The position numbers and the translations under genes were made by a program. Shown here piece by piece: positions 1-64,000 of a stretch of 64,000 nt of DNA (position 1 is the stretch's first letter; each line of letters opens with the position of its first letter). Source of the DNA: Reclinomonas americana ATCC 50394 (Eukaryota); NCBI GenBank assembly GCA_048213135.1, contig PS015009.1, forward strand, positions 682,001-746,000, in the 5' to 3' direction. Below the pieces are notes generated by a model that saw nothing but the letters and a program-made list of their open reading frames with translations, was not told the DNA's origin and searched no databases.

Positions 1-721
1 GCATAAAGATGTATTGCATAACGAAAACAAGGTAGCGGAACAGCGATAAAGAGAGCAACCTTAACAAAATTTTCGCATCAAATGTTTCCAATACGTTAAT
101 ATAACGGGCAAACCTGTCGGAATAAGGCAGTTTTTCGATCAGCCGGATGAGCCAGCCCAGCCGGAAAAAGAAAAGCAGCAGTACCGTTACGCCGAAACAA
201 CTTCCGTAAAAGAATATACGCAACCAGAACACCGACAGTTCCATCGACAATACCTTTTCTCCGCCCTGCACCAGCAGGTAGGCCAGTCCCAGGCAGCCCA
301 TCAGTACCGTAATAATGAGTTGCGCCACGCTCCCGGCAATGGAAAGCGATATGGTATGAATGCGGTATTCTTCCTGCACAAATAACATACGGCCGGCATA
401 TTCACCAATACGGTTGGGCATATTTAATGAAAGCGTAACGCCCGACAGCACCGATTTAAAAGCCCGGAAAAAAGACAGGCGCTGCAGCGGCCGCATCAGC
501 AACTGCCATTTGCGGGCCTCTATACCCCAGTTCACAAATACCAGCGCTATCATGGCCCAGAATTTCCAGGCATCCGCACCGGAAGGAGCGGCTTTGATCA
601 GCGCGATGGCCTTATCCAGTCCTTCCTGGCTCCTTACCTGCTGGTAAAGCGAATAGAAAAGCCAGGCGGCCAGTACAGGCCCCGCGAACCACTTGATGAA
701 TATTTTAATACTTTTGTTCAA
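1..721 (-). CDS. Lysylphosphatidylglycerol synthase TM-region (UPF0104) membrane protein; runs off the window start
   Basis: Manual translation from TTG at 721: NKSIKIFIKWFAGPVLAAWLF..., containing PNRIGEYAGR and hydrophobic segments. Confidence 0.7.
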   Translation of the reverse strand, partial: MNKSIKIFIKWFAGPVLAAWLFYSLYQQVRSQEGLDKAIALIKAAPSGADAWKFWAMIALVFVNWGIEARKWQLLMRPLQRLSFFRAFKSVLSGVTLSLNMPNRIGEYAGRMLFVQEEYRIHTISLSIAGSVAQLIITVLMGCLGLAYLLVQGGEKVLSMELSVFWLRIFFYGSCFGVTVLLLFFFRLGWLIRLIEKLPYSDRFARYINVLETFDAKILLRLLSLSLFRYLVFVMQYIFM

Positions 722-765
722 TACACAATGATAGTGTAAATATTGAGCCCGGAAAATAATTCAGT

Positions 766-1332
766 GTGCCGAAAAAATCATCTGTCATATTGGGGATAGA
801 CCCCGGAACCATCATCATGGGCTACGGCCTCATCCGCGTGGAAGGCAATAAAGCCAGCCTGCTTGATATGGGCGTACTGCAACCCGGCAAGGTAGATGAT
901 GGCTATAAAAAACTGCAGCTCATTTTCAATACCGTAAGCGGCCTCATCACCCGTTACAACCCCGATCATTTTGCCATTGAAGCTCCCTTCTTTGGCAAGA
1001 ACGTGCAGAGTATGCTTAAACTGGGAAGGGCTCAGGGCGTAGCTATTGCCGCCGCCATGCGGCATGGTATAGAAGTGACCGAATACTCACCCAGGAAAAT
1101 AAAACAATCGGTAACGGGTAATGGCAACGCCGGAAAAGAACAGGTGATGCGGATGCTGCAACAGGTACTGCAGTTCTCCGAAGAACCTAAACATATGGAT
1201 GCCAGTGACGCACTCGCTGTAGCCATGTGCCATTTTTTACAGATCAGCGGCCCCGTAATCAAAGCAGCCAAAACAGCCAAAGGCTGGGAAGACTTTATAA
1301 AAAATAACCCGGGCAGGGTAAGGATAAAATGA
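766..1332 (+). CDS. ruvC: Holliday junction resolvase RuvC
   Basis: ILGIDPG, AIEAPF, LGRAQG and DALAVA motifs. Confidence 0.97.
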   Translation: MPKKSSVILGIDPGTIIMGYGLIRVEGNKASLLDMGVLQPGKVDDGYKKLQLIFNTVSGLITRYNPDHFAIEAPFFGKNVQSMLKLGRAQGVAIAAAMRHGIEVTEYSPRKIKQSVTGNGNAGKEQVMRMLQQVLQFSEEPKHMDASDALAVAMCHFLQISGPVIKAAKTAKGWEDFIKNNPGRVRIK

Positions 1333-1455
1333 AAATACCCTACCTTCAAAAAACCGGCTCCTCTACTCCGGTAACCACCTGGCACAGTTTACCGCTCTTA
1401 ACCGGCAGTTAACAAACATATCTGTGCTTTTCAGAAAACTTTGCACGAATAATCC

Positions 1456-2730
1456 ATGGTTATCCGGTCCAAAACATTACGCTTCGCGATCCTTACCAGC
1501 ATCATACTGGTAACCATCATCATCTGCATACAACTGTTCTGGTTGCAGAAGGTGTACCGTTACGAAGAAAAGCAGTTCAACATCAACGTGTCCAAGACCA
1601 TCCGCAGCATCTATTCCGACCTGGAACTGGTGAACGATGTATCGGATAATGTGCAGAAGGTGATTGAAAATCCCAAACCCGACCTTTACCTGGTACGCAT
1701 CGACTGTACCCCCATCCTGGATGATCTCTGGGAAACCATCAAAGCCGAGCTGACCGATTTTGACGTGTACTCCGACTGTAAAGCCGTTATCTACAGCCAC
1801 GATAAGAACCTCTACGTAGCGGAGAAATACATCGACCTGCCCGACTCTTATCATGGTACCGAAAAGGATATTTCCGTACCGGAATATAAACGCGACTACT
1901 CCTACATCGCCCTGTTCTTCCCCCACCGCGGACAATACATTTTAAAGCAGATGGTTTTCTGGATCGCCTCAAGCATTCTGCTCCTGCTGGTACTTATCGG
2001 GCTGGGCGCCTGTATTTTTTACCTGTACCGGCAGAAATTCCTGAACGAAACGCACAGAGATTTCGTAAATAATTTCACCCACGAATTCAAAACGCCCCTG
2101 GCGGTGATCAAGATAGCGGCGGATGTGATACGGCAACCCGGTATAGTTGAAAAACCCGAAAGGCTGGAAAACTACGCCAATATTATCGCCGAACAAACGT
2201 CTCACCTGCAGGGGCAGGTACAACGGTTACTGGAGATCGCTTATTCAGACCGCACTTCATTACCGCTGGAAAAAGAGCCGGCCGACATCAACATACTGGT
2301 ACGGCAGGCCATTAACGACCTGCAACCGCTTATCGATAATAAACAGGTGCTGCTTACCGTCAAAACTGCGGATCATCCGTATATGGTACAGGCAGATAAA
2401 GCGTACCTTTCACTTGCATTCATCAACCTGATCGAAAATGCGGTGAAGTATACACAACAGCAGCCGAAGATCGATATCGCGTTAACGGAAGATGAATCGG
2501 ATTACCTTATTGCTGTTACCGATAATGGTATTGGCATTGAACCCCAGTACCAGAAGAAAATATTTGAGCGGTTCTACCGGGTACCAACGGGTGAACTGCA
2601 TACGGCGAAAGGGTTTGGTTTGGGACTGAATTTTGTAAAACGCGTTGTTGATGCCCATGGCGGAAAGATAGAGGTACACAGCAGCCTGGGCAACGGCAGC
2701 ACATTTATTGTAAAAATTCCAAGGAGATAA
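1456..2730 (+). CDS. Membrane sensor histidine kinase
   Basis: Two TM segments, HEFKTPL H-box, NLIENAVKY, DNGIGI, GFGLGL. Confidence 0.95.
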   Translation: MVIRSKTLRFAILTSIILVTIIICIQLFWLQKVYRYEEKQFNINVSKTIRSIYSDLELVNDVSDNVQKVIENPKPDLYLVRIDCTPILDDLWETIKAELTDFDVYSDCKAVIYSHDKNLYVAEKYIDLPDSYHGTEKDISVPEYKRDYSYIALFFPHRGQYILKQMVFWIASSILLLLVLIGLGACIFYLYRQKFLNETHRDFVNNFTHEFKTPLAVIKIAADVIRQPGIVEKPERLENYANIIAEQTSHLQGQVQRLLEIAYSDRTSLPLEKEPADINILVRQAINDLQPLIDNKQVLLTVKTADHPYMVQADKAYLSLAFINLIENAVKYTQQQPKIDIALTEDESDYLIAVTDNGIGIEPQYQKKIFERFYRVPTGELHTAKGFGLGLNFVKRVVDAHGGKIEVHSSLGNGSTFIVKIPRR

Positions 2731-2732
2731 AT

Positions 2733-3425
2733 ATGAGCAAGGCGAAAGTTTTACTGGCAGAAGATGACCTGTCCCTGGGTTTTGTGATCAAGGATAACCT
2801 TCAGGATGAAGGCTACGAAGTAACCCATTGCCCCGACGGGGAAGTGGCCTGGCAACAATTCCAGAAAAAAGAATTTGACATTTGTTTACTCGACGTGAAT
2901 ATGCCGCTCCGCGATGGCTTCTCATTGGCCCGCAAGATCAGGCAGCAAAGCGATATGGTGCCCATCATTTTCCTCACCGCCAAAAGCCTGCAGGAAGATA
3001 AGATCCGTGGTTTCGAAACCGGTGCCGACGACTACATTACCAAGCCTTTCAGTATGCCCGAGCTGCTCATGCGCATGGATGTGTTCCTGCGCCGTACCAA
3101 AAAATTACAGGCCGATGCGGTGGAGGAATACCAGATCGGCAAACTGCGCTTTGTCTTCAATGAACTGAAAATATACAACGGCACGGAAGTGATCTCCCTC
3201 ACCCAAAGGGAATCCGACCTCCTCCGCTTCCTGGCCCAGCACATCAACAAAGTGCTGAAAAGAGAAGAAGTACTCCTGAATGTATGGGGCAAGGACGACT
3301 ATTTCCTGGGCCGCAGCATGGACGTATTCATCACCAAACTCCGCAAACACTTTAAGGCCGACCCTTCCATTGTGCTGGAAACCATACATGGGGTGGGGTT
3401 CAGGCTGTATGTTGCTAATTCTTAA
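2733..3425 (+). CDS. OmpR-family response regulator
   Basis: Receiver domain (LLAEDD, LLDVNMP, GADDYITKPF) plus winged helix (TIHGVGFRL); adjacent to the kinase. Confidence 0.95.
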   Translation: MSKAKVLLAEDDLSLGFVIKDNLQDEGYEVTHCPDGEVAWQQFQKKEFDICLLDVNMPLRDGFSLARKIRQQSDMVPIIFLTAKSLQEDKIRGFETGADDYITKPFSMPELLMRMDVFLRRTKKLQADAVEEYQIGKLRFVFNELKIYNGTEVISLTQRESDLLRFLAQHINKVLKREEVLLNVWGKDDYFLGRSMDVFITKLRKHFKADPSIVLETIHGVGFRLYVANS

Positions 3426-3478
3426 TTACGAATGATGAAAGGCCTTTTCAGACATTTTTCGGCTAACCAATTTTTTAT

Positions 3479-3868
3479 TTAGAGATGGGCGAGGATTTTT
3501 TCCTGTACGGCCTTCAATTCTTCAGAAGTTGCCTTTGATTTATGGCGGGTGAAGTTGAGGTCGTTGGCGGAGTTGATGGGCAGCAGGTGTACGTGGGCAT
3601 GCGGTACTTCCAGTCCCACCACACTTATACCGCAACGCTTGCAATCGAAGGCTTTTTCTATGGCCCTGGCAATAGGTTTGGCAAACACCAGTATACCGGC
3701 CAGGTAATCATCGGGAAGATCAAATACTTTATCCACCTCCGTTTTCGGCACCACCAGCACATGACCAGGCACCAGTGGTTCTATATCAAGAAAAGCGAAA
3801 AAATGCTCATTCTCGGTGATCTTATACGAAGGAATGTCACCGGCGATTATTTTGGAAAAGATGGTCAT
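3479..3868 (-). CDS. HIT family protein
   Basis: HAHVHL histidine triad; TIFSKII N-terminus. Confidence 0.93.
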   Translation of the reverse strand: MTIFSKIIAGDIPSYKITENEHFFAFLDIEPLVPGHVLVVPKTEVDKVFDLPDDYLAGILVFAKPIARAIEKAFDCKRCGISVVGLEVPHAHVHLLPINSANDLNFTRHKSKATSEELKAVQEKILAHL

Positions 3869-3871
3869 ATT

Positions 3872-3981
3872 AATTACGAATTAGGAATTACAAATTACGA
3901 ATTAAATACGCATCCATACATCAGAAAAAAGCATCCCGGTGAGGAGATGCTTACGTCATTCGTAATTCCTAATTCGTAATT
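3872..3981. repeat. Heptamer (AATTACG/AATTAGG) tandem repeats forming a 20-bp inverted repeat around a terminator-like hairpin
   Basis: AATTACGAATTAGGAATTAC (3872-3891) is the exact reverse complement of GTAATTCCTAATTCGTAATT (3962-3981); inner AAGCATC...GATGCTT. Confidence 0.7.
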
Positions 3982-4453
3982 ATAAACCAATATCCTCAAT
4001 TTTAAACTTCAGCACTCCTGCCGGTACCTGCACTTCCACTTCATCGCCTACCAGTTTGCCGAGCAGCCCCTTACCAATGGGTGAAGTAACGGATATCTTG
4101 CCCAGTTTAAGATCGGCCTCTTTTTCAGAAACGATCTGGTAGGTCACCTGTTTTTTTGTATTGAGGTTGGTCAGCGATACTTTGGTGAGGATGCTTACCT
4201 TACTGGTATCGATATTGGTTTCGTCGAGGATACGGGCGGTGGCAATAACGCCTTCCAGGTATTTGATCTTGGCTTCCAGCATACCCTGTGCTTCTTTGGC
4301 AGCATCGTATTCGGCGTTTTCCTTAAGGTCACCTTTTTCCCTTGCTTCGGCAATGGCCTTGCTGGCAGCGGGCCTGTCTACCGAACGCATCACGTGCAGT
4401 TCTTCCTTCATCTTTTCAAAGGTATCCTTGGTTACATAATTGGTCTCGCTCAT
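3980..4453 (-). CDS. greA: Transcription elongation factor GreA
   Basis: GDLKENAEYDAAK and ISVTSPIGKGLLG motifs. Confidence 0.97.
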   Translation of the reverse strand: MSETNYVTKDTFEKMKEELHVMRSVDRPAASKAIAEAREKGDLKENAEYDAAKEAQGMLEAKIKYLEGVIATARILDETNIDTSKVSILTKVSLTNLNTKKQVTYQIVSEKEADLKLGKISVTSPIGKGLLGKLVGDEVEVQVPAGVLKFKIEDIGL

Positions 4454-4531
4454 AAAAATTCTTTTAATGTACAGAAAAAAAATACAACGCCCCGGGAGTG
4501 CCCAAGGCGTTGCATCTGTTACAAATATAAC

Positions 4532-5461
4532 TCAGATTTCCATTTTATCCAATAGCACTTTACCCATTTTATAGAACGCTTCATGGGAGTAACCGGCAAT
4601 ATGCGGGGTAAGCAGCACATTGGAGCGGCTGCTAAGGCTATCGAGATCAGCTTGCTGCTGAGGCGTAAGCGTATCCAGCTTTTCATTCTCCAGTACGTCC
4701 AGCGCGGCGCCGGCAACAAGTCCCTGATCAAGCGCCCTGATGAGGGCTGCTGTTTCCACTACGGGGCCACGGGAAGTATTGATTATAAAAGGTTTTTGCT
4801 CCAGGCTGCTGAAGAACTGGTCGTTGGCCATATACCTGCTGTCTGCTGTAAGCGGCACATGAAAGCTGATCACATCGGCATAACGCCCGATCTGTTCGAG
4901 GTTAGCCTCGCGGATATGTTCATTGCCAAAACCAAATTTAAATTTATCGTAGGCCATAATGGTGACATCAAAAGCCGCCAGCAGTTTCGCGAATGCCATA
5001 CCCGTGTTGCCGAATCCTACCAGTCCCACCGCTTTTCCGCTGAGCTCTGTACCCCTGTTGGCCTCCCGTATCCATTTGCCTTCCTTGATCTCCTCACTGC
5101 TGGTACCAATATGGTTCATCAGGTTCAGCAACATCCCCAGTGCATGTTCCGCCACGGCATTGCGGTTGCCTTCAGGACTGCTGTAACAGGCAATGCCACG
5201 GCTTTCGGCATAAGGCACATCTACCAGTTCCATACCACTGCCCAGCCGGCCTATCCATTTCAGTTCGCCCGCTTTATCGATCATGGCTTTGTCTATCTTC
5301 AACCGGGTGGTAATGATAAGTCCCGCAGCCGCAGGTATCCTCCCGGTCAGTTCATCATAACTGATCTGCGGCGAATAATCAACCGTGTAGCCTGCCTTCT
5401 CCAGTCGGCTGATAACGGCATCATGCACGAGCGCTGTTATGATCACGAGTTTCCCTTTCAT
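4532..5461 (-). CDS. D-isomer-specific 2-hydroxyacid dehydrogenase (SerA-like)
   Basis: [30 protein letters not shown]. Confidence 0.92.
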
Positions 5462-5501
5462 TTTAATTTTTTATATCTTACCCAAAATTAACCCTGCTTT
5501 T

Positions 5502-6017
5502 ATGTTTTTACCGAAACTGTTACTGTCCCTCACTTTGTTACTGCCTGCTGCTGTTATGGCGCAGAATGAAATTTCCGAAAAGAAACCGGTTACCATCAAT
5601 GGTATCGAATACGGGTATATCGTAAAGAACGAACAAACCAAATCGGCCAAGGGCGAAGATTACAGCCGTTACGAGATCACGCTGTACGCTACCAATAAAA
5701 CAGGCTGCACCAGGTTGTATGCCAACAATACAGGTTTACTTTATTCTGATAACAGCAACCTGCTGGTCACTTTCGACTGCACAAATGCCAATGGTAAAAG
5801 ACTCACGGCCAAAAGCGGCACGGTAAGGGCCCGCGACTTTTATGTAAGCACCAAAGTAAAACCCGAAGGCAAGGATACCAAGGAAGTAACCCAGTCGGTT
5901 AAAGTGGGTTATATCTTCCGCAACGGCGAATCGCTGCGCAGCAATATCATTGTGCTGGTACCGCTGGGTCAAAGTCCTGTTCTGACTTTTATGCCCAATA
6001 GTCCTGCCGAACTTTAG
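5502..6017 (+). CDS. Hypothetical exported protein
   Basis: Signal-peptide-like N-terminus MFLPKLLLSLTLLLPAAVMA; start reassigned to ATG 5502. Confidence 0.7.
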   Translation: MFLPKLLLSLTLLLPAAVMAQNEISEKKPVTINGIEYGYIVKNEQTKSAKGEDYSRYEITLYATNKTGCTRLYANNTGLLYSDNSNLLVTFDCTNANGKRLTAKSGTVRARDFYVSTKVKPEGKDTKEVTQSVKVGYIFRNGESLRSNIIVLVPLGQSPVLTFMPNSPAEL

Positions 6018-6403
6018 CGGGCAACGATCATACTGATCTCCACGTTCACATTTTTCGGCAGCCCTTTAACAGCAACGGTCTCCCGTGCCGGGAAGCCCGC
6101 TTCAGCATCCGTGAAATATTGTCCGTATACTTCATTCACACGGCCAAACAGGTCCATATCGCTCAGGAATATGGTGGTTTTTACCACGCTGGCAAAAGTT
6201 ACGCCGGCCTCAGTAAGGATGGCCGACAGGTTCTTCATAACCTGGTGTGTTTCGGTGGCGATGTCGGCATTGGCCAGGTCGGAAGTGCCCGGCACCAGTG
6301 CGATCTGCCCGGAAATGAAGATAAGGTTGCCGGTAGCTACAGCCTGGCTGTAAGGGCCGATAGGTGCAGGCGCATTAGTGGTGTTGATGATCTGTTTGCT
6401 CAT
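6014..6403 (-). CDS. ridA: RidA/YjgF family deaminase
   Basis: APAPIGPYSQA, FPARETV, VEI motifs. Confidence 0.93.
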   Translation of the reverse strand: MSKQIINTTNAPAPIGPYSQAVATGNLIFISGQIALVPGTSDLANADIATETHQVMKNLSAILTEAGVTFASVVKTTIFLSDMDLFGRVNEVYGQYFTDAEAGFPARETVAVKGLPKNVNVEISMIVAR

Positions 6404-6530
6404 GGTGAATTGAATTGAGGATGCAAAGATAAGCGTAAGCGGTCAGTCATTAGCCAGGCATGACTTCATCCCTTTTTTGCCATTGCCTTTTTACTTTTTA
6501 CTTTTGACTTCTTTTATCAACTGGCAAAGT

Positions 6531-7145
6531 ATGCAGATCGTGATCACAGCCGGCAACCGGCAATGGGAGGAAATAACAAACGGTAACGGGCATATTGACT
6601 GGGTACGGGTAGATGATGCTTCCGGGTTCAGCGCCTACCCGCAGGCAGACGCTTACTTCAACCTGCACGACGATGCCGCCAGTGCGGAATATCCCGTCAC
6701 CGGCCAACCCGTTTTCATCAACAGCGTCATTACTACCCTGTCGGAAATGAACGCACCAGCTCCTGTCATCCGCATCAACGGCTGGGCGGGATTCACCGGC
6801 AGGAACGTATGGGATGTGGCGGGGCAGACAAATGAAAAAGCTGAACAGGTGTTGGCAGCCCTCGGTAAAAAAGCAGTCGCGGCGCCTGACCAGCCCGGGC
6901 TGATTGCCGCGAGGGTAATTGCCATGATCATCAATGAAGCCTTTTATGCTGTGGGCGATGGTGTAAGCAGCCGTGAAGAGACGGACATTGCTATGAAACT
7001 GGGCACCAATTATCCTTACGGTCCTTTTGAGTGGTGCAATGCTATTGGCACGAACAATGTAGCTGCACTGCTGCAGAAATTATCGGGTACAGATAGCCGT
7101 TATACACCCGCTCCATTACTCATCAAAGAAAGTCAGCCAGCATGA
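6531..7145 (+). CDS. 3-hydroxyacyl-CoA dehydrogenase C-terminal-domain protein
   Basis: IINEAF...DIAMKLGTNYPYGPFEW motif; start reassigned to ATG 6531. Confidence 0.8.
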   Translation: MQIVITAGNRQWEEITNGNGHIDWVRVDDASGFSAYPQADAYFNLHDDAASAEYPVTGQPVFINSVITTLSEMNAPAPVIRINGWAGFTGRNVWDVAGQTNEKAEQVLAALGKKAVAAPDQPGLIAARVIAMIINEAFYAVGDGVSSREETDIAMKLGTNYPYGPFEWCNAIGTNNVAALLQKLSGTDSRYTPAPLLIKESQPA

Positions 7146-7822
7146 GCCTGATCCTGCAAATAGATACCGCAACGGAAAAAGCACACGTGTCGCTGGCACG
7201 CGATGGCAGGGTATTACAACAGTTGCGTAGCGATTCACAAAAAGACCACGCTTCTTTTCTGCAGCCTGCTATCGGGCAACTGGTGAAAGAGGAAGGTGTA
7301 ACGCTGAATGATATTGATGCGGTTTCCGTAACGATGGGACCGGGCTCCTACACCGGTTTGCGCGTGGGCATGGCCAGCGCGAAAGGACTGTGTTATGTAC
7401 TCAATAAACCACTCATTGCCCTGAATACGCTGGAAGTGATCGCCTTGTCAACTAAGCACGCAGCAGGCGCACAGGACGCCGCCACGTTGTTCTGCCCAAT
7501 GATTGATGCCCGGCGTATGGAAGTGTTTACTGCGCTTTACAACAGCAGCAGACAACTCATTCTGGAGCCATGCGCCATGATACTGGACAACACTTCATTT
7601 AACACGGAACTGGAGAAAAGTGTCGTTCTGTTTTCCGGGAACGGTTCCGCTAAGTTCCGCTCGGTTTGCGATCACCCCAATGCCCGCTTTTATGACGTTG
7701 CCGTGACAGCAGAAGCAATGGCAACACTCTCCCTGGAACAGTTTTCCGCACAACGTTTCGCCAGCCTGGCCTATACGGAGCCGCTGTATATAAAAGAGTT
7801 TCAGGACTTTACTTCCCGGTAG
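7142..7822 (+). CDS. tsaB: tRNA t6A biosynthesis protein TsaB
   Basis: ILQIDTAT, GPGSYTGLRVG, IDARRMEV, EPLY. Confidence 0.95.
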   Translation: MSLILQIDTATEKAHVSLARDGRVLQQLRSDSQKDHASFLQPAIGQLVKEEGVTLNDIDAVSVTMGPGSYTGLRVGMASAKGLCYVLNKPLIALNTLEVIALSTKHAAGAQDAATLFCPMIDARRMEVFTALYNSSRQLILEPCAMILDNTSFNTELEKSVVLFSGNGSAKFRSVCDHPNARFYDVAVTAEAMATLSLEQFSAQRFASLAYTEPLYIKEFQDFTSR

Positions 7823-7900
7823 GCTATCCGGCACATTTACCGTTTGTCATTTTTTTATTTCGTTAACATCTTGTTTAACGGTTGCATAAGCAATTATCAG

Positions 7901-7908
7901 TATATTTG
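7901..7908 (+). promoter_or_regulatory. Bacteroidota sigma-A -7 element (TAnnTTTG)
   Basis: TATATTTG upstream of the ArsR gene; the same motif precedes other genes at 8372, 23572, 42123 and 55648. Confidence 0.55.
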
Positions 7909-7950
7909 CATGTTCAAACATTGTTCAAGCATAATTAAAATTTAATTCTT

Positions 7951-8304
7951 ATGATGGTTGCGACTCAATCTCGTGAACAGGCTCCTGTGTCTGCTAAGTT
8001 CTCTCCCGATTCATCTGTCAATGTTGATTACCATGCGCTGAAAAAAGCAGCACTGGTTTTAAGGGCGCTGAACCATAAACTCCGCCAGCAATTGCTGAAA
8101 CTGATCGATGAGGAGAAAAAGATAACTGTAACTGAAATCTATGTGCGCCTGCGCCTGGAACAGTCTGTGGCTTCACAGCACCTTGCTATCCTGCGTAAAG
8201 CCGGTATTGTAAGCACAGAGCGTGATGGCAAATTCATTTTCTATACGGTTAACTACAAACGCCTCGACGAGATCGGGCAGTTTGTGAAAGACCTGGTAGG
8301 GTAA
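7951..8304 (+). CDS. ArsR/SmtB family transcriptional regulator
   Basis: LRALNHKLR...QSVASQHLAILRKAGIV HTH. Confidence 0.9.
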   Translation: MMVATQSREQAPVSAKFSPDSSVNVDYHALKKAALVLRALNHKLRQQLLKLIDEEKKITVTEIYVRLRLEQSVASQHLAILRKAGIVSTERDGKFIFYTVNYKRLDEIGQFVKDLVG

Positions 8305-8404
8305 CACAGCACGTGATATTTTTTGTAAGCGGATGTACCCTGTATGTCCGCTTATTTATTTCCAATATCGCTAACTTTGCATCACTGTTCTTAAACTCCC
8401 GATC

Positions 8405-9808
8405 ATGTTCATCAAGCAATTATATACCGGCTGTCTCAGCGAGGCGGCCTATTACATCGAAAGTGAAGGTGAGGCCGCTATCATCGACCCTCTTCGCGAT
8501 ATTGATGAGTACATTGCGCTGGCAGAGGAAAGAAACGCCGGCATCAAGTATATCTTTGAAACCCATTTCCACGCCGATTTTGTAAGCGGACATCTTGACC
8601 TTGCCAAGGCCACCGGTGCACCGATCATTTATGGCCCCGGCGCTCAAACCGCGTTCAAAGCCTACAACAGCAACGACGGCGAAGTCTTCAAACTGGGTAA
8701 AGTCACCATTGAAGTTTTGCATACACCGGGTCACACGATTGAAAGCACCTGCTACCTGCTGCGCAACGAAGAAGGTGAACCTCATGCCCTCTTCACCGGC
8801 GATACGCTTTTTGTGGGTGATGTTGGCCGTCCCGATCTCAGCAGCGGTGATCTCACCAGCGAAGAACTGGCAGGTATTATGTACGACACGCTGCAAAATA
8901 AAATACTGCCACTCCCCGACCAGGTAATTGTATATCCTGCTCATGGCGCCGGCAGCAGTTGTGGTAAAAATTTAGGTCCTGAGACCTACAGTACTATCGG
9001 CGAACAAAAACGCACCAACTATGCGTTGCAGCCACAAACCCGCGACGAATTCATCAGGGCGGTAACCGACGGACTGGCTGTAGCACCCAAATATTTCGCT
9101 ATTAACGCGAAGATCAATATGGAAGGCTACGACAGCCTGGAGGAAGTTAAACAGAACGGGCTTACACCGCTCGACCTGGTGGCATTTAAAGAACAAATGG
9201 CCGATGGTGTTATGATACTGGATACCCGACATGCTTCAGTATTCACACAGGGCTTTATCCCTGGCAGCATTTTCATTGGCCTTGAAGGAAGGTTCGCGGA
9301 ATGGGCAGGCAGCCTTTTGCCTTTCGATCAGCCGATGATACTGGTTACGGAACCCGGCGCTGAAGAAGAAACCGTGATACGTTTATCAAGAGTTGGTTTT
9401 GACAAAATGAAAGGCTACCTGAAAGGTGGTTTCGAGACCTGGAGTACATCCGGTGAACCCACCGACCTGGTGATAGATGTGGAATCTGACGAACTGGCCA
9501 TGGACATCCCTCACGATCCCAACCTGCTCATCGTTGATGTACGCAAGGAAACCGAATTTGCTGACGGACATGTAAAGAATGCAGAGAACTTCCCGCTGAA
9601 TGACATGACCGATGTAATGAAACTGTCGCATTTTGAAGACAGCCAGAACCTGTACATACATTGTGCCGGCGGCTATCGCAGTGTGATCGCCATTTCTTTA
9701 CTGAAACGCCAGGGCATTCACAACCTCCGCAATGTACTGGGTGGCTGGAGTAAGATCAGGAACCAGGAAGGCATTAAAATAGAGAAAGACGCAAGTGTGC
9801 TGAATTAA
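8405..9808 (+). CDS. MBL-fold persulfide-dioxygenase-like protein with rhodanese domains
   Basis: THFHADFVSG, HTPGHT, TGDTLF, PAHG; C-terminal HCAGGYRS rhodanese loop. Confidence 0.9.
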   Translation: MFIKQLYTGCLSEAAYYIESEGEAAIIDPLRDIDEYIALAEERNAGIKYIFETHFHADFVSGHLDLAKATGAPIIYGPGAQTAFKAYNSNDGEVFKLGKVTIEVLHTPGHTIESTCYLLRNEEGEPHALFTGDTLFVGDVGRPDLSSGDLTSEELAGIMYDTLQNKILPLPDQVIVYPAHGAGSSCGKNLGPETYSTIGEQKRTNYALQPQTRDEFIRAVTDGLAVAPKYFAINAKINMEGYDSLEEVKQNGLTPLDLVAFKEQMADGVMILDTRHASVFTQGFIPGSIFIGLEGRFAEWAGSLLPFDQPMILVTEPGAEEETVIRLSRVGFDKMKGYLKGGFETWSTSGEPTDLVIDVESDELAMDIPHDPNLLIVDVRKETEFADGHVKNAENFPLNDMTDVMKLSHFEDSQNLYIHCAGGYRSVIAISLLKRQGIHNLRNVLGGWSKIRNQEGIKIEKDASVLN

Positions 9809-9836
9809 TCTGGTTTTCAGTATGCACTACTACTAT

Positions 9837-9870
9837 ATTCACGGAGCAGGAAATTTCTGCTCCGTTTTTT
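9837..9870. terminator. Intrinsic terminator between convergent genes
   Basis: ACGGAGCAG-GAAATTT-CTGCTCCGT followed by a T-run. Confidence 0.75.
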
Positions 9871-10771
9871 ATTGTACGGGAGGAGGAGTTGTATCAATCC
9901 ATTCTTTTTCAAATTCAGGCGTGTAATTGAATTTCCAGCGGCGATGACTCCAGAGATAGATGTCAGGTTCTTCGGTGATCGCCATTTCCAGGTAATCGCG
10001 GTATAAACGTGTCAGTTCACCCTGCTGAAGGGTGGAAGTATCTTTACAAACCAGTTTGAACTCCGACTGGTATCGCCCCCTGCCCTTCTTGACCATTCTT
10101 CCGAACACGACTGCTTCTTTCTTGATCATTGCATTCTTTTCCGGCCCTTTGATAAAGGGGGTTGGCCTTCCGAAAAAGTTAAGCCAGTAGCCGCTTGCCG
10201 CTGCCGCAGGAGTTTGGTCGGCAATAAGCGTAAGCACATGCACTTTCTTTCTCCATTTTACCAGCCCGAAGCGCATATTCGTTGCCGGTAGTAACTCGGT
10301 ACCAAACCGGGCACGCATGTTAAAGAACAGCTTGTCCAATGGTTTACTGCTGATGGGCATATACACAATCACCGTAGGCTGTTTTACATGTATTGCCATG
10401 TGCAGGTTGATCCATTCCCAGTTGAACTGGTGCCCGCCATGGAACTGACAGGAAATGCCTTCGCGGTTTAGTTCCTCGAATATGCTCATATCGCCGGTAC
10501 AATGCTTTTCAAAAAAAGAGCGGCTGGCAGAGATACACTTGAGTGTCTCGATAAAGTTATCCGTGAAATTGCGGTGAAACTTCCTGGCGATCTTTTTTCT
10601 TTCTTCCTCCGTTTTTGAAGGAAAGGCGATGTGAATATTCTGCTCAATGATCTTTCTCCTGTAACCGATCATCCGGAACAGCAGGAATGCCGTGATGTCG
10701 CTGATGACATACATCACCGGCAGCGGCAGCAGGGAAACCAGGTATAAAAAGCCATACAGGATGTAATACAT
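9869..10771 (-). CDS. Lipid A lauroyl/myristoyl acyltransferase family protein
   Basis: HQFNWE, IADQ, FFG and YLWSHRRWK motifs. Confidence 0.9.
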   Translation of the reverse strand: MYYILYGFLYLVSLLPLPVMYVISDITAFLLFRMIGYRRKIIEQNIHIAFPSKTEEERKKIARKFHRNFTDNFIETLKCISASRSFFEKHCTGDMSIFEELNREGISCQFHGGHQFNWEWINLHMAIHVKQPTVIVYMPISSKPLDKLFFNMRARFGTELLPATNMRFGLVKWRKKVHVLTLIADQTPAAAASGYWLNFFGRPTPFIKGPEKNAMIKKEAVVFGRMVKKGRGRYQSEFKLVCKDTSTLQQGELTRLYRDYLEMAITEEPDIYLWSHRRWKFNYTPEFEKEWIDTTPPPVQ

Positions 10772-10786
10772 GCTTTGTGTTGGGGT

Positions 10787-12385
10787 TTACAGGATAATGT
10801 TTTGCGGCCTTTCACTCTTACCGGGGTAATCGGTATTATAATGCAGCCCCCGGCTTTCCTGCCTGAACTGCGCACATTTTACAATAAGATAGGCCACGGT
10901 GATCATATTCCGCAGTTCACACAGCTGTGGCGACACGGCAGTACGCTGGTAAAGCGCCTGCGTTTCTTCATGCAAAAGGTCGAGACGTTTCATGGCCCGG
11001 TTCAGCCTTTCGTTGTTGCGTACAATGCCTACATAATCGCTCATCAGCAACTTCAGTTCCTTTACACTCTGCGTGATCAGGATCATTTCTTTGGGCGCAT
11101 TGGTGCCATCGGCTTTCCAGTCGGGGATATCAGCACGGAATGCTATTGCTTCGATATGCTGTACGGCATCGAGGTAGCTGCGGTGCGCAAACACCATGGC
11201 TTCGAGTAAGGAGTTACTGGCCAGGCGGTTGGCGCCATGCAAACCGGTGGAAGCGCATTCTCCTGCAGCATACAGGTGTTTTACGGAAGTCCTTCCCCAA
11301 TCGTCTGTTTTAATACCGCCGCAACTGTAGTGTGCCGCGGGAGCAACAGGTATCATGGTTGTGGTAATGTCGATGCCTATGCTCATGCACTTCTCATAAA
11401 TATTGGGGAAGTGCTCAATGAATTTTTCTTTACTGAAGTGCCGGCAATCGAGGTATACATGTTCGGTACCGCTGATCTTCATTTCATTGTCGATAGCGCG
11501 GGCCACAATATCTCGGGGCGCCAGGTCTTTACGTTCATCGTACCGTTCCATAAAAGCCTCTCCGGCATGATTGCGGAGAATACCGCCGTCGCCGCGTACG
11601 GCTTCGGTAATGAGAAAACTTTGCCCCCTTACGCCGGGCTCGTACAAAGCGGTGGGGTGGAACTGGATGAACTCCATGTTCTCTATCCTTCCTTTAGCCC
11701 GGTACAACATGGCTACACCATCACCGGTCGCGATGGCGGGGTTGGTGGTGCTGCGGTATACCTGCCCGTTGCCACCGGTAGCCATCAGCGTGATCTTGGC
11801 GTTTATCCTTTCAATTTTGTTGGTGGCCAGGTTCAGCACGTATACGCCGTAACATTCTATATCCTGGGTTGACTTGGTAACCAGGTATCCCAAATGATGC
11901 TGGGTGATGATGTCGAGCACAAAACAATGACTCACCAGCTGAATATTGGATGTTTTAGCGATGGCGGCCAGCAGGGCTCGTTCCATTTCCTTACCGGTTA
12001 CATCTTTATGGTGCAGTATCCTGAATTCGCTGTGTCCGCCTTCGCGGCCGAGTGCGAAATCACCATCTTTATCTTTATCGAAATTGGCGCCCCATTCAAT
12101 GATCTCCCTGATCCTTTCCACCCCTTCCTTCACCACAATCTCCACCACGTGGGGATTGCAGAGGCCGTCGCCGGCAACCAGGGTATCTTCTATATGTTTG
12201 TCGAAACTGTCTTTATCGAAATCCATTACACCGGCAATACCACCCTGGGCATACTTGGTATTGGTTTCGTCGCTTTGTGTTTTGGTGAGAATGGTAATGG
12301 TCTTATCCGGGCAGGCCTGCGCCACTTTCAAAGCGTAGGTAAGTCCCGCGATACCACTGCCGATAACAAGGAAGTCTGTCTGCAT
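10787..12385 (-). CDS. nadB: L-aspartate oxidase
   Basis: IGSGIAG, AQGGIA, EGGHS, QFHPT, GLHGANRLASNSLLE, ESRGLH. Confidence 0.96.
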   Translation of the reverse strand: MQTDFLVIGSGIAGLTYALKVAQACPDKTITILTKTQSDETNTKYAQGGIAGVMDFDKDSFDKHIEDTLVAGDGLCNPHVVEIVVKEGVERIREIIEWGANFDKDKDGDFALGREGGHSEFRILHHKDVTGKEMERALLAAIAKTSNIQLVSHCFVLDIITQHHLGYLVTKSTQDIECYGVYVLNLATNKIERINAKITLMATGGNGQVYRSTTNPAIATGDGVAMLYRAKGRIENMEFIQFHPTALYEPGVRGQSFLITEAVRGDGGILRNHAGEAFMERYDERKDLAPRDIVARAIDNEMKISGTEHVYLDCRHFSKEKFIEHFPNIYEKCMSIGIDITTTMIPVAPAAHYSCGGIKTDDWGRTSVKHLYAAGECASTGLHGANRLASNSLLEAMVFAHRSYLDAVQHIEAIAFRADIPDWKADGTNAPKEMILITQSVKELKLLMSDYVGIVRNNERLNRAMKRLDLLHEETQALYQRTAVSPQLCELRNMITVAYLIVKCAQFRQESRGLHYNTDYPGKSERPQNIIL

Positions 12386-12441
12386 ATGTTTGATTGGCGC
12401 CGCAAGTAAGGCGGCTGCAAAACTGCGTTTATACGTAAGGT

Positions 12442-14424
12442 TTATACCGTTTGCAATTCAACCCAGGCCTCATTTTCCTTTAACAGGTTGATGAGTTCGT
12501 CCACCGCCACAGCGCTGTCGATATTGCGTTTTACCACTTCTTTTCCTTTGTACAGGGTGATCTTTCCCACGCCGCTGCCAACATATCCAAAATCGGCATC
12601 GGCCATTTCGCCGGGGCCGTTAACGATACAGCCCATAATGGCGATCTTTACGCCTTTCAGGTGGTTGGTTACGGCCCTTATTCTTGCCGTGGTTTCCTGC
12701 AGGTCAAATAAAGTACGTCCGCAACTCGGACAACTGATATACTCTGTTTTGGAAATGCGTGTACGTGTGGCCTGCAAAATACCGAAGGCGATGGAATGCA
12801 ACAGGGCTGCCGGCGTGGTTACCGACGCGTTGGAAAAATGATAGCCAAAGCATACACCGTCGCCGAAACCATCAAGCAGCAATCCGCCGGTTTCAACGGC
12901 ATAATGGATAAGGCTTTCGTCAGTATGCGCATGATTACTGTCGCAGATGACAATAGCCGGGGCCGTGATCCCTTTTTCTTCCAGTTCCACAAACATCCTG
13001 CGAATGCTTTGCAGGGCATTGGTATTGGTTGAACTCAGTGCCAGTACTACGGTGGCGTCATTTTTTATTTTATCGAAGAATGTGTCCGGTCCCTGGTCGG
13101 GGTATCCAGCGGAATAACAATCCACCATCACAAAATTCTGCACCGCGGATCGCTGAACACCATCATTGATATATTGCTGCGCATCAAACAGCGGAACATA
13201 TTTTTCCTTGTCTGCCGCGTTTACCCAGGCATTGTGGTACTGCAGTACTTTGACAGTGCCGGGGAGGGCAAAATCCAGTTCCTGGTTACCGGTGAAAATA
13301 TAATCGGCCGCCGCATCGGCGATATGCCATTTATCCATGGCCTCATCATAAGAATAACCGATCTCCTGCAGGTGCGCAGGTGTGATATGCTGTATTTTAC
13401 TGAGGTCAGCCACCACTACAGGCACGTGTTTGCCGCCTACATTGGTGACTTCACGGGTCTCTCTTCTTTTATAATCAAATGGTGAGTAAGGCAGTTTGCC
13501 GGGATCGGGAACATCAGTACTGGTAGCAGCACGTTCAGTATATCTTTTCACGATATCGCGGCATACCGGTATTTCCAGCTCCGGGTCTTCGGTGAGTGAA
13601 ACGCGGATGGTATCGCCGATGCCGTCTTCGAGCAGTGTGCCAATACCAATGGCGCTTTTGATCCTCCCGTCTTCGCCATCGCCTGCTTCTGTAACGCCGA
13701 GGTGCAGCGGATAACATTCGCCGAATTCGTCCATCATATGATTGATGAGCAAACGATAGGCCTGTACCATCACCTGCGGGTTACTGCTCTTCATGCTCAG
13801 TATGATCTGGTGATAATCGAGGCTGCGGGCGATGCGCAGGAATTCCATAGCGCTTTCCACCATACCCATGGCGGTATCGCCGTAGCGGCTCATGATCCTG
13901 TCGCTGAGGCTGCCGTGGTTGGTACCGATGCGCATAGCAGTTCCATGTTCTTTGCAGATGAGTACTAGTGGCGTGAACCTCTCTCTTATCCGCTCAATCT
14001 CTTCCGCGTATTCCGCATCGGTATATTCTATCTGTTCAAATTTTTTCTTGTCAACATAATTGCCGGGGTTCACCCTTACTTTTTCCACTATTCTTGCGGC
14101 GATCTCGGCGGCGTTGGGCGTAAAGTGAATGTCGGCTACCAGCGGCGTGGTATACCCTCTCCTGCGCAGTTCATCTTTAATGTGCTGCAGGTTCTCCGCT
14201 TCTTTTTTCGACGGTGCCGTTATCCTCACCAGTTCCGCCCCGGCCTCAATACAGCGGATGGTTTGTTCCACCGTAGCCAGGGTATCCATGGTATCGGTGG
14301 TGGTCATGGTCTGTACCCTTACCGGGTGGCCATTGCCGAGCAAAAGGTCACCGATCTTCACTTCCCGGGTAGGGAGGCGCTTATAGGTGGTGAGGGATTC
14401 ACAATACAACTGCATATACATCAA
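12442..14424 (-). CDS. ispG: HMBPP synthase IspG, long form with insertion
   Basis: VQTMTTT, VADIHF, RVNPGN, HLGVTEAG, SCPSCGR, MGCIVNGPGE. Confidence 0.97.
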   Translation of the reverse strand: MMYMQLYCESLTTYKRLPTREVKIGDLLLGNGHPVRVQTMTTTDTMDTLATVEQTIRCIEAGAELVRITAPSKKEAENLQHIKDELRRRGYTTPLVADIHFTPNAAEIAARIVEKVRVNPGNYVDKKKFEQIEYTDAEYAEEIERIRERFTPLVLICKEHGTAMRIGTNHGSLSDRIMSRYGDTAMGMVESAMEFLRIARSLDYHQIILSMKSSNPQVMVQAYRLLINHMMDEFGECYPLHLGVTEAGDGEDGRIKSAIGIGTLLEDGIGDTIRVSLTEDPELEIPVCRDIVKRYTERAATSTDVPDPGKLPYSPFDYKRRETREVTNVGGKHVPVVVADLSKIQHITPAHLQEIGYSYDEAMDKWHIADAAADYIFTGNQELDFALPGTVKVLQYHNAWVNAADKEKYVPLFDAQQYINDGVQRSAVQNFVMVDCYSAGYPDQGPDTFFDKIKNDATVVLALSSTNTNALQSIRRMFVELEEKGITAPAIVICDSNHAHTDESLIHYAVETGGLLLDGFGDGVCFGYHFSNASVTTPAALLHSIAFGILQATRTRISKTEYISCPSCGRTLFDLQETTARIRAVTNHLKGVKIAIMGCIVNGPGEMADADFGYVGSGVGKITLYKGKEVVKRNIDSAVAVDELINLLKENEAWVELQTV

Positions 14425-14601
14425 AATGAAGTGTAAAAATAACGAAAATGAAGCAGATGCGGATTATCGAAGAAGCTGACCGGTTGACGATTTACGATTG
14501 GTCATTCACTTATTACCAGGCTGTTTTCCGTAATAAAATCAGGGAACAGTAGGTCTCTCCATCCATTGGTTCATTTGCATGTCTGCAAATTTTCAAATTG
14601 A

Positions 14602-16287
14602 TTACCAGTCTTTATCCGGTTTTGATGCCGACCCGGTATTGAGGCGCTTCATTTTGTCCTGCAGGTTCTTTTCTTCCTGTAACAGGGCTTTCAGTTTTTC
14701 CTCGGCGTCCTGTTTGGATATTTTTGAGGGAGAAGGTTTTTGTTGCTGCTGATCCTGTTCCTGCTGTTTCTTCTGCTGGTCTTTTTGCTGCTGGTCTTTC
14801 TTTTTCTGATCCTGCTTATCGTTCTTGTTGTCTTTCTTTTGCTGCTGTTGCTGTTGTATGAGGGCCTTTTGCAGGTTTTGCCTGGCATCTTCATCCTGCG
14901 GGTTCAGCTTCAGCGCCTGTTTGTACGCCTCAATACATTCGGGTATCTTTTTATTGTTTTGCAGTACCACACCTTTATTATACAATGCCCTTGATTTGCC
15001 GGCAGCGGAACCTTCATACTTCGCCGCGTTATCATAAGCCAGCACCGATTCATCGGGCTTGCTGTTGCGGTAAAGGGCATTGCCCAGGTTGTATTGCGCT
15101 GTGCTGTTGGACTCTGTTTTAGCTGTTACTTTCCTGTAATTATCTGCTGCGGCCTGGTATTCTTTTTTTGAATACGCATCGTTGCCCTGTTTGATGATCT
15201 TTTTGTCACCCTGTGCCTGCCCCAGGAAAGGCAGCAGTATAAGAGCCAACGCAGCAGTAGGTTTCAGCTTGTTTTGTAAAGACCGGGCTGCTATTTTCCG
15301 GCGTTCGCTTACCAGTATTTCCAGCACTAACAATACCAGGGCGATACCCAGCAGCCAGGGGAAATAACTGTAGTAGTTCATGAGTGAATCTTCTGTAACC
15401 GTACGCTGATCCATACTGTTGAGTTGTGCTTCCAGCCGGGTCACCACATCATCGGTATTGCCAAGCAACTGGTAAAGACCGTTGCCTTTTTCGGCTACGC
15501 CCATCAGTTCTTTTTCGTTCAGTTTAGTAATAACCACGTTACCATCTTTATCCCTTTTAGCCTCATTGGTCAGTTCATCGGTAATGGTAGTGCCTTCAGG
15601 CGATCCTACACCGATGGTATTGATGATGATGCCTTCATCCGCCATTTGCCCGGCTACTGTGAAAGCGCCTTCATCGTGGTCTTCCCCATCGCTGATGAGT
15701 ATGACGGCCTTATATTTTTTTTCTTTGGCGTTAAACGCGGCAAAACTCATTTTGAGGGCGTCGCCCAGTACGGTGCCCTGCGTGGGTACGGCATCAGGCG
15801 AGGCGGAAGACAGGTACATTTTCGCGGCGCTGTGATCGCCGGTCAGCGGCATTTGCAGGTACGCTTTGCCGGCAAATACCACCAGCCCTATCCTGTCGTT
15901 GGAAAGTTTATCGATCAGCCGGGCCACCACCTGTTTGGCTTTTTCCAGCCGGGAGGGCTGTACGTCACGGGCCAGCATGCTTTTGCTTACATCCAGCACG
16001 ATCATCACATCAATACCGTTGCGGCTTATTTTTTCGCTGCCAGATGGGGTACGGGGATTGGCAAAGGCCAGCACCCCGGCGGCAAAAGCCAGCAGCACCA
16101 GCACAAATTTCCAGGCGTAACGTTGCGGGGAATAATAACGGGTGATCTCTTTAACCAGTCTTTCATCGCCGATCTTTTTCGCCGTTTTCCTTTTCCAGCG
16201 TAATACCAGGAAAAACAGCAGTAACAGCACGGGAATGAGCGCCCCGGCCAACAGGAATTCGATATGCTGAAAACGGTAATTCATCAA
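14602..16287 (-). CDS. VWA + TPR protein (BatB/BatC-like fusion)
   Basis: DVSKSM MIDAS, ISDGEDH, TM segment, TPRs (YNLGNALY), Q/K-rich linker, C-terminal DKDW. Confidence 0.85.
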   Translation of the reverse strand: MMNYRFQHIEFLLAGALIPVLLLLFFLVLRWKRKTAKKIGDERLVKEITRYYSPQRYAWKFVLVLLAFAAGVLAFANPRTPSGSEKISRNGIDVMIVLDVSKSMLARDVQPSRLEKAKQVVARLIDKLSNDRIGLVVFAGKAYLQMPLTGDHSAAKMYLSSASPDAVPTQGTVLGDALKMSFAAFNAKEKKYKAVILISDGEDHDEGAFTVAGQMADEGIIINTIGVGSPEGTTITDELTNEAKRDKDGNVVITKLNEKELMGVAEKGNGLYQLLGNTDDVVTRLEAQLNSMDQRTVTEDSLMNYYSYFPWLLGIALVLLVLEILVSERRKIAARSLQNKLKPTAALALILLPFLGQAQGDKKIIKQGNDAYSKKEYQAAADNYRKVTAKTESNSTAQYNLGNALYRNSKPDESVLAYDNAAKYEGSAAGKSRALYNKGVVLQNNKKIPECIEAYKQALKLNPQDEDARQNLQKALIQQQQQQKKDNKNDKQDQKKKDQQQKDQQKKQQEQDQQQQKPSPSKISKQDAEEKLKALLQEEKNLQDKMKRLNTGSASKPDKDW

Positions 16288-16344
16288 TGCGGCAAATTAG
16301 CCATCCCGGGCAGATTGAAATTGTTAAATTACAGGAACGCTTTA

Positions 16345-17166
16345 TTATTTCTTTCCTTCAAAAAAGCCGAGGTGTTTGAGGATGCCTTTGGTGATATCCA
16401 TACGCACTTTATTGATATCTGTATTGGCATCCGGCGCTTTTACAAAGGTGACAAAGAAATATACATGGCGGTTCTCCTCTATCCAGCCCACTACCCAGCC
16501 AATACCATGCCCGTTTTCGTCGTCGCCCCAGCCGGTTTTGTAACTGAGCTTGTAAGCGGTATTGTTTTCCTGCAGCATAACGTCACGCACCATTTGCTGA
16601 ACGCTTTTACGGAAAGGCAACTGGTCGAAGTAGAGTTTCTTCATGAGGCCCAGTTGTTCGTCGGGAGAAATTTTAAGTTTATTGTTGAGCCAGAAAGAGT
16701 CGATGGGGCCATCCATATTCATATTGCCATATGACAGGGTGTCGATCCACCTGCGCATGGTGTCGCGGCCGATGCGCCTGGCCACTTCCTGGTAATAAGG
16801 TACGCAGCTCACCTGGAAGGCTTCTTTCATGCCCATATCCTTGTTCCAGAATTCAACGGGGCGTTTTACACCATCCCATTTGATCGTCATGGTATCGTTG
16901 GTGATTACACCTGTCTGCAGACCAATAAGCGAGTTCACCACCTTGAACGTGGAAGCCGGTGAAAAACGCATGGTATCCAGGCCCATGTTGTATACCCTTA
17001 CTGAGCCGTCGGTATTGTCGAGCATGGTAAAACAGCCGTCTACCTTATTGGCATCGAAATACTGTTTCAGGTCATTGTCTATTTTGGCTTTGTTTACCGA
17101 ACAGGAAGCCAATACAAAGGAAAGGACTGCCAGTACAGGGAATAGGTAATTTTTTTTCATTGACAC
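16345..17166 (-). CDS. Class D beta-lactamase / penicillin-binding family lipoprotein
   Basis: PASTFK (SxxK), SCV, YGN, FWL and KTG motifs; lipobox LASC. Confidence 0.88.
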   Translation of the reverse strand: MSMKKNYLFPVLAVLSFVLASCSVNKAKIDNDLKQYFDANKVDGCFTMLDNTDGSVRVYNMGLDTMRFSPASTFKVVNSLIGLQTGVITNDTMTIKWDGVKRPVEFWNKDMGMKEAFQVSCVPYYQEVARRIGRDTMRRWIDTLSYGNMNMDGPIDSFWLNNKLKISPDEQLGLMKKLYFDQLPFRKSVQQMVRDVMLQENNTAYKLSYKTGWGDDENGHGIGWVVGWIEENRHVYFFVTFVKAPDANTDINKVRMDITKGILKHLGFFEGKK

Positions 17167-17178
17167 AAGTTATAAAGA

Positions 17179-17760
17179 CTATCGTTTTTTCAGGTGTTGT
17201 GCGGTAGCTTCCAGGGCGGAATAAAAAGACTGTCCGAAACGCCTTACCAGCGCTTCTTTCAGGAAAACGTATACCGGCACTTTTAGTTTTTTACCGAGTG
17301 AGCAGGCGGCTTTACAGTTGTCTTCACGCGGTTCATAATTCACGTATACATTTTCGGTGTGCCTGCTTTCTTTAATGATCACGGGAAAAAGATGGCAGCT
17401 GATCGGTTTCTTCCATTTGATCTTTCCATCAAGGTAGGCCTGTTCGATGCCGCATTTTACTATTCCCTTTTCATCAACGATACCATATACGCATATCTTG
17501 CTCTCGATGGTGGGGGTTACCCAGCCAAACTCCTTGTCGTATACATAACGTCCCTGGCGGTTCAGTTCTTTAACGCTTTCCGCATTAAGATAAGGTTCCA
17601 CTTTATCGTACACCTCGTTGATCTTATCCAGTTCCTCTTTACGCAGCGGCGCGCCGGCGTCTCCGTCTACACAGCAGGCACCTTTGCATTTGGTGAGGTC
17701 GCATACAAATTGCTCGTTCAGCACCTCATCACTGACCAGTATATTGTCGATGGCGATCAT
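17179..17760 (-). CDS. DUF3109-like Cys-rich protein
   Basis: FVCDLTKCKGACCVDGDAGAPL, KPISCHLFP; start reassigned to ATG 17760. Confidence 0.85.
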   Translation of the reverse strand: MIAIDNILVSDEVLNEQFVCDLTKCKGACCVDGDAGAPLRKEELDKINEVYDKVEPYLNAESVKELNRQGRYVYDKEFGWVTPTIESKICVYGIVDEKGIVKCGIEQAYLDGKIKWKKPISCHLFPVIIKESRHTENVYVNYEPREDNCKAACSLGKKLKVPVYVFLKEALVRRFGQSFYSALEATAQHLKKR

Positions 17761-18076
17761 CCCGCAAAAATAGTAAACAATTGACAGTTCCCGCTTCTTA
17801 CTTAAGCAATGGTAGTGTCTCAGTTTGAAAACAGGCAAGCCCTCCCGCCAAGCCGTTAAGGCCACAAAGGGTTGCCGGTCAGAATATATACTTAGTGTTC
17901 TTCTTGTTTTTGTGGGAAATATATTCAAATTGAGACAGTATCTAAGCAGTGACCATTCACCAATCCGCACATCCGCACATTACCCGATTCTCACATTAAC
18001 CGTGTTTAACATATTTCTAACAGCATTTTTTATGGAGCCAGGCGGGCCTTTTCATCCCCGTTGAAAGCCAACTACC

Positions 18077-18752
18077 ATGCCTAACAGCCGATATACCACC
18101 CTCCGGCGCACTACAGGTTATTTTTTCGCCGCCCTGTTCTGGATACCCGTTACTTTTTTCAGCCTGCTGCTGGTTAAGAATACGCTGCCTTATTTTTCGT
18201 TCAGCAGCGATTTCGGGTTTATTGAAGAACGGGCCCTCCTGTTCCTGAAACCGGTGTACAAGTATAGCTTTTACCTGCACATTTTCGCGGGCATGTTCTG
18301 TATTGTGGCGGCGCTTACGCAGTTCTCTTCCTATATCCTGAAAAAGAGAAAGAACATCCATATCTGGATGGGTAAGGTATACGTGCTGGTGGTGCTGGTA
18401 CTGGGTGCCCCCACGGGGCTGTACATGAGTTTTTTCGCCAAGGGCAGTTTCTGGGAAAGGGCTTTGTTCATGTTTATGGCTGTGTACTGGTTCTTTACTA
18501 CGGCAAAGGGACTGCAAACCATCCGGCAAAAAAAATGTGCTGGCGCATAAGAACTGGATGATCCGCAGCTACAGCATGGCCATGACAGCCGTTACGTTCC
18601 GCATCTACCATATTTTCTTTTACTATTTCGGTATGGACCACCTGCACAATTACGAGATCTCGCTATGGATAAGTGTATTGGGCAATATGCTGGTAGCAGA
18701 GTACCTCATTTTCAGGAAGAGCCGTTCGTACCTGAGAACATTTGCTGTATAA
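18077..18752 (+). pseudogene. DUF2306-like membrane protein split by a +1 frameshift in an A8 tract (or an assembly error)
   Basis: Removing one A at 18528-18535 joins ORF 18077-18550 to ...NVLAHKNWMIRSY; HIWMGKVY and HxxWMIRSY motifs. Confidence 0.7.
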
Positions 18753-18782
18753 AACATCATTCACCAATAAACCCCACGCATC

Positions 18783-19277
18783 ATGAAAGCGATCATTTAC
18801 ACCGGCATCGGCCTTATTTCCGCCGCCGCCGTTTATGGCATGGCCGATTATTATGGCAGCAACCGCAATGGCAGCCTTAAAGCCCTTTACCACGAGCATG
18901 TAATTCCCGAAACGCCTGTGCAGCCACTCTACAGCGGATCGGTAGCGCAGTTATCCCTGATGGATGAGGATGAAATCGCGGAAGCGGTACCGGTATCTTC
19001 AACAGAAAAAAAGATAGTAAAGAAGAAACGCCCGGCGCCCCGGTTTGAAGATTTTTCAAGAACGGCGCTTGTTCCCGAAGAAGAAGTGATTACGATTGTG
19101 GCGCCCGAACCTGTTATTCACCAGCCTGAGTTAACGGCGTCAGAGATAAAGGAAAAAGAAACGGAAGCCGTACCGGCGCCTGTTGTGGTGGAAGAAAAAA
19201 AGATAGACCTGCGGATGTTTTCCCGGGCCAAACCCGTAGCCAGGAAGGTTAAAGTTTCGGAGCAGAAGAAAAATTAG
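18783..19277 (+). CDS. Hypothetical protein with N-terminal anchor
   Basis: 164-aa ORF with a hydrophobic N-terminus and a repeated FSR motif. Confidence 0.65.
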   Translation: MKAIIYTGIGLISAAAVYGMADYYGSNRNGSLKALYHEHVIPETPVQPLYSGSVAQLSLMDEDEIAEAVPVSSTEKKIVKKKRPAPRFEDFSRTALVPEEEVITIVAPEPVIHQPELTASEIKEKETEAVPAPVVVEEKKIDLRMFSRAKPVARKVKVSEQKKN

Positions 19278-19950
19278 TGGTGCGTGAAGCAGGATCGATC
19301 CAGCGGAAGGTATTGATCAGGTGATCAATGTCCTGCTGCAGGAAATCCTGCACAGGCCGCAGCGAATCCGCGTTGGGCGTGGCATCGAAATAAAGTGCCC
19401 CGCGGAGAAAATGTTTGGCGGTATCGCTGAGGAAGAACTGTTTGGCCGTGGCCGCGTTCCCTCCTACTTTAAAAAAGATACCGGTAATGCCGTTGGGCGT
19501 ACGCATAAGGCTATCGCGGATGGACGTGGCGATGGACTCATTCTTACTGGTGAGTTTGAACGCGTCGTTCACCATGCGGTCAAAAACATTGATGCCGAAG
19601 GAGTCTTTGTAAACACCATTGGATTGTTTGACCTTATACAATGCCCGGCTGCCTACCTGTTTGTAGCTCAGGAATATCCTGCCGCCAAAACCCGGGAAGT
19701 CGATATTATACCAGAACGGGCTTTCCGGGTCATTGTCGAAAAAAGTACTGTCCTTGATGATGCTGGCATACACCGGGTACTCGAATGTGTAAGGCACACC
19801 TTCCTTTTGAAATACCTGGTACCGGCGTTCGGGAAAGTCGATGCGGAAATAACCCCGCTTTTTAGAGGTATAGGTAGAATTGCAGGCAAACAGCAGGGCT
19901 GCGCCGGAAATAAGAAGTACTGAAAAAAGGATAATCCGTGGTTTGGGCAT
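19249..19950 (-). CDS. gldD: Gliding motility lipoprotein GldD
   Basis: Lipobox LFAC, GYFRIDFP, HFLRGALYF; adjacent to gldE. Confidence 0.9.
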   Translation of the reverse strand: MPKPRIILFSVLLISGAALLFACNSTYTSKKRGYFRIDFPERRYQVFQKEGVPYTFEYPVYASIIKDSTFFDNDPESPFWYNIDFPGFGGRIFLSYKQVGSRALYKVKQSNGVYKDSFGINVFDRMVNDAFKLTSKNESIATSIRDSLMRTPNGITGIFFKVGGNAATAKQFFLSDTAKHFLRGALYFDATPNADSLRPVQDFLQQDIDHLINTFRWIDPASRTTNFSSAPKL

Positions 19951-19962
19951 GAAATGATGATG

Positions 19963-21297
19963 TTACGCCACCTTCTGTTTGATGGTCACTTTTACTTTAT
20001 CGATCCTGTTCTTGCTGATCTCGAGAGCGCTGAAAACGAAGTCGCCGCTTTCCACCTCTTCATTGATCTGCGGGAATTCGCCGGCGATCTCCAGCACCAG
20101 CCCGGCGAGTGAATCACTGTCGCCGCGAACCTGGTCAAAAGTATCTGCAGACAATCCCATGGCCTTGCAGACATCATTGATCATGGTTTTGCCTTCAAAG
20201 ATATAATTGAAGTCGTCTATCTTTTTGTTAATACTTTCTTCATCGTCAAATTCGTCTTTGATATCGCCGATGATCTCTTCCATCACATCTTCCAGGGTAA
20301 CGATGCCGGAAGTGCCGCCAAACTCATCCACCACCACGGCAAAATGTATACGCCTGTTGCGGAATTCCTGCAGCAGGTCCTCAATGAGTTTTTGTTCGTG
20401 CACAAAATAAGCCTGTCGCATAAGTGGCCGCCAGTCGTACCCGGCGGGTTCGCCCAGGTGCGGCAGCAGGTCCTTGGTATGGATCATACCCACCACTTCG
20501 TCGAGGTTATTTTTGTATACCGGTAAACGGGAATAATGGAGGTCTTCCACACGGCGGATCATGTCAGAAAAGCTGGTGTCCTGTTCGATGCCACTTACGT
20601 CGAGGCGGGTGCGCATGATCTGTTTAACGGTGGTATCACCAAATTTGCGGATGCCTTTCAGTATCTGTTTTTCTTCGGTGGTGGCTTCGTGTTCGGGCAG
20701 CAGGTCGATGGCATAATCGAGATGGGTGCTGTCCATAGTGGAAGAATTTTCCGAAGAGAATTTCTTTTCCACTTTATCGCTCAGCCTCACCATTCTTTTG
20801 CTGAAGCGGTAAAAAATGCTGTTGAATATTTCCACCACCAGCGAGGCTGTGGCGGCAAACCATATTTTGTGGTGCGTGGCCCATACCTTGGGTAGTACTT
20901 CACCAAATAAAAGAAGCAGGAAGGTAACGGCTACCACCTTAATGAGGAACACCGACCAGAAACTGATATCCAGCCCGCCGATCCAGCTGTCGATAAGGAT
21001 GTTGGAAATAAGGATGATGCCGATGTTCACAAAACTGTTGGTAATGAGCATCGACGCCAGCAGCGTTTTGGGTTGCTCCAGCAGCGAGACGATGCGGCGG
21101 TAAGCAGGTTGCTTACGCGTTTTGAGAACGTTGATGTCTTTATAGGTCAGCGAAAAAAAAGCGACTTCAGAACCTGCGAGCAGGAATGACAGGATGAACA
21201 GCAGCACCACGATAAAAATAAGTACGGTGGTAGCCGCAGGCGTTATGGCCAATAAATGGAAACGGAAAAGTGAAGAGATGACCGAATGGTAGTCCAA
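19963..21297 (-). CDS. gldE: Gliding motility protein GldE (CNNM/CBS/CorC)
   Basis: SEVAFFSL, FGEVLPK, YSRLPVY, VVDEFGGTSGIVTLED. Confidence 0.92.
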   Translation of the reverse strand: MDYHSVISSLFRFHLLAITPAATTVLIFIVVLLFILSFLLAGSEVAFFSLTYKDINVLKTRKQPAYRRIVSLLEQPKTLLASMLITNSFVNIGIILISNILIDSWIGGLDISFWSVFLIKVVAVTFLLLLFGEVLPKVWATHHKIWFAATASLVVEIFNSIFYRFSKRMVRLSDKVEKKFSSENSSTMDSTHLDYAIDLLPEHEATTEEKQILKGIRKFGDTTVKQIMRTRLDVSGIEQDTSFSDMIRRVEDLHYSRLPVYKNNLDEVVGMIHTKDLLPHLGEPAGYDWRPLMRQAYFVHEQKLIEDLLQEFRNRRIHFAVVVDEFGGTSGIVTLEDVMEEIIGDIKDEFDDEESINKKIDDFNYIFEGKTMINDVCKAMGLSADTFDQVRGDSDSLAGLVLEIAGEFPQINEEVESGDFVFSALEISKNRIDKVKVTIKQKVA

Positions 21298-21350
21298 AAC
21301 AATTAGTTTTTATGAACAATGGCTGCCGTTGTGCCGGAGCTGTTAAATGA

Positions 21351-21770
21351 TTAAAAAGGTAAACGTTCGCCGCCGTCGTCTGCCGGTGGAATATCGCCCC
21401 CTATACTGTCGATTCCTTCACTGCCGGCGCCGCCTTCGTGGCGTTTATCCAGCATGATCAGGTTATCGCCCACAATTTCTGTAGCGAATTTTTTATTGCC
21501 TTCTTTATCTTCCCAGCTCCTGGTTTTGAGTCGTCCTTCGATATATACCAGGCTGCCTTTGTGCAGGTATTTCTGGGCCAGTTCGGCGAGCCCGCGCCAG
21601 AGTACTACGGTATGCCATTCTGTTTGCGATATCAGTTTACCACTCCTGTCCTTATAGGTTTCTGTTGTAGCCAGTGAAAATTTAGCCACACCAATATTGC
21701 CCTCCAGGAACTGCATATCCGGGTCTTTACCCAGGTTTCCGATTAACATCACCCTGTTTACGCCTCTCAT
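21351..21770 (-). CDS. ssb: Single-stranded DNA-binding protein
   Basis: VNRVMLIGNLGKDP, TEWH, acidic tail ending LPF. Confidence 0.97.
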   Translation of the reverse strand: MRGVNRVMLIGNLGKDPDMQFLEGNIGVAKFSLATTETYKDRSGKLISQTEWHTVVLWRGLAELAQKYLHKGSLVYIEGRLKTRSWEDKEGNKKFATEIVGDNLIMLDKRHEGGAGSEGIDSIGGDIPPADDGGERLPF

Positions 21771-21951
21771 AGATTTATGTTTATGTCAGTGTACCGTTGG
21801 TTCCCTGTGCCTTATAACAAATTTAAAGATACATTTTAATCTTGCAAAAGCCTAAGGGGGTTTTTAACGGGGATGCAGGATACAGGATACCGGATCGTTA
21901 AACCTGCTCATCTTCAAATCCGCACATTTGCATATTTGTACATCCGCACAT

Positions 21952-23007
21952 TTATCCCAACTGGTACATGTTGATCATACGCGGGAAAGGCAGGTGCCTG
22001 ATATCAGCCGGCGGTACTGGCTCCCAATCTTTTTTAACCACTGGTTTCAGTAACTTTACCCGGTAGAATCGCCCGTGAATGGTCTGGTGGGTAAGCTGCT
22101 GGCGGAAGTCTGCGGACACAGATACGGGTTGCGGTGTTTCTTTACCAAAAATGGAAAGGAAGCTGTCCGACCGCCACAGTTCTTCCTGCGACAATGCCGA
22201 TGGGCTTTCGATCAGTATGAACTCGTACAGGTTTTCCCAGATATCTTTTACCCCACGTTTCCGGACATAGCATTTCCCTTTGTATTCCGCCACGATGTAA
22301 TTGAACCAGCGTTCCCTCCTTTTGATCTTCTTTTCTTTTACCGGCAGTATATCAATCCTTTCGCTGTTGAAGGCTATGCAGTTGCGCCGCAAATAGCATT
22401 CGCTGCACAAAGGAGATTTAGGCTTGCATACCACCGCGCCAAAATCCATAATGGCCTGGTTGTAGCGGCCGGGCTGTTCTTTATCCAGCAGATGTGCCGC
22501 CAGCGTGCTGAACATTTTTTTTCCTTCGGTACTGTCTATCGGCGTATCCAGTCCGAAGATACGCGACAATACCCTGAACACATTGCCATCCACCACCGCA
22601 TGCGGCAGGTTAAAAGCAAAAGAAGCTATGGCTGCGGCTGTGTAGGGGCCAATGCCCGGCAACGCCAGTATTTCTTCATAATGATGCGGGAACCGGTCTT
22701 TATACTGATGATGCACCTGTTTTGCAGCAGCTAACAGGTTTTTGCAACGGGTGTAATATCCCAAACCTTCCCACAGTTTGAACACTTTTGTTTCCGGCGC
22801 TTTGGCCAGGTATGCCACCGTTGGAAAGTTCTCAATAAAGCGCTCATAATAAGCCCGGCCCTGCTCCACGCGGGTTTGCTGCAGTATGATCTCGCTCAGC
22901 CAGATGCGATAAGGATCCTTCTCACCTTTCCAGGGCATCTCCCTGAAGTTGGCCTCATCATTCCACAGCAGCAGCTGACGGATAAAGAATTTTTCCTGCC
23001 TGTTCAT
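21952..23007 (-). CDS. mutY: A/G-specific adenine glycosylase MutY
   Basis: WLSEIILQQT, WEGLGYY, LPGIGPYTA, VDGNV, Fe-S Cys cluster. Confidence 0.96.
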   Translation of the reverse strand: MNRQEKFFIRQLLLWNDEANFREMPWKGEKDPYRIWLSEIILQQTRVEQGRAYYERFIENFPTVAYLAKAPETKVFKLWEGLGYYTRCKNLLAAAKQVHHQYKDRFPHHYEEILALPGIGPYTAAAIASFAFNLPHAVVDGNVFRVLSRIFGLDTPIDSTEGKKMFSTLAAHLLDKEQPGRYNQAIMDFGAVVCKPKSPLCSECYLRRNCIAFNSERIDILPVKEKKIKRRERWFNYIVAEYKGKCYVRKRGVKDIWENLYEFILIESPSALSQEELWRSDSFLSIFGKETPQPVSVSADFRQQLTHQTIHGRFYRVKLLKPVVKKDWEPVPPADIRHLPFPRMINMYQLG

Positions 23008-23217
23008 CCCTTGTTATTCAGTTGTTTTATAATTATAGGTTTTTTGTACTATCTTCTAAAAAACATATTTTATTAATAATCAGTCGTTTATATTTTTTCT
23101 TTCTTCGTATTTTGGCGTTAAGTTTGTACAAACTAACTGATTATCACCAATTTACTTTGTAATTTCAAAAAAAATGTTGTAGATTTCAGTTAATAAATAT
23201 TCATAAAAACAACAACA

Positions 23218-23550
23218 ATGAGAAAAGCCGACCTCATCAATCAAATTTCCGACAAAACCGGCATTCCCAAGGTAGATGTTCTGGTAACGCTTGAAACTAT
23301 GTTCAAGGCGGTAAAGAGCTCATTGGCAGAAGGTGAGAACATCTACATCCGTGGTTTTGGCAGCTTCATCACCAAAAAAAGGGCCGCTAAAATCGGCCGT
23401 AATATTAAAAAAAATGTAGCTGTGGAAATCCCGGAACATTTTATTCCCGCTTTTAAGCCGGCCAAGGAATTCATGATGGAGATCAAATCCTCCAAAAACA
23501 TCAAGGAAGCGCCTCCTGTGGAAGAAGACGACAGCGACGACGAATCGTAA
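23218..23550 (+). CDS. HU/IHF family DNA-binding protein
   Basis: MRKADLI, IRGFGSF, GRNI, PAFKP. Confidence 0.93.
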   Translation: MRKADLINQISDKTGIPKVDVLVTLETMFKAVKSSLAEGENIYIRGFGSFITKKRAAKIGRNIKKNVAVEIPEHFIPAFKPAKEFMMEIKSSKNIKEAPPVEEDDSDDES

Positions 23551-23596
23551 CCACATAAGCGCTAAACGGCGTACCTTTGCTGCCTAAATTGAACAG

Positions 23597-24448
23597 GTGA
23601 AAAAACAACTCCTCTTCGCCGGCAGCGGCATACTCCTGCTTGCAGTACTTTTCTTCTTTGGCCGTACCTCGGCACCAAAAAAAGAAATGCAGCCAGGCCC
23701 TGCTGCAGCTTCCCAGGTACCGGCATTTGATATTGATAAATATATAGCCGAAGAAAAAACACATCTTACTCCTTCCCAGTCAGTTGCGTTGGGTAAAATC
23801 GAGAACAGCGTTACCCGTGGCGACCTGGTTACCCAGCAGATCGAACGTAACAACCAGTTGGCCGCCTTCTGGAAAGACAGCGGGCATGCCATCGAACCCT
23901 ATATCTTTTACTTATCCGAAGCCGCTAAGTTGGATAAGTCAGAAAAAAGTCTCACCTTTGCTGCCCAATTCGCATTAACCAGCGTCCGGATGGAACAGGA
24001 CGAGGCTAAATTGAACTGGAAAACAGCACAGGCGATCAGCCTGTTTGAAATGGCCCTGGCACAAAATCCAAACAACGACGACCTTAAAGTAGGACTCGGC
24101 AGTTGTTATGTGTACGGGAAAGGAAGATTCGGCGGACCGCAGGAGACCATGAAAGGTATACAACAGTTACTGGAAGTGGTGCGCCGCGATTCAACGAACA
24201 TGAAAGCCCAGCTGGTTTTGGGAGTGGGTGGCATGGTAAGCGGACAATACGATAAAGCGATTGACCGTTTAACCAAAGTGGCGAATGCCCAGCCCGATAA
24301 CCTGGAAGCTGCCGCTTACCTGGCCGATGCCTATGCCGCTTCCGGCAATAAGGAACAGGCCATCAAATGGTACCAGGTAAGTAAGAAACTGGCCAATGAT
24401 CCGCACTATACCAAAGAGGTAGACGAACGGATCCGCAACATGAGATAA
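23597..24448 (+). CDS. TPR-repeat membrane-anchored protein
   Basis: N-terminal TM segment and C-terminal TPR-like helices. Confidence 0.8.
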   Translation: MKKQLLFAGSGILLLAVLFFFGRTSAPKKEMQPGPAAASQVPAFDIDKYIAEEKTHLTPSQSVALGKIENSVTRGDLVTQQIERNNQLAAFWKDSGHAIEPYIFYLSEAAKLDKSEKSLTFAAQFALTSVRMEQDEAKLNWKTAQAISLFEMALAQNPNNDDLKVGLGSCYVYGKGRFGGPQETMKGIQQLLEVVRRDSTNMKAQLVLGVGGMVSGQYDKAIDRLTKVANAQPDNLEAAAYLADAYAASGNKEQAIKWYQVSKKLANDPHYTKEVDERIRNMR

Positions 24449-24535
24449 TTACTGATGCCGCACAATAAAGCTCACGCTCCGTGCCGGCAATTAGCAATGA
24501 ACTATAAACATTATTTAAAACAAAAAAGACTAGTT

Positions 24536-24625
24536 ATGCCTTGTGGTAAAAAGAGAAAACGTCATAAAATCGCCACTCACAAGCGTAAAAAACGTTTAAG
24601 AAAGAACCGTCATAAGAAGAAGTAA
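24536..24625 (+). CDS. Small basic protein, likely ribosomal protein bS22 (AURKAIP1/COX24-like)
   Basis: Manual translation MPCGKKRKRHKIATHKRKKRLRKNRHKKK*; below the ORF-track cutoff. Confidence 0.85.
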   Translation: MPCGKKRKRHKIATHKRKKRLRKNRHKKK

Positions 24626-24769
24626 TTCACTTTTTTTTATCGGCGCCGGTATCCCCTTCCGGCGCACATATACACCCGCATACATTACCGGCAATGCAAT
24701 ACGCCGTTAATGTATGCTGTTTATGTTTTCCTTCAGTGATGTCAATGGTCTGATCAAAAAGTTTATACC

Positions 24770-26320
24770 TTGACCAAAGAATTGATAATAAATGCTGCAC
24801 CCCAGGGCGTAGAGATTGCCCTGCTGGAAGATAAAAAACTGGTGGAGCTGCATACCGAAAAAGCCGATGCCAGCTTTGGCGTGGGCGACCTTTACCTCGG
24901 GAAAGTCAAAAAACTCATTCCGGGACTGAACGCCGCCTTTATTGAAGTGGGGTTTGAAAAAGATGCCTTCCTGCATTATACCGACCTCAGCCCCTACGTA
25001 CGCTCCATACTCAAGTTCACCAACGAAGCCATACACGACAAATCCGAGAACGGATTCGATTTCTCCAAATTCAAAGTGGAACCCGAGATCGTAAAAACGG
25101 GTAAGATCGCCGAAGTACTCAGCGGCCGCCCCAACGTGCTGGTACAGATACTTAAAGAACCCATCGCCGCCAAAGGCCCACGCCTCAGTTGCGAACTGTC
25201 GCTGCCCGGCCGCTTTGTGGTGGTTACTCCTTTTAATGATATCATCGCGGTATCGCGTAAGATCCACTCCGCCGACGAACGCAAACGCCTGCACAAGATC
25301 ATTGAGGCCATCAAACCCAAAAACCTCGGTGTTATCGTACGTACGGCTGCAGAAGGTAAGCACACTGCAGAACTTCATGAAGACCTGCTGAGCCTGGTGG
25401 ATACCTGGAAGACGATCCAGCACAACCTCAAAGGCGCCGTACCTCCTGCCAAGATCCTCAGCGAACAGGGCAAAACCACCAGCATCCTCCGCGACCTGCT
25501 GAACGAGGACTTCAACAAGATTGTGGTGAATGACAAGAACATTTTCAGCGACACCAAGAATTATATCCAGCGTATTGCGCCTGACAAGGCCGATATCGTT
25601 TCTTATTACAACAACGGTTCGCCTATTTTCGACAGCTTCGGCATTACCAAACAGGTGAAAGCCGCTTTTGGTAAGACCGTGAACCTGCCCAGTGGCGCCT
25701 ACCTCATTGTTGAGCATACCGAAGCACTGCACGTGATAGACGTGAACAGCGGCTACAAAAGCGTAAGCAACAACCAGGAACAGAACGCGCTGGAGACCAA
25801 CCTGGAAGCCGCTGAAGAGATCGCCCGCCAGTTGCGCCTGCGTGACCTGGGAGGTATCATTGTGGTGGATTTCATCGATATGAAGCTGGCCGAGAACAAG
25901 AAAAAGCTCGCCGACGCGGTGGAACAATACATGCGCCCCGACAGGGCCAAGCACGCGGTACTGCCCATCAGCAAATTCGGGCTGATGCAGATCACCCGTC
26001 AGCGCATGAAGCCGGAGATGACCATCAACACCACCGAAGTGTGCCCCAGTTGCAATGGTACCGGCAAAATATCGTCCACCCTCATCCTGGAAGATGAGAT
26101 CGAAAAGAACCTCAGTTATCTCATCATGCAGCGCCACAAAGGCCTTACGGTGGAGGTACACCCCATACTGCACGCCTATCTTACCAAAGGCTGGTGGTTA
26201 TCCAAGCTCGCCAAATGGCGGCGCAAGTACAAGCAGAAGATCAAAGTGGTGCCGAATACGAATTACCACCTTACCGAGTTCCACTTTTTTGATGATAGTG
26301 ATGAAGAGATCAAACTGTAA
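24770..26320 (+). CDS. rng: Ribonuclease E/G family
   Basis: S1 domain, IDVNSG, QLRLRDLGGIIVVDFIDM, CPSCNGTG. Confidence 0.95.
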   Translation: MTKELIINAAPQGVEIALLEDKKLVELHTEKADASFGVGDLYLGKVKKLIPGLNAAFIEVGFEKDAFLHYTDLSPYVRSILKFTNEAIHDKSENGFDFSKFKVEPEIVKTGKIAEVLSGRPNVLVQILKEPIAAKGPRLSCELSLPGRFVVVTPFNDIIAVSRKIHSADERKRLHKIIEAIKPKNLGVIVRTAAEGKHTAELHEDLLSLVDTWKTIQHNLKGAVPPAKILSEQGKTTSILRDLLNEDFNKIVVNDKNIFSDTKNYIQRIAPDKADIVSYYNNGSPIFDSFGITKQVKAAFGKTVNLPSGAYLIVEHTEALHVIDVNSGYKSVSNNQEQNALETNLEAAEEIARQLRLRDLGGIIVVDFIDMKLAENKKKLADAVEQYMRPDRAKHAVLPISKFGLMQITRQRMKPEMTINTTEVCPSCNGTGKISSTLILEDEIEKNLSYLIMQRHKGLTVEVHPILHAYLTKGWWLSKLAKWRRKYKQKIKVVPNTNYHLTEFHFFDDSDEEIKL

Positions 26321-26338
26321 ACCGCAGATACTATTTTG

Positions 26339-26375
26339 AAAGAGCCCTGGCAGAGATGCCGGGGCTCTTTGTTTT
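26339..26375 (+). terminator. Intrinsic terminator of rne/rng; left border of the island
   Basis: AAAGAGCCCTGGCA-GAGA-TGCCGGGGCTCTTT followed by GTTTT. Confidence 0.85.
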
Positions 26376-26440
26376 GCCGGGTTTTTACGGGAATAAAATG
26401 GGTGACTAAAACTTAGCTTGCCCGTACATTCCGGAAAATA

Positions 26441-27310
26441 ATGGAAAATACTGATGTAATAAAAGAGATGAGGAAAATGCTTGTTTTGAAAGGATACAGT
26501 TCAAACACCATTCAGACATACCTTAATGAAATGTCGCAGTTTCTGAAAATAATTAAGGAAGTTCCTGCCAGCAGTTTTTCTGCCGAAAGGATAAAGGATT
26601 ATCTGCAATTCTGCCTGGAGAAGCAGGGGTTAAGTGAAAATACACTTCACAGCCGGATAAATGCACTTAAGTTTTATTATGAACAGGTATTGGGCAGAGA
26701 AAGACTCTTTTGGCAGATACCGCGTCCCAAAAAACCTTTGCTTTTACCAAAATTGCTGAATGAAAAAGAGCTGGCCCGTTTATTCAATGCCCTTACAAAC
26801 AGGAAGCATAAAGCAATGCTTTTTACGGTGTATAGCGCCGGATTGCGTGTCAGTGAACTTGCAGAACTGAAGATCAGCGATATTGACAGTCAACGGATGC
26901 AGATACTGATACGAAAAGCGAAAGGGAAAAAAGACAGGTATGTTAATTTAAGTCCTGTGCTGCTGGATATACTCCGGTCGTACATAAGCGTGTATAAGCC
27001 CCGCCCCCGGTTATACCTGTTTGAATCGGATCAGACCAATACAGCTTATCCAACGAGAACTGTTCAACAAATATTTTCCAATGCCAGACAAAGAGCGGGA
27101 ATTATGAAAGATGTTGGTATCCATAGCCTGAGGCACAGTTTTGCCACCCATCTGCTGGATAAGGGTACAGATATCAGGTACATAAAAGACCTGCTGGGAC
27201 ATTTTGATATCAAGACTACTGAGCGCTATCTCCATGTTTCAAAAAGGCAACTGGTGAATATTACCAGTCCGCTGGATGATCTTATGAATAAAGAGAATCT
27301 TAAATGGTAA
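26441..27310 (+). CDS. Tyrosine recombinase, IntI-related but lacking the integron-integrase insertion
   Basis: Catalytic R (GLR), K (KGKKDR), HSLRH, LLGH, Y (TERY); N-terminal YSSNTIQTY and ALKFYYEQVL, RPKK..LP, C-terminal SPLD. Confidence 0.93.
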   Translation: MENTDVIKEMRKMLVLKGYSSNTIQTYLNEMSQFLKIIKEVPASSFSAERIKDYLQFCLEKQGLSENTLHSRINALKFYYEQVLGRERLFWQIPRPKKPLLLPKLLNEKELARLFNALTNRKHKAMLFTVYSAGLRVSELAELKISDIDSQRMQILIRKAKGKKDRYVNLSPVLLDILRSYISVYKPRPRLYLFESDQTNTAYPTRTVQQIFSNARQRAGIMKDVGIHSLRHSFATHLLDKGTDIRYIKDLLGHFDIKTTERYLHVSKRQLVNITSPLDDLMNKENLKW

Positions 27311-27340
27311 TATCATTGATGCTATAAACAATGCGGTACG

Positions 27341-27427
27341 TATAACACTAAATCAATGATTTTTAAGATGTTAATGTTATAAAATTTAAATTGTAATATC
27401 ATATATTTATGTGTTAAATGCCATTGC
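27341..27427 (+). other. Putative attI-like primary recombination site (crossover G27413|TT)
   Basis: GTTAAATGCCATTGC (27413) matches 13/15 the reverse complement of cassette-1 3' end GCAACGGCATATAAC; no 19-bp hairpin upstream; TATAACA/TGTTATA inverted repeat and AAATCA-A-TGATTT palindrome. Confidence 0.65.
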
Positions 27428-27983
27428 TATCAGACGTTTCAAATAGCGACACTTGTATATCATCGTTACAGTTCAGCATTTCTATTTTAGTTTCACCCTT
27501 ATAGCCACGCTTCATATAATAGACAGCACAAGGAAACCCAAATGGGAAACCAGCTTTGCTTGCAGGGAGTGTATGTATTGAAACAAAACCGCCATAATCA
27601 AAAATCAGATTTAAAGTTCCTAAACTCTTAAACATTTTTGCCACAGGAACAAGTAAAACTATGTTATCAGCCAAAGCAAAAGAGTGTTCTAAAAATCTAT
27701 TGTAATCGCTGTATGGCGGATTTGTTACAATCCAATCTACTTTATCATTATAATCATAGTAGTTTTTACCATCAACAATTTCACACCAGTCTGTATCTTT
27801 TGGCAAATGCTTTAAAAATGCACCCTCACCTTTGCAAGGCTCTAAAACCTTACCATCAATATCAAACATCCCACAAATTTGTTTTGCCAACCAATCAGGA
27901 GTAAAAACAACATCATTTGGGTTTATGTGTGCATACTTCCCAACAATATAAGGGTTATGCTTTTGTCCGTTAATGCTTCCCAT
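27414..27983 (-). CDS. Small amino (probably N6-adenine) DNA methyltransferase (cassette 1, inverted)
   Basis: FTP, VLEPCKGEGAF (motif I), IVTNPPY (motif IV). Confidence 0.85.
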   Translation of the reverse strand: MGSINGQKHNPYIVGKYAHINPNDVVFTPDWLAKQICGMFDIDGKVLEPCKGEGAFLKHLPKDTDWCEIVDGKNYYDYNDKVDWIVTNPPYSDYNRFLEHSFALADNIVLLVPVAKMFKSLGTLNLIFDYGGFVSIHTLPASKAGFPFGFPCAVYYMKRGYKGETKIEMLNCNDDIQVSLFETSDSNGI

Positions 27984-28012
27984 ATTTTTAATTTTGTTTA
28001 ACTAACCGCAAC

Positions 28013-28115
28013 GGCATATAACAGTGGGTTTTCTGCTATACGGGCTGACGGAACATTGCCCAGCTTTCTGTTTTCCAAATTCCCGTACAGCAGAAAGCCC
28101 TGTACGTTGTAGGCA
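28013..28115 (+). repeat. attC-like element E1 (short, 37-nt loop)
   Basis: GGCATATAAC-agt-GGGTTTTCTGCTATACGGG ... CCCGTACAGCAGAAAGCCC-tgtac-GTTGTAGGCA. Confidence 0.85.
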
Positions 28116-28137
28116 ACCTTTTCGACACACTCTAATT

Positions 28138-28605
28138 ATGCAAGTTTTTAAGACAGACAAGAAACTCTTTTGGGCTAACGAACTGAAAAGTTGGTTATGG
28201 ACATTTGCCTTTGCAGCTTTGCTATATTTTGGTTTAAAGTATTATTCCTCGTTGACTAACGACAATATTATTGTTGGCGTCGTTGTTCTTTTGCTTCTTA
28301 AACTTGCAGACACATTGACCCAATACCATGTAAGAGAAATTCAAATTGACGGACAGAGGAAACAAATGACCGTGATACTAAATAGTAGAATGTCTGGTGA
28401 GAAAATAAAAAGATATGAATTAGGGGAAGTGACATCAGAATTAAAAAACAATTCGGGCCTGACAAAATATTTGTCTTCTCCATTTACCCTTAAAATATTT
28501 TTGAAACCAAAAGATGTATTTGTAATAAGCAATAGATATGGCTTTACATTAGACGCATTAACTTCGGTTGACAAAATACTAAAATCATTGAAAGCTCAAG
28601 CATGA
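28138..28605 (+). CDS. Hypothetical 2-TM membrane protein (cassette 2)
   Basis: ATG 28138, two hydrophobic segments; bounded by E1 and E2. Confidence 0.75.
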   Translation: MQVFKTDKKLFWANELKSWLWTFAFAALLYFGLKYYSSLTNDNIIVGVVVLLLLKLADTLTQYHVREIQIDGQRKQMTVILNSRMSGEKIKRYELGEVTSELKNNSGLTKYLSSPFTLKIFLKPKDVFVISNRYGFTLDALTSVDKILKSLKAQA

Positions 28606-28616
28606 CACAATAAGGC

Positions 28617-28822
28617 TGCCTACAACATTGGTATTTGCAAAAGCTGGGCAGACGGAACCCGTGTTTCAACTTTTGTTTTTCAATTTCGCTTCATATCGGG
28701 CAGGACGTTAATAATTTAGCTTTGTGCAAATCATCAACATAAATTTATAAATTTAGATTCAGGTAGCCGAGCTGACGACTATCTATTCCCCAGCCTTCGC
28801 AAATACCTGCTCGTTAGGTGCA
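28617..28822 (+). repeat. attC-like element E2
   Basis: TGCCTACAAC-att-GGTATTTGCAAAAGCTGGG ... CCCAGCCTTCGCAAATACC-tgctc-GTTAGGTGCA. Confidence 0.88.
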
Positions 28823-28873
28823 AGTATAGCGACCACCCCAATAGACAACGACAGCTAAACGAAAGCAAGCCCA

Positions 28874-29467
28874 ATGGAAATAGACAAATCAAAACAACTC
28901 ATTACTACATCTATAAATAAAGACACCGTTTTACTTTTCGATATGGACGGAACTTTGGTTGACACAGATTTTGCAAATTTTTTATCGTATCAAAAAGCGA
29001 TAGAATTAGTAATCGGTCTTGACAAGGAAATTCAATACAATCCTAATGAAAGGTTCAATCGTACAACTTTAAAAACAGTCCTGCCAAATTTGACAGAAAC
29101 TGAGTATGAAAAAATAATCCAGCAAAAAGACAAAAACTACAAAGAGCATTTATCACAAACAAAATTGAATAAACCTGTAGCAGATATTTTGCTACAATAT
29201 TCCAATACAAATAAAACGGTTTTAGTTACAAACTGCCGACAAGACAGAGCATTAATGACATTAAATTATTACAATCTTACAGACAAATTCAGTAACTTAA
29301 TATTCCGACAGATTTCAGACAATGAAAGCCGAATGAATAAATACAAATACGCATTATCAAGTTTGAACCTATCAGCTCAAACAGTTGTAGTTTTTGAAAA
29401 TGAAAAACAAGAAATTGAAGATGCTAAACTTGCAGGTATTTCGATTAATAACATTTTAAGCCTTTAG
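28874..29467 (+). CDS. HAD-superfamily phosphatase (cassette 3, gene 1)
   Basis: LLFDMDGTLVDT motif I, LVTN motif II, VFEN...AKLAG motif IV. Confidence 0.9.
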   Translation: MEIDKSKQLITTSINKDTVLLFDMDGTLVDTDFANFLSYQKAIELVIGLDKEIQYNPNERFNRTTLKTVLPNLTETEYEKIIQQKDKNYKEHLSQTKLNKPVADILLQYSNTNKTVLVTNCRQDRALMTLNYYNLTDKFSNLIFRQISDNESRMNKYKYALSSLNLSAQTVVVFENEKQEIEDAKLAGISINNILSL

Positions 29468-29470
29468 AAT

Positions 29471-30097
29471 ATGACACCTTTCACAATAGTACAAAACAAT
29501 TACTTGACACAGAACATTCAGGGGTTTTATCATACTGATTTCGGTGGCGTAGACCTGCCTAACAATCCAAATTATCTTTATAAGTTAAAAAATGACCCAC
29601 ACCATAATTGGTCAGACTTTAGAATCCAAGAAGCACAACAGCAATTATTGAGAGTACTACTTATTGACCTTCCAGAAATAGTAAGGCAAATCAATGTAAG
29701 TCCTTTAACAGTTTGTGTTGTACCAAGGGCTAAAGCTGATAATACTTATCGTCCCAATCAATTACTATTCAAAGCAACTATTAGAAATGCTGTAAATCAG
29801 TTAGGTAATAGTTTTAGAGACGGAACAAACTTTATTGTACGTCATACAAATACAAAGACTACGCATCTTAGAAAGCCGATGGAAGGCTTTGTAAATGATG
29901 GTGCCGAGCCGTATCCTGGTGTCAGTACTGCTACCTGTAATTTTTCAAGAAATATTAATGGACAAAATATTCTATTGATTGACGATATTTATACAAGAAC
30001 TGTAAACATCGATGAAGATATGATTCAATCATTATTGAATAGTGGGGCAAATTCAGTTACTTTCTATGCAATTGGAAACACTGTTTACAATCACTAA
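29471..30097 (+). CDS. Type I phosphoribosyltransferase, ComF-like (cassette 3, gene 2)
   Basis: VCVVP; ILLIDDIYTR PRPP-binding loop; GANSVTFYAIG. Confidence 0.85.
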   Translation: MTPFTIVQNNYLTQNIQGFYHTDFGGVDLPNNPNYLYKLKNDPHHNWSDFRIQEAQQQLLRVLLIDLPEIVRQINVSPLTVCVVPRAKADNTYRPNQLLFKATIRNAVNQLGNSFRDGTNFIVRHTNTKTTHLRKPMEGFVNDGAEPYPGVSTATCNFSRNINGQNILLIDDIYTRTVNIDEDMIQSLLNSGANSVTFYAIGNTVYNH

Positions 30098-30109
30098 AAC
30101 AAAATTCAA

Positions 30110-31105
30110 ATGAAGTACACAGACAACGCCATCAATATTATTACAGCAAAAACCTACAAGGGAATTGGCAGAGCATGGATTGTAAAAAATTTAAAAGGAA
30201 ATGAAAGTGCTGATACTATTGTTTCCTTATTGAATGGGAACTCAAAGGAAGATTATCTAATCACACTTGATGATTTTGAGTATGAAAAAAATAAAATAAT
30301 CAATCAAATAGAAGCTTTTGGAGAAAGCTGCGATGGAATTGTTGCAATTGGTGACAAGAGTTTTCCAAAGTATAGAGGAAATGTTAAGGAAAGTGAGCGA
30401 CCAATTTTCCTTTTTTATAAAGGCGATATAAATCTATTGGATATTGAAAATCACAACATCACCGTTATTGGACTTCTTAACCCAGACGAAGCCATTGAAA
30501 TTAGAGAAAAAAAAATAGTCGCTGAAATTGTCAATAAAGGTGTGGCAATTGTTAGCGGCTTAGCATTTGGTTGTGATAGTATTGCACACAGACAAGCACT
30601 TATTGGAGGAAAAACAATCGCAGTTCTACCAAGTCCCTTAAACAGTATTATGCCTGCAAAAAATAAAAGTTTAGCATTTGAGATAGTTGAAGATGGCGGA
30701 CTTTTAATTACTGAATATTATGACGAACATAAATCTGCAATGGATTTAAGCAGCCGATACAAAGACCGTGATAGATTGCAAGCATTATTTTGTGATACTA
30801 TTATTTTAGCCGCTAGCTATGCACAAGATTCTGCAACTCGTTGGAAAATTACAGACCAAAAATTGGACAGTGGTGCAAGATTGGCAATGGGATTTGCAAA
30901 AGAATATAATATTCCCCGAGCAGTAATGTATGACCAAAACACTGATTCAAATAATCCAATGTTTGATTTGAATCGACAATTAATTTCAGAACAAAATGTT
31001 ACTATTTTAACTCAAAAAAACTTGCAAGAAATTATCGACAAGATTAAGACTAAAGACACAAGAAGTAACAGCAATATTGCTTATCAAAAAGATTTGTTTA
31101 GCTGA
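30110..31105 (+). CDS. DprA/Smf (SLOG) family protein (cassette 3, gene 3)
   Basis: PIFLFYKGD, IVSGLAFGCDSIAHRQAL, TIAVLP, GLLITEY, RDRLQA, SGA. Confidence 0.9.
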   Translation: MKYTDNAINIITAKTYKGIGRAWIVKNLKGNESADTIVSLLNGNSKEDYLITLDDFEYEKNKIINQIEAFGESCDGIVAIGDKSFPKYRGNVKESERPIFLFYKGDINLLDIENHNITVIGLLNPDEAIEIREKKIVAEIVNKGVAIVSGLAFGCDSIAHRQALIGGKTIAVLPSPLNSIMPAKNKSLAFEIVEDGGLLITEYYDEHKSAMDLSSRYKDRDRLQALFCDTIILAASYAQDSATRWKITDQKLDSGARLAMGFAKEYNIPRAVMYDQNTDSNNPMFDLNRQLISEQNVTILTQKNLQEIIDKIKTKDTRSNSNIAYQKDLFS

Positions 31106-31129
31106 CGAGAGGGCGAGACCAAACACACC

Positions 31130-31333
31130 TGCACCTAACAGGGGGTTTGCCAAAATACGGGCGGACGGAAGTTATCTTCGGCTTTTTGTAATTCTATTGT
31201 GCTTCATATCGGGCTGGACATTATCTATTTAGCTTTTGTTGTTATCTTCATCTTCAGTTTTTCAATCATCATCGGTACCGTGCGGACGGAATACTAATTC
31301 CCGTACTTCGGCAAGCCCTGTCCGTTGGCTGCT
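31130..31333 (+). repeat. attC-like element E3
   Basis: TGCACCTAAC-agg-GGGTTTGCCAAAATACGGG ... CCCGTACTTCGGCAAGCCC-tgtcc-GTTGGCTGCT. Confidence 0.88.
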
Positions 31334-31349
31334 ACTCTAAAGCGACATA

Positions 31350-31901
31350 ATGAAACTTTTTCCATTTCTAAAAAAGAAGGACAACAAAATAGTTTACAAA
31401 TGTTCTTGTTGTGGACAAGAATATAACAGTGTGCCGCTTTGTTTTGGCGGAGACTTTCCAGACTATTATTTTTCTGTCCCACCTGAAGAAAGAAATGAGA
31501 GAATCGAATTACAACCAAGCCTTTGTGTCGTTGACAAAACACATTTTTTTCATCGTGGCAGGTTGACAATTCCTATCATCGACCACACAGAAAATTTAAT
31601 TTTCAACGTTTGGACTTCTATAAGTGAAGACAATTTTGGAATTAGAATGGATTTTTGGGAAGACCCGAAACGAGTTGACCAAGAGCCGTATTTTGGTTGG
31701 TTGCAGACAATTGTACCAACTTATGGCGACACATTAAATATTAAGACAATCGCAATCGAGCAAGAAGTTGGACTAATTCCAAATATTCATGTCATAGAAG
31801 AAAATCATCCGCTAAAGGTTGACCAAGACAATGGAATCACTTATAAAGAAGCATTAAAAAAAGTTGACGAAATATTACGAATGCATCATCAGAAAAATTG
31901 A
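31350..31901 (+). CDS. DUF2199-like protein (cassette 4)
   Basis: YKCSCCGQEY, FFHRGRLTIPI, YFGWL, HPL..DQ.NGIT. Confidence 0.75.
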   Translation: MKLFPFLKKKDNKIVYKCSCCGQEYNSVPLCFGGDFPDYYFSVPPEERNERIELQPSLCVVDKTHFFHRGRLTIPIIDHTENLIFNVWTSISEDNFGIRMDFWEDPKRVDQEPYFGWLQTIVPTYGDTLNIKTIAIEQEVGLIPNIHVIEENHPLKVDQDNGITYKEALKKVDEILRMHHQKN

Positions 31902-31920
31902 CCTCATTATTTGACCGAGC

Positions 31921-32120
31921 AGCAGCCAACATGCGGTTTGCCGCAATGCTGGCAGGCTCAAGAACAATCGGCGGCAAATCATTAATGGACTTCGGTCCCG
32001 GCGTACATTATTCTATTGAGCATTTGTATTAACTTCAGCATAAAATCAATGACCGGGCTTTTGTTTCAGCGGACGGATATAGAATCCTAGCACTGCGGCA
32101 AGCCCTGCCCGTTGGCTGCA
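31921..32120 (+). repeat. attC-like element E4
   Basis: AGCAGCCAAC-atg-CGGTTTGCCGCAATGCTGG ... CTAGCACTGCGGCAAGCCC-tgccc-GTTGGCTGCA. Confidence 0.85.
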
Positions 32121-32154
32121 AGGCGAAACAGTCCATTCAAAATTGAAATCTTAA

Positions 32155-32679
32155 ATGAAAAAGGTAATTCTTAATACGCTTATTTTACTTTCTACTTCAA
32201 CCGCATTTTCTCAGACGGAGAAATTGGAATTAAAGGTTATTGATAGCCTCAATTTCTCGAAGCAGGAACTATATGTTAGAGCGAGGGCATTTATTGCTTA
32301 TAGTTTTAAGAATTCCAAAAATGTTATTCAAATGGACGATAAAGACGCTGGGAAGATAATTTGCAAAGGAAGCATGACACCTGCCAGTAAGGGAACTTTT
32401 GGAATGACGTATCAAAACAATGTGGATTTCACCTTAACAATAGACGTGAGGGACGGTAAGTATAGAGCTCTAATTTCAGAAATATATCATTCAGGCCTTG
32501 GACCTAAGAAAGAATATGCAGGTGGGGCTATTGAAAACGAAAAGCCTGCCTGCGGTACGTTTTTTATTCCCAAAAAGGATTGGGATAAAATGAAAGAGGC
32601 AATAAAGGCAGAAGCATCCGCCTATTTAGACAGTTTAAAGACAGCGATGAATAAAGAAGTGAAAAAAGATGATTTCTAA
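32155..32679 (+). CDS. Exported DUF4468-like protein (cassette 5)
   Basis: Signal peptide; SKQELY..A, VIQMDDKDAGKII, IDVRDGKYR. Confidence 0.7.
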   Translation: MKKVILNTLILLSTSTAFSQTEKLELKVIDSLNFSKQELYVRARAFIAYSFKNSKNVIQMDDKDAGKIICKGSMTPASKGTFGMTYQNNVDFTLTIDVRDGKYRALISEIYHSGLGPKKEYAGGAIENEKPACGTFFIPKKDWDKMKEAIKAEASAYLDSLKTAMNKEVKKDDF

Positions 32680-32692
32680 CTCCTAACTGCCC

Positions 32693-32894
32693 TGCTGCTA
32701 ACATGGGCTTGGCGTAATTGGGGCTTGACGGAAAAACTTTCAGCTTCTGTACACATCCAGGCATTAGCTATGGGCCTGACCGTTTACTTAAAGTCATACG
32801 TTCTATTTAAATATTTCGTTTCTTTATAGCATCAAAGGCCGGGCGGACATAGGGTTAATTCCCCAACTACGCCAAGCCCTCGACGTTAGCTGTA
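32693..32894 (+). repeat. attC-like element E5
   Basis: TGCTGCTAAC-at-GGGCTTGGCGTAATTGGGG ... CCCCAACTACGCCAAGCCC-tcgac-GTTAGCTGTA. Confidence 0.88.
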
Positions 32895-32933
32895 ACCTTG
32901 GAGCGACACTACAAAAAATCAACAACAGACAAA

Positions 32934-33626
32934 ATGAGTATGAAGAAAATAGGATTAATAGGTGGAATTAGTTGGGTTTCGACAATAGATTATTACAAGT
33001 TCATCAACGAAGGAGTAAATACAAAATTGGGTGGACTAAATTTTGCTGAATGTATTATTTACTCTTTAAATTTTGGAGACATACAAGCAAAAAGTTGGGA
33101 CAATTCATTTGAACTACTATTGACCGCATGTGAGAGTTTGAAAAAAAGTGGTGTGGACAGTATAGTTTTGTGTGCTAATACTGCACATCTTTTTGCAGAC
33201 AAGCTTCAAGAAACAATCAATTTGCCAATTATTCATATTGGAGTAGAAACTGCAAAAGCTGTTAATAAACAAGGATATAAAAAAGTAGGACTGCTAGGAA
33301 CAAAATTCACAATGGAAATGGACTTCTACAGAAATAAACTTGAAGAGTATGGGCTTGAGGTTTTGATACCACAAAAACAAGAGACAAGAGATTACATTCA
33401 ACACACTATAAAAGAAGAATTAGGTATAGGATTTACTAATCCAGAGACAAAGAAAAACTACATTTCAATTGTAAAAGAATTGGTTGAGAATGGAGCTGAG
33501 TGTATTATTTTAGGTTGTACAGAAATACCAATGTTAATAAGTCAAGACGATTTTTCAACACCAATTTTTGACACGACAAAAATTCATTCACAAGCCATCA
33601 TTGAATATATTGTCTCAGAGAATTGA
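32934..33626 (+). CDS. Aspartate/glutamate racemase, RacX/YgeA-like (cassette 6)
   Basis: IGLIGGISW, CANTAH, LLGT, ILGCTEIP. Confidence 0.93.
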   Translation: MSMKKIGLIGGISWVSTIDYYKFINEGVNTKLGGLNFAECIIYSLNFGDIQAKSWDNSFELLLTACESLKKSGVDSIVLCANTAHLFADKLQETINLPIIHIGVETAKAVNKQGYKKVGLLGTKFTMEMDFYRNKLEEYGLEVLIPQKQETRDYIQHTIKEELGIGFTNPETKKNYISIVKELVENGAECIILGCTEIPMLISQDDFSTPIFDTTKIHSQAIIEYIVSEN

Positions 33627-33652
33627 GACAATATTAGACAGAAAAGAAAGGT

Positions 33653-33855
33653 AGCAGCCAACATGGGGTTTTCTGCTATGCTGGCTGAAGAATATATACT
33701 GATCATCCCATTCGCTTATCAGCTGTAGTTCGGGCTGAACGGAGAAACCCCAGCAACAGAATATAACATCAACTGCATTAAATTTACTCAGCAACAGTTC
33801 GGGCTGACGAATAACGGAATATCAGCACAGCAGAAAGCCCTGGCCGTTCGCGGCA
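33653..33855 (+). repeat. attC-like element E6
   Basis: AGCAGCCAAC-atg-GGGTTTTCTGCTATGCTGG ... TCAGCACAGCAGAAAGCCC-tggcc-GTTCGCGGCA. Confidence 0.87.
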
Positions 33856-33900
33856 AGCCGCCAAAGCTAAACTGTAATAACTTTTAAAGTGTCAGGTACA

Positions 33901-34407
33901 ATGACAAGAAATTTAGCGATTGCAAACCGACTTCGAGAGGTTCTTCTAAATGGAAAATGGATTGCCAACACAAACTTCAAAGAACAAATATTAAGCGTCA
34001 GTTGGGAACAGGCTATCCAAAAAGTCGGGAATTTAAATACGATTGCTTTGCTAACTTTTCATATAAACTATTATCTGCAAGGAATTCTGAACGTTTTTAA
34101 TGGCGGGCAACTTGAAATAAGAGACAAATACAGCTTTAACCTTCCAGAAATTAAGTCTGAAACAGATTGGAATGCATTAGTCAACGATTTCATAAATAAT
34201 TCTGAACTGTTTGCAAACAAAGTTGAACAAATGGCTGACAGCATGTTTGACCAACCATTTCTCGACGAAAAATACGGAAGTTATTTACGAAATATTGAAG
34301 GCGTTATTGAGCACAGCTATTATCATTTAGGGCAAGTTTCGTTAATAAGAAAGATGATTATTCAGAAACAGAATCTCAAAAGTGATAATAGTGAATCAAC
34401 AGAATAG
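33901..34407 (+). CDS. DinB/DUF1572-like protein (cassette 7)
   Basis: NTIALLTFHINYY and IEHSYYHLGQ DinB-type His motifs. Confidence 0.8.
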   Translation: MTRNLAIANRLREVLLNGKWIANTNFKEQILSVSWEQAIQKVGNLNTIALLTFHINYYLQGILNVFNGGQLEIRDKYSFNLPEIKSETDWNALVNDFINNSELFANKVEQMADSMFDQPFLDEKYGSYLRNIEGVIEHSYYHLGQVSLIRKMIIQKQNLKSDNSESTE

Positions 34408-34438
34408 AAAATTTGAGGCAGGTTTTACAAGAAAAGCC

Positions 34439-34475
34439 AGCCGCTAACATTGGTATTGCCCGCTGGTGGCAAGCA
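34439..34475 (+). repeat. Truncated attC-like element E7 (left end only)
   Basis: AGCCGCTAAC-att-GGTATTGCC, similar to the E2 left end; no right arm or GTT core seen. Confidence 0.6.
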
Positions 34476-34514
34476 TTCCAAAGCTCATCAAACAAACAGG
34501 ACAATAAAAAGAAA

Positions 34515-35069
34515 ATGAAAAAATCAATTTTGATATTAATCAGTCTTTTCAATATACTTATTAGTCAGGCGAGACAAACCGAATCAGATGTTAAAACATT
34601 AAAAGCTGACATAAACGCTAATGGACAAGTCGATGTAATAAAACCAGGCACGAATGCTCTTTCACTGAGCATTGACAATAAAAGCTATACTATTTCATAT
34701 GGTCTTTTAGGTTTTGAATCTTTATCTGAATTAAATTTTACAAATAATATTCTAACAATATCTGGATATAACAGCGGAACCGGTGCTTATAGCTGGGTTT
34801 ATAAATTCAGAAATAATAAATTAACTAAAAAAATAGAACTGATTGGATATGACGATTTCAATAAATGGGTTTCAGGAAATATTACAACAAGTATAAATAC
34901 CATAACAAATAAGTATAAAGTGATATTGGAAGAATATAACCATGCTAAACAGGAAATGGAAACTACAAAACATACAGGAAAAATTTCAATCAGGAGAATT
35001 GGGCTGACAGACATTAAGAAAGAAGACGTAGATAAACTTACTGGAATTGGCATGAAATACTGGAAGTAA
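34515..35069 (+). CDS. Hypothetical exported protein
   Basis: ATG 34515, MKKSILILISLF signal-like N-terminus; AT-rich like the cassettes. Confidence 0.7.
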   Translation: MKKSILILISLFNILISQARQTESDVKTLKADINANGQVDVIKPGTNALSLSIDNKSYTISYGLLGFESLSELNFTNNILTISGYNSGTGAYSWVYKFRNNKLTKKIELIGYDDFNKWVSGNITTSINTITNKYKVILEEYNHAKQEMETTKHTGKISIRRIGLTDIKKEDVDKLTGIGMKYWK

Positions 35070-35239
35070 TGAATATGCCAGCCACTGTCAATAAACTGAA
35101 AACCAAATACAAACAATAAACCTTGGTACAAGTACCACTCGGACCTAACTGTTAACGAACAGTTCCATGTCGCTTCAGGTTATTTTAATAAAATACATTA
35201 TATTTATTATAAATATACCTGCAACCTAAACGATACTCT

Positions 35240-35464
35240 ATGTATACAGAAACAATGGCCGAAACCTTACCGGTAAGCCAAAAAGATCATCTTCGCAAAA
35301 CCACCCACACACACCGGGAAATAACCCTCTCCGCGGCAAAGCCTGACATTACCATGCATCGCGGGGAGTGCTCTGTTTACGGGTGCTACTGTAAGGAATA
35401 TGTGGGAGCTAATGTGGGTACTTGTGAAAACTGTGGCCACCATTACGACAGTCACCGTTATTAA
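35240..35464 (+). CDS. Small Cys/His-rich protein
   Basis: C-terminal GECSVYGCYCKEY...CENCGHHYDSH. Confidence 0.5.
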   Translation: MYTETMAETLPVSQKDHLRKTTHTHREITLSAAKPDITMHRGECSVYGCYCKEYVGANVGTCENCGHHYDSHRY

Positions 35465-35579
35465 CATGTAAAGATTTTTCTGTCCGTTTCCTGCCATACA
35501 AACTGGCATGATGGTTATTTTATTGTCAGTATGTTGCCCACAACATGCCGGCGACAGGTTTCTACCAACAAACGCGTCA

Positions 35580-36110
35580 TCAGAGTTTTACACTCACCCT
35601 AAAAGTTTTGGCATCTGTTGCCTCCAGCCATAACAGCGCCCTTTTTCCGTTCTCCATCTGAACGAGAAAACAATGGTACTTAATCCCTGCAGCCAGGTCA
35701 TCTGTTATGGAGGCGAAATGCACAAAAGAGTTTTTAGTCAGGTAGCCTGTCATTCTTTGCAGGTCCTGGCTGGTATTGCATTTGTCAAACTGGTCTTTAT
35801 CGAAGCTCAGGGTGCTGATAACAGAGGCTGTGCCTCTCAGGTCAACAGGGATCTTTTCGTCCTTTCCGCTCATATTGTACCACTCCGCCACCTGCTTTTT
35901 ATCATTCTGGGTTATGATCAGGGCCAGGTCCACGCTTGATTTATTGTTCTTCGCCTCTTCAGTTGTAAATACTTTTTTCTGTGATATACCCAGGTAACTG
36001 TTGGCGCCAACCCGGGGGTTCAGGGTAGCGGTAAAACTGGTCAGTTTTTGCGCCAAGCCCGGCAAAACGGTCATTATGCTTAAAAAAGTAACTACAATTG
36101 ATTTCAACAT
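35580..36110 (-). CDS. Hypothetical exported protein
   Basis: 176-aa ORF with a signal-like N-terminus. Confidence 0.65.
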   Translation of the reverse strand: MLKSIVVTFLSIMTVLPGLAQKLTSFTATLNPRVGANSYLGISQKKVFTTEEAKNNKSSVDLALIITQNDKKQVAEWYNMSGKDEKIPVDLRGTASVISTLSFDKDQFDKCNTSQDLQRMTGYLTKNSFVHFASITDDLAAGIKYHCFLVQMENGKRALLWLEATDAKTFRVSVKL

Positions 36111-36293
36111 GATGATTTGATTTTTTAGGATGCAATTTAATATTCATTAAAGTAAATTGCAATATTTTAAATTACTTTAGGGTTAGGCTCTTCTGGCAAT
36201 TTTGATATGCCTGTCAGCACCGGCGCCAGCTTCACGCGATGATATTTTTCGTATTTTCAGTCGGCATCACCTGCAACAATAAAACATGACCAT

Positions 36294-36863
36294 ATGAGAA
36301 AAATAATTTCCTTCATGCATATATCCCTCAATGGCTTTGTAGCCGGCCCGAATGGTGAAATGGACTGGATCATCATCAATGAGGAGCTCTTCGATCATGT
36401 TGGTAAACGGATAAGCAAAGGCGACACGGCCTTATACGGACGGGTAACTTATGATATGATGGAAAGCTACTGGCCAACCGCGGGAGACAAACCCACTGCA
36501 AGTAAACACGATATTGAACACTCCAGGTGGTACAGCCAAGTCCACAAAGTGGTATTATCAAAAACCATGAAAGACACAGACCTGGCCAACACCACCATCA
36601 TCAGCGACAATCTTCCGGGCGAATTAAATAAAATAACACAGCAGCCGGGCGAAGACATCCTGCTTTTTGGCAGCCCTACGGCAACACATGCACTCATACA
36701 GCTGGGACTGATCGACGGCTACTGGCTGTTCGTTAACCCGGTTATTCTCGGGCAGGGCATTCCATTATTTACAGGCATCAAAGACAAAGTAAAACTGAAA
36801 CTGCTGACCACCCACCAATTTGCGTGCGGGGTAACTGAACTGAATTATACCGTAGTAAGATAA
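36294..36863 (+). CDS. Dihydrofolate reductase / RibD C-terminal family protein
   Basis: SLNGFVAGPNG, YGRVTY, GLID, PVILGQGIPLF. Confidence 0.9.
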   Translation: MRKIISFMHISLNGFVAGPNGEMDWIIINEELFDHVGKRISKGDTALYGRVTYDMMESYWPTAGDKPTASKHDIEHSRWYSQVHKVVLSKTMKDTDLANTTIISDNLPGELNKITQQPGEDILLFGSPTATHALIQLGLIDGYWLFVNPVILGQGIPLFTGIKDKVKLKLLTTHQFACGVTELNYTVVR

Positions 36864-36934
36864 AACGAACACCGATATTGGCTTTTCTCAATAACCTGCC
36901 CATGAAAACTGAGCACCCCTAATTTTAAAGCCAT

Positions 36935-37366
36935 ATGAATACAAAAGCACAGATCAAACAGTATATTGACAGCCAGCCTGAACCCAAACGCGGCGACATG
37001 CAAAACCTGCATGGCATCATCCAGGAAATAATGCCTGCAGGTGAACTTTGGTTTCTCGATGGCAAAGACAGCAACAATAAAACCGTTTCCAACCCCAACA
37101 TAGGGTACGGGCGCTACACCATACAATACGCAGGCGGAAAAACCAGGGAGTTTTACCAGGTTGGCATGAGTGCCAACACAACCGGTATATCTGTCTATAT
37201 CCTTGGCATCGACGATAAAACCTACCTGGCCCAAACCTATGGCAAAAAACTGGGCAAGGCCAGTGTTACGGGGTATTGTATTAAGTTCAAAGCGCTGAAA
37301 GATATAAATGTTGATGTACTGAAAGAAGCCATCCTCTACGGGGTTAAAAACTCGCTCCGAAACTAA
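36935..37366 (+). CDS. DUF1801 (YdhG-like) protein
   Basis: YIDS, IGYG.Y, LGK....CIKFK.L.D. Confidence 0.75.
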   Translation: MNTKAQIKQYIDSQPEPKRGDMQNLHGIIQEIMPAGELWFLDGKDSNNKTVSNPNIGYGRYTIQYAGGKTREFYQVGMSANTTGISVYILGIDDKTYLAQTYGKKLGKASVTGYCIKFKALKDINVDVLKEAILYGVKNSLRN

Positions 37367-37513
37367 TATTACAACCAGCACTGGAAATAATATCCGGCTG
37401 ACAATAGCCATTTTCCCGTTCCTCTTCACAAATGGTATTTGTTACACCTCCGTGCCAGTGGGTATTTCCCTGTTATGCCCCGCCCCCTACATTTACCGCA
37501 CTAAAAATCAATC

Positions 37514-38410
37514 ATGAACTTTCGATTCCTTTTAACCCTGGTATTGGCCGCATGTTCCATCAGCCTGTCCGCACAATCGTCCCTTACGCAAAAGTTTCGC
37601 AAAAATGTGCCGGTGCAAATGACGTACTATGAAAGGTTATACGACGCCAACAACACCCGCACCTCCAAAAACAAACTGAAAAAGACCAAAGAGTTCACCG
37701 ACAGTGAAGTAGAAGAAATATTCACCCGTCTCGGCATCGATTCGGAGATTCCCTCAAAACTCAATAACCAGGACAGGGAAGCACTGCAACATTACGTGGT
37801 GTATGAGATCTCCGATTTTTCTTTAATGGGATATAAATTCTCATTGATCTGGATACCCTATGACGAAAATAAACACATGCCCAAAAACATGCAGCCACCC
37901 ACAAAAGACGGCACCATCTTCTATACTTATACCAAGCACCTTTCCTTTAATGGTAAAGATGCTTCCGGCAATCTTCTTGCCAAAGCAGGCACACCACTTT
38001 CCGCGCCGGAACCCATAAACGTGAGTGTTGCCGACATGAGCCAGTTCCTCAATGGTGGAAAAGAGAAAATGAAAGACATACCACAGGTATTCAAAGCCGG
38101 CGCCGATCCGCAACTCGTAAAACAGGGCGAGGCTGATTATTATGCCATGCAGTCCCGCTTCCCGAATATTTCAAAAGAGTACACCCAGTTCAGGGATAAG
38201 GTATTCGCACAGGTACTGGAAGACAGGAAGACCGGCACCCAGGCCAACCTCTTCATGAAAAAAGAAAGAGAGGGCGGACAAAAATTGCTCGATGAGTGGC
38301 ATTCCAAAATCGACGCCTTCCTCAAAAAGTACAGTGCCATCATCACTCCCGAAGCTGAAGCCGAAATAAGTGGCTGGCACAACCAGGCACTGCATTATAT
38401 CGATTATTAA
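37514..38410 (+). CDS. Hypothetical exported protein
   Basis: 298-aa ORF with a signal peptide. Confidence 0.7.
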   Translation: MNFRFLLTLVLAACSISLSAQSSLTQKFRKNVPVQMTYYERLYDANNTRTSKNKLKKTKEFTDSEVEEIFTRLGIDSEIPSKLNNQDREALQHYVVYEISDFSLMGYKFSLIWIPYDENKHMPKNMQPPTKDGTIFYTYTKHLSFNGKDASGNLLAKAGTPLSAPEPINVSVADMSQFLNGGKEKMKDIPQVFKAGADPQLVKQGEADYYAMQSRFPNISKEYTQFRDKVFAQVLEDRKTGTQANLFMKKEREGGQKLLDEWHSKIDAFLKKYSAIITPEAEAEISGWHNQALHYIDY

Positions 38411-38411
38411 A

Positions 38412-38441
38412 CTGTCATCCCCGGCGAAGCGAGGTATCTCT
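38412..38441 (+). repeat. REP-like dispersed intergenic repeat
   Basis: TGTCATCCCCGGCGAAGCGAGGTATCT resembles the reverse complement of 63295-63320 (TGTCATACCGAGGTAACGAGGTATCT). Confidence 0.55.
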
Positions 38442-38701
38442 CTGGTGCAAATTATTCCGGGGGCTTTCTGCTCCCATACTCCCATCATCACCTGCAGGCG
38501 CTATCCGTTGCAACCTGCGCTGCGCTGCGGTTTTCACTGCTATCGCCCAGCCTGTGAGCGGTTGTGCGTTATTCAGCAATTTCCAATGAAATAACGCGGC
38601 ATAAGGAAACCGGACAGCCTTACTATATTATCTGGTTTTGTAACTTTATCTGGCGCCTAAACTGATTTTTTACGCTTATAGCTAAACTTAAATAAACAGC
38701 A

Positions 38702-39430
38702 GTGCACCTATCAAATGAAATACAAAAACGCCTCGTCAAGCTTACATCAACTATAAAATTAGCTTCAACAATTGATGGTACATTTCCTGGTGAATACTCC
38801 TTTTGCCATATGCCGGGAAGAAGTTTCAGGACAGAGTTCGCATCAACGAACCAGGAGTTTTCACTGGTTCTTTATGAACGAACTGATCAGCAGACCTACG
38901 AGAATTGCTATGCGAGAGGTTTATTTACCGATCTTGACAGGCTCGCAACCGTTATCCACTTCTGGGTTGACAAACAAAAAGATATTTCAGAAATCAAAAG
39001 TAATTTTGACGAGCTCAAATTGTATTCAGACTTTGATACCAGAAATCCGAATCCGGATATCGACAAAGCATGGACAAAAGTCAGGAATATGTTCTTTAAT
39101 GATACAGGGTTCTGGAAGCAAACTGAATGGGAGGGACGGTATTTGAATATGCTGAATGAAGCAAAACGTCATAAAGCTTTTGAAAACTATTTCCCATTCA
39201 CAAGCCATTATTGGTTAAGATTCAGCATTGACAAATACATCAGGGAAACATGGACACTCAGCACTTATATTATTCCGACGATGTACAGTGATGAAGTTCC
39301 GGATACACTTGGGAAGTTTTATGTTTCATTCAGCGACGAACCAAGGGGTGGGCAGTTCTTTGAAACAGTAAAGGAAGCGCTTGACTTCTATGCCGCTAAA
39401 TTAAAAGAAACCAGTCCAACAAAATGGTGA
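38702..39430 (+). CDS. Hypothetical protein (DUF6193-like motif)
   Basis: YFPFTSHYWLRFS motif; AT-rich. Confidence 0.55.
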   Translation: MHLSNEIQKRLVKLTSTIKLASTIDGTFPGEYSFCHMPGRSFRTEFASTNQEFSLVLYERTDQQTYENCYARGLFTDLDRLATVIHFWVDKQKDISEIKSNFDELKLYSDFDTRNPNPDIDKAWTKVRNMFFNDTGFWKQTEWEGRYLNMLNEAKRHKAFENYFPFTSHYWLRFSIDKYIRETWTLSTYIIPTMYSDEVPDTLGKFYVSFSDEPRGGQFFETVKEALDFYAAKLKETSPTKW

Positions 39431-39454
39431 CAATAAAAAACCAACACGTGTAAG

Positions 39455-39958
39455 GTGAAATACAGAACTATCGCACTTTTAATATTGATCTTCAATATTG
39501 CTGTAGTAGGTTTACTTTTGCTTGACAGCTTTCTCCCTCCAGGCAAAGGCAGGCCCGCTTTAGTAGACGACAAAAGAATTGAAAGAAGTGCCGGAAAAGT
39601 CGGGTCAAGGGGCCACTCCACTTTTTTTATACTGGATGAAAGGGGCACAAAATATAAAGTACCTGATGATGAATTCGAAAGATATTCACCAGGGGATTCA
39701 TTCTATGTGTTTCGGTCAGTGTTCTTTGGAAAAGCTATAAGAATTAAACCGGTGAAGCCAGAGCACAACGAGGTACTCAATATCGGAGTGATCAACTCAT
39801 CGGTATTCGGTTTGCTCATTTGCCTGGCTACCATTGCCATCTCGGTAGTTCTTTTATATAAGGTAATAATAAAGAATATTACCAGTTATCGAGCCAGCCT
39901 GTTTACAATCTGGCTAACGATAATAATTATTGCTTTTTACATGATATTTCAGTCATAA
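39455..39958 (+). CDS. Hypothetical membrane protein
   Basis: Three hydrophobic segments. Confidence 0.65.
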   Translation: MKYRTIALLILIFNIAVVGLLLLDSFLPPGKGRPALVDDKRIERSAGKVGSRGHSTFFILDERGTKYKVPDDEFERYSPGDSFYVFRSVFFGKAIRIKPVKPEHNEVLNIGVINSSVFGLLICLATIAISVVLLYKVIIKNITSYRASLFTIWLTIIIIAFYMIFQS

Positions 39959-40035
39959 TCATATTGGTTTTTCGGGAAAACCTCCACTTTCTATGATATA
40001 AAGCGGTCAAATTATATAAAGCTAAATCCTTCCTC

Positions 40036-40623
40036 ATGGGGCTTGACAGTATAGAATTATTAATGGAAATAGAGAATTACTTCAATATCCGTGTCCCGGA
40101 TGCTGAAGCAGAGAAAATATATACCGTGCAGTCGATGGTAGATTCCGTCGCAGCTCATTTACACATATCCGAAAATTCATTTACACTCCGGGACGATATA
40201 TTCAGAAAGATTGCAGATGCCCTGCCCGCCAGTAGTGAAATAAAATCCGGAATACTGCTATCCTCTTCTGTAGAAGATTATATCAGTTTTGATAATAGAG
40301 CTTTGTGGAAAGCACTTGAAGCAAGCATAGGGCTCAAAGTGCCTGCACCTGATTACAAATGGGCATTTTCATCAAACCTTAATGAGAGACTTTTGAAAAT
40401 ACTCCATTCCCGTCCAAAAAAGGAAAAAGAAATAATCACCTTTGAACAGCTTACGGCTGCCATATGCTCCTGCAACTACAGCAAACTGATTGACAGAACA
40501 AACATTAAAACCCTGTACGAAATATATGTAGTTGTTGCTGGTATTACTTGTGATAAAATAGGTGAAGATATTTACAACATTACACCAGACAAGTCTTTTA
40601 CAAATGACCTTGGGGTAGATTAA
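40036..40623 (+). CDS. Acyl-carrier-protein-like domain protein
   Basis: MGLDSIELLMEIENYFNIRVPDAEAEKI at the N-terminus; SFTNDLGVD at the C-terminus. Confidence 0.7.
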   Translation: MGLDSIELLMEIENYFNIRVPDAEAEKIYTVQSMVDSVAAHLHISENSFTLRDDIFRKIADALPASSEIKSGILLSSSVEDYISFDNRALWKALEASIGLKVPAPDYKWAFSSNLNERLLKILHSRPKKEKEIITFEQLTAAICSCNYSKLIDRTNIKTLYEIYVVVAGITCDKIGEDIYNITPDKSFTNDLGVD

Positions 40624-40685
40624 AGAGATTACAGTATGGCTTACACTGTTGAAATTATGACTACCTTACCAGAAATTAGTCTTTA

Positions 40686-41123
40686 ATGAGAGTTGCGCTT
40701 TTATTTATGTTGCTTCTGTTCCTGGCTCCTTCCTCCAAAGCCCAACTGCTGAAAGGACAATGGGAAGGATACTTTACCGATAATGGCATAAAATACCCAA
40801 TGATACTGGAGTTTATTCTTAATGCCGATACCACCTACAGCGTATTCAGCTACTCTCAAAACCTGGGCATCCCCTTCCTTCCTAAAAAAGACAGCGCCTA
40901 TGTTTGTAAGGTGTCGTACCAATTTACACCGCCAGACGAGGTTTACCTGGAAGAGATTGAGGTCGTGTCCCCATCCAGCGCCACACAGGATTGTTTTCAG
41001 AAAATGAATCTTAAGATCGTTCAACAAGATGGCAAACTGATGCTGACCGGCAAATGGAAAACCAACTCCGGGCGCTGCCATTCATCCGGGAAAGTAACAT
41101 TTACTAAAATAAACGACGGTTAA
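40686..41123 (+). CDS. Hypothetical exported protein
   Basis: Signal peptide; GQWEG and LTGKW beta-rich motifs. Confidence 0.65.
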   Translation: MRVALLFMLLLFLAPSSKAQLLKGQWEGYFTDNGIKYPMILEFILNADTTYSVFSYSQNLGIPFLPKKDSAYVCKVSYQFTPPDEVYLEEIEVVSPSSATQDCFQKMNLKIVQQDGKLMLTGKWKTNSGRCHSSGKVTFTKINDG

Positions 41124-41133
41124 AAAAAATATC

Positions 41134-41481
41134 ATGGCTTACGATATTCAGCTTGCTGACAAGCTAAGAGCATACCTCGCCGGCTTCCCCCGATTGAAGA
41201 TTGAAGAGAAGAAAATGTTCAGCGGACTGGCGTTTCTGGTGAATGGCAAAATGTGTGTTAACGTAAGCAACAACAACCTGATGTGCCGCTTCAACCCTGC
41301 TCTACAGGAAGAGGTATCGGAACACCATGCCTTTGAACCCATGATCATGAAAGGTAAACAGCTGCAGGGTTATTGCTACGTAAGACCCGAAGGTTTTAAA
41401 TCAAAAAAGGATTTTGAGTACTGGGTAAATCTTTGCCTGGCGTATAATAAAGATGCTCAATCATCTAAAAAGAAAAAATAA
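41134..41481 (+). CDS. TfoX N-terminal domain protein
   Basis: EEKKMFSGLAFLVNGKM. Confidence 0.85.
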   Translation: MAYDIQLADKLRAYLAGFPRLKIEEKKMFSGLAFLVNGKMCVNVSNNNLMCRFNPALQEEVSEHHAFEPMIMKGKQLQGYCYVRPEGFKSKKDFEYWVNLCLAYNKDAQSSKKKK

Positions 41482-41504
41482 ACACCCAACTATATCAGTC
41501 ACTG

Positions 41505-42104
41505 GTGAAAAGTAAGTCAGGCCGGTGGAAACCGGTAATAAAAAGGATACTCCTGTTCCTGCTTCTGTTTGCGGGAGGAGTGGTAGTGTTTTTATTCTTA
41601 AGCAGTCCTGTTACTAATAATGTTGACAGCTACATATACAATCTTCCATTTGAGAAAGGTACCAGCCACAGGGTGGTACAGGGTTATGGCGGCCTCTTTT
41701 CCCATAAGAATATCGCTGCGCTTGATTTCAGCATGCCGGAAGGCACGCCGGTTTATGCGGCCAGGGAAGGAACAGTCTATAGCTACAAAGACAATAGTGC
41801 CGGAGGCGGGCCTTTACCCAAGTATGAGAAAAACGCCAACTACATTATCGTCAAGCACCCGGACGGCAGCTTTGGTTGTTACTGGCATTTACAAAAAGAT
41901 GGTGTAGTCGTCAAAAACGGAACGGTTAAAAAAGGTCAGTTGATCGGGTACAGCGGTAGCACCGGCTTCGTACTCAGTCCGCATCTTCACTTTTCTGTCA
42001 AGCGAAAACTGAACTACGATAAAGATGCCTTCGTAAAAACAAAATTCTCCACCACGGATGGCATACAACTCCTGGAATTCGGAAAAACCTACCAACACCC
42101 CTGA
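41505..42104 (+). CDS. M23 family peptidase
   Basis: H....ALDF, YWHL, SGSTG...PHLHF. Confidence 0.9.
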   Translation: MKSKSGRWKPVIKRILLFLLLFAGGVVVFLFLSSPVTNNVDSYIYNLPFEKGTSHRVVQGYGGLFSHKNIAALDFSMPEGTPVYAAREGTVYSYKDNSAGGGPLPKYEKNANYIIVKHPDGSFGCYWHLQKDGVVVKNGTVKKGQLIGYSGSTGFVLSPHLHFSVKRKLNYDKDAFVKTKFSTTDGIQLLEFGKTYQHP

Positions 42105-42153
42105 ACGATGACGCCAATGTTGTACATTTGAATTTCGCAAACAGCCTTTTCTC

Positions 42154-43092
42154 ATGAAAACGATCAAAAGCGCCTCCCTCACCGATTTTTACCGCGAAGT
42201 AGCAGGGTTCACCGGCAGGGATGTCAACAGCCTGCTGCCACCGGGCATTGATAAAGAAGTGGGACACTTCAATGTATTTGACGTGGCCCAAACCATCGCC
42301 GAGGTAAAGAAAAAATCCGTAATGCCTTACAACCGGCGGGCTTACTATAAAATCAGCCTGATACAGGGCCGTAACAGGGCGGAGTATGCCGATAAGGTGA
42401 TTGAGGTGCAAAAGAACGCTCTGCTTTTTGCCACCCCAAAAGTGCCTTATCACTGGGTGCCAATGGACCCGAACCAGGCTGGGTTCTTCTGTGTATTTAC
42501 AGATGAGTTCCTGGTAAGGAATAAAAGTGGTGTAGTGCTAGATGAGTTGCCCATCTTCAGATCAGGCGGCTACCCGGTGTTTGAGATCAGCGATGAAGAA
42601 GCCGCGGAAATAGCGCCGGTATTCAGGAAAATGCAGAAGGAGATCACGTCCGATTACGCCTTTAAATATGATCTGTTGCGCAACTACGTACTGGAACTCA
42701 TCCATTACGGGCAAAAGCTGCAACCCGCTACGGTGCTGTACCCGGCACACAATGCCTCGGCCCGGGTTACCTCTCTTTTTATTGAGTTGCTGGAGCGGCA
42801 GTTTCCCATTGAGTCGCCCGGGCAGCAGCTGAAACTGCGCACGGCAAAAGACTATGCCGACAGGCTGGCCATTCATGTAAACCACCTCAATAAAGTGCTG
42901 AAGGAAAGTACCGGAAAAACCACCACGGCCATCATCAGCAGCCGCGTTATACAGGAAGCCAAAATACTGCTCAGGCAAACCGACTGGAACATTTCCGAGA
43001 TCGCTTATTCCCTGGGTTTCGAGGAAGTGGCACACTTCTCCAATTTCTTCAAAAAGCAAACCTCCGTAGCGCCCCTCAGTTTCCGTTCCTGA
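42154..43092 (+). CDS. AraC family transcriptional regulator
   Basis: C-terminal double HTH, ISEIAYSLGFEEVAHFSNFFKK. Confidence 0.93.
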   Translation: MKTIKSASLTDFYREVAGFTGRDVNSLLPPGIDKEVGHFNVFDVAQTIAEVKKKSVMPYNRRAYYKISLIQGRNRAEYADKVIEVQKNALLFATPKVPYHWVPMDPNQAGFFCVFTDEFLVRNKSGVVLDELPIFRSGGYPVFEISDEEAAEIAPVFRKMQKEITSDYAFKYDLLRNYVLELIHYGQKLQPATVLYPAHNASARVTSLFIELLERQFPIESPGQQLKLRTAKDYADRLAIHVNHLNKVLKESTGKTTTAIISSRVIQEAKILLRQTDWNISEIAYSLGFEEVAHFSNFFKKQTSVAPLSFRS

Positions 43093-43187
43093 CCACCGCT
43101 ATTTGAATTTCACAAACAATGGATTGATGCTTGCAATTGTCCTGCCTGCAAACCGCCGCAACTTTGTGGTATAAAAAATTGCAGCAA

Positions 43188-43952
43188 ATGAGTACAACCA
43201 ACAAGATCGCCCTGGTAACCGGTGGTAGCCGCGGACTGGGCAGGAATATGGCCATTGGCCTTGCTAAAAAAGGCATCGACGTCGTATTGACCTATAACAG
43301 CAACAAAGAAGAAGCTGAAAAAGTAGTCGCCGAAATTCAGTCGCTTGGTCAAAAGGCCATCGCTTTTCAACTGGATGCGGGCAATGTATCTTCTTTCGGT
43401 AATTTCTTTAAAGAAGTAACCACGCACCTGCAGGAGCACACCGGCAGCACCCGTTTTGATTTCCTCATCAACAATGCCGGCACCGCCCTGTACGCCCCTT
43501 TCGCGGAAACAACCGAGGAACAGTTTGACACGGCGCTGAACATTCATTACAAAGGCGTATTCTTCCTTACGCAAAAGGCTCTCCCATTTATCAATGACGG
43601 CGGCCGTATCATCAACATCTCTTCCGGACTGGCCCGTTTTTCTTTCCCGGGCTCATCGGCCTATGGTTCCATGAAAGGTGCTGTTGAAGTGCTTACCCGT
43701 TACCTGGCCCGTGAATTGGGCAGCCGTGGTATTGCCGCCAACGTGGTAGCACCCGGCGCTATTGAAACCGACTTTGGAGGTGGTCGTGTACGCGACAATA
43801 AGGACATTAACGATCATATCGCCAGCCTGACCGCGCTGGGCCGCGTGGGCCTGCCTGATGATATCGGCGGCGTGGTGGCCTTCCTTTGCACAGAAGAAGC
43901 GAGGTGGATCAATGGTCAGCGTATTGAAGTTTCCGGCGGAATATTCGTATAA
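43188..43952 (+). CDS. Short-chain dehydrogenase/reductase
   Basis: TGGSRGLG, NNAG, YGSMK, PGAIETD. Confidence 0.94.
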   Translation: MSTTNKIALVTGGSRGLGRNMAIGLAKKGIDVVLTYNSNKEEAEKVVAEIQSLGQKAIAFQLDAGNVSSFGNFFKEVTTHLQEHTGSTRFDFLINNAGTALYAPFAETTEEQFDTALNIHYKGVFFLTQKALPFINDGGRIINISSGLARFSFPGSSAYGSMKGAVEVLTRYLARELGSRGIAANVVAPGAIETDFGGGRVRDNKDINDHIASLTALGRVGLPDDIGGVVAFLCTEEARWINGQRIEVSGGIFV

Positions 43953-44078
43953 TATTTACCAGCATCTGCGGGCGGTCATAAAGCCGTCCGCAGGTATTTA
44001 TTGCTGTCTGACTACTTCGCTCCTATTGCATTATCCCATCCTTTTGCCTACTTTCCATTTCCGTTCAATCATCATCAA

Positions 44079-44561
44079 ATGGAAAGACCCATACACCCCG
44101 ATTTTTTATTCCTGCTTGAGCTGAAAGAAAAAAAGATCATCGACCTGTTCATGGATCTGCGGTCTTTCATCCTGGAAATACATCCCAATAGCAATGAAAT
44201 GCTGTACCATACCCATGCGCTGACCGCGGTATTCTCCATTTCAGATAAACTCGCCGACGCTTTCTGCATGATCCCCATCTATACCAATCACCTGAACCTC
44301 GGGTTCAATAAGGACACACTTTTAAAAGATCCGGATCAACTCCTCACCGGCACGGGCAATCTTATACGCCACATACCCATTGGTTCACCTGCCGATTACC
44401 GCAATAAAAAAGTAAAGGTGCTGGTGAAAGCCGCCGTTGATTTTGCCATAAAAGACATGGACAAGCCTTCGAAAATGTTGGGGCAAACCATTTCGAAGAT
44501 CACAAAAGACAAAGCACTAAAAAGAGCAGATCGTGATCAAGGCGACAAAGGAAACCCCTAA
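44079..44561 (+). CDS. DUF1801-like protein
   Basis: HLNLGF...L.DP..LL.GTG...RH. Confidence 0.75.
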   Translation: MERPIHPDFLFLLELKEKKIIDLFMDLRSFILEIHPNSNEMLYHTHALTAVFSISDKLADAFCMIPIYTNHLNLGFNKDTLLKDPDQLLTGTGNLIRHIPIGSPADYRNKKVKVLVKAAVDFAIKDMDKPSKMLGQTISKITKDKALKRADRDQGDKGNP

Positions 44562-44593
44562 ATTTGGGCCGCTATTCAACCCGCAACTAACTT

Positions 44594-45052
44594 ATGAGCG
44601 CTTTTAAAAATCAACCCCAAACCGGCAGAAGAGTGGCCGCCACCCTGATCGACTATATTCTTCTTTTCACACTTACTTTCATGTACGTATACCAGGTGGG
44701 AGAACGCAACCGCGAAGGCGTCTATGAAGTAACCGGTCTGCCTGCTGTGGTCCCTGTTATTTTCTGGTTCCTGTATATTGTAGTGGTGGAGAAAACGGCG
44801 GGGGCAACGCTGGGTCATAAAATAACAGGGCTGAAAGTAGTTTCTTCTGATGGTAATCTATTATCGTGGGGACAGGTTTTCAAACGCAGGATTGCCGACA
44901 TTCTCGACATTACCTGGTGTTTCGGCCTCCTTGCCTTTATACTGGTATTGAATACCGAACATCACCAGCGGCTCGGTGATATATGGGCCGGAACGTTGGT
45001 GGTGGATAAGAACGAGGAAGCGGAAATGCCGCAGTTCGATTTTAGCAATTAA
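44594..45052 (+). CDS. RDD family membrane protein
   Basis: RRVAATLID, GATLG...GLKVV, QRLGDIWAGTLVV. Confidence 0.9.
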   Translation: MSAFKNQPQTGRRVAATLIDYILLFTLTFMYVYQVGERNREGVYEVTGLPAVVPVIFWFLYIVVVEKTAGATLGHKITGLKVVSSDGNLLSWGQVFKRRIADILDITWCFGLLAFILVLNTEHHQRLGDIWAGTLVVDKNEEAEMPQFDFSN

Positions 45053-45134
45053 ATAGCAGGCATAAAAAAACAGGACGTACCTGTAACATTGTTCCTGCCT
45101 GTTCGTATACAGGTGTATCACCAAACACCTGCTC

Positions 45135-45854
45135 ATGTATTCCAATAAAAAAATCGCAAGAATCGCCGGGTTATGTTACCTCGTTGTGGTGCTTACCGGT
45201 ATCTTCAGCCTGGCTTATATCCCCTCCCGGTTAGTTGCCGATGATGATGCCGGGCAAACCTTCCGCCTCATCTCCGCTGAACCAGGACTGTTCCGGCTCA
45301 GCATCGTCAGCAGTGTTATCTGCTATTTAGCTTTTATGCTGCTCCCGCTTGTATTATATAAACTGTTTCGCCCCATACAGGAGATACCGGCCAAACTGAT
45401 GGTCATTTTCGCCCTGGCCAGTGTTCCCATGGCTTTGCTTAACCTGCAGCACCAGTTCGATGTGTTGTCGAATACCAGCGGGGAAGGATACCTTAAAGGC
45501 TTAACGACAGAACAATTGCAGTCGCAGGTAATGCTGTCGCTCAGCACTTACGGGCATGGTTTGCGCATGGTGCAATTATTCTGGGGCTTGTGGCTGCTGC
45601 CGCTGGGTTACCTCATCTGGCGATCGGGGCTGATCCCACGCGTGCTGGGCATCCTGCTTATGCTGGGTTGCGCCGGCTACCTGGTAAGCTTCACATGCCA
45701 GGCATTACTACCCGGCTATAACCAAAGTTCCTTTTCCCAATACGTCCGGCTGCCCGCCAGCATTGGCGAAATAGGCACCTGCCTGTGGCTGCTGATCATG
45801 GGTGCGAAAAATAAGCCCGTTACCGCAACAGATGATACCATAGCTGTTGCCTGA
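45135..45854 (+). CDS. DUF4386-like membrane protein
   Basis: ARIAGLCYL, FWGLWLLPLG, IPRVLG, GEI...WLLI. Confidence 0.75.
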   Translation: MYSNKKIARIAGLCYLVVVLTGIFSLAYIPSRLVADDDAGQTFRLISAEPGLFRLSIVSSVICYLAFMLLPLVLYKLFRPIQEIPAKLMVIFALASVPMALLNLQHQFDVLSNTSGEGYLKGLTTEQLQSQVMLSLSTYGHGLRMVQLFWGLWLLPLGYLIWRSGLIPRVLGILLMLGCAGYLVSFTCQALLPGYNQSSFSQYVRLPASIGEIGTCLWLLIMGAKNKPVTATDDTIAVA

Positions 45855-45878
45855 TCTTCATATCTAAAACAAAAGCAC

Positions 45879-46313
45879 ATGAACAACAACTCCGCCAACC
45901 TGGTTAACCCGCCTGTCAATATTAAAATAAGGCTGGCCGCCTTATGGGCTGCCCTTATGTTCTGCTATGTTTACGGCGATTATTTTTCCTTTTATGTGCC
46001 CGGCCAGGTAGAAGGCTTTATCAGCGGAAAAACATTACTCAACAGCCCGGCAAAGTTGCTGGCTGCATCGGTACTGATGCTGATCCCTTCGATGATGGTC
46101 TTTTTAAGCGTATCGCTGCCACCCGGGATCAACCGCATACTGAATATCGTTTTCGGCGTTCTTTATACAGCCATCATGCTGCTCATCGCCTGCACTTCCT
46201 ATTCCGCCTGGCGTACCTTCTATGTTTTTCTCGCCATCGTGGAAAGCCTGCTGACCCTTATCATTGTCGTACAGGCGTGGAAATGGCCAAAACAAATACC
46301 ACCCGGTCAATAA
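45879..46313 (+). CDS. DUF6326-like membrane protein
   Basis: LAALW..LMFCYVYGD; C-terminal AWKWP. Confidence 0.65.
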   Translation: MNNNSANLVNPPVNIKIRLAALWAALMFCYVYGDYFSFYVPGQVEGFISGKTLLNSPAKLLAASVLMLIPSMMVFLSVSLPPGINRILNIVFGVLYTAIMLLIACTSYSAWRTFYVFLAIVESLLTLIIVVQAWKWPKQIPPGQ

Positions 46314-46340
46314 CTGAAGCGGGTGCAGTAATTTAGCAGC

Positions 46341-47267
46341 ATGAAAGAGCGGCAGCCAAAGGATATCTTCCGCAACATAACGGCCTTTATCTTTTACGGT
46401 AATTATTTTTACGGTCTCTGTGCTGTGGCCCTTACCATGGAGGCCAGCCTGCAGCAAGCCTTTCCATTGAACGGATTGATCTATCACCTGCTGGTGTTTG
46501 CCGCTACGGTATTGTATTACAATTACCCCTATGCCCGTAAATACAAAACCGCAGGCAGCGATCCCCGTAAGGCCTGGTACATGCGGCACTACCATTTCCT
46601 TCGCTGGAACCAGGTGTTCCTTACCCTGGTATTAACCATTGCCCTGGGTATTTTTTTATACCGTTACTATAGCCTGCTGCCCGGTATGACGCTGATCAAC
46701 TGGCTGCTGGTGCTGGTATTCCCGGTGGTGGGGGCATTGTATTATGGGTTGAATGTACTCTCTTACCGTTATAACCTCAGGAGTATCGGCTGGCTTAAGC
46801 CTTTTATTATCGGTTTTACCTGGGCCGGACTGGTAACGGTGTACCCGGTATTGTTTTACGACATCATGCACAGGCTGGCTTATGAACCTACCCTCATCGG
46901 CACCCTGCTTACCCTCAAAAATTTCATGTTTGTATCCCTGCTGTGTATCATGTTCGACATAAAGGACTATGCGACGGACCATACCAGCAACCTGAAAACC
47001 TTCGTGGTAAAAATAGGTTTGCGAAAAACCATCTTCTACATCCTGCTGCCCCTGCCGTTGCTGGGCCTGCTTACCTTCATCTCCTACGCGGTTACACACC
47101 AGTTCCATGTAATGAAAATTCTGCTGAACGTAATCCCTTTTCTTCTTTTACTGATGGCCGGGGTATCGTTACGCAAGAGAAGAAGACTGATGTATTATCT
47201 TGTGATCATCGACGGGCTGATGCTGGTAAAAGCCGTTTGCGGCATTACTGCCATGACGTTTTTCTAA
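46341..47267 (+). CDS. UbiA-prenyltransferase-like membrane protein
   Basis: Multi-TM; LR....LKPFII, FDIKDYATD. Confidence 0.65.
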   Translation: MKERQPKDIFRNITAFIFYGNYFYGLCAVALTMEASLQQAFPLNGLIYHLLVFAATVLYYNYPYARKYKTAGSDPRKAWYMRHYHFLRWNQVFLTLVLTIALGIFLYRYYSLLPGMTLINWLLVLVFPVVGALYYGLNVLSYRYNLRSIGWLKPFIIGFTWAGLVTVYPVLFYDIMHRLAYEPTLIGTLLTLKNFMFVSLLCIMFDIKDYATDHTSNLKTFVVKIGLRKTIFYILLPLPLLGLLTFISYAVTHQFHVMKILLNVIPFLLLLMAGVSLRKRRRLMYYLVIIDGLMLVKAVCGITAMTFF

Positions 47268-47311
47268 ACTGACCGGAAAAAATATTTATTTTCGATCCTC
47301 AACTGAATCTT

Positions 47312-47629
47312 ATGTCTTCTGTACAGGTACAACGCATGAGCGAATACGCCAATCGTTTAAGGGACATTCATATTTATATCGATGGAAAGAAAGCAGGTTC
47401 CATATCCAATGGAGAGAGTAAGGATTTCCCTTTACCTCCCGGAAATTATATACTGCAGGCAAAAATAGACTGGTGCTCCAGCAACAAACTTCCCATCACG
47501 GTCAGGGAAAATGAGAGTCCTGTCATCCGGTTGAGCAGTTTTGCACAAAAGAGTTCGCTGGGCATCCTGGCAACGATCTATTACATCACTTTCGGTGCCG
47601 GCAAATACCTTAACCTGGAAACGGTTTAA
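47312..47629 (+). CDS. Hypothetical protein
   Basis: IYIDG....I.NGE, AKIDWCSS; 105 aa. Confidence 0.65.
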   Translation: MSSVQVQRMSEYANRLRDIHIYIDGKKAGSISNGESKDFPLPPGNYILQAKIDWCSSNKLPITVRENESPVIRLSSFAQKSSLGILATIYYITFGAGKYLNLETV

Positions 47630-47813
47630 TACCTAACTTTATACAGCCCACCTAAGACCCGGAACGCATTCATCAAAAACTGGGATTTATGTCTGCAAAC
47701 ACTTACTGGCAGGTAACCGGAGCGGTACTGCTCTGCCTCTTTTTTATCGCCGGCTTCTACTACAACAGGAGAAGAAGGAAATAATACCTATTCATCAATA
47801 AAACAACCGCGAT

Positions 47814-48251
47814 ATGAAAACACTTCATTTTTCAGCATTCATTAATGCGCCACGCGAAAAAGTGTGGAGGTCGCTGTGGGAAGATGCCAGTTACCGCAAC
47901 TGGACCAGCGCTTTCTCCGAAGGTTCTTATGCCGTCTCTGATTGGAAGGAAGGCAGTAAAATATTATTCCTTTCCCCGGGAGGAGAAGGCATGTTCAGTG
48001 TTATCGATAAACTGGAACAGGACACATTCATGTCATTCAAACACCTGGGCGTTGTAAAAGAAAACAAAGAACAACCGGAAACAGAAGCGACAAAAAAATG
48101 GTCGGGCGCCATGGAAAATTATACGCTGAAAGAAAAGGACGGCGGTACATTGCTGGAGGTGTCGGTGGATATGGCGGATGACCACGTGGTTTATTTCGAA
48201 AAGGCCTTCCCTGTTGCACTGGATAAAGTAAGGCAGATAGCTGAATCCTGA
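47814..48251 (+). CDS. SRPBCC/AHSA1 domain protein
   Basis: INAPREKVW..L, DWKEGS. Confidence 0.85.
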   Translation: MKTLHFSAFINAPREKVWRSLWEDASYRNWTSAFSEGSYAVSDWKEGSKILFLSPGGEGMFSVIDKLEQDTFMSFKHLGVVKENKEQPETEATKKWSGAMENYTLKEKDGGTLLEVSVDMADDHVVYFEKAFPVALDKVRQIAES

Positions 48252-48409
48252 CAGTATTTTAGCGGTTCAACAACTTTCATTCCTCTTTTTCGCAATCGCC
48301 CCCTCTAATTGTCGCTTTGCACCATTTTACAGGAACAACAGGTTCTCTACATTTGTATTGTCAACTCAAATGATATTATTCATCTCACTAAAACATAAAA
48401 ACTACCAAC

Positions 48410-48835
48410 ATGGAACAGGCACAAAAACTCACCGTGGAGGCAACTATCAAAGCTCCCGTAAGTAAAGTATGGAAATTATGGACAGAACCCGAACACATCA
48501 AACAATGGAACAATGCTTCCGACGACTGGCATACACCTCATGCGGAGAATGACCTTCGCCCCGGTGGTAAATTCGTTGCCCGTATGGAAGCTAAAGACGG
48601 CAGTTTTGGTTTTGATTTCGGCGGCGAATATGGCGATGTACGTACCAACGAATACATTGAATACACCATTGGCGATGGCAGGAAAGTAGAAATTAATTTT
48701 TCCGGCGACAATAATGAAACCAAAGTAGTGGAAACCTTCGAAGCTGAGAACACCAACCCGTTGGAAATGCAGCAGGGCGGATGGCAAGCCATACTCAACA
48801 ATTTTAAAAAATACACGGAGAACCACGCAGGATAA
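48410..48835 (+). CDS. SRPBCC/AHSA1 domain protein
   Basis: IKAPVSKVWKLWT.PEHI..W, DLRPGG, GWQAILNNFKKY. Confidence 0.9.
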   Translation: MEQAQKLTVEATIKAPVSKVWKLWTEPEHIKQWNNASDDWHTPHAENDLRPGGKFVARMEAKDGSFGFDFGGEYGDVRTNEYIEYTIGDGRKVEINFSGDNNETKVVETFEAENTNPLEMQQGGWQAILNNFKKYTENHAG

Positions 48836-48872
48836 AACCTGTCTCTTTTAATTACACATACAAAGAATAGCG

Positions 48873-48915
48873 ATGATTAATAAACCCCGGTATAATGCCG
48901 GGGTTTATTAATCAT
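48873..48915. terminator. Perfect 18-bp hairpin, likely bidirectional terminator
   Basis: ATGATTAATAAACCCCGG-TATAATG-CCGGGGTTTATTAATCAT between convergent genes. Confidence 0.8.
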
Positions 48916-48917
48916 GG

Positions 48918-50315
48918 TCAGCCTCTCGCTACTTTGCTGAAATATTTTGTCATTTCCGCTTTCGATACCGGTTGCATATCCAGTTGTATCTTTCCACTCC
49001 TGTCGATAACCACGTTCTTCTTAAACTGGGATATCACCCCGTTTTTGTCAGAGAAAGCGATGAAGGTAACCGGCTCTCCCACCGGCAGGCGGACTATCCG
49101 GTTTGTTTTTCCCGGGTTTACTTCCAGATCCCCGTTGATTACGCCGTTGAAAGAACGGAATACAACGTAATATTTTAACCGTATGCCTTCCCTGGTAATA
49201 GGCAATTCCAGTTCAAGCTCGCCGCGCTGGTCCCTGTCATAAAAACGATCGCAGTTAATCCACCCCAGTCGCGATATTCCTGACGGATCATAATAATTGC
49301 TGAGTACTACCGTAACCCGTTCCGACTCCCATTTTTTCACCAGGCTGTCGTAGATCAGCTTTGCGTGCAGGAGAGAATCTTTTTCCTTTTCCCGTTCTTT
49401 TGCCGAGATCAGGCGCAGGCTGTAAGAAAAGTGCCCGCGCCAGCTCATGTCTTTTACATTGCTCACATAAAAGCCGGAGCCTATACCCCACAATTCCGAC
49501 AACCGGGCTTTATGGGTGATATTGATCATGTCGGTGGTTCTTGTGGGATAATAGAAATAAACCGTGTCGAGTATTTTGTCGGACCCATTACGGGCGCATT
49601 CTTTTACCAATTGCTCAAGCGTGGTGTAGCGGTCATTGATGTATACAGGCGACTTACCTGAATTGAATAGAGTCTGTTTTACTTTAAATTCAGGATAGGC
49701 CGGCCTTTCAGAGAGGTTGAAGTTATCAGTGATTTCTTCCCTGCGGTTAAGCGGTACCCGGGCAGGTTCCCAATTCATACCTCCCGTGCTGTCCCGCTGC
49801 CCGTAAAACAATTCCATTTCATTTTCTTTTATCACTGGAAAATGGACTTCCAGTTTGTTACCCCGGCGTATGCGTAATTTTTTTCCACCACTCGTCATAC
49901 CAATATAGTAGCTGCCCCCCGACATGAGCAGGCGCCCATTACTGCAGGTAGCCGCGTTGGCTTTAAAAAGTTCATCACTGTTGAGCAGTTCTACGATACG
50001 TACATCGATATCACCGGTAACAGGCATACCGTCCTCAGTTTCGAGTACTGACGGATCAACCTTTACCTGCAATTTCCCCCGGGCACCAACTTGTGTGATT
50101 TTATTACGGGCAACATGGTATTGCTGTGCCGACTGTTCTATATACCCATCATGAAAGCCGTCGATCTCAACAGCTGTTGCCGTTGTTGCGGAATCTGTTT
50201 TTTCATTTGAGGTGGTTGATGCAGTTGTGACTGGTGGTACTGTTTTCCTGTTATTGCACGAGAACAGGATGATCATAAAGCAGCCGATGGCTGAAGCAGT
50301 TCTTAATCCTGGCAT
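48918..50315 (-). CDS. Hypothetical lipoprotein
   Basis: Lipobox LFSC; L.SGG and LGWINCDRF motifs. Confidence 0.75.
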   Translation of the reverse strand: MPGLRTASAIGCFMIILFSCNNRKTVPPVTTASTTSNEKTDSATTATAVEIDGFHDGYIEQSAQQYHVARNKITQVGARGKLQVKVDPSVLETEDGMPVTGDIDVRIVELLNSDELFKANAATCSNGRLLMSGGSYYIGMTSGGKKLRIRRGNKLEVHFPVIKENEMELFYGQRDSTGGMNWEPARVPLNRREEITDNFNLSERPAYPEFKVKQTLFNSGKSPVYINDRYTTLEQLVKECARNGSDKILDTVYFYYPTRTTDMINITHKARLSELWGIGSGFYVSNVKDMSWRGHFSYSLRLISAKEREKEKDSLLHAKLIYDSLVKKWESERVTVVLSNYYDPSGISRLGWINCDRFYDRDQRGELELELPITREGIRLKYYVVFRSFNGVINGDLEVNPGKTNRIVRLPVGEPVTFIAFSDKNGVISQFKKNVVIDRSGKIQLDMQPVSKAEMTKYFSKVARG

Positions 50316-50420
50316 GGTTGTAAGGTTTGGTTGGAATACCTGCTTAACGCCTGCCGCCGGTTTATCATATGTACACTGCCTTAATAATTTGTTAAACGAA
50401 AATGCAGGTAGCTGGAGGTA

Positions 50421-51515
50421 CTATTTCAGGGTTTCCCACCAGGAAGTAAAAACGTTTTCTTTATCCAGGGAAACTTTCTGCCCGATCTGCGGGTGCATCA
50501 GCGGCACCCCGGCCTGCCGTGCGGCGGCGGTCACTCTTTTAATGGAATCGTCCCAGCTGTGTGTGGCAAGGGAAAACTTGGCCCAGTGTACCGGCAACAG
50601 TTGCTTCGTTCCCAGCTCCTGCGCCGCGGCAACCAGTTCTTCCGGCATCATGTGAATGTACTTCCAGCTTTTGTTGTACTGTCCGCATTCAAGTATGGCC
50701 AGGTCGAAAGGGCCATACTGTTCACCGATAGCGGCGAAATGTTTATCGTATCCTGAATCACCGCCGATGAATATGTTGAGAGATGGCGTTTGCAATACAA
50801 AGGACATCCACAATGCCTGCTGCCGTTTAAAGCCCCGGCCTGAAAAGTGCCGTGCCGGTGTCGTGTGTACCACAAATCCTTCGTCCAGGTTAATGGTTTC
50901 GTTCCAGTCTTTTTCCGTGATCATTTCTTTGGCATAACCCCAACGCTCCAGGTGGGCGCCAGTGCCCAACCCTGTGATCACTTTACCAATACGGGGCCGC
51001 AGTTGCACTAATGTTTTGTGGTCCATATGATCCCAGTGATCGTGGGAAATAAAAAGATAATCGATGGCCGGTATGTCGGCAGCGGTGTAAATATCCGCCC
51101 CCGGGAAACTACGCGTGGTAAAGCTTACCGGCGATGCGCTGCCACTGAGCACAGGATCAACCAGTATCTTTTTACCATCGATCTGCATATAATAGGAAGA
51201 ATGACCAAACCACACGAGTACATTCTCATTTACGGGAATGGTATGGAGGTCTGTTTTTACCGCCGGTATTTTCACAGGAGGTTTCCTGTCTTTGCTGTCG
51301 CTGAAAAAAAACTCTTTGATCACGGAATAGAAAGTGGCGCCTTCGGTAAGATCGGGCGTAAGACTCTGGTTCTGAAATTTACCATCGCGGTAATGCGGCG
51401 AATGGATAACCCGCTGCAGTCTTTCCCCAGCAGGTTTGCGGCCGAAGCTGGGTTGCTGCGTGAAGGCATAAAAGATCAATACCAGCGCGACAATAATTCC
51501 AAGTGCAATCATCAT
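50421..51515 (-). CDS. MBL-fold hydrolase (NAPE-PLD/RomA-like)
   Basis: WFGHSS, ISHDHWDHMD, PARHFSGR, GDSGY, PVHW. Confidence 0.9.
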   Translation of the reverse strand: MMIALGIIVALVLIFYAFTQQPSFGRKPAGERLQRVIHSPHYRDGKFQNQSLTPDLTEGATFYSVIKEFFFSDSKDRKPPVKIPAVKTDLHTIPVNENVLVWFGHSSYYMQIDGKKILVDPVLSGSASPVSFTTRSFPGADIYTAADIPAIDYLFISHDHWDHMDHKTLVQLRPRIGKVITGLGTGAHLERWGYAKEMITEKDWNETINLDEGFVVHTTPARHFSGRGFKRQQALWMSFVLQTPSLNIFIGGDSGYDKHFAAIGEQYGPFDLAILECGQYNKSWKYIHMMPEELVAAAQELGTKQLLPVHWAKFSLATHSWDDSIKRVTAAARQAGVPLMHPQIGQKVSLDKENVFTSWWETLK

Positions 51516-51652
51516 ATCTGTTCTTTTGTTGTGTGAGATGACGGGTATCCCCAGAAGATATTTTAATGAAGATATTAAAAGGACAAAGAGAGATATAAAA
51601 AAAGTCCCCCGAAAACGGGGGACCAAAATATTCAATCAACAATATTCAGTTA

Positions 51653-53020
51653 TCAATGATGATGGTGATGCTGCATCGCGTTCAGTTCATCAGGCTTCAC
51701 TTCTTTTTCTTTTGGTTTCACCTGTGATTCCATAAAGCTGAAGATCTTGTCGGTGATGAGACGGCGATAGCTGGCGTCAACCTGCTTTTCGTCTTTCATC
51801 ATACGGTCGATATAGCTTTCCAGCCAGCTGGTATCGTCACCCAGGCTCATCTGACCGAAATAACGCATCACTTCTTCTTTCATGAAATTGCGCAGTTCTT
51901 CGTTGGTCACTTCCAGGTTATTGTCTTTGATCAGCTGGTCGCTGATCAGTGTCCATTTCAACTGGTTGCTGAAACCGGGGAATTCTGTTTCTGCCTGTTC
52001 TGGTGTTTTGGGCTGATCACCGGCCTGTTGCAGCCAGCGTTTCAGGAAAGGCTCAGGGAATTCCATTTTGGTTTCGTCGAGAATATAATGGTACAACTGG
52101 TCCTGCAGTTGGTTGCGGCTTTGCGCATCCCAATAATGCTGGATCTCTTCTTTCAGTGTGCTGCGCAGTTCTTCTTCTGTTTTAATGTCTTTAGCGGGGA
52201 AGATCTCTTTGAAGAATTCTTCATTCAGTTCCCTTTTTTCTACCAGGCCGATCTTTACGATCTCGAGGGTGAAATATTTTTTACCGGCGTCTTTGTCTCC
52301 AGCCTCAAAACCGAGGTCCTGAACAATGGCTTCCAGCTTATCGTCTTCCAGCGCTTTACTGAGTTGAACGGTTACGCTGTCGCCCACTTTTTTACCCATG
52401 AACTTTTTCTGCGTGGCGGCAGTGAAATATTTCAGGATAACGGAGTTTTCTTTGCTGATACCGCCTTCGGTGATGTTGCCGTCCTTATCGCTTTCCTTAA
52501 ACAGCAGGTTCAGCACGTTCTCTTCATTATCAACGGTTTCAGGTTCGGTCATTTTACCACCTTTGATCTGCATACGGCTGATCTCTTCATCCACCATCGC
52601 TTCGGTAGCTACCACTTTATGCAGGGTAGGCTTGGCCTTGGGCAGGCTGGCCAGCTCGTAAGGAGGTTTCAGGCCAATCTCGAAGCCAAACTCGTAATCA
52701 GCAGGATTGTTAATGTCCATATTGCGTACATCACTTTCCAGCGGCAGGGGCTGACCGAATATTTCGGGCTTTTCGTTGTTCAGCCAGGTATACAGTTCTT
52801 TTTCAACGGATTTCAGTACTTCATCGGTGAAAATGGAGCTGCCGTACATTTTTTTGATCATGCCGGCGGGTACCATTCCCTTGCGGAAGCCCGGTATATT
52901 GGCAGTTTTGCCGTATTCTTTCAGTTTTTTCTCGAATGAAGGATAGTAGTCATCCTTGCTCACTTTTACAGTCAGTTTATCGTGCAATAAACCGATATTT
53001 TCCCTGGTTACTGTAGCCAT
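51653..53020 (-). CDS. tig: Trigger factor
   Basis: IPGFRKGMVP ribosome-binding signature; lies downstream of tRNA-Leu. Confidence 0.95.
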   Translation of the reverse strand: MATVTRENIGLLHDKLTVKVSKDDYYPSFEKKLKEYGKTANIPGFRKGMVPAGMIKKMYGSSIFTDEVLKSVEKELYTWLNNEKPEIFGQPLPLESDVRNMDINNPADYEFGFEIGLKPPYELASLPKAKPTLHKVVATEAMVDEEISRMQIKGGKMTEPETVDNEENVLNLLFKESDKDGNITEGGISKENSVILKYFTAATQKKFMGKKVGDSVTVQLSKALEDDKLEAIVQDLGFEAGDKDAGKKYFTLEIVKIGLVEKRELNEEFFKEIFPAKDIKTEEELRSTLKEEIQHYWDAQSRNQLQDQLYHYILDETKMEFPEPFLKRWLQQAGDQPKTPEQAETEFPGFSNQLKWTLISDQLIKDNNLEVTNEELRNFMKEEVMRYFGQMSLGDDTSWLESYIDRMMKDEKQVDASYRRLITDKIFSFMESQVKPKEKEVKPDELNAMQHHHHH

Positions 53021-53111
53021 TTATATATGTTTTCTTTTTAATATAGAACAAGGAACGATGGCCGGAACGTTATTCTGTACATCATTCCTTGTTGCTGGTA
53101 AACTGCGGTAG

Positions 53112-53193
53112 TGCGGATGATAGGGGTCGAACCTACATGGATTGCTCCGCTAGATCCTAAGTCTAGTGCGTCTGCCAATTTCGCCACATCCGC
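53112..53193 (-). tRNA. tRNA-Leu (anticodon TAG), CCA not encoded
   Basis: GCGGATGTGGCGAAATTGGCAGACGCACTAGACTTAGGATCTAGCGGAGCAATCCATGTAGGTTCGACCCCTATCATCCGCA folds as a cloverleaf with a long variable arm. Confidence 0.96.
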
Positions 53194-53341
53194 AAAAGGG
53201 CTGCAAAAGTACGGCATTTCGGGCAATCGGGAACAATTTAGTACTCAGTATTTGGCAACCGGCCAACCCCGGGCTGGCTTGTCCGCAGCCGCCAATATCC
53301 TGCCGCAGGTACACTTGTTTTACGTAAATTCGTCATAAGAC

Positions 53342-55579
53342 ATGGAAGTAAAAGCAGAAATACCCAAATACAGCCTCAATGAGGAGGAAGAGAAGAAGGA
53401 GATATTACGGCATTACCGCGGCTTACTGAAGGTATTGAAGCCCAAGATCAAGCCGGGTGACAAACAGTTGCTGCGTACCGCGTTCGAAATGGCCGCGGAA
53501 GCCCATAAGACGATGCGCCGTAAAAGTGGCGAACCCTATATCCTCCATCCGCTGGCCGTAGCCCGCATATGCGTGGAAGAGATCGGGCTGGGTGTACGCA
53601 GTACCCTTTGCGCCCTGCTGCATGACACAGTGGAAGATACCGATATCACCCTTGAGGACATACAGCGGGAGTTTGGTCCCGAAGTGGCCCGTATCGTAGA
53701 TGGTCTCACCAAGATCAGCACGGTAATGGATAACAACAGTACCCAGCAGGCGGAGAATTTTAAAAAGATACTCCTCACCCTCACCGATGATCCCCGCGTG
53801 ATCCTGATCAAACTGGCCGACCGCCTGCACAACATGCGTACGCTCGACAGCATGAAGCGGGAGAAGCAACTGAAAATATCCAGCGAAACGGTATACGTGT
53901 ATGCCCCCCTCGCCCATCGTATGGGCCTGTACAGCATAAAAACGGAGATGGAAGACCTGGCCATGAAATACATGGAGCCCGACACTTACCGCTACATCGC
54001 CCAGAAGCTGAATGATACCAAACGCGAACGCACCAAGTACATCAACGATTTCATCCGCCCCATCAGGGAAAAACTGGAGCGGGCCGATTTTGATTTTGAG
54101 ATCTACGGCCGCCCGAAAAGCATTCACTCCATCTGGAATAAGATGAAGAAAAAGGGCGTAAGCTTTGAAGAAGTGTATGATCTTTTCGCCATACGGATAT
54201 TAGTGAATGCACCGCCGGAAAAAGAAAAAGAGGATTGCTGGAAAGTGTACAGCATCATCACCGACTCTTATATCCCTTCTACGGAAAGGCTCCGCGACTG
54301 GCTCAGTAATCCCAAAAGCAATGGTTATGAAGCGCTGCATACTACAGTAATGGGGCCGCAGGGCAAATGGGTGGAAGTACAGATACGTACCAAACGGATG
54401 AACGAGATCGCCGAAAAAGGTCTCGCTGCCCACTGGAAATACAAGGAAGGCACAAGCGATGAAAGCCGCTTCGACAAATGGTTCCAGCAGATCAGGGAAG
54501 CGCTGGGTAACCAGGACAGTAACTCCATTGATTTTCTCCAGGATTTTAAAACTTCTTTTCTCGCGGAAGAGATATATGTATATACGCCGAAGGGTGATGT
54601 AAAAATGCTGCCCATTGGTGCTACGGCCCTCGATTTTGCTTTCAGCGTACACACCGCGGTGGGCAGTAAATGTATTGGCGCCAAAGTGAATCACAAGCTG
54701 GTGCCCATCAGCCATAAACTGCGCAGCGGCGACCAGATTGAGATCATTACCAGTGCCAAGCAAAAGCCCAACATAGAATGGCTCAATTTCGTGGTCACCA
54801 GCAAGGCCAAGGCCAAGATCAAGGATACACTGAAGGAAGAAAAAAGAGCCGTCGCTGAAGAAGGAAAATATACCCTGCAGCGCAAGCTCGAAGGAATGGG
54901 TGTATCGGTAACGCAATCCAACCTGGAAGAGCTGGCTTTATTCTATAAAGTGAATTCTTCACTTGACTTACTTTATGATATCGCAGTAAAAAAGATTGAT
55001 CTCAAAGAGCTGAAAGATTTTACGGTTCATGGCGATAAACTTATTCCACCCAAGCCGGTGAAACCGGTAACGGAAGATAAGCCCGCTTTTGACCCAGCCC
55101 ACAAACCGGCCGACAAGAAAGACGCGGAACTGATCATTTTCGGCGAAAGCAGCGACAAAATACAATACACCCTGGCCAACTGCTGCAAACCCATACCCGG
55201 CGATGATGTGTTTGGTTTTGTAACTACCGGCGAAGGCCTGAAGATACACCGTACTAACTGCCCCAATGCCGCAAGATTGCTCGCCAACTACGGGCACCGC
55301 GTGGTAAAAACCAAGTGGGCCAAGAACAAGGAGATCTCCTTCCTTACCGGTCTGCGCATCATAGGGCTTGACGATGTGGGTGTTATCCATAAGATCACCA
55401 ACCTCATCAGCGGTGAAATGAAATTCAATATTTCAGCTATGACCATTGAAGCGAAGGAGGGTATTTTTGAGGGGAATGTGAAAATATTCGTTCATGATAA
55501 AGAGGAACTGGACGAACTGGTGGACCGCCTCAACTCGCTGCCGGGGATTGAGCGGGTGGACAGGTATGATACAGAATAA
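53342..55579 (+). CDS. Long RelA/SpoT (p)ppGpp synthetase/hydrolase
   Basis: RKSGEPYILHP, LLHDTVED, KLADRLHNMRT, EVQIRT, TGS and ACT domains. Confidence 0.96.
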   Translation: MEVKAEIPKYSLNEEEEKKEILRHYRGLLKVLKPKIKPGDKQLLRTAFEMAAEAHKTMRRKSGEPYILHPLAVARICVEEIGLGVRSTLCALLHDTVEDTDITLEDIQREFGPEVARIVDGLTKISTVMDNNSTQQAENFKKILLTLTDDPRVILIKLADRLHNMRTLDSMKREKQLKISSETVYVYAPLAHRMGLYSIKTEMEDLAMKYMEPDTYRYIAQKLNDTKRERTKYINDFIRPIREKLERADFDFEIYGRPKSIHSIWNKMKKKGVSFEEVYDLFAIRILVNAPPEKEKEDCWKVYSIITDSYIPSTERLRDWLSNPKSNGYEALHTTVMGPQGKWVEVQIRTKRMNEIAEKGLAAHWKYKEGTSDESRFDKWFQQIREALGNQDSNSIDFLQDFKTSFLAEEIYVYTPKGDVKMLPIGATALDFAFSVHTAVGSKCIGAKVNHKLVPISHKLRSGDQIEIITSAKQKPNIEWLNFVVTSKAKAKIKDTLKEEKRAVAEEGKYTLQRKLEGMGVSVTQSNLEELALFYKVNSSLDLLYDIAVKKIDLKELKDFTVHGDKLIPPKPVKPVTEDKPAFDPAHKPADKKDAELIIFGESSDKIQYTLANCCKPIPGDDVFGFVTTGEGLKIHRTNCPNAARLLANYGHRVVKTKWAKNKEISFLTGLRIIGLDDVGVIHKITNLISGEMKFNISAMTIEAKEGIFEGNVKIFVHDKEELDELVDRLNSLPGIERVDRYDTE

Positions 55580-55685
55580 AAAATCGAAATTTTTACGGCT
55601 TAACAATTTACTTACAAAACTATGAGCCGTTTTTATTTTTGAATTTCTACTTTTGGTCTTATTACACAATATAAACACAAACACT

Positions 55686-56039
55686 ATGCAGGAATTAATC
55701 GATCAACTGACACAGAAAGCCGGTCTGAGTGCCGACCAGGCTCAAAAAGCCATCGCTACTGTAAGCGAATTTGTAAAAGAGAAATTCCCGATGATGGCGG
55801 GCGCAGTAGATAACCTGCTGGGCACGGGCGGAGGCAGCAGCGCATCCGCGTCAACATCAACGGCCGTGGCTTCGGAAGGCGCCAAACAAGAAGGTGGCAG
55901 CTTCCTTGATAAGATCAGCGACTTTATCCCGGGTTCGGCAGGCGAAAAAGTGGAAGAGTTTGCCAAAAATGCCGCTCACAAAGCGGAAGACATGCTCGGC
56001 GACCTGAAAGATAAATTTACCGGCGGGGATAAGAAATAA
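55686..56039 (+). CDS. Small hypothetical protein (DUF2267-like N-terminus)
   Basis: MQELIDQLTQKAGLSADQAQKAI; TACTTTTG promoter motif at 55648. Confidence 0.7.
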   Translation: MQELIDQLTQKAGLSADQAQKAIATVSEFVKEKFPMMAGAVDNLLGTGGGSSASASTSTAVASEGAKQEGGSFLDKISDFIPGSAGEKVEEFAKNAAHKAEDMLGDLKDKFTGGDKK

Positions 56040-56057
56040 CAGCCCCTTTCCTAAAAG

Positions 56058-56090
56058 AAAAAGGCCTGTTCAAACGAAGAGGCCTTTTTT
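56058..56090. terminator. Bidirectional intrinsic terminator
   Basis: AAAAAGGCCT...AGGCCTTTTTT between convergent genes. Confidence 0.8.
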
Positions 56091-56107
56091 ATGATCACGT
56101 TTTCTTA

Positions 56108-57980
56108 TCAGCCTTTCACCCTGTACTCCCAGTACATCGGGCGGTTCACCCCATCGTCAGATTCTATCAGTTCTTCCGATTCCGATACCAGGCTGTTGAA
56201 CAACTGACGTTGCTGTTGCGTAGGCTTGGCGCCATCGGCAATATCGTCAACACCATTTTTAAGCAGGTTGCCCTTGTCCAGGCGAATGATCCTTCCCCTG
56301 GTTTTTTCCTGCAGGCGCTGGTACAGGTCTTCAGCAGGCATTTTCCATCCTTTCTTGCCCTGCCTTTTCGCCACTTCTTCATCAACAGGTATCATAGCGG
56401 CCAGTTCCATACTGGTCATCAGTTCCATACCGTGCTTTTTGGCTGTGGCATTATGGCTGGCGTGATGTCCCACTTTATAAAATACCGTACGGGTAAGCAG
56501 ATCAGTGGCCGTTGTGTTTTTGCCAGAAGCATTCTTCCATTGCAGTTTGGGTTCAGTGGAGCCCTCCGCCGTTTCTGTCCAGCTGATCCAGTTGCCAATC
56601 TGCGCATCTGCAGGGAAGAGCAGCACTTTACCACTGTCTTCAAATTCAATGGCCATAGCCAGGCTGGTATTATTGGTATAGGAATCGAGGTTGAGGGCCA
56701 GGGTGCCGGCATTCTGTAACCAGTCTGTAGCAACGCTGCGCCACTCATTTTCGGACTTGTGGTAGAGATTCCATACATGATCAGGATCGGCCAGTTCCTG
56801 GTGCGACATATGATTTTTATGCAGGCAGTACTTAGCCTGGAAAGGAGATATCTCTTCTCCTTCACCTTCATTAAGTGCCATGTAGAAATTGTCGGAGAGC
56901 CCCATATCCGACAGGTACATTTCCACGTGTTCCTTATCATCCATTTTCCTGAGCAGGTCATAGTTTTTAGGCGGGCCCAGGAAGTATACTTTTATCCCGG
57001 TAAGCCCGGTGGTTTCAGCATCGGCAGCATCACCGGGGTTCCAGAAACTGATATGCGGTGCTCCCGTATCCTTATTTCTTTTTACAAAATAGGCCATGGC
57101 ATCCTTCATGGTAAGCCCAAGCTCTGCTCCTTTTGCAGACAGCGATTGCTTTACCTCTTCAGGGCCGATATCGTAAAAATTAAGCAGTTGCTGCAAAGCT
57201 GTGGCATACCGTTGCTGCGCCGGCCGATAGTCGGGTTCCCTGTAATCGGTGTCGATCATTATTTTGCTGGGTGTACCTTCGATAGACTGGTTGTATAACC
57301 CCAGCGCTTTGGCCAGCGCCATTTTTTTCTTGTTGAATTTATCTTTCAGGTCGATGGCCAACTGGTCTCCGCCTGAAGCGATATTCTCCGTCCAGGCCAG
57401 CCATACATTGTCAACAACGATGCTGTCCCACAATAATTTTTTATCGTCACCTTTAAGATTGAAGCCGGATATGTGGTCTTTGTGTTCGTGAGTCTGCACC
57501 ACCAGGTCAAGGTGATTATTGCAATCGTCTTTGATATTTTTAATACATTTTTTTAATCGTTCTGTATCACCCGTCAACATGCCGCAGTCGATGAGCATCC
57601 GGTATTCAGGTTTTCCGGCACTCATAAAACTGAGCAGGAAGCAGTCCCCAAACCCATGGCAGTACATGCGGATGACCACTTCATCTATCCTGCCCGTTTT
57701 GGTAGCTGCTTTCTCTGCCGCGTGTTTTGGAGGTGGTGCAGCAGTTACTGGAGCCGCTTTTTGGGAAGCGGCCTTTTTTACCGGGGCCGCTTTTTTCGCA
57801 GCTTTCTTTTTAGTGCCGGCTTTTTTTGCCGCCTTCTTCACCACCGCTTTTTTTTTGCGCTTCTTTCACGGCCTTCTTTGCTGTGTTTTTTTTAGCAGGG
57901 GCTTTTTTGACGGCTTTCTTTTTTGTCGCTGTTTTTTTTACGGCTGCCTTTTTAACGGCCGCCTTCTTTTTAGTAGCCAT
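56108..57980 (-). CDS. MBL-fold (ComEC/Rec2-like) hydrolase with a histone-H1-like K/A-rich N-tail; frameshift at the T9 tract 57848-57856
   Basis: GFGDCFLL, IDCG, THEHKDHISG, NNTS, LFPADAQ, KVGHHASHNAT; upstream ATG 57980 gives MATKKKAAVKKAAVKK..., out of frame by one base. Confidence 0.8.
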
Positions 57981-57989
57981 GATCGCAGG

Positions 57990-60125
57990 TTATAATACTT
58001 TATGAATAATGGCAAATGGTTCCGCTTCGAGGTTACCATAGGCCGAACCGAAATAGGTGGCGTTGAGTGAATTTTCATCAGACTGGTACATGGTCTTGTA
58101 CTGCCTTTTCATCCTCACTTCATCATTGATGTCTTTTTTGATGATGTATTTCAGTTTCACATTATCGCTGCTGGCGGCATAATCGAGGTCGAAAATGAGC
58201 GTACTCCCTCCCCTGAAGATGAACCAGCCATGCGGCAGTACTTTTTCAGTACCGGTGGCGTCCTTTTGATCTTTGGGTTTATCCATGTTCCGCTGTACGT
58301 AAGTATAGGCGCCTTTTTTTCCTGTCCTTTCATACCATACCTTCAGGTTACCGGGAACAAAGAAACCTTTGATCTCTACATTCCCATACTGGTCCTCGCT
58401 GCAAACCACACCCCGTTTTTGCGTAAGTGTTACCAGTATCTGGTTTACCAGTTTACCACTGGGACCAACCCTGCTGGCGATTTTAAGGTTGTGCACTTCC
58501 ACCATGGGCATACCGGCTGTATTTCTTGATTTTGATTTGCCGATGCCCAGCTGGTCCATTTGTGTTGTGCTCAATATCAAACCCGTAAGCACCCCAAAAG
58601 CATTTTCGCTGTCGAATTTCTCATAAATCCGCTGGTGCAGGCCTTGTATTTTATGCTCTGTGTTCGTTTTGGGTTTTCGTGATGACGGGTTGTTGATATC
58701 TCCGCCGGTAATAAAGACCTTGGTGAGATCATGCAGGTCTTCCCGGTCGGTAACATAACTCGCCTTCTCTTTGAATAGTTTGAAAAACTCGATCAGTTTG
58801 GCGAATTTTTTATCAAAGTCAGAGCTCACATCATTGGCTTTCAGCAGGAGACTTTCCACGCTCATGTTCTTCAGTTCCGCGGGGTATATCCCTCTTTTCT
58901 GGAACGCTTCAATAATACCGATGCGGTAGTCCCAGCTGTCTTCATCCACCAGGTCAAAATCTGAAGTCACCAATGCCCGCAAGTAGTCGCCGAAGTTGAT
59001 ATCCATTGGCGGACAATAATCCAATGCCCGTACACACATGTTAAGGATATGGCCTGCTGTTTTACTGGCCTCTTTCGCCATCCTGTTCACCAGGTCGGGG
59101 TGCAGCGCTCCTTCAGGAAGTATGCCCGAGCCGCCGGATGCCAGCCGTTTAAGATCGGCCACCCGTTTTTTATAAATACTGCTGAATATATCGAATACCG
59201 TAGCTACCAGTATGGATCCCCGGTCGTGTGGTTCATTTACAGTGAGGTATTCCGTGGGATCCGGTTTTTGAGGTATCCATCTTTCTTTCGTTTCATCATA
59301 ATACCCCAGCGCATCCCTCAGGCTGCCGTAATGACCTATGGCTTTACCAAACTCCTGCGCCAGCTGGCCCAGCAGGTTTTCGCTGGCCAGGTCGCCGCGG
59401 GTTTTACTGATCTGCGACCTCAGTACTTCAGGGAAAGTGAAATGCTGGAACAAGGCGACAATATCGGCGAAGGCCTCATGAAAAGCGAGTGAATCTTTAT
59501 GCGTGGCTTCCACATAACGCCGGTGCATACCGTCGAGCAAGGCGTGGGTTACCTCATGCGCAATGATATCATGACTCAGGCAGGTGTAAACCGTTGCCCC
59601 CGGCAGCATAGCGCCCCGCTGATCATTCATGGAACTGAAATAACCGAAGAGCACGGATTTTTTTAAGGGACTGTAATACGCATTCGGTTCACGCAAAGCA
59701 TGTGGGTATATGCGGAGCCGTTTTACATAATCGGTCTTGTCATCATTATTCTGGTAAGGGCTCCAGAGTATCTTCCTCCCCAGCGCCCGTTCAAAATTTT
59801 TAATGGTCGTCATGGCTACCGCGTATACCATCTGCTGGTGAAACTGCGGGTTACTCTCAGAAGGTTCCAGCCCATCCTGTGCCAGTACATACATGTCGTT
59901 GAGGTCTACCGGCTGGTAAAAGCAACCGCTTGACGGATCATAATCCACCACTTCCACATATTCACCCACCGGCCCGGCGGTAAGACTTTCCCAGGGTACT
60001 TTGTAAGTGATATCGTTGATCACCGCGGTATCCAGTTGCAGCGACAGCGAGGGGTCAAAAGCATAGGCCCTTAATTTGCGGAAGGCAGGCTTATTGACAC
60101 GGTTCTTGGAATCGTTCTCGTTCAT
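57990..60125 (-). CDS. Thermolysin-like (M4/M36 gluzincin) zinc metallopeptidase
   Basis: NAYY, IIAHEVTHALLD, AFHEAFADI, EPHDRG; ATG 60125 overlaps the patatin stop (ATGA). Confidence 0.85.
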   Translation of the reverse strand: MNENDSKNRVNKPAFRKLRAYAFDPSLSLQLDTAVINDITYKVPWESLTAGPVGEYVEVVDYDPSSGCFYQPVDLNDMYVLAQDGLEPSESNPQFHQQMVYAVAMTTIKNFERALGRKILWSPYQNNDDKTDYVKRLRIYPHALREPNAYYSPLKKSVLFGYFSSMNDQRGAMLPGATVYTCLSHDIIAHEVTHALLDGMHRRYVEATHKDSLAFHEAFADIVALFQHFTFPEVLRSQISKTRGDLASENLLGQLAQEFGKAIGHYGSLRDALGYYDETKERWIPQKPDPTEYLTVNEPHDRGSILVATVFDIFSSIYKKRVADLKRLASGGSGILPEGALHPDLVNRMAKEASKTAGHILNMCVRALDYCPPMDINFGDYLRALVTSDFDLVDEDSWDYRIGIIEAFQKRGIYPAELKNMSVESLLLKANDVSSDFDKKFAKLIEFFKLFKEKASYVTDREDLHDLTKVFITGGDINNPSSRKPKTNTEHKIQGLHQRIYEKFDSENAFGVLTGLILSTTQMDQLGIGKSKSRNTAGMPMVEVHNLKIASRVGPSGKLVNQILVTLTQKRGVVCSEDQYGNVEIKGFFVPGNLKVWYERTGKKGAYTYVQRNMDKPKDQKDATGTEKVLPHGWFIFRGGSTLIFDLDYAASSDNVKLKYIIKKDINDEVRMKRQYKTMYQSDENSLNATYFGSAYGNLEAEPFAIIHKVL

Positions 60126-61423
60126 GATGCTGTAATTATAGATGGGCAATATAATTTCACCTGCAATTCAGCCAGGCAGGCAGCCTGCTTCATCAGGCAA
60201 TCTACTTTTCGTTTGCTCAGCGCAGTGAGGTTGGTGCCCACTTTGCGGGCAATCAGCCGCTCTTCCACGGTGGGCCTGAGTATGTTGTTGTAGCCGGTGC
60301 GTGTTTTCAGGTGTTCACCGATCTCCTGTTCATATGCTTTCGGATCGTCTATCCAGGGCTGCGGAAACTGGTGGGCCTTGATGACCGATTCGGTGATTTG
60401 CCCGGCGGCCAGGTTGTTGATGAAGCCGGGTATGCAGTTCTCAATATCCCAGCCCAGCGAAAAGTACGCCACTTCTTTTTTTGTTGTCGCCGCGTTATCG
60501 TACAGATCCTGCACCATTTGTACTTTTTTGATCCTCGACATAAATACATCCACGGTAGTGATGAGCAACGAAATGGTATTTCTGAAATTGAGTTCGCCGG
60601 AACCGCCCGCCCCCGCGTCGCTGGTGATTACATGACTGCAGGAATAACTTCCTTTCTGCATGATCTTATGGATGCCCTGGTTATCATAAACACCACCATC
60701 AACCAGCAGCGGATGTACGCGTTCGGCATCTTCGGGGTTCTCAAAAAATTCTTTGGCGATCTTTATCGGTGTAAAGGCGAATGGTACACAGGAAGAAGCC
60801 ATCACCGCCCTGGCGAGGGGAAATTTTTCCGCTTTGAATTTTACCGGCGGCTTGCTGTACTGGTACGTGGAATCCTGCATCCAGGTGCGGGAAAAAGTAA
60901 ACGGGCGGGAGGTTTGCAGGTTGGTGGAACCGATCACCAGCGCTGGTTTTTCCGGTAGCTGGCCCAGGGTTTTTCCTTCATAAAAAAAGCGATTGTATAT
61001 TTTTTCGATCTCCCGGCTCACCGGGAAGATCTCAAACTGGAATTTCATGAGCAGGGCGATGAACAGGACAAACAGTACCGGGAAAAGCCAGGCACAGGGT
61101 GTGAATAAACAGTATATCGCCGGGCCGAGAAAGAGCAGGGCCAGCAACAGGACTTTGAAAAAAGTGAAAGAGAGCAATATGTGTTTGATCACATTCCTGG
61201 TTTGCAGCGCTTCGTACAGGCTGGAGGAGAATTTTGCGTAATCATCCTTATTCAGGCAATAGTAAGCGCCGGTGATCGATCCACCGGATATGGCAGAGAT
61301 CACTTCAGTTCTTTGCAGGATATTCATTTCCTGCAGTTTGTTGAGCGTGCCCAGGTGAAAGGCAGTAGCCCGGTAACCTCCGCCCGAAAGCGAAAGCCCG
61401 ATACGGTTTGGTAAAGCAGTCAT
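60122..61423 (-). CDS. Patatin-like phospholipase with an internal TM hairpin
   Basis: LSGGGYRA, AISGGS nucleophile elbow, ASSCVP, DGGVYDNQG. Confidence 0.9.
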   Translation of the reverse strand: MTALPNRIGLSLSGGGYRATAFHLGTLNKLQEMNILQRTEVISAISGGSITGAYYCLNKDDYAKFSSSLYEALQTRNVIKHILLSFTFFKVLLLALLFLGPAIYCLFTPCAWLFPVLFVLFIALLMKFQFEIFPVSREIEKIYNRFFYEGKTLGQLPEKPALVIGSTNLQTSRPFTFSRTWMQDSTYQYSKPPVKFKAEKFPLARAVMASSCVPFAFTPIKIAKEFFENPEDAERVHPLLVDGGVYDNQGIHKIMQKGSYSCSHVITSDAGAGGSGELNFRNTISLLITTVDVFMSRIKKVQMVQDLYDNAATTKKEVAYFSLGWDIENCIPGFINNLAAGQITESVIKAHQFPQPWIDDPKAYEQEIGEHLKTRTGYNNILRPTVEERLIARKVGTNLTALSKRKVDCLMKQAACLAELQVKLYCPSIITAS

Positions 61424-61540
61424 AGGCCAGTTTTGATAAAGAAATATACAACGCACCCCTGAAGATGCCTATACTACAAAGTGGGTAGTTTCATTGGAAT
61501 TACTACACGTGAAAACACCTGATTATGTTGTTCGCAAATA

Positions 61541-61933
61541 TTAATTGTTACGTGCCTGGTCGCAATAATCAAGGATGGCATCAATCTCTTCTTTCGACAG
61601 GTTGGGATACGGCAGCATCAGGCTTCCTTTGTATTGCTGCTGCAGGTCGCGGGCATATTTATTCCTGCTGATGACCTCCTGCGGGTTATGAACGAAAGCA
61701 TACAATTCGTTCTTATCGGTCCAGCGGTTGCGGGCACCGGCCAGGTTAGGTCCCAGCCCTTCTGCACCCGGGCGGTGGCACTGGTAACAATTGGCTTTGA
61801 ATAAGGTTTCACCGGCAGCCGTATTGGCTTTACTTCCGGAGTTGGGCGTGGCTGGTGTTTCTCCGCCACCGCAACTGCAGAACAGGGAGATGAGGAGAGC
61901 AGGTAATATAAGTTTCATCATAAAAAAGGTCAT
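61541..61933 (-). CDS. c-type cytochrome lipoprotein
   Basis: CYQCH heme motif, GPNL, distal Met (LMLPY). Confidence 0.88.
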   Translation of the reverse strand: MTFFMMKLILPALLISLFCSCGGGETPATPNSGSKANTAAGETLFKANCYQCHRPGAEGLGPNLAGARNRWTDKNELYAFVHNPQEVISRNKYARDLQQQYKGSLMLPYPNLSKEEIDAILDYCDQARNN

Positions 61934-61991
61934 TCCAAAGTTATGGAATGACCTCCTGAAATAAAGCGGAAATATCTTCCTGTTATTCTAA

Positions 61992-63134
61992 TTACATCTT
62001 TAGCACTTCGCGGCTGATCACCAGTTTTTGTATTTCGCTGGTGCCCTCGCCGATGGTGCAGAGCTTGCTGTCGCGGTAGAATTTTTCTACGGGAAAATCT
62101 TTTGTGTAACCATAGCCGCCAAATATCTGAACAGCATCGGTACTTACTTTCACCGACACTTCGCTGGCGTAGTATTTTGCCATGGCAGCTTCCTTGGTCA
62201 TGGGCAGGCCACGCATTTTAAGATCGCAGGCTTGTTTTACGAGCAGTTCTGCCGCTTCTATTTCTGTGGCCATATCGGCCAGTTTGAAACTGATGCCCTG
62301 AAAACTGGCGATGGGCTGGTCAAACTGGTGACGTTCTTTAGCGTATTGTACAGAGGCTTCATAAGCACCGCGGGCAATACCCATGGCGAGTGCCGCGATA
62401 GAGATGCGACCTCCGTCGAGTATTTTCATTGACTGCTTGAACCCTTCCCCTACTTCACCCAGGCGGTTGCTGTCGGGTATACGGCAGTTGTCGAACACCA
62501 TTTCGGCAGTTTCGCTGGCACGCATGCCCAGTTTATTTTCCTTTTTCCCTGCACTGAAACCGGGTGTGCCGCGTTCCACGATAAAGGCGGAAGAATTATT
62601 TTTTGCACGGGGTTCGCCGGTACGGCAGATAACAACAGCCACGTCGCCGCTTTTACCATGCGTTATCCATGATTTGGTACCATTAAGTACCCAATGGTCG
62701 CCGTCTTTTACAGCCGTGGTGCGCATGTTACCGGCGTCGCTGCCGGTATTGGCTTCCGTAAGCCCCCAGGCGCCGATGTGTTCCGCGCTGGCAAGCTTGG
62801 GCAGGTATTTCTTTTTTTGTTCTTCATTACCAAAAGCGAGGATATGGCCGGTACACAGGGAGTTGTGCGCCGCCAGGGAAAGCCCTACCGATCCGCATAC
62901 TTTGGCGATCTCCTGAATGATGGCATTGTATTCATAATACCCCAGGCCGCTGCCGCCATAGGCTTCGGGTACAAGTACGCCCATAAGGCCGAGCTTACCC
63001 ATTTCCTTGAAAATATGCAGGGGGAATTCCTGGCTCTCATCCCATTCCATAAGATGCGGCCGGATCTGTTGTTGCGCAAAATCCCTGGCCGTTTGAGCTA
63101 CCTGTAGGGTGAGCTCATCAGTGGTAAAGTTCAT
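61992..63134 (-). CDS. Acyl-CoA dehydrogenase
   Basis: LTEANTGSD, KLGMRAS, GRISIAA, QIFGGYGY, IGEGTSEIQ. Confidence 0.96.
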   Translation of the reverse strand: MNFTTDELTLQVAQTARDFAQQQIRPHLMEWDESQEFPLHIFKEMGKLGLMGVLVPEAYGGSGLGYYEYNAIIQEIAKVCGSVGLSLAAHNSLCTGHILAFGNEEQKKKYLPKLASAEHIGAWGLTEANTGSDAGNMRTTAVKDGDHWVLNGTKSWITHGKSGDVAVVICRTGEPRAKNNSSAFIVERGTPGFSAGKKENKLGMRASETAEMVFDNCRIPDSNRLGEVGEGFKQSMKILDGGRISIAALAMGIARGAYEASVQYAKERHQFDQPIASFQGISFKLADMATEIEAAELLVKQACDLKMRGLPMTKEAAMAKYYASEVSVKVSTDAVQIFGGYGYTKDFPVEKFYRDSKLCTIGEGTSEIQKLVISREVLKM

Positions 63135-63369
63135 ATAGCAAACAATCGTTTAGGGCTGCAATTTAGGGGTATTTTGCGAAAACTAACAAATGTTAGTTTT
63201 CAGGCAGTATACCGGTTGGATGGCTTTGGTTATCCCGACGAAGAGCCTGTCCCGATAAGGAACGATCGGAAGGGATTTCTTTCCTGTGACGAAAAGATAC
63301 CTCGTTACCTCGGTATGACACGAGGGAGAGAGGACTCAAACTGGTTCACTACCGTTTTCAATTGACGGA

Positions 63370-64000
63370 TCAGGGTTGAACAGTAATATAAGGCAGTAAT
63401 TTCCTGTAAATATCCTCCGTTACCATCATTATATTCCTGATCCCTGAGGGTTCTGCAAAAGCCCCGTGTTGCTGCCGGTACTGCACAATCGCGTTGGCCA
63501 GCTGGTAACGGATATAGGGATGCTGTTTCATTTCTTCCAGCGTTGCTGTATTGATGTTGACCTGTTTCACATGCCCCGTCAATTGCAGGTAAGGTTTTAT
63601 TTTCTGAAAAACGGAGTCGGCCAGGCCGAACACCTCTCCTACCTGGCTGGTTGAATAGAAGCCTCCCAGTTTATCGCGGAAAGTAATGATGCGGCCAGCC
63701 AGTTTGCTGCCGATGCCGGGCAGGGCGATGAAGGCGGTGGTATCGGCCTGGTTAATGTCCACGCTTACCGGTGCCCTTACCAGCCTGGTATAAACGGGTT
63801 TCGCCGGTGATGAAAATTCCGGGTGGCCTGCTGTACCTGCTGATGCAATGCGTACATAGGGCTGTAACCGGTCTGCCTCGCCAGGCCGCAGTCCCCATAC
63901 TTTATGGATATCCTCAGGTGAACGGAACCGCCCGCCTTTGCTGATGTACTTCTGAATGGTAGTAATGGTTTTGTCCCTCAGTCCCAGTTTTTTCCATCCT
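63370..64000 (-). CDS. ComEA-type helix-hairpin-helix protein, 5' truncated by the window end
   Basis: DINQAD...LPGIGSKLAGRII, VNINTAT repeats. Confidence 0.85.
   Translation of the reverse strand, partial: GWKKLGLRDKTITTIQKYISKGGRFRSPEDIHKVWGLRPGEADRLQPYVRIASAGTAGHPEFSSPAKPVYTRLVRAPVSVDINQADTTAFIALPGIGSKLAGRIITFRDKLGGFYSTSQVGEVFGLADSVFQKIKPYLQLTGHVKQVNINTATLEEMKQHPYIRYQLANAIVQYRQQHGAFAEPSGIRNIMMVTEDIYRKLLPYITVQP

Follow-up and report, generated by a model that had tools for sequence, protein, structure and literature searches.

The window, by which we mean the whole 64-kb stretch of DNA analysed, carries on its forward strand a gene encoding an Xer/IntI-related tyrosine recombinase (the catalytic residues can be read in its sequence), followed by an attI-like docking site and an array of seven cassettes that runs up to ~34.4 kb and after which an orphan half-site is found (Table 1). 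The host is a Chitinophagaceae-type bacterium. Each cassette starts at the TT of a GTT triplet and closes with a hairpin site. The ORF of cassette 0 gave weak methyltransferase-like matches (Pfam N6_Mtase, E = 0.01; PADLOC MTase_II, E = 4e-4). Cassette 2 contains genes for a HAD hydrolase, a ShosT-like and a ShosA-like protein (Pfam HAD_2 and DNA_processg_A; PADLOC ShosT, E = 6.9e-8, and ShosA, E = 2.1e-43), and judged by these matches its cargo is a predicted Shosta-type anti-phage system; defence genes are found among the cargo of classical integrons as well.

Table 1. Features of the cassette array (positions in the window; arms given as left / right, mismatches as A / C; R1, covariance model described in the text)
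Feature	Position	Strand	Arms	Loop (nt)	A.C mismatch	R1 E-value	Remarks
Tyrosine recombinase gene	26441..27310	+					289 aa
attI-like docking site	27311..27415	+					~105 nt after the recombinase stop; crossover triplet GTT 27413-27415
Cassette 0	27414..28106	+					single ORF on the opposite strand, 27414-27983, 189 aa
Hairpin E1	28014..28114	+	28026-28044 / 28082-28100	37	28038 / 28088	5.4e-11	
Cassette 1 start	28106..28120	+			28116 / 28616		R stem; pairs with cassette end 28612-28626
Hairpin E2	28618..28821	+	28630-28648 / 28789-28807	140	28642 / 28795	1.4e-11	
R-stem mismatch, cassette 2	28823 / 31129						
Cassette 2 cargo	28874..31105	+					three genes
Hairpin E3	31131..31332	+	31143-31161 / 31300-31318	138	31155 / 31306	8.1e-13	
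R-stem mismatch, cassette 3	31334 / 31920						
Hairpin E4	31922..32119	+	31934-31952 / 32087-32105	134	31946 / 32093	6.2e-6	
Hairpin E5	32694..32893	+	32705-32723 / 32861-32879	137	32717 / 32867	4.5e-13	
Hairpin E6	33654..33854	+	33666-33684 / 33822-33840	137	33678 / 33828		
Orphan left half-site E7	34440..34470	+					R'' and left arm; then ORF 34515-35069

An earlier note on this DNA had described six hairpins with 19-bp arms that covary, each arm pairing with its own partner. All six were found, with 17-18 of the 19 positions paired between cognate arms (Watson-Crick and G.T) versus 8-17 between non-cognate ones, and with compensatory changes at 11 of the 19 arm positions within the window's six sites alone. 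The finer details of that description held as well: the A.C mismatch at the seventh pair from the loop (position 13 from the base of the stem) is invariant (6/6), a T.G recurs at the 16th pair from the loop (position 4 counted from the base) in E1, E3, E4 and E6, the spacer measures 3 nt after AAC (2 in E5) versus 5 nt before GTT in all six sites, and none of the six contains a bulged base. Not part of that description are a second A.C at arm position 10 of E2 and E3 and a C.C as the first pair of E4. When the whole 64 kb were scanned by brute force for 19-nt inverted repeats, with 16 Watson-Crick pairs as the minimum, five of the six hairpins and five unrelated places were returned. For E7, a site that scored 8.6 bits with model R1 (E = 0.3, filters off), the search for a right arm found none: the best complement of its left arm within 2.5 kb lies far away and pairs with it at only 15 of 19 positions.

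The covariance model R1, which was trained on 29 sites of other Bacteroidota and on zero window sequences, recovered five of the six window hairpins, each on the + strand (E = 4.5e-13 to 6e-6), and gave no further matches in the window. E6 was missed at E <= 1; its arms are nearly identical to those of a relative's site (L006:11333-11533) that scores 45 bits. Applied to 944,518 bases of related loci, the model found 84 sites in 37 of 80 sources, 75 of which lie downstream of a recombinase gene and are co-oriented with it. Pairing was kept through two-sided changes at 12 of 13 stem pairs in the 29 sites from other organisms, and the 84 sites contained 396 double-change cells versus 138 +/- 7.5 in shuffles (0 of 500 shuffles reached 396) and 35-83 at slid partner registers, with 88.1% of the cells paired versus 56.0% in shuffles. 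The compensatory changes in both sets support the earlier proposal that selection acts on a folded structure. Pairing without any gap was observed in 63 of 82 sites; in the other 19 the ungapped register is lost, in most cases to a single bulged base that can sit on the left or the right arm, and a bulge-free stem is therefore not a rule of the family. In the 63 ungapped sites the 3' part of the spacer is the longer one throughout, with lengths after AAC and before GTT of (2,6) in 18, (2,5) in 18 and (3,5) in 15 sites. Loop sequence and length classes are common to the sites within one lineage.

The borders of the cassettes could be read from the comparison with other loci and contigs. Conservation of the attI-like site stops right after GTT in an alignment of 15 loci, and contigs of the runs X1 and X2 from two other studies, which match recombinase and attI at at least 99.6%, follow 26400-27415 with 3-4 differences and then diverge after the GTT that ends at 27415. 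Further points of divergence, in contigs of other runs, lie after 28815 and before 28622/28623, and one more contig break is at 31137. In common with classical integrons (class 1, Vibrio VCR, PDB 2a3v), a tyrosine recombinase gene with attI beside it is accompanied by a one-directional row of cassettes inserted at GTT and starting at its TT, and each cassette closes with an imperfect inverted repeat that AAC and GTT delimit. This repeat forms a hairpin with R and L boxes and with a central spacer that is unpaired in part; its loop length is homogeneous within a lineage and its R'' pairs with the GTT at the start of its own cassette. Complementarity between the R'' of E1 and the attI junction extends over 8 of 9 positions. 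Between R' of one site and R'' of the next, all 6 variable bases are complementary in 30 of 42 consecutive pairs, or 29 of 41 in another count (perfectly so in the window for E1-E2, E2-E3 and E3-E4), versus 1 of 72 for a site's own R' and R'' and 73 of 2000 for random pairs.

This complementarity of the cassette ends, and strain differences that break exactly at GTT, would be left unexplained if the hairpins acted as RNA, i.e. as terminators or processing sites between genes, and not as DNA sites. Their position between co-oriented genes, on the sense strand, would suit such a role. A terminator-like call and a T tract were found for none of the six, a scan of the hairpins against Rfam gave no match at E <= 0.1 and the fixed mismatch weakens the sense-strand fold, and we consider an RNA function extremely improbable.

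The recombinase matches Pfam Phage_integrase (E = 7.5e-36), and its best solved relative is archaeal XerA (4a8e, E = 8e-39). Identification as an Xer chromosome-dimer resolvase was rejected, as the protein stays under all three curated family cut-offs (XerA_Arch of NCBIfam, 211 bits with a cut-off of 220; XerC, 177 with 335; XerD, 171 with 330). Against the integron integrase model TIGR02249 it reaches 188 bits (cut-off 265), split into two stretches, and in the alignment with PDB 2a3v its residues 9-187 correspond to 8-186 and its residues 196-279 to 234-318. The stretch aligning to VchIntIA residues ~187-233, the IntI-specific segment, is absent, and integron membership by the additional domain of IntI (the I2 helix region) was rejected because 2a3v residues 187-233 are skipped. 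The strongest TIGR02249 matches in five related genomes are split too (at model positions ~181/238), and in none of the five array-bearing genomes searched did a match exceed the cut-off, i.e. no canonical IntI was found there. In classical sites the IntI-specific segment grips the extrahelical bases, as described in PMC2727003. The relatives of the recombinase are 354-565 aa long and have an N-terminal extension; this extra domain is present in almost every array-linked relative but missing from the window recombinase, so that the enzyme at work here may be a different one.

One could also regard the hairpins as ordinary integron attC sites, in a CALIN or a degenerate integron, with a canonical IntI elsewhere, an unrelated neighbouring recombinase and a mismatch that is a quirk of the lineage. 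The core and inverse-core motifs, the cassette logic and site lengths like those of sedentary chromosomal integrons are in line with this, as are the arrays of some relatives that have no adjacent recombinase, unlike the window array with its own recombinase and attI. Ordinary attC sites are nevertheless very unlikely given the lack of an IntI over the cut-off in the five genomes, the 75 of 84 sites that immediately follow a recombinase gene of this family and are separated from it by a conserved attI, and the absence of extrahelical bases from all six sites. According to PMC2727003, classical attC sites have 2-3 extrahelical bases on the R''-L'' arm, among them a G that is conserved in L'' and, 6-8 nt beyond it, a T; assignment by such bases was rejected, there being none in the six window sites and 63 of 82 relatives being gap-free.

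A further finding concerns the mismatch, for which a lack of positional conservation in a larger alignment had been named beforehand as one outcome that would refute the earlier reading. The position is conserved and the earlier reading was not refuted on this point: the A.C is present in 72 of 82 sites, and the 10 sites without it at position 13 mostly belong to a low-scoring sub-family with a different register. In the sites with ungapped arms it occupies L-stem position 13 in 58 of 63, which have 54 distinct left-arm sequences. Other A.C mismatches occur at position 10 (20/63) and position 8 (9/63), C.A was seen in 3 cells overall and T.G at position 4 in 22 of the 63 sites. Sites with the mismatch are present in loci of Chitinophagaceae, Cytophagales and Bacteroidales.

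A similar mismatch was found in the R stem, which is formed by the two ends of a cassette and has 15 bp. In none of 30 cassettes does its position 11 form a pair; the R' side has A in all 30, and C (21), G (5) or A (4) stands opposite, a count that overstates independence because the 30 include duplicates (two pairs in L011 and one cassette common to L037 and L056). Beyond it, positions 12-15 are paired in 92 of 120 cells versus 42.8 +/- 5.2 in shuffles. The equivalence of the L- and R-stem mismatches assumes that L-arm positions 3-5 are the counterpart of the R' GTT, a triplet that these positions show in only four of the six window sites, position 4 varying across the family.

The fixed mismatch could be the neutral relic of one ancestral site, retained without any selection, and the loop sequence and length classes shared within a lineage indeed point to common descent. 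We hold this to be highly improbable, as the A.C was kept in 58 of 63 sites despite the 54 distinct left arms and compensatory change at most positions, as it spans loci from three groups of Bacteroidota, and as R-stem position 11 has an independent mismatch of its own between flanking pairs that are cassette-specific.

Alternatively, the A.C might not be read by an enzyme and have a thermodynamic role, in which it would disfavour cruciform extrusion and weaken the hairpins of top-strand DNA and of sense RNA but leave a G.T on the bottom strand, with polarity set by the lopsided central spacer. With DNA energy parameters, the bottom strand came out as the more stable one in 44 of 63 sites (mean 1.8 kcal/mol, p = 1.7e-5) and the top strand in 18, the mean strand difference being small. 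The other stem mismatches (A.C at positions 10 and 8) have the same polarity, the longer part of the spacer is always the 3' one, and PMC2727003 states for classical sites that the central spacer is critical in its shape and orientation. A purely thermodynamic role, however, leaves it unexplained that the position is fixed amid neighbouring pairs that vary freely; moreover, in 9 of the 30 cassettes the base opposite the R-stem A is G or A, so that both strands are mismatched there, and the T.G at position 4 is opposite in effect, being an A.C on the bottom strand. We therefore consider this role unlikely.

We think it probable that the hairpins are attC-like sites of an integron-like cassette platform, in which mismatches in the half-sites would replace the flipped-out bases. 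The site would be recognised in single-stranded, folded form, most probably on the bottom strand, as the better fold of that strand in 44 of 63 sites indirectly indicates. Its R and L stems would be the two half-sites for the recombinase, with a partly unpaired and lopsided central spacer between them. Each half-site would contain one deliberately non-Watson-Crick base (A on the top strand, T on the bottom strand), the 11th when counted from the G of GTT. This mispaired base would be a weak point that can be opened or read by the enzyme and would set register and polarity, as flipped-out bases do in classical attC. Since a top-strand A.C usually becomes a G.T on the bottom strand, it would in addition favour folding of the bottom strand. 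The earlier suggestion that the mismatch stands in for the extrahelical bases that set strand choice is plausible from the sequences: the arm with the mispaired base is the one that carries the extrahelical bases in classical sites, the adjacent recombinase is without the IntI-specific segment and there is a twin mismatch in the other half-site. Against it speak the 19 of 82 relatives that are out of ungapped register and the spacer asymmetry (2-3 versus 5-6 nt), which marks the strands by itself.

The R stem here is longer than that of classical integrons (~7 bp) and the spacer is lopsided, that of the VCR having 5 nt on each arm (PMC2727003). Further differences from classical integrons are the recombinase without the IntI-specific insertion, the six sites with one fixed non-Watson-Crick base per stem in place of extrahelical bases, the recombinase gene co-oriented with the array and the extra N-terminal domain of the relatives. 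A recombinase gene on the same strand as the cassettes, with attI after its 3' end, is shared with the 'inverted' integrons (Treponema denticola type); there, the IntI retains its additional domain and the attC sites conform to the classical type. With the XerCD-mediated integration of CTX-phi the platform has in common an Xer-type recombinase without the IntI insertion and a hairpin site, the single-stranded attP hairpin mimicking a two-arm core site with an unpaired centre. In that system, unlike in the window, a single phage site recombines with chromosomal dif, the enzymes are housekeeping proteins of the host, and neither a cassette array nor an attI beside the recombinase gene is known.

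For Bacteroidetes proper, passages of the IntegronFinder 2.0 paper (PMC9024848) report a complete integron only in Salinibacter ruber, and complete integrons also in the related Chlorobi and Ignavibacteriae. A description of a mismatch-marked, hairpin-based integron-like system was not found in the literature searched. More tentatively, and with about as much doubt as confidence, we propose that Bacteroidota may have a second kind of integron, in which an Xer-like recombinase without I2 acts on hairpins of folded single-stranded DNA and reads, in place of flipped-out bases on a single arm, one openable mispaired T (sense-strand A) at the far end of each half-site. The I2 segment would either never have been gained by this recombinase or have been lost, and the N-terminal HARP-like domain of most relatives may help recombination; HARP-like domains are of a kind that binds junctions of single- and double-stranded DNA. 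If this is true, recombination of hairpins by a tyrosine recombinase would be independent of the I2 helix, which is regarded in the literature as the key innovation.

The six hairpins (E1-E6, attC-like sites of an integron-like array) lie where the earlier note had placed them, each with two 19-nt arms and without bulges, with a spacer of 3 nt (2 nt in E5) between the AAC and the left arm and of 5 nt between the right arm and the GTT. Cognate arms pair at 17-18 of the 19 positions (vs 8-17 for arms from different hairpins), and two-sided changes were found at 11 of the 19 positions among the six. The mismatch to which the note had drawn attention, a top-strand A opposite a C at the 7th pair counted from the loop (position 13 from the stem base, from which arm positions are counted here), is indeed present in all six hairpins, as is the T.G at position 4 in E1, E3, E4 and E6; a second A.C occurs at position 10 in E2 and E3. 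A blind inverted-repeat scan of the whole 64 kb recovered five of the six hairpins and, in addition, five unrelated places. The loops fall into length classes of ~37, ~72 and ~137 nt (e.g. window 31162-31299) and seem to be built up from one to three repeats of a motif that begins with GGGC.GAC, spaced ~60-65 nt apart (consensus from an alignment of 23 long sites), the first repeat sharing some bases with the end of the left arm. In an RNAalifold consensus fold, the loop of the 72-nt class has no predicted pairs.

Hairpins of the same kind, with loops of the ~72 and ~137 nt classes, were found by a geometric scan downstream of the recombinase in many of the 79 loci that we fetched from Bacteroidota genomes around relatives of the window recombinase. 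On such a larger homologous set, on which the note had proposed to check for covariation, the stems are kept by compensatory change: for 29 sites with loops of the 72-nt class, all taken from outside the window, RNAalifold gave 13 stem pairs, 12 of which show compensatory changes, and left one invariant A and one invariant C unpaired. A covariance model built from these 29 sites (R1) detected five of the six hairpins and gave no other hit in the window; E6 was not recovered, its left half reaching 6.8 bits with the R1 filters off, a mode in which long-loop sites score poorly. In 944,518 bases R1 found 84 sites at E <= 0.01, 75 of which are downstream of and co-oriented with a recombinase gene (37 of 80 sources). 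Over the 84 sites, 88.1% of the cells are paired vs 56.0% in shuffles, and two-sided changes occupy 396 cells vs 138 +/- 7.5 in shuffles (0 of 500 reaching the observed number) and 35-83 with slid partner columns. The hairpins are neither an RNA family nor a set of terminators. The sites are clustered in arrays that run in one direction; a recombinase gene is next to some of these arrays, and others stand by themselves. Sites of a low-scoring sub-family (fetched loci L035, L048, L033, L076 and L053) adjoin more distant recombinases of 41-43% identity; three of these have an extra T in the right arm (a bulge) and the mismatch in another register, and the sites at L035:18004-18139 and in L048 likewise do not pair in the standard register. 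At least seven copies of the recombinase linked to this sub-family are present in one genome, OW818663.1.

The position of the mismatch is conserved in the larger alignment as well. After two of the 84 sites had been left out for gaps at anchor columns, A.C was found at position 13 in 72 of 82 sites, the other states being T.A (6), A.T (2) and A.A (2), mostly in the low-scoring sub-family with the other register. Sixty-three of the 82 sites, with 54 distinct left arms among them, pair without gaps; these have A.C at position 13 in 58 cases, A.C or T.C at position 10 in 20 and 5, A.C at position 8 in 9 and T.G at position 4 in 22, and the polarity of the mismatches is nearly constant, the A or T lying on the 5' arm. 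Of the two spacers the 3' one is always the longer, for instance (2,6) in 18, (2,5) in 18 and (3,5) in 15 of the 63 ungapped sites. The bulge-free stem did not hold up beyond the window: the remaining 19 of the 82 sites have, for the most part, a one-base bulge in one arm or the other, and the A.C is retained in most of these 19.

Downstream of the recombinase stop codon, ~105 nt are conserved across 15 related loci, and the conservation stops exactly at the GTT at 27413-27415 (the attI junction). Seven cassettes run from this GTT to ~34.4 kb, beyond which lie E7, an orphan half-site, and one further ORF. The G+C content of the cassettes is 0.35-0.38, vs 0.46-0.50 in the flanks, and in six of the seven the genes are on the + strand (encoding a protein of unknown function, a HAD/ShosT/ShosA trio, a DUF2199 and a DUF4468 protein, an Asp/Glu racemase and a DinB-like protein). 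Cassette 2 is, by its predicted gene content, a Shosta-type anti-phage system borne as a single cassette. The sole ORF of the first cassette (27414-27983) is on the - strand, opposite to all others, and has weak type II methyltransferase-like matches (E ~4e-4). E7 was considered as a site with a gene in its loop; no right arm was found, the nearest-fit complement (15 of 19 positions paired) lying >900 nt away, and E7 was therefore treated as an orphan half-site, which would be either a terminal site that has decayed or what is left of a gene-in-loop arrangement. Past the array, a second stretch of lowered G+C (36000-42000, 0.42-0.44) with genes on both strands could be more accessory DNA. Unrelated to the array is an A+T-rich stretch at 3867-3986 containing inverted and shifted repeats that are long and nearly perfect (arm length at least 19 nt at 100% complementarity).

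Coordinates of the recombinase gene and of array features in the window
Feature	Position	Details
Tyrosine recombinase gene	26441-27310	289 aa; same strand as the array, directly upstream of the hairpins
Cassette 2, three genes	28874-31105	HAD hydrolase, ShosT-like phosphoribosyltransferase, ShosA-like DprA-family protein; PADLOC E = 6.9e-8 (ShosT), 2.1e-43 (ShosA)
E7 left half-site and ORF	34440-35100	R'' (box ending in AAC) and arm with T, not A, at position 13; then 184-aa ORF 34515-35069
R-stem mismatch, cassette 1	28116/28616	
R-stem mismatch, cassette 2	28823/31129	
R-stem mismatch, cassette 3	31334/31920	

Pairing between the start and the end of the same cassette is a hallmark of integron cassettes. 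In the window this is seen for E1-E2, E2-E3 and E3-E4, where the 9 nt that begin with the GTT past one hairpin are reverse-complementary to the 9 nt that end with the AAC of the following one. Taking the window and the related loci together, 30 of 42 consecutive site pairs are fully complementary at the six variable bases (29 of 41 in an earlier count), where the same test gave 1 of 72 for the two ends of one hairpin and 73 of 2000 for random pairs. The imperfect consecutive pairs are mostly found across long gaps, in which a site may have been missed. A comparison by eye of the attI junction with the R'' of the first cassette gave a perfect match for 8 of 11 loci, 8 matching bases out of 9 for locus L006 and for the window, and no match for locus L021.

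The stem formed by the two ends of a cassette (R stem) carries a mismatch of its own. Among 30 cassettes whose 9-bp R box is perfect (some of these cassettes are duplicates), position 10 is paired in 16 and position 11 in none, the latter having A on the GTT side in all 30, opposite C (21 cassettes), G (5) or A (4). At positions 12-15 the numbers of paired cassettes are 25, 24, 20 and 23 of the 30 (92 of 120 cells, vs 42.8 +/- 5.2 and a maximum of 61 in 1000 shuffles), and there is no pairing from position 16 onward. In the whole set of sites, the A at position 11 past the GTT is found in 66 of 73. In E1, E3, E4 and E6 positions 3-5 of the arm read GTT and the A of the arm stem (L stem) is the 11th base from that G, like the A of the R stem, so that both presumed half-sites would consist of a GTT, seven bases, a mispaired A and 4-6 pairs. 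The L-stem and R-stem mismatches may well be equivalent, although the L-arm triplet is not GTT at every site.

The top-strand A.C corresponds to a G.T on the bottom strand, which in the window is the strand opposite the genes. Folding of whole sites with DNA parameters was better for the bottom strand in 44 of the 63 ungapped sites, equal in 1 and worse in 18 (mean advantage 1.8 kcal/mol, p = 1.7e-5), and the mispaired T of the bottom strand sits on the R''-L'' arm. For classical attC sites, extrahelical G and T are described as carried on the R''-L'' arm, and flipped-out bases on one arm as selecting the strand (PMC2727003). What the mismatch does, which strand is used and where exactly the crossover falls are, as read here, what we infer from the sequences. 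The GC skew of the window has small, mixed values, from which no replication direction was concluded; in classical chromosomal integrons the bottom strand is kept on the leading-strand template.

Parts of the window were found in 20 public sequencing runs from 12 studies. We compared contigs (not reads) of four runs (X1, X2, X4 and X18) with the window, and missing contig cover in these runs was not counted as absence. Two contigs from different studies, one of 1819 nt in X1 and one of 2830 nt in X2, show 3 and 4 differences from the window over 26400-27415, lose the match at 27415 (the final T of the attI GTT) and continue as unlike sequence. Three X1 and two X4 contigs depart from the window directly past 28815, the last T of the E2 GTT, and contigs of X2 and X4 join it at 31137 (the first A of the E3 AAC) and at 28622/28623. 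The summed depth in X2 and X4 is 39-171 at the hairpin cores vs 4-12 in unique parts, which reveals many copies with differing flanks. In X4 the Shosta-like cassette is present at ~99% identity, and the recombinase gene is almost without contig cover, which is not read as absence. Contig joints at 28810-31143 and 28685-31313 and skips within loops were considered as excision; their shorter side measures 20-47 letters at 90% likeness, and they were set aside because short-sided joints at such likeness often arise from repeats. The contigs show alternative arrangements, not ongoing excision.

The closest solved relative of the window recombinase is the archaeal XerA (4a8e). The alignment of the window recombinase to the Vibrio integron integrase 2a3v is broken in two and skips residues 187-233 of 2a3v, and the NCBI integron-integrase model scores the window protein at 188 bits (cut-off 265), also in two stretches, so that the IntI-specific segment is absent. 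No protein in five array-bearing genomes reached the IntI cut-off, the strongest matches skipping the same segment. Relatives of the recombinase number thousands, with ~75% identity in Chitinophagaceae. The start of the window protein coincides with that of the core domain, 120 nt past the RNase G gene (window 26321-26441), and the protein is without the N-terminal domain seen in array-linked relatives. This short form may be inactive, although near-identical copies of it stand before different first cassettes in X1 and X2. In 31 of 35 loci examined the reading frame extends without a stop 40 to ~280 codons upstream of where the matched core begins; the full-length protein of L006, for example, has 413 aa. 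The extension of the relatives, noted at L006:9623-9982 and at 20 other loci, shows a conserved RWS..T...W motif; its H, I, W-S and W residues are invariant, and it has a confident AlphaFold model (pLDDT >90 for residues 1-87), for which the top Foldseek match is the HARP domain of SMARCAL1 (4o66, E = 0.2, TM 0.29/0.48); its matches to Pfam HARP and DUF5710 were both under the cut-off, and the HARP-like fold suggested by the model is a weak lead only. The fetched locus L029 (5335-6768) has the divergent layout known from classical integrons, its sites being upstream of the recombinase on the other strand; elsewhere sites and gene are co-oriented.

The system thus described appears to operate like an integron. 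It differs from integrons in two defining features that were not found here, the additional domain of IntI and the extrahelical bases. IntI is described as having gained recombination of single-stranded hairpins via the I2 helix (PMC7790495), and archaeal integrons are reported to retain the insertion (10.1101/2022.02.06.479319). In the IntegronFinder 2.0 survey integrons are reported as nearly absent from Bacteroidota, the complete integron of Bacteroidetes proper being given for Salinibacter ruber only and others for Chlorobi and Ignavibacteriae (PMC9024848). A full-text literature search (supplements and subscription journals being outside its scope) returned no description of the system or of the mismatch signature.

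The important point is that a widespread cassette system follows the cassette logic of integrons without the I2 helix and without flipped-out bases, having in place of both a simple fixed sequence signature that is open to mutation. Two questions thereby become testable, namely what a tyrosine recombinase minimally requires for the use of a folded strand and how strand polarity is encoded. For annotation, integron finders that demand the IntI domain will overlook these Bacteroidota platforms, which bear defence cargo, like the Shosta-like cassette of the window.
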